A stretch of 23,687 bases of DNA from Candidatus Hodarchaeota archaeon (GTDB taxonomy: Archaea; Asgardarchaeota; Heimdallarchaeia; Hodarchaeales; Hodarchaeaceae), in the NCBI GenBank assembly GCA_029856365.1, contig JAHQWW010000056.1, positions 1-23,687 of the forward strand, in the 5' to 3' direction. Positions within the stretch are counted from its first letter, which is position 1. Each line of letters starts with the position of its first letter. Positions 1 through 23,687 of this stretch are shown one piece after another. Made by a program: the position numbers and the translations under genes. The notes under the pieces are model-generated. The model was not told the DNA's origin, did no database searches, and was given only the letters and a program-made list of their open reading frames with translations.

Positions 1-248
1 AAATTCAAAAGCTAGCAAATATTACAAAAGAACTCCTTTTAGCTTATCTTGACGAGATTGAAGAGCGAATCACTAATTTCATTGAAAATACTAATGATGA
101 AGATTTGTTCGAAAAGGATGGATTTGATCCGCATTTAAAAAGCATCTTAGAAAAACTGTTATACTTACTAAGACATAATATGCACCATATAGGAGAATTA
201 AATAAAGCTCTAAGGGACTGGAATTGCCAACGAATAAGTTGGTGTTAA
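1..248 (+). CDS. DinB/YfiT-family putative metalloprotein, 5'-truncated at the window edge
   Basis: Not in the ORF track. The frame from base 3 reads IQKLANITKELLLAYLDEIEERIT...LLYLLRHNMHHIGELNKALRDWNCQRISWC* with TAA at 246-248. HxxHHxGE in a C-terminal helix is the DinB-superfamily signature. Confidence 0.75.
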   Translation, partial: IQKLANITKELLLAYLDEIEERITNFIENTNDEDLFEKDGFDPHLKSILEKLLYLLRHNMHHIGELNKALRDWNCQRISWC

Positions 249-285
249 GTAAATTAAGATTAATATCCTAAAGGAATTAAAAACA

Positions 286-1083
286 ATGGATTGGTCAATA
301 GAAGACCTGAATACATTCCGACAACAGCAGCAGGCTCAAGAAATCGAACTTAATGACACTAAGTGGGAATTTTATGACATTGGAGAAAAAAACTCTGAAT
401 TTTCTATTGTGTTTTTACATGGCACAACTGGTACTAAAGAGATTTTTTGGTTACCAATGAGATCATTTATGAATAAATATCGCGTAATAAGTTTTGATTT
501 ACCCCCTATAGTCGGAATCGAAAACCTATCACTAGGAATACATGAAATACTAATCAGAATCGATATACAAAAAATAATATTAATTGGAACTTCGTTTGGT
601 GGTTATCTGGCTCAACATTTCTGTTCTAAATATAACGAGATGGTTGAAAAACTTGTACTTTCAAATACATTCATAACAACCCACCTTTATCATCAGAAAT
701 ACAAAAAATTACTCTCGATTGAGAAATTAATTCCCTTTTTTTTGATAAAAAGATTTATGAAAAGAAGTTTAATGACATTAGAGCATGACCAAGCTCGTGA
801 GTACCTTATCGTTCAATTAGAACAAAGTTTAACCAAAAAAGCATTGATGGCACGTCTAAAGAGCTTTATTACAACTAGAACCATTGAAGTTGCCCCGTCA
901 GATCAAGTTCTAATAATTGAGACGGAAAACGACCCATTAGTTCCTAAACAACTACAAAACGAATTGAAAGAAGCATACCCTCATGCGATCGTAAAAAGTT
1001 TTAACAAGAAAGCAAACCATTTTCCGTATCTCACAATGAGTGATGATTATAGTCAAATTCTAATTGATTTTTTAAAGAGATGA
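286..1083 (+). CDS. Alpha/beta hydrolase, maspardin (SPG21/ACP33)-like
   Basis: Has FLHG oxyanion motif, GTSFGG nucleophile elbow, ENDPLV acid and NHFPYL His. Blocks WEFYDIG, GTKEIF, YRVIS, LVLSNTF, LMARL, YPHA and FPYL match remembered maspardin blocks in order. Confidence 0.8.
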   Translation: MDWSIEDLNTFRQQQQAQEIELNDTKWEFYDIGEKNSEFSIVFLHGTTGTKEIFWLPMRSFMNKYRVISFDLPPIVGIENLSLGIHEILIRIDIQKIILIGTSFGGYLAQHFCSKYNEMVEKLVLSNTFITTHLYHQKYKKLLSIEKLIPFFLIKRFMKRSLMTLEHDQAREYLIVQLEQSLTKKALMARLKSFITTRTIEVAPSDQVLIIETENDPLVPKQLQNELKEAYPHAIVKSFNKKANHFPYLTMSDDYSQILIDFLKR

Positions 1084-1109
1084 ACTACTAGATAGAGATT
1101 AAACTTATC

Positions 1110-1117
1110 TTTTTTTT
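1110..1117 (+). terminator. Possible archaeal oligo-T terminator
   Basis: T8 run beginning 27 nt after the stop of 286..1083. Confidence 0.35.
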
Positions 1118-1178
1118 ACCAATCCTCACAGCAGTAAAATCTTTCAACCTATAATACAATAAATAGGAAGAAATAAGA

Positions 1179-1613
1179 ATGAATAACGTTGAAAAAGCTG
1201 TTTCTTGTTTTAAAACCAAATTTAATTGCTCTCAAGCAATTTTTTCAACTTATGGGCCAGAATCAGGCATTGATCGAGATTCTTGTTTGAAAATAGCAGA
1301 GATTTTTGGGGGCGGAATGGCTTATATGGGTAACATATGTGGTGCGGTTACTGGCGCATTCATGGTCATTGGCCTTAACTATGGAAGAATAAGAGATGAT
1401 GATGAAGAAGTAAAAGAAAAAGCATATAATGGCGCTATACAATTTGTCGAAAAATTCAGAACCCGAAATAGTACCATTCTGTGCAAAGAACTGATTGACT
1501 TCGATTTAAGTACGCCAGAGAAAAGGGAACTCGCAAGAGAAAAAAATGTTTTTGATAAATGCCTAAAATTTGTTCACGATGCGGCTGAGATACTCGAGGA
1601 GATTATTTCATAA
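1179..1613 (+). CDS. C_GCAxxG_C_C family putative redox-active protein
   Basis: FNCSQA, FGGGM..GNICGAVTGA, CKEL and a C-terminal Cys (DKC) match the family cysteine pattern; 144 aa. Confidence 0.88.
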   Translation: MNNVEKAVSCFKTKFNCSQAIFSTYGPESGIDRDSCLKIAEIFGGGMAYMGNICGAVTGAFMVIGLNYGRIRDDDEEVKEKAYNGAIQFVEKFRTRNSTILCKELIDFDLSTPEKRELAREKNVFDKCLKFVHDAAEILEEIIS

Positions 1614-1737
1614 ACAGAAAGTTCACAAACACAAACTATTATCCGTATCTCACTATAGGTGATGATTATTTTTAAATCCTGATCGATTGCATAATTTAGA
1701 GGGGTTAATTGCTTTACAAGAAAAGGATGAAAGCCAA

Positions 1738-2574
1738 ATGAATAACCTAAAACAACAGAGATTACAGACATCAATAGCTGATTTATCTTATTATCGAACC
1801 AAAACTCTGGAGTATAATTTTGATATTTTATTTATTCATGGATTGGGGGGAAACAAGGAATGGTTTCCAAGGCATTATGATTTGTATTCCATTGATAAAT
1901 TTTCATGGATTGTCCCAGATCTCATTGGTCATGGAAATTCAGCAAAACCAGACACACAAAAAGCTTATTTGATGGATCAACAAGCTAAGAATTTATATCA
2001 AGTTTTGATAAAAGAGAAAGTAAAATCACTTGTGATAATTGCTCATTCAATGGGTGGACCTATAGCAATATCTCTCATTGAACAATTAATCCAAGAGAAA
2101 GATCGAAAAGTTAAGCTACTAGGCTTATTTTATTTGGAAGGGAATTTAGATAAGAATGATACCTTTTTTTCTTCCCAAATCGCAAAATACTCATATAAAG
2201 AATACGAGAAAGAATTTAACTCTTGGATAAAAACACTCAATAAGAAGACCAAAGGAAAACTAGTGGAATTTATAGCTGAACTTCAAAAAATAGGCCCATT
2301 CCCCTTATGGGCTACAAGTGTGTATCTGGTTTCAGTTTCATTGAGTAACCAGCTCTTACCTCGATTACAATCTGCATTAAAAGAGTTTACCTGTCCAGTT
2401 TATTTCATATACGGAGAAAAAAATAAGGGATTATTTTCTTCCGAAACATTGGTCAAACAAGCTCAATTACCGCTAATATTTATCCCTGAAGCTGGTCATG
2501 TTATGTTTGAAGACAACCCAATTGCTTTTTGGAAGGTTATAAAGCAATCGCTACGTCAATTAGAGACTCAATGA
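1738..2574 (+). CDS. Alpha/beta fold hydrolase
   Basis: FIHGLGG, PDLIGHGNS, AHSMGG nucleophile and AGHVMFED His. The in-frame ATG at 1738 is preferred over the TTG at 1687. Confidence 0.85.
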   Translation: MNNLKQQRLQTSIADLSYYRTKTLEYNFDILFIHGLGGNKEWFPRHYDLYSIDKFSWIVPDLIGHGNSAKPDTQKAYLMDQQAKNLYQVLIKEKVKSLVIIAHSMGGPIAISLIEQLIQEKDRKVKLLGLFYLEGNLDKNDTFFSSQIAKYSYKEYEKEFNSWIKTLNKKTKGKLVEFIAELQKIGPFPLWATSVYLVSVSLSNQLLPRLQSALKEFTCPVYFIYGEKNKGLFSSETLVKQAQLPLIFIPEAGHVMFEDNPIAFWKVIKQSLRQLETQ

Positions 2575-2616
2575 ATGCTTATTTGAATTAAATATATCAA
2601 AGAAGAATTGAGAATT

Positions 2617-3927
2617 CTACACTGGTTTCAAATAACCCCACTTTTCTAGGGCCTTTTGAAGCTCAGAATGCGATTTGGCTTTCTCTTCAAGTGAAATTCC
2701 TTCACGCCAAGCATCAATCGCTTGGACAGTAGCTTTAGTACCTGAATAGGTGCCTTCAGGATGACCATGAATACCACCACCGACTTGTAGGATCATATCA
2801 GTGGTTCCATATACAGTTAGAACTTCTGGAAGAACTCCTGGATGCAATCCACCGGAAGCAACTGGTAAAGTAGGTTTAAGGTTCCCCCATGATTGAGCAA
2901 GTCTTCTTCCCTTATCCTCACTGATTTCTTGATTAAGCAAAAGATCTCTCATATCTAGCACATCCTCTTTCGGACTATCAAGTTTACCTACGACGGTACC
3001 AATATGGATATTATCGACTCCAATAAGTCTCATTAATTTGGCTAAGAAATACATACTTATACCGTGCGTATAGTGTTTTGTGAACGTTGCATGCATAGCA
3101 CGGTGCGCATGTATGGCCATATCTAGATCGTCTACTAAATTTCTAAGGGTTTGAACGCTTGCAAAACCAGTGGTTACTACATCAACCATGAAATATTTAA
3201 ATCCATGATCATGAATAACCTTCACACGATTCTCCATTTCATACGTTTCTGCAGTCACATTGATGAGTGCATCTTTCATTTCACCAGTTTCATTTTCAGC
3301 TTTATCTCGTGTCTTTGCCATCTGTTCAACACGTTTCTCAAAGATATTAAACGACTGAGAGGTGAGATTCTCGTCATCTTTAACCAAATCACCCCCAGCG
3401 CTCCAAAAGTCCCAGGCAATTTCACAATGCTGTTCTACAGTCAGACCAACTTTAGGTTTGGGAACACAGGCTAGTAATGGTCCTTCTTTCTTTTTGAAAA
3501 TTTTCTGAATAGCCTCAACTCCCATATAAGGGCCCTTAGATCCTTTAATGTATTCCAAAGGAAGAGTGGCATCTATCAATCGTAAATTCTTAATTGCTTT
3601 CATTCCAAAGATATTACCTGCTATCCCCGACATCAGTTGTGGTACATTATCTTGCTCCCATAAAATCAAAGGATAAGCAATCTTAACTAAATTTAGATGT
3701 TCATCATTCCAGAAGGCACGTCCTCGCATATCATATATTCGATTATCTAGTGTCTCCAAAGTAGTCCAAGTTCCAATTGAAGATTCTGATGCTAATCTTC
3801 CAATAGTATCATCAACCGAGACCTCTTCTGATTTATCAAAATAATAAAGAGCGATTAGATCATCCTTTTTTGGACTGTATTTCCGATCAATAAAATCATG
3901 ATACCACTCTATTTTCTCTTTCACCAA
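2617..3927 (-). CDS. rbcL: Form III ribulose-1,5-bisphosphate carboxylase large chain
   Basis: ASESSIGTWT, AGNIFGMK, KPKVG, GGDLVKDDENLT, HAHRAMH, HIGTVVGKL, ASGGLHPG and GGGIHGHP are all present, so it has a full catalytic set rather than a form IV pattern. N-terminus resembles Pyrococcus/Archaeoglobus form III. Start is TTG 3927 or GTG 3924, with SD-like GAGAGGT upstream. Confidence 0.96.
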   Translation of the reverse strand: MVKEKIEWYHDFIDRKYSPKKDDLIALYYFDKSEEVSVDDTIGRLASESSIGTWTTLETLDNRIYDMRGRAFWNDEHLNLVKIAYPLILWEQDNVPQLMSGIAGNIFGMKAIKNLRLIDATLPLEYIKGSKGPYMGVEAIQKIFKKKEGPLLACVPKPKVGLTVEQHCEIAWDFWSAGGDLVKDDENLTSQSFNIFEKRVEQMAKTRDKAENETGEMKDALINVTAETYEMENRVKVIHDHGFKYFMVDVVTTGFASVQTLRNLVDDLDMAIHAHRAMHATFTKHYTHGISMYFLAKLMRLIGVDNIHIGTVVGKLDSPKEDVLDMRDLLLNQEISEDKGRRLAQSWGNLKPTLPVASGGLHPGVLPEVLTVYGTTDMILQVGGGIHGHPEGTYSGTKATVQAIDAWREGISLEEKAKSHSELQKALEKWGYLKPV

Positions 3928-3984
3928 AATAAAAACCTCTCACATGATAAATAGAATTTTAACAATTGGTTGCTTCAATAATTG

Positions 3985-3998
3985 CTTAAAGTTTTTTC
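3985..3998 (-). promoter_or_regulatory. Putative BRE plus TATA box for rbcL
   Basis: Minus strand reads GAAAAAAC-TTTAAG about 60 nt upstream of the rbcL start. Confidence 0.45.
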
Positions 3999-4036
3999 AT
4001 TAATACAGATTATTCTACATTAAATGTAAATTATTA

Positions 4037-5272
4037 TTAACCAGCTTCAATGTTTGTATAAGGGATACTGGTATCATAATCAACCTCTTCCGCTCCAACC
4101 ATTCGCTTCCAACGTGCTACCATCCAATGGAAAGCCTCTTCTGTATCAGAATCCATTGAGAAATGATCCTCTGCTTGATAATTAAATAATCGAAGTGTTG
4201 ATATTTTAGATTCATATTTCGCTTCCAGTCTTCCGATAAAAATCCCACGATAAAGGAGAGGATAGACATAATAACCCCATTTCCGATCCTGAGGTTTTTT
4301 ATAGACTTCCCACATATAATCAAAATCAAACAGCTTATTCAGAAGTTGCCTATCCCAAATAAGTGGATCTAAAGGGCCAATAACTCTCATCTCATCATCA
4401 AGAGATTCTTGACTCATTTCACCCCAGTTCGAAGGAACAATGTATCCCATGGCCTCGACCTTGAGTTGAATAAGTGAAGGAGTCAATCTATCTATATTTT
4501 CTTCACTTAAAAGCCTATCAGGAGAGAGATTAATTTTCTTGCCAAATTTTATTCCCTTCTTTTTAATTGATAATCGTCCTGTAGAAATGACTGGAAAACT
4601 CTGTAACTTGAGAATTAACTTTAGATGTTGCTGTTCCTCTTCCGAATAACTCTGTTTAACTAGTGCAGACTCTTCGACATAACGTTCAATCACATCGTAT
4701 GTTTTTCGGAAATTTTCATCGCGTATAACCGCAAGTTTGCCCATAGCCCATAAAAGCTCAAGAGCTGTCCCTGAATTTCGACTTGTTTTCCATACTGCAT
4801 ATTTAGGATCAGCTTTACCTAAACTAACTAAGTCTGAACTTCTTGTAATTCCCTGTTTTTGAACATAATTCAACACTTGATCAAGCATATCAGGATGAGT
4901 TTGCTCAAGTATCCTTAATGCACGACTATAATATCTATCAAGATGGTTGCGATCAAGCGTTTGAGAGTAAAAGAGAGGAAAATGTTCTATATGAATCGCA
5001 TTTAAATTATGAAAATATGTTTCAAATACCAATTTCTCAGGATAGACAGTTCTTTCAAATTCTCCCTGATGATAATCGTGTATTCGTGAGCTGAAAAAAA
5101 GATCATGATATCTACTAGCAGGATTGATTAGATCCAATTGCACAAACCCTTGTTCTCTAATAACTTTTCTGATACCATCCTGTTCTTTGCTTTGCCAGCG
5201 ATGGAGATGACATCCTACTAATAATATTCGTTTTAATTCGTGATTGCTAATCTCAGGAATTTTTAATACCAT
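4037..5272 (-). CDS. ycaQ: YcaQ-like (HTH_42/AlkZ superfamily) interstrand-crosslink DNA glycosylase
   Basis: N-terminal VQLD (QxD motif) followed by INPASRYHDL. C-terminal PLDPLIWDR...FDYMWEVYKKPQDRKWGYYVYPLLY...IGRLE is typical of YcaQ; 411 aa. Confidence 0.85.
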   Translation of the reverse strand: MVLKIPEISNHELKRILLVGCHLHRWQSKEQDGIRKVIREQGFVQLDLINPASRYHDLFFSSRIHDYHQGEFERTVYPEKLVFETYFHNLNAIHIEHFPLFYSQTLDRNHLDRYYSRALRILEQTHPDMLDQVLNYVQKQGITRSSDLVSLGKADPKYAVWKTSRNSGTALELLWAMGKLAVIRDENFRKTYDVIERYVEESALVKQSYSEEEQQHLKLILKLQSFPVISTGRLSIKKKGIKFGKKINLSPDRLLSEENIDRLTPSLIQLKVEAMGYIVPSNWGEMSQESLDDEMRVIGPLDPLIWDRQLLNKLFDFDYMWEVYKKPQDRKWGYYVYPLLYRGIFIGRLEAKYESKISTLRLFNYQAEDHFSMDSDTEEAFHWMVARWKRMVGAEEVDYDTSIPYTNIEAG

Positions 5273-5812
5273 TTTAATTCACATATTAGAGGAGGCCACA
5301 GAATCTTAATTGTAAGACATAATTTTCTCCATAACTGAAATTCAGAAAAATAGATTATTATTAATGCATAAAGTTTTACCAATAAACTAAATTTTTTGTT
5401 TGAGACCACAGATCCAAATATCAAGTAAAGCCTTATACAGCTACTCGTCATTAGCGTAGGATAATAAGCACTAGCTGAACCATTTCACTTTCCTGATAGG
5501 TAGTTCTCCTATTCTAAACAAATTCTATAGGAATTAATACAGGTTCTAAAAAAAAGCACAATTTTAATCTAATTGATATCCATATCCAATTCAGAGAGAT
5601 TTTTAAGTAAAAATTTGTTTTATTCAAATTTGAAGACTTTTCAGCTGTGAACATTGAATATCCAACCGATTAATTTAAAGAGATTATATTATTTATGTGA
5701 AATCAATCTTGTGCAAAGAATTTGGTTTGTAACATATCTCTGAAAAATAACTAACAGATCCCAGCTCAATTTTTTTTTTACTTTTCATAGAATTAAAACA
5801 GGGAATAAGAAT

Positions 5813-8797
5813 ATGGTTGAAGAAAAATCGATTATCAGAAGCCTCCCAAAGAATGGACTCACGAATGTTGAAGTAATTGAAAGACAAAAACGCTTCGGAA
5901 TAAATAAACTTCCTGAAAAGATAGGACGGGGGCCCTTTGTTATTTTTTTATCACAATTTGAGAATCCACTCATTTATATAATCTCTATCGCAGCTATCAT
6001 CTCCCTTGTTTTAGAAGAGTTCGGGGATGCCCTAATTATAGGATTAGTAATATTCCTAAATACAGTTGTCGGATTCTTCCAAGAATATAGAGCAGAAAAA
6101 ACAATGTCTGCTTTAAGGCAATTATTGAAACCCACAGCGAAAGTAATAAGAGAAGGGAATATTGTAGAGGTAGAAACGACCGAAATTGTCCCTGATGATA
6201 TGATTCTCTTGAATCCTGGTGATAAAATTCCTGCGGATGGAGAATTGATCGAATCGATAAATCTCTCTATTAATGAGGCCATACTTACTGGAGAAAGTGA
6301 ATCCGTAATTAAGGCCATTAATGATACTGTTTACATGGGAACTACTGTAATGGCGGGTAGAGGGTTGATGAAAGTTACCTTTATTGGAATAGATACAGAA
6401 CTGGGTAAAATAGCAACTTCTCTTGCTGAGATTCAAGATGAAATTACTCCATTGCAAGTAAGACTTCAAAATTTTGGAAAAACATTGACCTATTTTGTTA
6501 TTATCATATGTATTGTCATTTTCTCAACAGGGGTCTTATTAACTTTCAATTTTGTCGATATGATTAGAATCTCAGTCATTCTAGCCATTGCAGCTATTCC
6601 AGAAGGTCTTATAATTGCGGTTACAATGATTCTTGCTATTGGAATGCACAGAATTTTACAAAGAAAAGGTTTAGTCAGAAAACTTCTAGCGGTAGAGACA
6701 CTTGGCTCGGTTACGACTATCTGTACTGACAAAACAGGAACATTAACCGAGGGGACCATGCAGGTTGTGAGAACTGATTTCAGATCAGAAAAAATGGCTA
6801 TATTTATAATGGCATTGTGTAACAACCTTGAGGATTCTCTGGAGGTTCAGCTGTGGAAACATATAGAAATCATGAAGATGGATCCCCAAGAACTCTCTAA
6901 TAAATGTAGACGTGTCGACGAAATACCATTCTCAAGTGAGAACAAATACATGATGACTACTAATATCATTAATGGTACTGAGGTCGGTTTGGTCAAAGGG
7001 GCACCAGATATCGTAATGGGATTCTGTAAACTAAATCCTGATGAAAAACAAAAGCTCATCATTCAATTTGAAGAATGGGCGAGTATGGGATTGAAATTAC
7101 TCGGATTAGCCTATAAGCAGGAGGGAATCCTTAGGAATGTTAGAGGTTATACTTGGGTCGGTCTAATTGGGATTGAAGATCCCGTGAGACCATCAGCAAA
7201 AGATGCGATTATCCTCTGCCGTCGTGCGGGAATTAAAGTTAAAATAATTACAGGAGATTACCAAAAAACTGCAATAAAAGTAGCAGCGAATCTTGGTTTG
7301 GTCGTTGGGTCCGATAGAATATTGGAAGGGTCAGAAATCGAAACAATGAATGAATCGGAACTGATGGAAGTTGTTGACGATATTGTCATATTCTGTCGAG
7401 TTACGCCACATCACAAACTAAGAATAGTGACAGCTCTTCAAAATTGTGGTGAACAAATAGCTATGATCGGAGACGGTGTGAATGATGCTCCTGCTCTCAA
7501 AAAAGCAAATATTGGTGTTTCAGTGGGAGGAGCTACCGATGTGGCTCAAGAAACCGCTAGCCTTATTCTTTTAGATAATAATTTCAAAACACTTGTTGAT
7601 TCTGTGGAAGAAGGGAGAGTCATCTTCGACAATATTAAAAAGGTTGTTGCATTTGTACTTTCTAATTCTTTTGCCGAAATTACCATAATTTTCGTAGCTT
7701 TCATTTTAGGATGGCCTGTTCCCTTAACTATAGCTCAAATCTTATGGATTCACCTAATATGTGATGGACCATCCGACATCGCGCTTGGTTTTGAACCAGG
7801 AGAGAAAGGAATCATGGATGAACCACCGAGAAGCATCAAAGAAAATATTCTAGACAATAAGGGGAAATTACTCATCATAGCTATCAGTTCTATATCTGCA
7901 ATTTTCTGTTTACTCTTATTTAGTTACTTCAATAATATTGTTGAAAACGAAAAATTAGCTAGAACGCTTGTATTCACCATTTTAGCAATTCAATCATTAA
8001 TCTACATTTTCTCATTCCGGAGTCTTAGACGATCCATCTTCAAATCAGGTAATTTTTTCTCGAATAAACCCCTAATTTTTTCCGTAGTTCTGGGCATAGG
8101 CCAAGTATTTGTTGCGCTCTACATTCCATTTTTTAATGATATATTGGACGTGGTTCCGTTAGATTTTACAAGTTGGGTTATAGTACTTAGCGTTTCTTTT
8201 TGTATGGTAGCCATTGTAGAAATTGTCAAGTTCATTGATAGTAGATTGTTTCGAGCAACACCTCTTCAAAACATATTTGCAAATATTGAGCGAGTCCAAC
8301 AAAAATTACCTAAAATACATAATTTGCATAATATTTCAATCGATATCATGGAAGATAAAACATTGATTCAATTCCATTTTTATATACCAGCTGAAACTAC
8401 CTTAGAGATTGCGCATGAAGTAGCAAAAAGCATTGAAGAGAAAATTGCTGATGAATTTCCCATTTCTCTTCGTAAAAACCTAGAGATTATTAGCCACATT
8501 GAACCAACCCAATTACAACCAGGAAGAATTCATTCCCATCCTACCCCCATAATCTCTCCAAGTTTTCAGGATATCATTCAGACGATAGTCAAAGAAATTC
8601 CTCAAATAAAAGGATGGGATCACGGAACTGTACTTCAAGACGAAGGAAATATTTCCATATCTATGACGGTTTATCTAGAAGGAACTATGAATATCATCCG
8701 AGTGCACAATATAACTGAAGAAATAGAAACTAAGCTTAGGAGAAATATTCCCTCTCTTAAACGATGTTTTATTCATTCCGAACCCTATATACCATAA
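5813..8797 (+). CDS. P2-type cation-transporting ATPase with two C-terminal CDF-type (ZT_dimer) domains
   Basis: PGDKIPADG, LTGES, AAIPEGL, DKTGTLT, KGAPD, DPVR, TGD and GDGVNDAPALK in a 10-TM layout. An extra ~180 aa C-terminal tail has two repeats ending HIEP and HSEP. Confidence 0.93.
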   Translation: MVEEKSIIRSLPKNGLTNVEVIERQKRFGINKLPEKIGRGPFVIFLSQFENPLIYIISIAAIISLVLEEFGDALIIGLVIFLNTVVGFFQEYRAEKTMSALRQLLKPTAKVIREGNIVEVETTEIVPDDMILLNPGDKIPADGELIESINLSINEAILTGESESVIKAINDTVYMGTTVMAGRGLMKVTFIGIDTELGKIATSLAEIQDEITPLQVRLQNFGKTLTYFVIIICIVIFSTGVLLTFNFVDMIRISVILAIAAIPEGLIIAVTMILAIGMHRILQRKGLVRKLLAVETLGSVTTICTDKTGTLTEGTMQVVRTDFRSEKMAIFIMALCNNLEDSLEVQLWKHIEIMKMDPQELSNKCRRVDEIPFSSENKYMMTTNIINGTEVGLVKGAPDIVMGFCKLNPDEKQKLIIQFEEWASMGLKLLGLAYKQEGILRNVRGYTWVGLIGIEDPVRPSAKDAIILCRRAGIKVKIITGDYQKTAIKVAANLGLVVGSDRILEGSEIETMNESELMEVVDDIVIFCRVTPHHKLRIVTALQNCGEQIAMIGDGVNDAPALKKANIGVSVGGATDVAQETASLILLDNNFKTLVDSVEEGRVIFDNIKKVVAFVLSNSFAEITIIFVAFILGWPVPLTIAQILWIHLICDGPSDIALGFEPGEKGIMDEPPRSIKENILDNKGKLLIIAISSISAIFCLLLFSYFNNIVENEKLARTLVFTILAIQSLIYIFSFRSLRRSIFKSGNFFSNKPLIFSVVLGIGQVFVALYIPFFNDILDVVPLDFTSWVIVLSVSFCMVAIVEIVKFIDSRLFRATPLQNIFANIERVQQKLPKIHNLHNISIDIMEDKTLIQFHFYIPAETTLEIAHEVAKSIEEKIADEFPISLRKNLEIISHIEPTQLQPGRIHSHPTPIISPSFQDIIQTIVKEIPQIKGWDHGTVLQDEGNISISMTVYLEGTMNIIRVHNITEEIETKLRRNIPSLKRCFIHSEPYIP

Positions 8798-8945
8798 GAG
8801 ATTCTCTCATGGATCCAAAGGGTTGAAAACAAAAAAAAAGATAAATTTCATCAAATGATGACACTAGGGTTTTATTCTTTGGAGTAATAATTGTTCTCCT
8901 TATTGGATATTATCTAAGAATTATAATTTAAGGAGTTTTTCCTTT

Positions 8946-9980
8946 TTATATCTCATACACGACTTTAAATAAATTGTTTTTCTCTCTGCGGACTGTTTTT
9001 AGCAAATTGATAACTAAGTTCTCTTCCTGTTTTGTGATCACAGGAAATCCATAAGCTTTATTAATGTATTTCAAAGGTTTTCCTTGAGACAGTCTTTTTT
9101 GTACAAAGAGTTCATGTTTCTCTAAACGCTCACTCATATATTGATTTGCAAATTCCACAACTTCTTCTAAGCGTTGGACTATTATTTTCTCAAAACTCTG
9201 ATCTAGTTCATACCCAATACTATTTCTTCCTGAGCTCATCGCTGCAATTGTTGTCGTTCCTGTACCAAGAAAAGGATCTAGAACAACATCACCTCTCACT
9301 GAAAACATATTAATTAACCTGTAAGCCAATTCAAAAGCGAATGCAGCGCTCCTTTCTCTAGTTTCATTATTCAGTGCCTGTGATGTCCCTTTAATATTCC
9401 AGAGGTCTGAGAACCAATTATTTCGTTCTTCCCAAAAATAAGAGCTTTCTTGTCTATTCAGCTTTTCAGAGGCCTTTTTAAACTCCCTTTTACCCCCTTT
9501 TCTGAGAATTAGAATGAATTCATGCTCTAATGTAACATATGCACCAGGAGGTAACATTCCTGACCCCATAAACTTGTTTGGAGCGTTAGTAGGTTTACGC
9601 CAGATTATTTCTGGCAAAGTACTGAATCCAAGATCAAGACAATGATTTAAAACCCGTGAATGGTTTGGATAGAGGTGAAAGTTTTTTCCAATTGTTCTAA
9701 CAGCATCACCGACATTAATACAAGCAATTCCTCCTTTAATAAGAACCCGATAGACCTCCTTCCAGACTTTATCTAGCTCTTGATGCATTAATTCAAAAGC
9801 TAACTGCCCATTTTGCGCGCTTAGTACTCTCTTAATCTCTGGATTTATTTTGGAGAACAGATCATCCCATAATTCAATGATTGGATACGGTGGACTGGTT
9901 ACTACTAAATCAACACTTTCAGGCTCAATCTTTTTCATAATATTGGAATTATTAAAGAAAATCTGGTGAATAGTGTTCAT
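8946..9980 (-). CDS. Orphan beta-class N4-cytosine DNA methyltransferase, M.MthZI/haloarchaeal Zim-like (probable CTAG specificity)
   Basis: Motif IV VTSPPY is N-terminal and motif I DPFLGTGTT is C-terminal (beta order). KFMGSGMLPP, EHEFILI, YFWEERNxWFSD and FELAYRLINM match the remembered M.MthZI sequence. No endonuclease is adjacent. Confidence 0.88.
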   Translation of the reverse strand: MNTIHQIFFNNSNIMKKIEPESVDLVVTSPPYPIIELWDDLFSKINPEIKRVLSAQNGQLAFELMHQELDKVWKEVYRVLIKGGIACINVGDAVRTIGKNFHLYPNHSRVLNHCLDLGFSTLPEIIWRKPTNAPNKFMGSGMLPPGAYVTLEHEFILILRKGGKREFKKASEKLNRQESSYFWEERNNWFSDLWNIKGTSQALNNETRERSAAFAFELAYRLINMFSVRGDVVLDPFLGTGTTTIAAMSSGRNSIGYELDQSFEKIIVQRLEEVVEFANQYMSERLEKHELFVQKRLSQGKPLKYINKAYGFPVITKQEENLVINLLKTVRREKNNLFKVVYEI

Positions 9981-10045
9981 TCGTATTAACTAACCTTCTT
10001 TTCTTTAAATCTAGAAGACCGAGTAAGAGATAAAACGACAACTAC

Positions 10046-10052
10046 TTATAAA
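10046..10052. promoter_or_regulatory. Possible shared TATA box of the divergent MTase and CDF genes
   Basis: TTATAAA, with self-complementary core TTATAA, lies in the 118-bp divergent gap. Confidence 0.35.
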
Positions 10053-10098
10053 CAATCTGGTTGAGTGCGTTTAACATAGCTTTAAGAATAATTTTTTC

Positions 10099-11004
10099 TT
10101 GAGAAAATCGGAGATCTTTCTGTTAGATAATTATAAACAAATCCAAAAAAAGGCAAGAACTGCAACATTGATTGCTTTAGCTGTCAATACGTCGCTAGGC
10201 CTCTTGAAAATCATCTCAGGGTTAGTTATTTCCAGTATGTCGTTAATTGCAGATGGATTCGATTCACTGATGGATTTATTTATGGGAATATTTGCTTTTC
10301 TTGGAACAATTATTGCTCAGAAACCTGCTGATGAGGATCACTTATATGGGCATGAAAAAATTGAAATGATTTATCTTCTATTAATAATTGGAATTATTCT
10401 ACTTACAGGACTCGTTATCTTTTTTCAAGCCCTCGATCGTTTTATAAAGGGAATAGAGCTGGAATTCTCAATTTTAGGATTAGTAATTGTAATTGTATCT
10501 ATTTTAGGAAAATTAGGTATTTCTATTGTTGTCTATCGAATATCAACACAAATCGATTCAGCCAGTCTTAGAGCTACAGCATTCAATTACATGACTGACA
10601 TGTTATCTTCAGGTTTGGTTTTGATAGCTGTGATGGGAGCTTATATTAAATTTGGGATTATTGATTCCATTGCAGCAGTCATTATCTCACTATTAATTAC
10701 TTATGGAGCTCTTAAAATGCTTGGAGACGCTTTGAGTATTCTTTTAGACCGCGCACCTGATGAAAAAGAGCTTGAACTCATACTTGATTTAGCTACTTCA
10801 GTTGAGGGTGTTAAAGAAGTTCATAAAATACGAGCGAGAATGATAAGAAGCAGGGTTGTTGGTGACATGCATGTACTAGTTGATCCAGATCTTTCTGTTC
10901 GAGAAGGCCATGGGATTAGCGAAAAAGTTTTTGATATCATCCAAAGAAAGCTTGGAGCAAATATAATTATTCATTTAGAACCTTATGAACAAAAAAAGTT
11001 ATGA
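10099..11004 (+). CDS. Cation diffusion facilitator (FieF/MntE-like) transporter
   Basis: SMSLIADGFDSLMD, KPADEDHLYGHEKIE, AFNYMTD, six TM segments and a C-terminal ZT_dimer (DMHVLVD..SVREGHGISE..IHLEP). TTG start is uncertain. Confidence 0.93.
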   Translation: MRKSEIFLLDNYKQIQKKARTATLIALAVNTSLGLLKIISGLVISSMSLIADGFDSLMDLFMGIFAFLGTIIAQKPADEDHLYGHEKIEMIYLLLIIGIILLTGLVIFFQALDRFIKGIELEFSILGLVIVIVSILGKLGISIVVYRISTQIDSASLRATAFNYMTDMLSSGLVLIAVMGAYIKFGIIDSIAAVIISLLITYGALKMLGDALSILLDRAPDEKELELILDLATSVEGVKEVHKIRARMIRSRVVGDMHVLVDPDLSVREGHGISEKVFDIIQRKLGANIIIHLEPYEQKKL

Positions 11005-11398
11005 AGTAATGAAATGATGCATTTTACTGCGTACCTGTTGAAGAATTGGCATTTTCAATTAACATTGCAGGAGTAAAGGTCGGAATAGTCACTTCAGTCC
11101 GCTATTTCATTTGTCGACTCTTGTTTTGAACTGCAGTAATGTTTTTCACTTAATCAAAAATCCAAAGCAAATATTAGTTTCTATTCTTTACTTATTGTTA
11201 ATAGCTATTGTTTCAAACTCAAAGTGGATCAAATCTTTGTTACAAATTACCTAAAAAAATTCGAAAAATCTATTAAAACACAAAGAAATAATTAGGAAGA
11301 AAAAAACCTCATAAGTAAGATCTAAATTATATCCTAAAACGGTAATAATATAGATAGAATATAAAACTTAAAACTGTAAATGTGGATATCTAGAAATA

Positions 11399-12631
11399 AT
11401 GGATTATAGAAATTTATTTATCTTCCTAGCTATCATTTTGGGGATGGCAGTTTCGATTAATTTTCCAACACAAGGATTATTCAACGATAATCAACAAACC
11501 AAAAGTTATATCAATCATGATCCCATCTTTATCGATGGTAATAAGCATTTTAGAGCTACTATTATAGCAAAAAACTGGTTTGGTGATGGAAGTGAATCAA
11601 CACCATATGTTATTGATAGATTACGTATTATAGGGCCAAGGAGTAGCAATTTAATTGAAATACGAAACACTGATCTGCATTTCAAGATAAATAATTGCAT
11701 TCTAAGCGGTGGAAATGGAGGTATTTTTCTTTCAAATGTTAAGAATGGGATTATTTCCTACAATAACATCAGTAAAAACGTCTGTGGCATTTCTCTTAAC
11801 TACTCAACAAACAATATCATTTCCTGGGATACAATCACCCATAATGTTTTGGAAGGAATATTTCTTGATAGTTCTAGAAATAGTAAGTTATCTGATAATA
11901 TTATTACAGATAATTTATGGACAGGAGTTGAACTTTGGGACTCTGGGAATAGTAACTTATCTGACAATTTAGTAACTAATAATAATGGATCAGGAATAAT
12001 ACTTGGGCGCTCTGGGGGCTGTTTTATTTCCTCTAATAATGTCTCATCCAATAAATATACTGGAATTAAACTTTTAGACTCAGAAAGCTGTATTTTGCTT
12101 GAGAATTTTATCGTACATAATAACTTAAATGGGATTTCATTTGGAAACGCCAGTAATGCAAAAATTTTCAATAATATTGTTCTTAGTAATAGATGGTTTG
12201 GTATTAGGATATATGACTCAAGGAGAAACATCTTTACTAACAATACTCTATCCAATAATCACAGATATGGAATTCTACTTGAATCATCTAGTAAAGATAA
12301 TAAGGTTATTCAGAACGATTTCATTGGAAATTATGGAGTAGATTATTCTCAAGCATTTGATGATGGAGAAACTAATGAGTTCCTTTATAATTATTGGGAT
12401 GAGTGGACCAGTCCTGATACAAATGCTGATGGAGTTGTCGATTTGTCATATCTAATTGATGGTAATGCAGGAAATCAAGATAAACATCCTCTAGTTTCAC
12501 AATATTTGATTATAAGTCGTACATCTGATAGATATGGCTTAAACACAATAATTGGATTAATTCTTTTGATAATAACTCTTTCTGTACTTACAGTACTACT
12601 TTTTAAACAAAAATCTATGCGAATATTCTGA
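11399..12631 (+). CDS. Membrane-anchored NosD/CASH parallel beta-helix repeat surface protein
   Basis: N-terminal hydrophobic signal, HDPIFIDGN...GDGS..PYVI cap, many GIxLxxSxNxxIxxNxIxxN repeats, NYWDEW...DGVVD...D..PL cap and a C-terminal TM helix followed by basic residues. Confidence 0.88.
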   Translation: MDYRNLFIFLAIILGMAVSINFPTQGLFNDNQQTKSYINHDPIFIDGNKHFRATIIAKNWFGDGSESTPYVIDRLRIIGPRSSNLIEIRNTDLHFKINNCILSGGNGGIFLSNVKNGIISYNNISKNVCGISLNYSTNNIISWDTITHNVLEGIFLDSSRNSKLSDNIITDNLWTGVELWDSGNSNLSDNLVTNNNGSGIILGRSGGCFISSNNVSSNKYTGIKLLDSESCILLENFIVHNNLNGISFGNASNAKIFNNIVLSNRWFGIRIYDSRRNIFTNNTLSNNHRYGILLESSSKDNKVIQNDFIGNYGVDYSQAFDDGETNEFLYNYWDEWTSPDTNADGVVDLSYLIDGNAGNQDKHPLVSQYLIISRTSDRYGLNTIIGLILLIITLSVLTVLLFKQKSMRIF

Positions 12632-12656
12632 TTGAATTGTATTTTCAATTCAGATT

Positions 12657-13739
12657 TCATCGTGTAACTGGAAAATTTAAAACCTGTTCTCTAAGATCCT
12701 TTAACTTAGAATCTGTTTCAAAGGCTTTCCTTACAGGCTGAATCATTTTATTTAAATAAAAAGCAACCGTATTTTTTAGGTCTGCAGGATGTATTTCATT
12801 GTTAAGATAAGCATTTTCAAGATCAAAATATGAAACGAATTCAATATCGCCACCAAATTTAATAGGACGTTCGACTTTTAATCTATCATACTTTTCAAAA
12901 ATAAAATATTGAATATATTCGAGGATGGGATTATCGCCAACACTTTCAGGACAGTAAGCTTTTTGGATTTTCCTTTTAACCTCTGCTTCACTATCAGTCA
13001 TGAAGATTGCGGCATCAGGATTAGATTTAGACATCTTTAAATCAAGTACTTTTTCTTCGACGCTTGCATAGGACTCCTTGGGAGGATTAAGCCCACGCAC
13101 CATATGATGAGAGATAACTATGGGTTTAGTTCCGAATAATTTCGGTCCTACCTCACGTGCCAGCATGTTTACTTTCCGTTGATCCATACCCAGTTGAGTC
13201 ACATCAACATCTTGCCAAAATATATCAGCACATTGCATACATGGATAAAGAATCTGAGATGCCTGAAGGGTATTAGATTCTGATCGTCCCATGATTTGTG
13301 CAGTGCGAATTATCCGTTTTAAGGTTGAATTTCGGGCAATTTGCATAACTAATTTCCAATACGCATCATTTTGAGCAAAATCAGATGCCCATAGGAATTT
13401 AATATTTTTCAAATCCATACCTGTTAGTCGCCAGACTTCTATGAGATATTTTCCCGCTGTTTGTATATTTTCAAGGTTCCCTCCTAACTTATTGTTTGCC
13501 CAACCATGCCAGTCAGCGACTAAAACGTTAAATCTTGCCCCCGCTTTTATCATTTTATTAATATTTATCGCACGTAGAATCCCTTGGGCAATATGAACCT
13601 GGCCACTAGGTTCAAAACCATCGTAAGCAACAAAGTTCTTTTTTGCCTCCAATAACTCTAGCATCTCTTCTTCTGTGACTATTTCTTCTCCAACACTTCT
13701 GATCAGATTTAAGCGTTCCTCAATATTCAAGTTAATCAC
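12657..13739 (-). CDS. tyrS: Tyrosine--tRNA ligase, archaeal type with HIAQ signature
   Basis: AYDGFEPSGQVHIAQG, ADWH, YPCMQCADIF, GMDQRKV, KMSKS, KIQKAYCP and HPADLK; GTG start. Confidence 0.96.
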   Translation of the reverse strand: MINLNIEERLNLIRSVGEEIVTEEEMLELLEAKKNFVAYDGFEPSGQVHIAQGILRAININKMIKAGARFNVLVADWHGWANNKLGGNLENIQTAGKYLIEVWRLTGMDLKNIKFLWASDFAQNDAYWKLVMQIARNSTLKRIIRTAQIMGRSESNTLQASQILYPCMQCADIFWQDVDVTQLGMDQRKVNMLAREVGPKLFGTKPIVISHHMVRGLNPPKESYASVEEKVLDLKMSKSNPDAAIFMTDSEAEVKRKIQKAYCPESVGDNPILEYIQYFIFEKYDRLKVERPIKFGGDIEFVSYFDLENAYLNNEIHPADLKNTVAFYLNKMIQPVRKAFETDSKLKDLREQVLNFPVTR

Positions 13740-13906
13740 CTAATGATAAATTAGCACCTTTGTTGAGCAATAAAGAACTTCTCATTTATTTCAAATATGA
13801 ATAAAGACCAATTAGGGCAAGATGGAAGACTCTGTTTTAGGGTTACGATATTAATGTTCTTGGATATATAGCAAATTTTTTTATTCAAATAGGTAATTTC
13901 TGAACT

Positions 13907-14602
13907 ATGAAAACTATTGGTCTGATCGGAGGCATGAGTTGGGAATCCTCCCATGAATATTACCGAATAATTAATGAAACAGTCAAAGACTACCTTGGAG
14001 GCCTACACTCTGCGAAAAGTATTATGTATTCTTTTGACTTCGATGAAATTGAGTCTCTTCAACATCAAGGGAAATGGGTGGAATTAGGCCAATTAGTAAT
14101 TGATGCTGCTCAAAAACTTGAGAAAGGAGGAGCAGACCTGATTGTTATATGTACAAATACAGTACATAAGGTAGCTGACGAGGTACAAAATAATATCAAC
14201 ATCCCATTATGGCATATAGTCGATGCAACTGCTGAAAACATAAATGAAAAGGGACTTCGGAAAGTTGGGTTATTAGGAACTAAATTTACAATGGAAGAGG
14301 GTTTTTATAAAAACCGATTAACAGAAAAATATGGTTTACAAGTAATAATTCCAGAAGAAGAAAAGCGACAAATAGTACATGACATTATTTACAGAGAACT
14401 GGTTATTGGTATAATAAAAGAAAGATCAAAAGCAAAATTCATTGAAATTATTCATCAACTTAAGACAATGGGAGTAGAGGGGGTAATTCTTGGCTGCACA
14501 GAAATTCCTCTTTTAATAAAACAAGAAGATGTGGATCTTCCATTGTTTGATACCACAACAATCCATGCTAGCTCAGCAGCTAAATATGCTTTAAGAACTT
14601 AA
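13907..14602 (+). CDS. PLP-independent aspartate/glutamate racemase family protein (YgeA/RacX-like)
   Basis: MKTIGLIGGMSWES, GGLHSA, ICTNTVH, GLLGTKFTME, LGCTEIPL and FDTT; 231 aa. Confidence 0.93.
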   Translation: MKTIGLIGGMSWESSHEYYRIINETVKDYLGGLHSAKSIMYSFDFDEIESLQHQGKWVELGQLVIDAAQKLEKGGADLIVICTNTVHKVADEVQNNINIPLWHIVDATAENINEKGLRKVGLLGTKFTMEEGFYKNRLTEKYGLQVIIPEEEKRQIVHDIIYRELVIGIIKERSKAKFIEIIHQLKTMGVEGVILGCTEIPLLIKQEDVDLPLFDTTTIHASSAAKYALRT

Positions 14603-14807
14603 AAAGTGATATTGACCCAATTGGTTAGTGAGTTCATTCTTGGAAATAAAATCCCCCTAAATACAATCTCTTTTCATCTACGGGAAAAATCTTATAATAT
14701 GATATTTGATGAGCAGTCTATATTTCCGTGGTATTTAATATAAAGGAAAAAAACTTCTAATTAACTGTTACCCACTTTTTAAGTCAAAGTAGTAAAAATT
14801 TATTTTG

Positions 14808-14837
14808 TGTTCAATCAATAGAACAAATAATGTTCAA
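14808..14837. promoter_or_regulatory. Putative operator made of three alternating TGTTC half-sites
   Basis: TGTTC(14808-14812)-N8-GAACA(14821-14825)-N5-TGTTC(14831-14835). TGTTCAA occurs twice directly. It lies just downstream of TATA-like AAAATTTATTT and about 50 nt before the start at 14886. Confidence 0.45.
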
Positions 14838-14885
14838 ACTTTAGGATTAAATATTTATGAGATTTCATTAAATTAGTGATTTTTT

Positions 14886-15701
14886 ATGAATAGAATTTAT
14901 TTAAACATAATATTAGGAGTTAGTATGACTGCAATTGTCTCTTTAGGAGGACTTTTTGCTACCCCATTTTTGATGACTTATTTTTTTCCAGATCAGATTA
15001 AAGAAATTCGTCGTGCAGACCACATTTACCATATATCCTTCGATTATCATAATTATTCAGAAATGACTCTTCCAATCACATCATTAGGTATTTTTTATAG
15101 AGAGTTCAACAGTACGAAGTTACACCATCCTGATCCATATTTTGTGGGTATTTTTGTGACAAGAGAAGGCGTGAATAAAGATAAATATATAACGAATGAC
15201 TCAATATGGAAATTTCATGCGTACCAAGGTTATGAATATAATGATTGGAATGTTGCAATGGTCTTTGGTGCTCATACTAAAGTAAATCCAGACATTTATA
15301 TTCATCACAACCATATTTCTTATGAAGTGATTCTTTTCAGTCAACTGATACTAGAAGCACTTTCAATTGCGCCAGTTGTTAATGAACTTGTCTTATTTCC
15401 GAATTTAAATTATTCAGAAAGTCGTAAGGGTACTGGTGATTGGCAAATACCAGAGAATTGGGAGTTTTCAGCAAGAATAATGTTTGAAAACGCTACATCA
15501 ATAGATATAGATGCACACAGGGATGGTTGGTTACAATCTATAAGATTTCAGTGTGAGCAATGGGCTACCACAGAAGAAGGAATACCTTATTGTGTCGTTG
15601 GTGCAGGGCCTCGCATCTATAAAGAATATGGGGCTATATTCGATGATTTTCATCAAACTTTTGGACACTATGCGCGTACTCACATAAGTTGGATTAAATA
15701 A
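14886..15701 (+). CDS. Hypothetical protein with an N-terminal membrane anchor and a probable extracellular domain
   Basis: 271-aa ORF with a hydrophobic N-terminal segment, five N-x-S/T sequons and a close Cys pair. Only 2 bp separate it from the next gene. Confidence 0.75.
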   Translation: MNRIYLNIILGVSMTAIVSLGGLFATPFLMTYFFPDQIKEIRRADHIYHISFDYHNYSEMTLPITSLGIFYREFNSTKLHHPDPYFVGIFVTREGVNKDKYITNDSIWKFHAYQGYEYNDWNVAMVFGAHTKVNPDIYIHHNHISYEVILFSQLILEALSIAPVVNELVLFPNLNYSESRKGTGDWQIPENWEFSARIMFENATSIDIDAHRDGWLQSIRFQCEQWATTEEGIPYCVVGAGPRIYKEYGAIFDDFHQTFGHYARTHISWIK

Positions 15702-15703
15702 GG

Positions 15704-16213
15704 ATGATTTTTGTGGAGAAAAGTAAAAATCGAAATACAGAAAGAGAGATCTTCCATAATGAGATTGATCTTAATAATCTTAGAAAAGACTTGAGAGGTA
15801 CAACTTTACAAGTCTATTTACTTCTTGCGAAGGCAAAAGATCGAAATTTTGGAGTTCGGGAGATACAACGAGTATTAAATATGAGTAGTGTTTCTCTGGC
15901 AGATTATCATCTGAAAAAACTCGAAGAGCTAAAAATAGTAGAAAAGGATTCTCACGGTAAATACAGAGTGACTGAATTATTACCAATTGGCGAAATGGAA
16001 GAGTTTCTCGTATTAAAGGGCAGGTATTTACCTAAAGAGATTTTTTATTTATCATTCTCTACCTCCGCTTTGATCCTAAGTGTAGTATTTTTTCTTCTAA
16101 AATTTTGGGGGCCAATGTTGGCTATTCTTTTTGCAAGTGCTTTTTTAGGTGCAATCTATTCGTGGATAAGATTTTCATCCCTTTGGAGAAGAAAAAGTGA
16201 AGAATCTTATTAG
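15704..16213 (+). CDS. Winged-helix transcriptional regulator with two C-terminal TM helices
   Basis: LRGTTLQVYLLL...GVREIQRVLNMSSVSLADYHLKKLEELKIVEKD..GKY is an archaeal ArsR-like wHTH, followed by two hydrophobic helices. Confidence 0.85.
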   Translation: MIFVEKSKNRNTEREIFHNEIDLNNLRKDLRGTTLQVYLLLAKAKDRNFGVREIQRVLNMSSVSLADYHLKKLEELKIVEKDSHGKYRVTELLPIGEMEEFLVLKGRYLPKEIFYLSFSTSALILSVVFFLLKFWGPMLAILFASAFLGAIYSWIRFSSLWRRKSEESY

Positions 16214-16348
16214 CAAGTTGCTACAAACTATTTAACTTTTCTAAAATTATTCAAATTCAAATCAATTTATAATAAAGTCTCCTTTTGAAATTATTTAATT
16301 CAGATAAAAAACACAACGATTCATTTACTTTGTATTCAAAAAATATAT

Positions 16349-16364
16349 TTAATTCGCGAATTAA
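16349..16364. promoter_or_regulatory. Perfect 16-bp palindrome, candidate operator of the MmpL gene
   Basis: TTAATTCGCGAATTAA lies directly after AAAAAATATATTT (BRE/TATA-like) and just before the start codon. Confidence 0.55.
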
Positions 16365-16373
16365 TTCAGCATT

Positions 16374-19031
16374 TTGAGGTTCATTGGTGTGCCATCTCTC
16401 CGCTTAGGGAAAATCATCACTTCATCATTCACTTTCAAGGAAAAAAATATCAAAATAGCGTGGATCATCATCTTAGTTTGGTTAATCATTATCACTCCCG
16501 TATCAGCTTTGTTATCGGCTAGAGTGATGGAAAGCATGAGTACTGAATGGAGTTTTGTTCCTACTGGATCTGAATCTGATATCGCTTTGGAGATTTTGGA
16601 GAGAGAATATCCACCATCTAATGAATCTTTGATTGCTCTATTAAAGTCTAAAACTGGGTTTGCCTTCAATGATACTCTATTTAACAGTACTTACCAAGCC
16701 TCAAACCAAACCACTGATGATCTTATTGAAGCTATAATCTCAGCATCAAATGATAATTTCCTATATGGTTTATTTTTGAGTCTTTATATCAATGATTCTA
16801 TCTACGACTGGGAAATTGGAAAATTTGAAAATATTATTTCCCCTTTTGTCCATTTTCCTGGTTTAATCATGACTTTTCCCAATCAATCAAACATATGGCA
16901 AGATTTTTGGACTCAAATGTTTTTTGAAGACGATACGATAACTATAATTATCATCGGATTAGAAATTTCCAGTTCTGGCTTTTCCGCGCTTGGTGTTGGT
17001 GAACAGAGTACGTATTTTGAGTATATTCAAGAGCTAAGGGATTTTATAAGTGATAAGTTACCAAAAAGACTTAATTTAGCCGCCATTGGACTTGGCATCG
17101 ATGTTCATCCTGATACGGAGACAAAAATTACAGGTTCACTTGCGATCTCTTATGATAGTCTAGAATCATCTGAAGCTGATCGGGAACGTATGGATATTCT
17201 TACTGTGGTGTTGGTTATTATCATTCTCTTTATTGTCCTACGTTCAATAGTAGCTCCCACGGTTCCTTTAGTGACGATGGTTCCAGCTCTTCTCTTAGCA
17301 AACACGGTACTATTTTTCTTAGGGCAATATATTGAAATTGGTACATTTGCTCCAGTTATCGTGACGGTATTGGGATTAGGTGTTGGAGTTGATTACTCCA
17401 TCTTCATTCTAACCCGATTTATTGATGAAATACAGGAAGGAAAAACCCGAGAAGAAGCAGTCGAAACCTCACTTACGATGAGTGGAAGAGCAATTCTTTC
17501 TTCAGGTTTAGTTGTAATTATGGGTTTTGGGGCATTATTGATTCCAAATATTGAGTTAATTCAAAGTATCGGACTAGGTGCTATCATTGCAATAATTTGT
17601 GGATTATTGTCTGCTTTTACATTACTTCCATCATTACTTCACATATTTGGCGAAAAAATCACTTGGCCCAGAAAAATATCTGTTATTAAATATCAGGATG
17701 AAGAGAATGAAAAACTTACAGACAAAGCGAGAACAAAGACAAATGATACAATTTGGGGGAAATTTGCAAGATTTAGTATCCGTTTCGCTTGGCCCATCAT
17801 CATTATTGCTATAGTTGTCACTATACCTTTCGCTTTTTTGCTGACTTCATACCAACCATCTTATGATATATTATCTATGCTCCCTCCTAATGTCGAGAGT
17901 AGTGAAGCTTTTGAAATACTTGATGAGATCGATATGACAAGCGAATTATATGGAAATAGCATGGTACTTTCTGGGTTTAGCAGTTCTGATGAACTCTGGT
18001 CAAATAACACCCTTTATGCTATTGATCGTTTAGCAAATTGGCTCACCGATACTGAAGCTATAAAAGATGTGGAAACCATTACACGGCCGTCTATGGGATT
18101 TGTAAAATTAAATTTGATTGAGTTGGCTAGGACTGCACAAGGAGTAGAGGTTCCCTACCTTTCTGTTTCATCTTTAAGCGCTGTAGCACAAGAACATTTA
18201 CCTCTTGAAAGTACATTTGACGATATCATTCAAGAGTACGTGAATTGGAACCAAGCAAATAATACAGTAATAGTGAAATTAAATTTTATTAATAATCCAA
18301 TGGGCTCAGAAGCAATGGGAGACCTACGTTATCTTAGGGGGGAATTAAAAGATCTAACCATATTTGATCTGCCTTCTCCTGTTAGAGGATATATAGTTGG
18401 TGGAACCTCAATCAATGTAGATATGTCTAACGAGTTGTATTCTGCTTTTCCGCTAATGGTTCTCTGGATCATGGTTACAATAATGGTTATACTAACTCTT
18501 TTATTAGGTTCTATAACTGTTCCTATCAGATTAATAATCACTATAGCAACCTCTGTCATTTGGACTTTAGGCTTCTTGGTTTTAATGTTTCAATTCAACC
18601 TTGAAGAAATTACTATAACCTTAATAAATCCTAATATCAATATAGAAGCAGGATTATATTGGATAATCCCTCCGATATTATTCTGTATCCTCTTTGGACT
18701 CGGAATGGATTATGATATCTTTATTACTTCAAGAATCCGTGAGGAATATCTGAAAGGAAAGTCAAATCATGAAGCTATTGAAGAAGGCCTGCTTCATACC
18801 GCCTCAGTGGTCACTTCTTGTGCATTAATCATGGCTGGAGCATTCCTTGCACTCTGGTTTTCTTTCATATTGATCTTAACTGAAATTGGCTTAGGAATGG
18901 TTTTCGCGGTGATCGTGGATGCAACCATAGTCCGGATTTTTCTTGTTCCTGCAGCAATGGCAATTATGGGTGATAAGTATAATTGGTGGCCTGAATGGAT
19001 TAATAAGAAATTTGGAAAATTAGTTCATTAA
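16374..19031 (+). CDS. MmpL-family (RND superfamily) transporter
   Basis: Two repeats of TM + large loop + 5 TM, with GLGVGVDYSIFILTRF and FGLGMDYDIFITSRIREE (DY pairs), SGRAILSSG and VDATIVRIFLVPA. The true start may be GTG 16389, which has GAGGT 8 nt upstream. Confidence 0.93.
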   Translation: MRFIGVPSLRLGKIITSSFTFKEKNIKIAWIIILVWLIIITPVSALLSARVMESMSTEWSFVPTGSESDIALEILEREYPPSNESLIALLKSKTGFAFNDTLFNSTYQASNQTTDDLIEAIISASNDNFLYGLFLSLYINDSIYDWEIGKFENIISPFVHFPGLIMTFPNQSNIWQDFWTQMFFEDDTITIIIIGLEISSSGFSALGVGEQSTYFEYIQELRDFISDKLPKRLNLAAIGLGIDVHPDTETKITGSLAISYDSLESSEADRERMDILTVVLVIIILFIVLRSIVAPTVPLVTMVPALLLANTVLFFLGQYIEIGTFAPVIVTVLGLGVGVDYSIFILTRFIDEIQEGKTREEAVETSLTMSGRAILSSGLVVIMGFGALLIPNIELIQSIGLGAIIAIICGLLSAFTLLPSLLHIFGEKITWPRKISVIKYQDEENEKLTDKARTKTNDTIWGKFARFSIRFAWPIIIIAIVVTIPFAFLLTSYQPSYDILSMLPPNVESSEAFEILDEIDMTSELYGNSMVLSGFSSSDELWSNNTLYAIDRLANWLTDTEAIKDVETITRPSMGFVKLNLIELARTAQGVEVPYLSVSSLSAVAQEHLPLESTFDDIIQEYVNWNQANNTVIVKLNFINNPMGSEAMGDLRYLRGELKDLTIFDLPSPVRGYIVGGTSINVDMSNELYSAFPLMVLWIMVTIMVILTLLLGSITVPIRLIITIATSVIWTLGFLVLMFQFNLEEITITLINPNINIEAGLYWIIPPILFCILFGLGMDYDIFITSRIREEYLKGKSNHEAIEEGLLHTASVVTSCALIMAGAFLALWFSFILILTEIGLGMVFAVIVDATIVRIFLVPAAMAIMGDKYNWWPEWINKKFGKLVH

Positions 19032-19241
19032 AATTAGACTCGATTTTGGCGTATTATGATGAAAAGGGTTATCTAATTCCCTGCCTCAAAACAACATAAG
19101 ATCTCTCGATTTATCTCGCTAGGAGTTCTTAGTAAAAATCCTCCACATTATTTTTAAAGATGTTAATTAAGTATATCATTCCTAAATTGATATGTATAAA
19201 AATTAGTGAGATTATTAATTTCTTAGAATAAATCGATTATG

Positions 19242-19259
19242 ATAGTGTCATGACAATAT
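19242..19259. promoter_or_regulatory. Near-perfect 18-bp palindrome upstream of the small L30e-like gene
   Basis: ATAgTGTCATGACAaTAT has a perfect 10-bp core TGTCATGACA and one mismatched pair. It ends 65 nt before ATG 19324. Confidence 0.4.
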
Positions 19260-19323
19260 TACGATTTGATTCAAAGAAAGACCACAATAATAAATTAAAT
19301 TCCTTCAATAAACGGTTTCTTCA

Positions 19324-19605
19324 ATGACAGAACACACAAAAGTAATCTCGGATAAATATAGTCAATGTAGTATGTATTATTTGGAAGAGGGAGATTATAT
19401 AACGGGGTATAATGCCACATTAGTATATGTGATGAGCGGTTTAGTCAAAGCAGTTTATGTTTTGGGAGCAGTTCAAAAGAAAAGACTTGAAATTTTATTA
19501 AATAACTGCCAACTAGCATCGGTTCCTCTCTTTCAATTACCTTCTCCCATGAAGGACTTTGAAAATGTTAAGGTTCTTGCAGTTGTAGATAAATCAGCAG
19601 AATAA
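19324..19605 (+). CDS. Divergent L30e/L7Ae-fold small protein
   Basis: GDYITGYNATL..SGLVKAVYV...R...L...LASVPLF...VKVLAVVD parallels L30e GKYxxGYKxT...GKxKLIIIA...R...L...LSxIPVY...VSxLAIxD. A T-rich tract follows the stop. Confidence 0.62.
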   Translation: MTEHTKVISDKYSQCSMYYLEEGDYITGYNATLVYVMSGLVKAVYVLGAVQKKRLEILLNNCQLASVPLFQLPSPMKDFENVKVLAVVDKSAE

Positions 19606-19610
19606 TTTAA

Positions 19611-19626
19611 TTTTCTTTTCTTTTTT
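19611..19626 (+). terminator. Oligo-T terminator candidate
   Basis: TTTTCTTTTCTTTTTT immediately after the stop at 19605. Confidence 0.45.
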
Positions 19627-19765
19627 GATAATATTTTTATTTCTGATTAGAATTTATCCTAGAATGAAGCAACTTTCAAAAGTAATAAAATTTGACAGAA
19701 AATACACACATCGACAATATAGTTAATGTAATATATTCTCAATTTTACAACGCGTGGGTTTTACA

Positions 19766-21178
19766 ATGAGTAAGTCTGATCAAATTTTCGATGTCATTAT
19801 TGTGGGTGCTGGCCCTGCGGGGATTTTTACTGCTTTATTCTTAGTTCAGTACAGATCGAAACAAAAAAATCCGCTAAAGATATTGATTATCGAAAAAGGA
19901 GCAACCATTCAAGAAAGGGTAGAAAATCGAAAAAGGGGAGACAAAGATATCGTACATGGCTGGGGTGGGGCAGGGGCATTCTCTGATGGTAAATTAACGC
20001 TTTCTGTTGATGTTGGTGGGTCTTTATCCCACTTTATATCAGTTAGTCAATTAGAAAAAGACCTTCAACAAGTTGAAAAAATTTATACTGAATTTGGAGC
20101 CGAGGGATCTAGATTAGTGTCTGGGAGGAATGAAGAGACAAATAAAATGAGAAAACAGGCTCTTCAGTTTGGTATTCACCTACTTCCATACCGACTCTTA
20201 CATATTGGAACTGATAAATGTGTGAAGATTCTGGATGCGTTTTATCGATCCTTAAACTGTCAACCTAATGTTACTATAAACTTTGGGGAAACAGCAACTC
20301 ATGTATTAACTCAAGAAGATCGTATTATTGGGGTTCAGACTGACAAAAATGAATATTATGCTCCCTATGTCACAATTGGCGTAGGAAGAGCTGGTGCTCA
20401 TTGGTTACGTAAAGAAGCAGAACGATTAGGCCTAGAATTTCAAACAAACCCTGTTGATATTGGAGTAAGAGTTGAAGTTCCAGCAGAGATTACCTCTCAC
20501 TTAACTGATCTACTCTATGAGTTTAAATGCCATTTTTATGCTCCCACATTTGATCAAGACTGCAGAACTTTTTGTGTGGTACCAAATGGAGAAGTGGTGC
20601 GAGAAATTGCTTATGGTGAGAATGGAGAACAATGGGTTACAGTTAATGGGCATGCTTACGCAGATAAAGACCACCATACAACCAATACAAACTTTGCCAT
20701 TCTAGTAAGTAGTAGTTTTACAGAACCTTTTGATGATCCTATTGCCTTTGGACAATCTGTTTGTAAGCTGGCAAATCTCCTTAGTAATGGTGAGGTTATT
20801 ATTCAACGTTTAACCGATCTAAAACGGGGTAGACGTTCCACTCCCTCTCGAATAAAAAGATCAATAATATCTCCCACCTTGAAAAGTGCTGTTCCTGGAG
20901 ACCTTTCGTTTGTACTCCCTTATCGCCATCTTACGAGCGTTTTAGAGATGATTAAAGCATTGGATAACATTATTCCTGGTATAGACTCGAATAACACATT
21001 TTTATATGGAATAGAGACAAAATATTATTCCAACCAACTTCAATTGACAGAAGAATTGGAAACGAAAATCCATGGATTATTCGCCATGGGTGATGGGGCT
21101 GGGGTGACTCGCTCCTTAGCCCATGCTTCTCTTAGTGGGATTATGGTTGCACGAGCCATTAATTCAAGATTTAAATAG
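19766..21178 (+). CDS. Uncharacterised FAD-dependent oxidoreductase (COG2509-like)
   Basis: DVIIVGAGPAG, IEKG, GWGGAGAFSDGKL, VDIGVRVE, RTFC..PNGEV, VNGH, NTNFAILV, E.KYYS and GDGAGVTRSL. ATG 19766 is preferred over GTG 19754. Confidence 0.9.
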   Translation: MSKSDQIFDVIIVGAGPAGIFTALFLVQYRSKQKNPLKILIIEKGATIQERVENRKRGDKDIVHGWGGAGAFSDGKLTLSVDVGGSLSHFISVSQLEKDLQQVEKIYTEFGAEGSRLVSGRNEETNKMRKQALQFGIHLLPYRLLHIGTDKCVKILDAFYRSLNCQPNVTINFGETATHVLTQEDRIIGVQTDKNEYYAPYVTIGVGRAGAHWLRKEAERLGLEFQTNPVDIGVRVEVPAEITSHLTDLLYEFKCHFYAPTFDQDCRTFCVVPNGEVVREIAYGENGEQWVTVNGHAYADKDHHTTNTNFAILVSSSFTEPFDDPIAFGQSVCKLANLLSNGEVIIQRLTDLKRGRRSTPSRIKRSIISPTLKSAVPGDLSFVLPYRHLTSVLEMIKALDNIIPGIDSNNTFLYGIETKYYSNQLQLTEELETKIHGLFAMGDGAGVTRSLAHASLSGIMVARAINSRFK

Positions 21179-21466
21179 CTTTTCTAAGTGAAAATATACT
21201 TTAAACAGAAATAAACGGAAAATTATTTCAAAAAAAAGCCTTATTAGAAATCTTCAACCAAGAAAAAACTTAATATGACGAGCTGAAATATATAAGGGGC
21301 ATTTCTTGAGAAGTATTCAACAAGAGATGAGGATGCAATTATACAAATAAATCATCTATCTTTTCTATCTGAATTTTTACAGTTGAATTTGATATTTTTT
21401 AATAATCGATATCCCTAAACCTCAAAAAAGAATTTATGAATGTAAAATTCCTCTGAGGGCACCATC

Positions 21467-23314
21467 ATGAAAGAGGTTTTTCTAGTTATTAATCCTTTTG
21501 CTGCTGGAGGACGCGTTGAAACGATTTGGAGGGATGAAATTAAGCCATTAGTGGACAGTCATGATTTGGAATATGATTTTGAATTCACTTCATCTCCTCA
21601 ACATGCGATTGAAATAGCAAAAACCCGAGTTAATGAAGGATACAAGATTATTTGCTCTGTGGGAGGGGATGGAACTGCAAATGAGGTTTTGAATGGTATT
21701 TTGAAAGCTGAAAAACCAGGAGTGTTTTCTGCAATTCCTGTTGGGACAGGAGACGATATTCCTACTGTTTTCGGGATACCAGAAGGAGATCTGAAAGCTG
21801 CTGTCCAATGCCTAGTGAAAGGCCAAAATAAAACTTTCGATGTAGGATACTGTGAAACAGCAGATCGGTATTTCGGTGGAGTAGCTTCCATGGGATTTGA
21901 TGCGGAAGTAGCAGATCGGACAAATAAAGGATCAAAAAGATTAAGTGGGACAAAAAGTTATCAATTAGCTCTTGGAAAAACTCTGGTAAAATTTAGGCCT
22001 TATGATCTAGTAATTCGAATAGATGGAGAACAGACAATCGAAGGCCAAAGAATGTTGCTTGCAATAGGTAATGGAAAACGATATGGGGGGGGAATGCATA
22101 TCTGTCCTAATGCAGAAGTAACAGATGGTAAATTTGCTGTAACAACGGTGGGAAAAATGGGTCGAATCACCCTCCTGAGATTTTTTTCGACAGTTTATGA
22201 TGGCAATCATCTCCTTCATAGCAGTGTTGAAACGTTTGAGGCGGGATCAATACATGTGAATTCTCCAAAAAAGAAATGTTTATATCAGGTTGATGGTGAA
22301 ATCATGGGATATTTACCTGAAACCTTTATTACTAAACCTAATGCACTTACGGTCAGAGTTCCTGATCCCTGGTTATCATATGCAGAAATTTGGAAGAGAT
22401 CCAAATACAGTGATCCATTTACAGGAAATAAACTTTTTTTAGCTAAACTCGCTTATCTTAACCCCATTTCCAATTATAAAAGAGGCCTTGAATGGAATCA
22501 TATCAAGGAGAAAGAAATTGTAGAAGAACAATCAATAGATGAAATTGAAAGCAATAATGAAAGTAATAATCTTTATGTTAAGGAAAAGCATTTTTCAAAA
22601 AGATTAATATTTTTCTTGTTTAGGACTTTTTTCCAAACAGTCAGTTTATCTGTTGCCTTTACAGCTCCAATTACTTTTCCGTGGTTTTTTGATATCGTTT
22701 TTCCAGACTTATTAGCTCTAATTCCACCAGAAATTACTTCCTTTATTAAAGAATTAATCAGAACAATACAATCTTTTTTTACACCTCTTTTTACATCTCT
22801 AACTTGGTTAGAACCTTTAATTAGGTTCATGATGAATCTTTCAGCAATATTCAATCCCTTTCTTGTCTTCTCAATTTTGATGATCGTTTTTAATAGGATT
22901 GGTATGCTTTCTGATGAAGATTTTCAGGATCCTTTCAGTTCAACCAACGGAACCCCTACATCAACTGGATATTTTTTAGAATCTATTCGAAATAAATTTA
23001 GTTTTGATTTTTCATCTGCCACCGTCATTTTACTAATAGTTTCTAGTTTCGTGTCTTTCTTTTTAGTAATTAGAAGAGCCAGAGGTATTTTATTTGAAGT
23101 TATGACAACTAAAGAAGAAATAAAACACCTTGAAAAAGTAAGAAAAGTTTTCCTTAAATACTGCAAAGAAGGATTTTATACCGATATTGATTATTCTAAA
23201 AATAGACTAGCTGAATCACAAAAGACAAAGATTTTTGCAAATATAGTGAAATATGGGCCAATGGTATCACTGATTATTCCAGCTATACTTGCAATACTTT
23301 ATATTATGCTTTAA
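21467..23314 (+). CDS. YegS/DgkB-family (DAGK_cat) lipid kinase fused to a C-terminal multi-TM domain
   Basis: INPFAAGG, GGDGTANEV, IPVGTGDD, GFDAEV, GNGKRYGGG and QVDGE lie in the first ~300 aa. An acidic linker and about four hydrophobic segments follow. Confidence 0.85.
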   Translation: MKEVFLVINPFAAGGRVETIWRDEIKPLVDSHDLEYDFEFTSSPQHAIEIAKTRVNEGYKIICSVGGDGTANEVLNGILKAEKPGVFSAIPVGTGDDIPTVFGIPEGDLKAAVQCLVKGQNKTFDVGYCETADRYFGGVASMGFDAEVADRTNKGSKRLSGTKSYQLALGKTLVKFRPYDLVIRIDGEQTIEGQRMLLAIGNGKRYGGGMHICPNAEVTDGKFAVTTVGKMGRITLLRFFSTVYDGNHLLHSSVETFEAGSIHVNSPKKKCLYQVDGEIMGYLPETFITKPNALTVRVPDPWLSYAEIWKRSKYSDPFTGNKLFLAKLAYLNPISNYKRGLEWNHIKEKEIVEEQSIDEIESNNESNNLYVKEKHFSKRLIFFLFRTFFQTVSLSVAFTAPITFPWFFDIVFPDLLALIPPEITSFIKELIRTIQSFFTPLFTSLTWLEPLIRFMMNLSAIFNPFLVFSILMIVFNRIGMLSDEDFQDPFSSTNGTPTSTGYFLESIRNKFSFDFSSATVILLIVSSFVSFFLVIRRARGILFEVMTTKEEIKHLEKVRKVFLKYCKEGFYTDIDYSKNRLAESQKTKIFANIVKYGPMVSLIIPAILAILYIML

Positions 23315-23502
23315 TGAATCAATCAGTAATCCTTTACTTTATATAATGATTATTCATTTTTATGGCAATTTAAAAGTCATGATGGAAGCCAAGAACCTCG
23401 TAAACAGGTTCTACAACCTCGCACAAGTATGTAGAACGATACTCTTAAAATCACTTGTCTATTTAGAGAAGTAAACAACTTAAAAAGATTCAGTGATGGT
23501 TT

Positions 23503-23619
23503 TTGGCTACACAGGTATATGATTTGTTGATTATCGGGGCAGGACTAACAGGATTGGTTATCACTTATGAGTGTTTGAAAAGTGGAATTCACAAGACCAA
23601 GGTAATTGATAAAGGCTGA
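23503..23619 (+). pseudogene. Truncated remnant of an FAD-dependent oxidoreductase gene (dinucleotide-binding N-terminus only)
   Basis: TTG 23503 opens (M)ATQVYDLLIIGAGLTGLVITYECLKSGIHKTKVIDKG, then TGA at 23617-23619. A second in-frame stop, TAG, follows at 23665. Confidence 0.65.
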
Positions 23620-23687
23620 GATTTTCTCAAAATCCCCTTATTTGATCGAATTATTGGTCACTATTAGTGAACTTCAATTTCCTTACT

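What the first reader, a model, noticed from the sequence alone, without database searches (positions are those of the whole stretch)
286..1083. Archaeal maspardin/SPG21 homologue with an apparently intact catalytic triad
Seen: the ORF follows human maspardin, as I remember it, block by block: FR...WEFYDIG vs FR...WSLYDAG; GTKEIF vs GTADVF; GTSFGGYLAQHF vs GASLGGFLAQKF; LVLSNTF vs LILCNSF; LIPFFLIKR vs LMPAFMLKK; SLTKKALMARL vs SLGQSELASRL; YPHA vs YPNA; NHFPYL vs GNFPYL. Established: maspardin is an endolysosomal trafficking protein regarded as a non-catalytic alpha/beta hydrolase. Here the His (NHFPY instead of GNFPY), the HG oxyanion motif (FLHG instead of FLPP) and a candidate Asp (ENDPLV) are all retained. 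Inference: this may be an enzymatically active prokaryotic relative of a eukaryotic pseudoenzyme, and a possible eukaryotic-signature protein if the host is Asgard.
Basis: partly seen in the sequence, partly recalled or inferred. Interest (0 to 1): 0.72.

Follow-up and report, generated by a model that had tools for sequence, protein, structure and literature searches.

The report
Asgard maspardin-like hydrolase, triad intact
This archaeal gene encodes a probably active serine hydrolase that is a true relative of the human spastic-paraplegia protein maspardin, but equally close relatives are common in bacteria, so it is not evidence that maspardin came from Asgard archaea.

Summary
The ORF at 286-1083 (+) is real: 265 aa, conserved at 43-83% identity in Asgard MAGs. 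It is specifically related to eukaryotic maspardin (SPG21). BLASTP to Nematostella maspardin gives E 5e-24 over the full length, a eukaryotic maspardin HMM gives 172.7 bits, and the AF2 model matches a plant 'Maspardin' model cluster at TM 0.91. No solved hydrolase scores above about 55 bits. Ser103, Asp216, His245 and the H45-G46 oxyanion motif are invariant in the Asgard clade. They sit at the canonical alpha/beta-hydrolase positions. All eukaryote-type sequences examined have N, D, E or Y at the His position.

The ancestry inference is not specifically supported:
- The family is widespread in bacteria (Chloroflexota, Alphaproteobacteria and others), and JGI already auto-names many members 'maspardin'.
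- An alphaproteobacterial member matches eukaryotic maspardin as well or better (174.5 bits; BLASTP 104 vs 85.9 bits).
- Only 14 of 399 Asgard genomes carry a strong match, 13 of them in one class.

No tree could be built because the script machine was lost, so origin is unresolved. The scan had flagged the same idea on at least 9 other genomes, in first-reader notes only. Verdict: a new member of a known kind, of moderate interest.

The parts
286..1083 (+). Complete ORF of 265 aa plus TGA stop (P0001): maspardin-like alpha/beta hydrolase
   Evidence: Conserved at 43-83% identity in Asgard MAGs. AF2 model has mean pLDDT 96.4 and pTM 0.93.
418..423 (+). H45-G46, the oxyanion-hole 'HG' motif directly after strand 40-44
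   Evidence: Invariant in 16 Asgard clade members. Position relative to the strand is from the model.
586..603 (+). Nucleophile elbow G101-T-S103-F-G-G106. Ser103 is nt 592-594, between strand 97-102 and helix 104-115.
   Evidence: Invariant. It aligns with the nucleophile Ser of PhaZ 8ynv, whose Ser-to-Ala mutant is 8ynw, and of 7dq9 and 4opm.
682..867 (+). Helical cap (lid) domain, residues about 133-194, four helices
   Evidence: DSSP on the AF2 model. This region carries the family-specific P-x-F-x-(L/I)-K and Q-L-E...(A/S)-R-L blocks shared with maspardins.
931..933 (+). Asp216, candidate catalytic acid in the loop after strand 208-213
   Evidence: Invariant in the clade. It aligns with the acid-position Asp of 7dq9, 8ynv and 4opm.
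1018..1020 (+). His245, candidate catalytic base in the loop after strand 235-239, within A-N-H-F-P-Y-L
   Evidence: Invariant in alignment A3. It aligns with the catalytic-position His of 7dq9, 8ynv and 4opm. Eukaryote-type sequences have N, D, E or Y here.
1110..1117 (+). Run of 8 T, 27 nt after the stop codon: possible archaeal transcription-termination signal
   Evidence: Read directly from the sequence. Its function is inferred only.
3..248 (+). 3' part of the upstream gene, cut by the window start. Its orthologues are DinB_2-family proteins placed 33-55 nt upstream of the hydrolase in two related genomes.
   Evidence: No Pfam hit for the 81-aa fragment itself. The adjacency was seen only within the genus and not in the more distant L088.

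Best explanation
The ORF encodes a soluble cytosolic alpha/beta-fold serine hydrolase. Ser103 on the G-T-S-F-G-G elbow attacks an ester or thioester carbonyl. His245 acts as general base and is oriented by Asp216. The oxyanion is stabilised by backbone amides of the H45-G46 turn and of Phe104. A four-helix cap (about 133-194) covers the pocket and sets a still unknown substrate specificity.

The protein belongs to a distinct 'maspardin-like' family (KEGG K19367 type) that is mainly prokaryotic. The family includes a Chloroflexota-dominated branch, a proteobacterial (largely alphaproteobacterial) branch, and two small branches in Heimdall/Hodarchaeales-type Asgard archaea. Eukaryotic maspardin (SPG21) is the derived branch that lost the catalytic His before the eukaryotic radiation and became a non-enzymatic RAB7 effector. 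Which prokaryotic branch gave rise to the eukaryotic gene is unresolved. An alphaproteobacterial source is at least as likely as an Asgard one.

Shown: the homology, the conservation and canonical placement of the catalytic residues, and the taxonomic distribution. Inferred: catalytic activity, substrate class, cytosolic location and evolutionary polarity.
For: Family membership:
- phmmer against 1.84 billion representatives finds eukaryotic maspardins at E 1e-19 to 1e-24, among them Chromera 'Maspardin' and Nonionella.
- A profile of 20 eukaryotic maspardins returns the Asgard clade as its first non-eukaryotic hit, at 174 bits.
- That profile scores this ORF at 172.7 bits. hhalign gives 100% probability, E 7e-46, over 259 columns.
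- The ESM Atlas shape search gives TM 0.91 and rmsd 1.7 A over 258 residues to a plant 'Maspardin' cluster, and TM 0.87 to a bacterial 'putative Maspardin' cluster. The best solved structures reach TM 0.81-0.82.

Triad:
- H45, G46, S103, D216 and H245 are invariant in 16 clade members.
- They align with the catalytic positions of PhaZ, a feruloyl esterase and a lipase.
- In a model of pLDDT 96.4 they lie after strand 40-44, between strand 97-102 and helix 104-115, after strand 208-213 and after strand 235-239.

Eukaryotic branch: all eukaryote-type sequences examined carry N, D, E or Y at the His position. SPG21 is reported to lack a triad and to be a RAB7A effector (PMC12483374).

Bacterial breadth: named homologues occur in Anaerolineae/Chloroflexota, Thermodesulfobacteriota, Saprospiraceae, Marinimicrobia, Calditrichota, Spirochaetes and Alphaproteobacteria. 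A search with an alphaproteobacterial member gives 343 relatives at E<=1e-15, many named 'maspardin' by JGI.

Origin unresolved:
- The alphaproteobacterial L089 scores 174.5 bits against the eukaryotic HMM.
- L089 gives hhalign 255.9 against 232.3 for this ORF.
- L089 gives BLASTP 104 bits and 30% identity to Nematostella maspardin, against 85.9 bits and 26% for this ORF.
Against: - No enzymatic assay exists for any member of this family.
- The triad's 3D distances were not measured because the script machine was lost.
- One clade member (P0019) naturally has Asn at the His position, so catalysis may not be indispensable.
- Substrate is not indicated by context. The conserved neighbours (DinB_2 upstream; form-III-like RuBisCO and AlkZ-like downstream) are shared only within one genus.
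- All matches to curated enzyme models lie far below their cut-offs.
- Similarity scores are not a phylogeny, and AT-rich composition could inflate the Asgard scores.
Confidence: 0.7

Rival explanations
1. Asgard ancestry. Eukaryotic maspardin descends vertically from this Heimdall/Hodarchaeales hydrolase family. The gene would then be a true eukaryotic-signature protein, and the bacterial copies would be more distant or secondarily transferred.
For: - Genus-level orthologues are among the highest-scoring prokaryotic sequences against the eukaryotic maspardin HMM, at 156-176 bits, and the other Heimdall-class copies score 116-146. Named Chloroflexota-type bacteria score 100-131 and the five named proteobacterial loci tested score 91-118.
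- The Asgard clade is the first non-eukaryotic hit of the eukaryotic profile.
- Mean identity to a eukaryote (P0096) is slightly higher for the Asgard core, about 26.5%, than for the bacterial groups, about 23-24.5%.
- The W-x-Y-Y-D-x-G, P-x-F-x-(L/I)-K and Q-L-E...(A/S)-R-L blocks are shared with eukaryotes.
- 13 of the 14 Asgard genomes with a strong match lie in the class that includes MAGs labelled Hod- or Heimdallarchaeota.
Against: - An alphaproteobacterial sequence (L089) ties or beats the Asgard protein on every equal-footing measure.
- The eukaryotic profile scores highest against the proteobacterial-type profile: 397.6, against 342.4 and 325.9 for the two Asgard profiles. A smaller profile built only from named proteobacterial loci scored 316.2.
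- Eukaryotes share L-P-G-T-x-G-T-A, N-S-x-x-D, I-T-I-I-D, G-G-x-F-P and R-P-D with the proteobacterial branch.
- The gene is patchy in Asgard: 14 of 399 genomes, and 7 of 22 in its own genus.
- The Asgard profiles are closer to the Chloroflexota-type profile than to eukaryotes.
Confidence: 0.25
2. Bacterial origin of the Asgard copies. The two Asgard branches were acquired by horizontal transfer from sediment bacteria such as Anaerolineae and have no direct bearing on eukaryogenesis. Eukaryotes obtained maspardin from the alphaproteobacterial (mitochondrial) lineage or another bacterium.
For: - Distribution in Asgard is patchy.
- After the Asgard clades, the nearest relatives of P0001 are Chloroflexota-type bacteria at 30-36% identity.
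- Profile scores are A4-A5 511 and A3-A4 408.
- The alphaproteobacterial branch is large, and JGI names many of its members maspardin.
- L089 is the best single match to eukaryotic maspardin.
Against: - No tree was made, and direction of transfer cannot be read from scores.
- The Asgard core still scores as high as the best alphaproteobacterium against the eukaryotic HMM.
- The five named proteobacterial loci tested with the eukaryotic HMM score lower than the Asgard genes.
Confidence: 0.45
3. The protein works like maspardin rather than like an enzyme: a scaffold or small-GTPase effector whose conserved 'triad' residues serve binding or stability.
For: - Human SPG21 binds RAB7A-GTP through the hydrolase-fold body, and its elbow Ser109 was reported as needed for CD4 binding (PMC12483374).
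- Most eukaryotic maspardins keep the elbow Ser although they lack His.
- One Asgard member (P0019) has Asn for His.
- From general knowledge, not tested here: Asgard genomes are rich in small GTPases.
Against: Strict invariance of all five catalytic and oxyanion residues across the 16 aligned clade sequences, at 43-83% identity to the window protein, and their near-invariance in the bacterial branches is the pattern expected for an active hydrolase. No partner gene is conserved next to it.
Confidence: 0.1
4. It is just a generic alpha/beta hydrolase, and the maspardin likeness is chance or fold-level similarity.
For: Pfam and NCBIfam return only generic abhydrolase families or sub-threshold enzyme models. 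The feature-based Atlas search lists generic bacterial clusters.
Against: - Pfam has no maspardin-specific model, so those results cannot discriminate.
- Full-length E values of 1e-24 to 1e-50 to real maspardins compare with 1e-5 to 1e-14 for any solved hydrolase.
- The shape match to the Maspardin model cluster is TM 0.91.
- JGI's KO-based name for a 64%-identical orthologue is 'maspardin'.
Confidence: 0.03

Closest known systems
Eukaryotic maspardin / SPG21 / ACP33 (KEGG K19367), for example Nematostella P0246, Cucumis P0215, Chromera P0116
   Same: - Full-length collinear homology: 26% identity, E 5e-24.
- The same alpha/beta core plus four-helix cap, TM 0.91 to the plant model cluster.
- Shared N-terminal F-R...W-x-Y-Y-D-x-G block, elbow G-x-S-x-G-G-(F/Y)-L-A-Q, P-x-F-x-(L/I)-K, (A/S)-R-L, Y-P-x-A and F-P-Y-L.
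   Different: - This protein keeps His245 and the H-G oxyanion motif. Eukaryotes have N, D, E or Y for His, and many, animals included, have P-G or P-P for H-G.
- It lacks the 30-70 residue C-terminal tail of eukaryotic maspardins.
- No evidence that it binds a Rab-like GTPase.
Bacterial 'maspardin' KO members, alphaproteobacterial branch (for example L089:1483-2304; relatives of P0308 labelled Rhodospirillaceae, Ferrovibrio or SAR324)
   Same: Same family, length and triad: BLASTP 119 bits, 26% identity over the full length. It has the same G-H-F-P-Y signature.
   Different: The bacterial branch has L-P-G instead of L-H-G, N-S instead of N-T, and G-G before the His, all states shared with eukaryotes. 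It is at least as close to eukaryotic maspardin as the Asgard protein is.
Chloroflexota-type branch (for example L018, L013, P0043-P0048)
   Same: 30-36% identity over the full length, with the same H-G, elbow, N-D-P-L-V and G-H-F-P-Y-L motifs. The profile score against the Asgard core is 407.7.
   Different: Several members carry an N-terminal hydrophobic helix that is absent here. They have a characteristic N-T-F-P-P-N strand end and different indels in the cap.
Characterised alpha/beta hydrolases with solved structures: PhaZ poly(3-hydroxybutyrate) depolymerase of B. thuringiensis (8ynv), type-A feruloyl esterase of Alistipes (7dq9), hydrolase 3om8
   Same: Same fold and the same catalytic residue positions.
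   Different: Only 12-20% identity, TM 0.72-0.82, and a different cap. No basis for transferring substrate specificity.

Membership tests
Maspardin family in the broad sense (KEGG K19367-type alpha/beta hydrolases) | Full-length sequence homology to named maspardins, clearly above the generic alpha/beta-hydrolase background | tested here: met
   BLASTP E 5e-24 to Nematostella maspardin. 172.7 bits against a 20-sequence eukaryotic maspardin HMM. hhalign E 7e-46. Controls: 35.8 bits to the neighbouring hydrolase and at most 55.7 bits to any PDB chain.
Maspardin family in the broad sense (KEGG K19367-type alpha/beta hydrolases) | Family-specific blocks outside the universal hydrolase motifs: the N-terminal F-R...W-x-Y-x-D-x-G, the cap P-x-F-x-(L/I)-K, (A/S)-R-L, Y-P-x-A, and F-P-Y after the His position | tested here: met
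   Alignments A7 and A11 and the hhalign columns.
Maspardin family in the broad sense (KEGG K19367-type alpha/beta hydrolases) | Predicted fold, including the cap, superposes on maspardin models | tested here: met
   TM 0.91 and rmsd 1.7 A over 258 residues to the plant 'Maspardin' cluster; TM 0.87 to the bacterial 'putative Maspardin' cluster. Both sides are predicted models.
Maspardin in the strict sense (eukaryotic SPG21: non-catalytic RAB7 effector) | Catalytic His replaced, so no Ser-Asp-His triad | tested here: not met
   His245 is present and invariant in alignment A3. Eukaryote-type sequences have N, D, E or Y at this position. PMC12483374 states that SPG21 lacks a triad.
Maspardin in the strict sense (eukaryotic SPG21: non-catalytic RAB7 effector) | Extra C-terminal helix or tail beyond the hydrolase fold | tested here: not met
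   The protein ends with the last core helix at residue 265. Eukaryotic sequences extend 30-70 residues further. An N-terminal helix (residues 5-14) is present.
Maspardin in the strict sense (eukaryotic SPG21: non-catalytic RAB7 effector) | GTP-dependent binding to RAB7 and endolysosomal localisation | not testable with these tools
   No binding prediction was run, because no specific partner is indicated by the data.
Catalytically competent Ser-Asp-His alpha/beta hydrolase | Nucleophile Ser in a G-x-S-x-G elbow between the central strand and the following helix | tested here: met
   S103 lies in G-T-S-F-G-G between strand 97-102 and helix 104-115. It aligns with the PhaZ nucleophile, mutated in 8ynw.
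Catalytically competent Ser-Asp-His alpha/beta hydrolase | Acid after strand beta7, His after strand beta8, and an H-G oxyanion turn after beta3 | tested here: met
   D216 follows strand 208-213, H245 follows strand 235-239, and H45-G46 follow strand 40-44. All are invariant and align with the same positions in 7dq9, 8ynv and 4opm.
Catalytically competent Ser-Asp-His alpha/beta hydrolase | Triad residues within hydrogen-bonding distance in 3D | not tested
   Model m31badf2cc47b exists, but its coordinates could not be measured after the script machine was lost.
Catalytically competent Ser-Asp-His alpha/beta hydrolase | Measured hydrolytic activity | not testable with these tools
   Needs expression and assay.
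Eukaryotic signature protein of Asgard origin | [quoted passage not shown] | tested here: inconclusive
   Against the eukaryotic HMM, Asgard core scores 156-176 bits and the best alphaproteobacterium 174.5 bits. hhalign with single sequences: L089 255.9 against 232.3 for this ORF. BLASTP to Nematostella: 104 against 85.9 bits.
Eukaryotic signature protein of Asgard origin | Absent or rare in bacteria and other archaea | tested here: not met
   389 representatives at E<=1e-10. Named bacterial homologues in many phyla. 343 relatives of the alphaproteobacterial member. 13 of 401 sampled alphaproteobacterial genomes carry a match.
Eukaryotic signature protein of Asgard origin | Phylogeny places eukaryotes within or sister to the Asgard clade | not tested
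   No tree software remained.

The most novel reading that the evidence does not exclude
Eukaryotic maspardin is a vertically inherited descendant of a Heimdall/Hodarchaeales active serine hydrolase. It would be an overlooked eukaryotic-signature protein that lost its catalytic His on the eukaryotic stem and was recruited as a Rab7 effector. The Asgard enzyme would then reveal the ancestral substrate, and possibly an ancestral GTPase-linked role, of a human spastic-paraplegia protein.
Probability: 0.25. Interest if true: 0.65.

Novelty: new member of a known kind. Interest (0 to 1): 0.4.

Why it matters
Maspardin (SPG21) causes Mast syndrome. It is treated as a pseudoenzyme of unknown ancestral chemistry. 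Showing that it belongs to a well-populated prokaryotic family with an intact Ser-Asp-His triad gives a concrete route to that chemistry. Any member, including this one, could be expressed to find the substrate, and one could then ask what the His-less eukaryotic protein still binds.

All sampled eukaryotic lineages (animals, plants, Amoebozoa, alveolates, Rhizaria, red algae) lack the His. This dates the loss of catalysis to before their divergence.

For eukaryogenesis the result is a caution rather than a discovery. The gene looks Asgard-specific only if bacteria are not examined, and an alphaproteobacterial origin is at least as plausible. I found no paper in the held library that discusses prokaryotic maspardin homologues, although KO-based pipelines already label them.

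Tried and rejected
- Phylogeny and triad distances: the Python machine failed and stayed unavailable. No ML tree, no AU test and no coordinate measurement could be made. I used HMM, hhalign, BLASTP and percent-identity comparisons instead, and I say they are only proxies.
It was repeated with the Asgard-only alignment A3.
- Pfam and NCBIfam have no maspardin-specific model, so they could not discriminate.
- The Atlas feature search returned only generic bacterial hydrolase clusters. The Atlas shape search was informative.
- No solved maspardin structure exists in the PDB copy searched.
- Literature searches for maspardin with Asgard, archaea or prokaryote found nothing relevant.
- Supplements: the Nature 2026 eukaryogenesis paper has no mention. 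Eme et al. 2023 list K19367 only inside a lumped alpha/beta-hydrolase cluster.
- Gene-neighbourhood analysis gave no functional lead, because synteny holds only within the genus.
- The bacterial-type promoter and terminator scan is uninformative for an archaeon.
- The profile-profile result favouring the proteobacterial-type alignment A8 was checked against a named-only alignment, A10, which scored lower (316 against 398). I therefore do not treat profile-profile scores as decisive.
- No complex prediction with a small GTPase was run, because nothing in the data points to a particular partner.
- One genome search failed on a parameter slip and was corrected.
Full report
**1. The observation**

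The window holds an uninterrupted ATG-to-TGA ORF at 286-1083 on the + strand, giving P0001 of 265 aa. A run of eight T starts 27 nt after the stop. The gene is conserved:
- A word-indexed search of 5.8 billion proteins found about 40 full-length relatives at 43-83% identity.
- Every named one comes from an Asgard MAG (Promethearchaeota, Hermod-, Heimdall-, Thor- or Hodarchaeota/Hodarchaeales).
- JGI calls one 64%-identical orthologue 'maspardin'.

I repeated the comparison with sequences that UniRef or NCBI name Maspardin:
- Nematostella maspardin aligns collinearly with residues 23-254 (26% identity, 85.9 bits, E 5e-24).
- As controls, the other alpha/beta hydrolase in this window (1687-2574) gives 35.8 bits over 85 residues. 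No chain in the PDB exceeds 28 bits with the single sequence or 55.7 bits with the clade profile.

**2. Is it specifically maspardin-like?**

Pfam and NCBIfam give only generic abhydrolase families or sub-threshold enzyme models. Neither library returned a maspardin-specific family. An exhaustive phmmer search of 1.84 billion cluster representatives gave 1593 hits at E<=1e-3 and 389 at E<=1e-10. Among these are proteins identified by exact look-up as Chromera velia 'Maspardin' and a Nonionella EukProt protein, at E 1e-19 to 1e-24.

I built a profile of 20 eukaryote-type hits (A1) and searched again:
- It recovered maspardins named by NCBI or UniRef from plants, dictyostelids, Balamuthia, Arcella, Nematostella, insects, molluscs, a crinoid and red algae.
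- The first non-eukaryotic hit was the Asgard clade representative (174 bits, E 2e-45), ahead of bacterial sequences, the first at 151 bits.
- The same profile scores this ORF at 172.7 bits in the window's own genome.
- The profile's best PDB match is 53 bits and partial, and no maspardin structure is in the PDB copy.
- hhalign of the eukaryotic profile against a 16-sequence Asgard clade alignment gives 100% probability, E 7e-46, over 259 aligned columns.

An AlphaFold2 model made from a 65-sequence alignment is very confident (mean pLDDT 96.4, pTM 0.93). In the ESM Atlas shape search its nearest neighbours were:

| Atlas model cluster | TM | Notes |
|---|---|---|
| Chloroflexota hydrolase cluster | 0.93 | |
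| Plant 'Maspardin' cluster | 0.91 | rmsd 1.7 A over 258 residues |
| Bacterial 'putative Maspardin' cluster | 0.87 | |

The best solved structures reach only TM 0.81-0.82. The protein is therefore a member of the maspardin family in the broad sense.

**3. The catalytic apparatus**

H45, G46, S103, D216 and H245 are invariant in the 16-sequence Asgard alignment. They are invariant or nearly so when bacterial branches are added. Profile alignments to characterised enzymes place them as follows:
- S103 falls on the nucleophile; for B. thuringiensis PhaZ the Ser-to-Ala mutant structure is 8ynw.
- D216 falls on the acid position.
- H245 falls on the catalytic His.

In the model these residues lie where the fold requires them:
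- H45-G46 come straight after strand 40-44.
- S103 lies between strand 97-102 and helix 104-115.
- D216 is in the loop after strand 208-213.
- H245 is in the loop after strand 235-239.
- A four-helix cap spans about 133-194.

I could not measure the 3D distances because the script machine was lost.

By contrast, every eukaryote-type sequence I examined has N, D, E or Y at the His position. Many, animals included, have P-G or P-P where prokaryotes have H-G. Most still keep the elbow Ser, and Nematostella keeps the Asp. The literature agrees that SPG21 lacks a triad, is presumed non-enzymatic, and acts as a RAB7A-GTP effector on endolysosomes (PMC12483374).

The protein has no N-terminal hydrophobic segment, unlike several bacterial relatives, so I infer that it is cytosolic. 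My best reading is an active serine esterase, thioesterase or lipase-type hydrolase of unknown substrate.

**4. Who else has it**

The window's genome (4.24 Mb, 204 contigs, 83.6% complete) carries this gene once, plus two distant paralogues at 28% identity.

With the eukaryotic maspardin HMM, 14 of 399 sampled Asgard genomes have a match at E<=1e-30:
- Seven are in the window's own genus (156-176 bits).
- Six more are in the same class (116-146 bits).
- One is elsewhere in the phylum.

Same-genus records are labelled 'Candidatus Hodarchaeota' and 'Candidatus Heimdallarchaeota' by their submitters. I infer, but was not told, that the class is Heimdallarchaeia.

A second Asgard branch occurs in genomes of the same order and class (A5; for example G264, G285, G231). 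It has A-G-H-F-P-Y-L and is 31-38% identical to P0001.

Bacterial relatives are numerous and named:
- Anaerolineae/Chloroflexota above all, then Thermodesulfobacteriota, Saprospiraceae, Marinimicrobia, Calditrichota and Spirochaetes, at 29-36% identity.
- A more distant branch in Alphaproteobacteria, Rhodospirillaceae, Rhodobacteraceae, Advenella and Acidimicrobiia.
- A search with one alphaproteobacterial member returned 343 proteins at E<=1e-15. Many are named 'maspardin' by JGI, and some are labelled Alphaproteobacteria, Rhodospirillaceae, Ferrovibrio, SAR324 or Betaproteobacteria.

**5. Where did eukaryotic maspardin come from?**

Without a tree I used several proxies, and they disagree.

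In favour of Asgard:
- The Asgard core family gave the first non-eukaryotic hit of the eukaryotic profile.
- It scores above all named bacteria I first tested: 100-131 bits for Chloroflexota-type and 91-118 bits for named proteobacteria.
- Its identity to a eukaryote is marginally higher.

Against Asgard:
- A sample of 401 genomes of the class that holds the Rhodospirillaceae record contains 13 matches. The best one (L089) scores 174.5 bits, equal to the Asgard maximum.
- On an equal single-sequence footing, hhalign against the eukaryotic profile gives L089 255.9, this ORF 232.3, two proteobacterial-type representatives 219 and 207, and the second Asgard branch 202.
- BLASTP of Nematostella maspardin gives 104 bits (30% identity) to L089, against 85.9 bits (26%) to this ORF.

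Profile-profile (hhalign) scores:

| Pair | Score |
|---|---|
| Eukaryotes (A1) vs proteobacterial-type (A8) | 397.6 |
| Eukaryotes (A1) vs second Asgard branch (A5) | 342.4 |
| Eukaryotes (A1) vs Asgard core (A3) | 325.9 |
| Eukaryotes (A1) vs named proteobacterial loci only (A10) | 316.2 |
| Eukaryotes (A1) vs Chloroflexota-type (A4) | 290.6 |
| Asgard core (A3) vs second Asgard branch (A5) | 449.9 |
| Asgard core (A3) vs Chloroflexota-type (A4) | 407.7 |
| Asgard core (A3) vs proteobacterial-type (A8) | 394.6 |
| Chloroflexota-type (A4) vs second Asgard branch (A5) | 511.4 |

So the Asgard core is closest to the second Asgard branch and to the Chloroflexota-type branch, not to eukaryotes.

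Motif states are mixed:
- Eukaryotes share W-x-Y-Y-D-x-G, P-x-F-x-(L/I)-K and Q-L-E...(A/S)-R-L with the Asgard core.
- They share L-P-G-T-x-G-T-A, N-S-x-x-D, I-T-I-I-D, G-G-x-F-P and R-P-D with the proteobacterial branch.

I conclude that the ancestry claim is not specifically supported. An alphaproteobacterial or other bacterial origin is at least as likely. The Asgard copies may themselves be transfers from sediment bacteria, given their patchy distribution. Because all eukaryotes lack the His while all prokaryotic branches keep it, transfer from crown eukaryotes into Asgard is unlikely; this is an inference.

**6. Context**

In two related genomes the gene follows a DinB_2 gene by 33-55 nt. 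It is followed by a C_GCAxxG_C_C protein plus a second hydrolase, or by a PALP enzyme, and then by a convergent RuBisCO large-subunit homologue and an AlkZ-like glycosylase. In the more distant orthologue's contig the neighbours are different. The synteny therefore reflects close relatedness and gives no functional clue.

**7. What is known, and novelty**

- KO-based pipelines already name prokaryotic members 'maspardin', and an Atlas cluster of Pseudomonadota proteins is auto-named 'putative Maspardin'.
- I found no paper in the held library that discusses prokaryotic or Asgard maspardin homologues.
- Eme et al. 2023 list K19367 only within a lumped hydrolase cluster. The 2026 Nature analysis of Asgard contributions does not mention it in the supplements held.
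- The scan itself has raised the same idea in first-reader notes on at least nine other genomes, none with a recorded check.

The finding is thus a new member of a known kind. It is a solid and useful annotation: an active-type prokaryotic relative of a human disease pseudoenzyme.

**8. Verdict**

| Item | Rating |
|---|---|
| Observation | confirmed |
| Interpretation | partly supported |
| Broad maspardin-family membership | about 0.95 |
| Active serine hydrolase | about 0.7 |
| Vertical Asgard origin of eukaryotic maspardin | about 0.25 |
| Interest | 0.4 |

Noticed in passing
P0019 (Asgard clade member, 56% identical to P0001): This natural Asgard orthologue has Asn instead of the catalytic His (A-N-N-F-P-Y-L), the same substitution as in animal maspardins. 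It may be a sequencing error, or an independent loss of catalysis within the archaeal clade.
   Followed up: no
G138:C21:49157-49948 (same-genus orthologue): The orthologue in this genome carries one in-frame TAA. This could be a pseudogene, an assembly error or a recoded stop.
   Followed up: no
window 5813-8797 (+): A 994-aa P-type cation ATPase carries zinc-transporter dimerisation (ZT_dimer) matches in two stretches, the best at residues 919-992 at its C terminus. A separate CDF transporter with the same domain lies at 10099-11004. This looks like an unusual fusion of a P-type pump with a CDF cytoplasmic domain.
   Followed up: no
window 2617-3927 (-) and 4037-5272 (-): A RuBisCO large-subunit homologue (both Pfam domains; probably form III, the usual archaeal type) lies next to an AlkZ-like DNA glycosylase. 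The pair is conserved downstream of the hydrolase in two related genomes.
   Followed up: partly
window 1179-1613 (+) and 1687-2574 (+): A C_GCAxxG_C_C putative redox protein and a second, unrelated alpha/beta hydrolase follow the maspardin-like gene (TTG start as listed; 24% identity to P0001 over 85 residues). The same pair is present in the 83%-identical relative, but a PALP enzyme takes its place in the CP070695 genome.
   Followed up: partly
L002:1495-2328 (-) and L003:1426-2334 (+), own genome contigs C142 and C98: Two distant paralogues (28% identity to P0001) begin with the same F-x...W-x-Y-I-x-G type N-terminal block but have P-G or T-G in place of H-G and a different His-loop motif. 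They score about 75 bits against the eukaryotic maspardin HMM and could serve as outgroups.
   Followed up: partly
P0043-P0045 (bacterial Chloroflexota-type relatives): These bacterial family members carry an N-terminal hydrophobic helix, so they are probably membrane-anchored. The Asgard and alphaproteobacterial members do not have it.
   Followed up: no
window 16374-19031 (+), 14886-16213 (+), 21467-23314 (+): An MMPL-family transporter is preceded by two ORFs with no Pfam match. Further on is a 615-aa protein with DAGK_cat and YegS_C lipid-kinase domains in its first half and about 300 further residues with no Pfam match.
   Followed up: no

Follow-up and report, generated by a model that had tools for sequence, protein, structure and literature searches.

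P-type ATPases with cytosolic terminal domains that sense a ligand and tune the pump are an established concept, and P2 pumps are the textbook transporters of alkali and alkaline-earth ions. The cytoplasmic C-terminal domain (CTD) of CDF transporters (ZT_dimer, PF16916; found in YiiP/FieF, CzrB, CzcD and MamM) is still debated, being seen either as a true transport-driving metal sensor or as mainly a structural dimer contact. The Hodarchaeota are placed with the archaea most closely related to eukaryotes. In a survey of the Asgard transportome, all that is listed of relevance here is a 'putative Ca2+ ATPase, TC 3.A.3.2.21' (PMC7997004). Site C of YiiP, a metal site of this cytoplasmic domain, is binuclear, binds with high affinity and engages both protomers (PMC10617992). 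Here we describe a gene of a Hodarchaeota archaeon, within a window of 23,687 nt (the whole of the stretch analysed), in which a P2-like pump carries two such domains as a C-terminal tail. The first-pass annotation, made from the letters of the sequence, knew of no described example of this combination, and we found no paper pairing a ZT_dimer or CDF domain with a P-type ATPase, none on tandem CDF CTDs and no description of CDFs with multiple CTDs.

Architecture of the gene and its pump body

The open reading frame encodes a complete pump, P0001, with the repeats R1 and R2 both C-terminal to M10 (Table 1). Its Pfam content is Cation_ATPase_N (PF00690), E1-E2_ATPase, Hydrolase and Cation_ATPase_C (PF00689; residues 635-808), followed by two stretches of ZT_dimer; the latter family is matched with an E value of 9e-20 by the whole protein (70.9 bits, cut-off 26.7) and of 8e-22 by the tail alone. 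In a six-frame scan of the genome the two domains map to 8273-8506 and 8564-8788, with scores of 43.9 and 38.4 bits that are each above the cut-off; both thus lie inside the interval (8255-8797) where such a fusion had been proposed in the first-pass annotation, whose quoted repeat motifs and HSH linker (H907, H909) are all present. No match to Cation_efflux (PF01545) was found in P0001 with Pfam: lacking this six-helix membrane domain, the protein falls outside the CDF transporter family (TIGR01297), and the NCBIfam FieF models match only its tail, with a score far under the cut-off.

Table 1. Positions of the fusion gene, its parts and the nearby CDF gene in the window.
Feature	Positions	Strand	Basis
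Whole gene, P0001 (994-aa P2-like P-type ATPase with tandem ZT_dimer tail)	5813..8797	+	ORF list, translation, Pfam
Pump body, residues 1-813 (A, P and N domains, M1-M10)	5813..8251	+	Pfam
M6 ion-site motif QILWIHLICDG (H647, C650, D651)	7736..7768	+	LMCA1 alignment
ZT_dimer repeat R1, residues 814-899	8252..8509	+	Pfam
Linker, residues 900-910, with H907-x-H909	8510..8542	+	Alignments
ZT_dimer repeat R2, residues 911-993	8543..8791	+	Pfam, hhalign of R1 against R2, ligand table
Neighbouring ordinary CDF (Cation_efflux and one ZT_dimer)	10099..11004	+	Pfam, NCBIfam CDF

The translation contains the P-type signatures CTDKTGTLT (304-312, with D306), TGES (159-162) and GDGVNDAPAL (553-562), and a score of 311.7 bits against a cut-off of 62.3 places it in the P-type superfamily (TIGR01494). 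Within this superfamily it is P2-type, and P2A-like, on the basis of the IPEGL sequence of M4 (262-266, PEGL being 263-266), the PF00690 and PF00689 domains and its best matches among solved structures, Listeria LMCA1 (6zhf; E 8.7e-142 over residues 13-815) and human SPCA1 (8iwp and 7yag; E 3e-136), with which it has in common the domain order, the PEGL motif and the ten-helix C-terminal block. However, the protein scores under every curated P2A, P2B and P3 equivalog cut-off in NCBIfam, including those of the PMR1-type (TIGR01522; 575.4 against 798.3) and SERCA-type (TIGR01116; 473.5 against 703.4) pumps, its M6 reading WIHLICDG. Neither is it a P1B heavy-metal ATPase (TIGR01525; 271.8 bits against a cut-off of 346.25): Pfam found no HMA domain, and the translation has no CPx motif, PEGL standing in its place.

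The M6 region aligns opposite INLVND of LMCA1, such that His647 and Cys650 of the pump correspond to Asn and Asn; Ca2+ pumps have Asn and Thr/Asn at these positions. LMCA1 and SPCA1 also differ from P0001 in having no ZT_dimer tail. The H-x-x-C-D core of M6 is retained in all 118 homologues matched by the motif search; tailless pumps are among them, and four conservative changes occur elsewhere in the motif. An exact DNA pattern of the motif is present in the genomes of at least 119 species, and the pump family extends across Chloroflexota, CPR bacteria, Bacillota, Spirochaetes, DPANN, Bathyarchaeia and Asgard archaea, the majority of its members being tailless. By these profile and motif comparisons, the pump belongs to a widespread family that we could match to none of the characterised subfamilies. 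Its substrate would most likely be a divalent transition metal of the Mn, Fe, Zn, Co or Cd class, presumably exported from the cytoplasm; Ca2+ is still a conceivable substrate, because M4 has PEGL and the nearest relatives of solved structure pump Ca2+ or Ca2+/Mn2+.

Fold, ligand positions and predicted pairing of the tail

R1 and R2 are related to one another (hhalign E 8e-5) with only around 20% identity, hence their duplication is old. An AlphaFold2 model of the tail, of moderate confidence (mean pLDDT 72), consists of two alpha-beta-beta-alpha-beta units. These were matched by Foldseek to the CTDs of CzcD (6vda; TM 0.84, rmsd 0.9 Å), MamM (TM 0.84-0.89) and also YiiP, the range over 6vda, 6qek, 3w5y and 3h90 being TM 0.84-0.89 and rmsd 0.9-1.6 Å. 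The ZT_dimer assignment made at first pass is thus upheld by fold as well as by Pfam score. Matches of the whole tail to ribosomal protein eS7 and OsmY were discarded as meaningless (TM around 0.28, rmsd around 14 Å).

R1 occupies all five positions of YiiP site C. Three of these correspond by alignment to ligands of the S. oneidensis protein (H839 to H234, H855 to H250 and H868 to H263), and two by the H-x-E-P motif (H895 to H285 and E897 to D287). R2 holds three of the five (H965, H988 and E990), with C985 in addition; the histidines of beta1 and beta2 are gone, D936 and T952 being found instead. Conservation reaches at least 90% across pump tails, CDF cassettes and soluble forms at ten residues, namely H839, H855, H868, E875, H895, E897, H965, E972, H988 and E990; mean column identities are 68% for R1 and 56% for R2. 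The histidine pair of the linker is invariant in alignments of the two-repeat fusions, and the linker is disordered in the AlphaFold2 model (pLDDT below 50 over tail residues 89-102). The conserved ligand positions suggest that the tail binds metal.

When R1 and R2 were modelled as a complex, the ipSAE was 0.76, compared with 0.20 for the best of three controls, although the model was built with our own alignments and the score may owe to solved CDF CTD dimers already learnt by the predictor. Of 80 solved complexes, 58 reach the ipSAE mark passed by this pair, as do two of 110 mismatched pairs; at least 95% of contacts agree between model runs, and the partners have a pLDDT of at least 83. The predicted interface comprises, in R1, residues 858-865, 867-868 and 893-898 and, in R2, the equivalent residues; these coincide with the contacts of the YiiP CTD dimer (G255-N260, H263 and I283-P288; PMC8282283). 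ZT_dimer domains characteristically pair by way of the beta2-alpha2 loop, alpha2 and beta3. In the single-chain model the mutual position of the repeats is not confidently set, because the pTM is 0.45 and the linker is disordered. The proposal that R1 and R2 form a pseudo-dimer through the CDF dimer interface gains some support from the complex model. Accordant with the CDF CTDs in fold, R1 ligand positions, predicted interface and cytoplasmic location, the tail differs from them in comprising two diverged copies in one chain, attached to a P-type ATPase rather than a Cation_efflux domain; R2 lacks the beta1 and beta2 histidines, and the pairing would be intramolecular.

Distribution, origin and surroundings of the fusion

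The fusion is real, conserved and rare. It is found in around 28 independent protein clusters, 24 with two repeats and four with three, from independent NCBI, JGI, ENA and Logan assemblies that include contigs of 205-632 kb; all named clusters are labelled as Asgard. Among 399 sampled Asgard genomes, the fusion is confined to the genus from which the window comes (seven of 22 genomes), and three-repeat forms are absent. Full-length homologues are 58-90% identical to P0001. In a tree of the pumps the fusion proteins constitute one clade, in which the two-repeat and three-repeat pump bodies are sister groups.

A 495-aa CDF with three ZT_dimer domains (P0126) ends in 175 residues to which the tail is 46% identical (E 2e-53), and in a tree of the cassettes the tail nests among such triple-CTD CDFs of Asgard archaea, one of which (a 537-aa frame at locus L013) also has the VHSHP linker of the pump tail. 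Judged from these relationships, the tail is a two-domain cassette, composed of R1, an HxH linker and R2, derived from the C-terminus of triple-CTD CDFs. The last two repeats and HxH linker of these CDFs (P0126, the L013 frame and L097:595-2058) are equivalent to the pump cassette, for which they form the sister or donor group; they differ in having, besides the cassette, a CDF membrane domain and a canonical CTD as the first of the three, and they are far commoner than the pump fusion. Matches to the tail profile outside pumps were detected in around 128 of the 399 Asgard genomes, mostly in frames of around 480 aa, and CDFs with three to five ZT_dimer domains are present in many genomes. Clusters matching the tail profile at E ≤ 1e-10, defined at 50% identity, number 312; there are 976 cassette clusters in all.

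Tails of the three-repeat fusions have 42-45% identity to a different CDF lineage and around 25% to the two-repeat tails. A single fusion event with one tail was consequently rejected, on the cassette tree and these identities, in favour of two acquisitions: the sequences indicate that tails were captured at least twice, from two CDF lineages, and such repetition speaks for selection. As the pump bodies of both types are sister groups, an old fusion with later replacement of the tail is also possible. Copying of the tail from the CDF in the window was likewise rejected, since the tail matches the CTD of that protein with a BLASTP E value of just 0.02; the mirroring of the two reported at first pass holds at the level of the family, but no closer resemblance exists.

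This CDF gene lies 1.3 kb downstream of the pump gene in the same orientation, with a methylase gene on the opposite strand between them. Three other species of the genus lack this arrangement, as do four other fusion loci (L017-L020), so the CDF is probably not part of the feature. No conserved operon or regulator was found for the fusion gene, the neighbourhoods differing both within the genus and among L017-L020; in L017 a VIT1 gene is divergent from the pump gene. Across the wider pump family, 15 of 68 scanned loci have an ArsR/HTH_5 gene upstream, encoded on the strand of the pump gene and, in 13 of the 15, lying within 300 bp of it; an ArsR-type regulator gene sometimes precedes the pump gene in Chloroflexota. 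A CDF gene is found directly downstream of, or divergent from, a tailless pump in three scanned genomes (L097, L090 and L052). Together with the H-x-x-C-D of M6, the ArsR, CDF and VIT1 neighbours are hints as to the substrate. A palindrome, CTGTTCAC-ACTA-GTGAACAG, is located between the pump and VIT1 genes of L017, and L018 and L020 have in common a dyad resembling TTAGGA..TCCTAA. The region upstream of the gene in the window (5273-5812) contains no dyad with arms of at least 8, and an upstream palindrome common to all fusion loci was rejected, given this and the difference of L017 from L018 and L020.

Possible roles of the tail

On balance, we think it somewhat more probable than not that the protein is a transition-metal efflux pump gated by a tail acting as an intramolecular, metal-clamped pseudo-dimer. 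In one Asgard lineage (labelled Hodarchaeota or Heimdallarchaeota) a pump gained the cassette after M10, on the cytoplasmic side, where R1 and R2 would pair within one polypeptide and mimic the V-shaped homodimer of CDF CTDs. Cytosolic metal would bind at their interface, in one complete YiiP-type site (H839, H855, H895 and E897 of R1 with H965 of R2) and in a reduced second site (H988, E990 and possibly C985 of R2 with H868 of R1), to which sites the linker histidines may contribute. Closure of the clamp by metal would alter the bearing of the tail on M10 or the cytosolic domains, such that activity would track the cytosolic metal load, in a manner analogous to the regulation of P2B and P3A pumps by their C-terminal domains. 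The tail would resemble the HMA or His-rich domains of P1B pumps, the calmodulin-binding tail of P2B pumps and the R-domain of P3A pumps in concept, as a cytosolic terminal ligand-sensing tuner; it differs in being from another domain family, borrowed from a secondary transporter. An intramolecular pseudo-dimeric sensor gating the pump had been put forward at first pass: the predicted pairing and conserved site-C ligands favour the pseudo-dimer, whilst we infer the sensing and gating, as we do the identity of the metal and the direction of transport. Counting against this reading are the loss from R2 of two of the five site-C ligands and the neighbourhoods of the fusion genes, which are not conserved and yielded no regulator, and purely intramolecular pairing leaves the odd domain number of the three-repeat fusions unexplained.

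That odd number, which leaves at least one domain without a partner in cis, would be accommodated if the tail were mainly a dimerisation module, with R1 and R2 pairing in trans with the tail of another pump molecule, in the manner of CDF CTDs, to give a dimeric P-type ATPase that metal stabilises, with no gating of a monomer. CDFs make their dimer contact through ZT_dimer, the YiiP homodimer is held together at site C (PMC10617992) and the single-chain model does not fix the arrangement of the repeats. Nevertheless, we regard a dimer in trans as unlikely: R1 is predicted to pair with R2 through the canonical interface, and both the linker, of around 11-15 residues, and the strict pairing of two domains in the cassette persist even on triple-CTD CDFs, which are already dimeric and have their own first CTD. 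The asymmetric divergence of ligands between R1 and R2 is also what would be expected of a fixed heterotypic pair, although R1:R2' pairing would give an equal asymmetry, so that the proposal is weakened rather than refuted. Collection of cytosolic metal for delivery to the transmembrane entry site, or its simple buffering, without allosteric gating, for which the terminal metal-binding domains of P1B pumps provide the precedent, seems less probable again. The conserved His and Glu positions, the invariant linker histidines and the start of the tail directly after M10, near the membrane, would all suit such a role; yet the predicted sites lie buried between two domains, a position better suited to sensing than to hand-over, and most members of the pump family manage without any tail. 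Furthermore, the site-C ions of CDF CTDs are high-affinity and structural or regulatory, and are not transferred (PMC10617992).

The first-pass annotation had offered docking onto the neighbouring CDF as another role, in which heterotypic pairing of CTDs would create a complex of two transporters. The proximity and shared orientation of that gene, and the CDF genes adjoining tailless pumps in L097, L090 and L052, are consistent with this. However, L017-L020 and the three other species of the genus have neither a CDF nor a methylase gene near the fusion, the intervening methylase gene is on the opposite strand, the tail barely resembles the CTD of this CDF and R1 and R2 are predicted to serve as each other's partners; we therefore consider docking very improbable. 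As the source genome is fragmented (204 contigs, 83.6% complete), an assembly chimera or a decaying, functionless relic might also be envisaged, but there is hardly any likelihood of either: the same junction recurs in the independent clusters, long contigs included, the fusion proteins form one clade, and the frame is open with ligand residues invariant over tails that are 44-90% identical. The concern raised at first pass over an artefactual junction can thus be set aside.

More generally, we tentatively suggest, with somewhat less assurance than even chances would warrant, that the tandem ZT_dimer cassette functions as a switch for sensing metal, both autonomous and portable, captured at least twice by P2-like pumps with a His/Cys ion site and conferring on a primary pump the metal-dependent allosteric control that it confers on CDFs. 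Its movement, at least twice, to a mechanistically unrelated pump with the ligand residues kept argues that the domain has a function of its own, for the testing of which the tail offers a compact, single-chain system. If the suggestion is correct, nature would have supplied evidence, in the fusion, that the cytoplasmic domain of CDFs is a regulator complete in itself. Transition metals would also become a new class of substrate for P2-type ATPases, widening the textbook picture, and the finding draws attention to P2-like pumps whose ion site has His and Cys, a large and unstudied family.

The fusion gene and its distribution

Features of the window, with a regulator gene near a tailless homologue of the pump
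Feature	Position	Strand	Remarks
RuBisCO large-subunit homologue	2617-3927	-	PF00016 E 5e-85, plus N-terminal domain
AlkZ-like DNA glycosylase	4037-5272	-	adjoins the RuBisCO large-subunit homologue
Fusion pump ORF	5813-8797	+	2985 nt, 994-aa product
Two ZT_dimer domains of the fusion pump	8273-8506; 8564-8788		six-frame scan of source genome
N6/N4 DNA methyltransferase (PF01555)	8946-9980	-	E 6e-42; lone, between pump and CDF, on the opposite strand
Neighbouring CDF	10099-11004	+	1.3 kb downstream of fusion pump
ArsR/SmtB-type (HTH_5) gene near tailless WIHLICDG pump	L026:4712-5017		other examples at L034, L093, L098 and L107

The product of the fusion gene, in a window of around 34% GC, has the full P-type ATPase set of Pfam domains (Cation_ATPase_N, E1-E2_ATPase, Hydrolase, Cation_ATPase and, at residues 635-808, Cation_ATPase_C), downstream of which ZT_dimer (PF16916) is matched in two stretches (70.9 bits; gathering score 26.7). 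This is the fusion of a P2-type ATPase to tandem ZT_dimer domains proposed in the first-pass annotation, the coordinates, motifs and HSH linker of which agree with the translation and with a six-frame scan of the source genome (4.24 Mb in 204 contigs, 83.6% complete). The two repeats, R1 (residues 814-899) and R2 (911-993), are around 20% identical (hhalign E 8e-5), hence their duplication is old, rather than recent or spurious. An AF2 model of residues 812-994, with 24 homologous tails as input, consists of two alpha-beta-beta-alpha-beta units joined by a disordered linker (mean pLDDT 72, pTM 0.45). Foldseek matched each unit to the CDF cytoplasmic C-terminal domains (CTDs) of CzcD (6vda; TM 0.84, rmsd 0.9 Å), MamM (TM 0.84-0.89) and YiiP, in keeping with the fold anticipated for the tail.

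Full-length proteins sharing the Pfam architecture (974-1001 aa, 49-88% tail identity) came from a search directed at the tail, whilst a whole-protein search recovered 24 clusters of two-repeat fusions and four of around 1065 aa with three ZT_dimer domains. Their sources include NCBI, JGI, ENA and Logan assemblies, on contigs of up to 632 kb; the named ones are Heimdallarchaeota, Hodarchaeum, Lokiarchaeota or Promethearchaeota, and one locus from the window's own genus (L138) is labelled Candidatus Hodarchaeota. Such conservation across independent assemblies excludes the chimeric junction about which the first-pass annotation had cautioned, as well as a relic. The fusion is both genuine and rare: in 399 genomes from the phylum, tail-bearing frames of pump length were confined to the window's genus, where they occur in seven of 22 genomes; the long C-terminus was present at one of 117 loci with the M6 motif of the pump, among the matches listed from species genomes, that one being in the Hodarchaeota genome of L138; and 1.84 billion cluster representatives included one confirmed full-length fusion (P0027) and one confirmed fragment (P0124).

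The pump family and its genomic context

The pump belongs to the P-type ATPase superfamily and its body is P2-like by sequence; among solved structures it is nearest to Listeria LMCA1 (E 8.7e-142) and human SPCA1. It scores below every curated NCBIfam cut-off for P2A, P2B, P3A and P3B pumps, and the cut-offs or motifs for SERCA, PMR1, PMCA and P1B membership likewise fail to place it. M4 retains PEGL, but M6 (QILWIHLICDG) has His647 and Cys650 where LMCA1 has two aligned Asn residues. All 118 homologues matched by motif search share the H-x-x-C-D core, among them around 90 tailless pumps (806-876 aa) with 52-67% identity to the fusion pump body, and the WIHLICDG DNA pattern was matched in at least 119 species genomes; hence the His/Cys site is a trait of the family, independent of the tail. 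Among the matches listed, these genomes are mostly Chloroflexota (Anaerolineae), with CPR bacteria, Bacillota, Spirochaetes, Bathyarchaeia, Thermoproteota and one DPANN archaeon as further hosts.

In Chloroflexota, tailless pumps are often found directly downstream of an ArsR/SmtB-type gene, sometimes overlapping it. An ArsR/HTH_5 gene runs into the 5' end of the gene for the tailless pump P0122, and a related HTH_5 gene precedes the pump in the same orientation at 15 of the 68 loci with enough upstream sequence, in 13 cases within 300 bp; the arrangement looks like a metal-responsive operon of an uncharacterised pump family. A CDF gene immediately follows the pump at loci L097 and L090 and is divergent from it at L052, whilst a VIT1 gene is divergent from the fusion pump at L017. 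Together these neighbours hint at transition metals as a group, with no one metal singled out. The intervening sequence at L017 contains a dyad, CTGTTCAC-ACTA-GTGAACAG (L017:7898-7917), and a TTAGGA..TCCTAA-like dyad is common to the regions upstream of a two-repeat (L018:5830-5872) and a three-repeat fusion (L020:5848-5871); no comparable dyad was found upstream of the fusion gene in the window.

The transport site of the CDF in the window (DSLMD in TM2, NYMTD in TM5) is without His, so this protein may be of Mn/Fe type rather than Zn type. No restriction enzyme partner for the intervening methyltransferase was seen among the ORFs scanned, and the methyltransferase gene is missing at the equivalent position in three related species. 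A NosD/beta-helix protein is encoded near the pump both in the window (11399-12631, forward strand) and at the three-repeat locus L020 (10002-12650), possibly by coincidence, as the tblastn identity is weak (27-30%).

Origin of the tail

The first-pass annotation saw the tail as mirroring the CDF of the window; there is some likeness, but it is faint (E 0.02). Far closer is the C-terminus of P0126, a 495-aa CDF with three ZT_dimer domains (46% identity over 175 residues, E 2e-53), and an Asgard CDF of 537 aa (L013:442-2055) has R1, a VHSHP linker and R2 in that order after a canonical first CTD. The tail profile matched 312 clusters of the representative library (E<=1e-10), and non-pump matches, mostly in frames of around 480 aa, occur in about 128 of 399 Asgard genomes. 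Three-ZT_dimer CDFs are widespread, in Chloroflexota as well as Asgard archaea (L013, L097:595-2058, P0126 and P0129). Other carriers include one five-repeat CDF (P0144, 653 aa) and several soluble proteins of two or three repeats (P0127, P0145). No published description of multi-CTD CDFs was found.

In a tree of the R1-linker-R2 cassette, the tails of the 24 two-repeat pumps form a single clade (support 0.99), sister to P0126 and P0127 (0.999), within a larger clade that includes Asgard CDFs (0.79). The four three-repeat tails fall elsewhere, among Chloroflexota-type triple-CTD CDFs, to which they are 42-45% identical over around 250 residues (E 1e-57 to 1e-66), as against only about 25% identity to the two-repeat tails. 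Their CDF relatives include those at L097 and L052, both adjoining tailless pumps, and gene pairs like that at L097, pump then CDF, are a plausible precursor of the fusion. In the pump-body tree, the two-repeat and three-repeat fusions are sister groups (support 0.92). The simplest reading of these sequences is at least two captures of CDF C-terminal regions by the pump lineage, or a single fusion whose tail was later replaced. The clade of tailed Asgard pumps in this tree also contains two tailless pumps from a DPANN archaeon, P0081 and P0086 (L114 and L064; labelled Candidatus Tiddalikarchaeum anstoanum / archaeon LFW-252_1), which suggests tail loss, possibly following transfer between lineages.

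A predicted pseudo-dimer at the end of the pump

Alignment of the R1 profile with S. oneidensis YiiP equates H839, H855 and H868 with H234, H250 and H263, and the motif H895-x-E897-P matches H285-x-D287-P. In pump tails, CDF cassettes and soluble forms alike, conservation is 90% or more at ten positions (H839, H855, H868, E875, H895, E897, H965, E972, H988 and E990). In the two-repeat pumps, the beta1 and beta2 His residues are missing from R2 (replaced by D936 and T952), C985 is near-invariant and the linker H907-x-H909 is invariant. When R1 and R2 were modelled as separate chains, the prediction favoured binding, with an ipSAE of 0.76, against 0.20 for the best of three controls; among solved complexes 58 of 80 attain the mark applied, among mismatched pairs two of 110. 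Contact agreement between runs was at least 95% and partner pLDDT at least 83. As CDF CTD dimers have already been solved, this is a likeness rather than proof that R1 binds R2. The predicted interface comprises the beta2-alpha2 loop, the start of alpha2 (H868, H965) and beta3 (H895, E897; H988, E990), positions that align with the YiiP CTD contacts G255-N260, H263 and I283-P288 (PMC8282283).

The tail is probably an intramolecular pseudo-dimer, in which R1 and R2 would pair on the cytoplasmic face immediately after M10, with two metal sites at their interface, one complete and the other reduced, and would report cytosolic metal load to the pump. Two pump molecules may instead dimerise in trans through their tails, a reading that the odd domain count favours for the three-repeat proteins. 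Metal delivery or buffering is possible, but is a poorer fit with the predicted buried interface sites. Docking of the pump onto the neighbouring CDF, the other role suggested in the first-pass annotation, is unlikely because three further species of the genus, and four further fusion loci, lack the pump-CDF neighbourhood.

The P2-like pump and the CDF cytoplasmic domain are each of a known family, and their combination is carried in sequence databases as automatic annotation (precomputed Pfam matches); in the literature searched, no paper described a P-type ATPase fused to ZT_dimer, or tandem CDF CTDs. The strongest argument that the combination has been selected is its repeated capture. The fusion is classed with P-type pumps bearing a terminal, putatively regulatory and metal-binding domain, the domain here having been taken from a secondary transporter.
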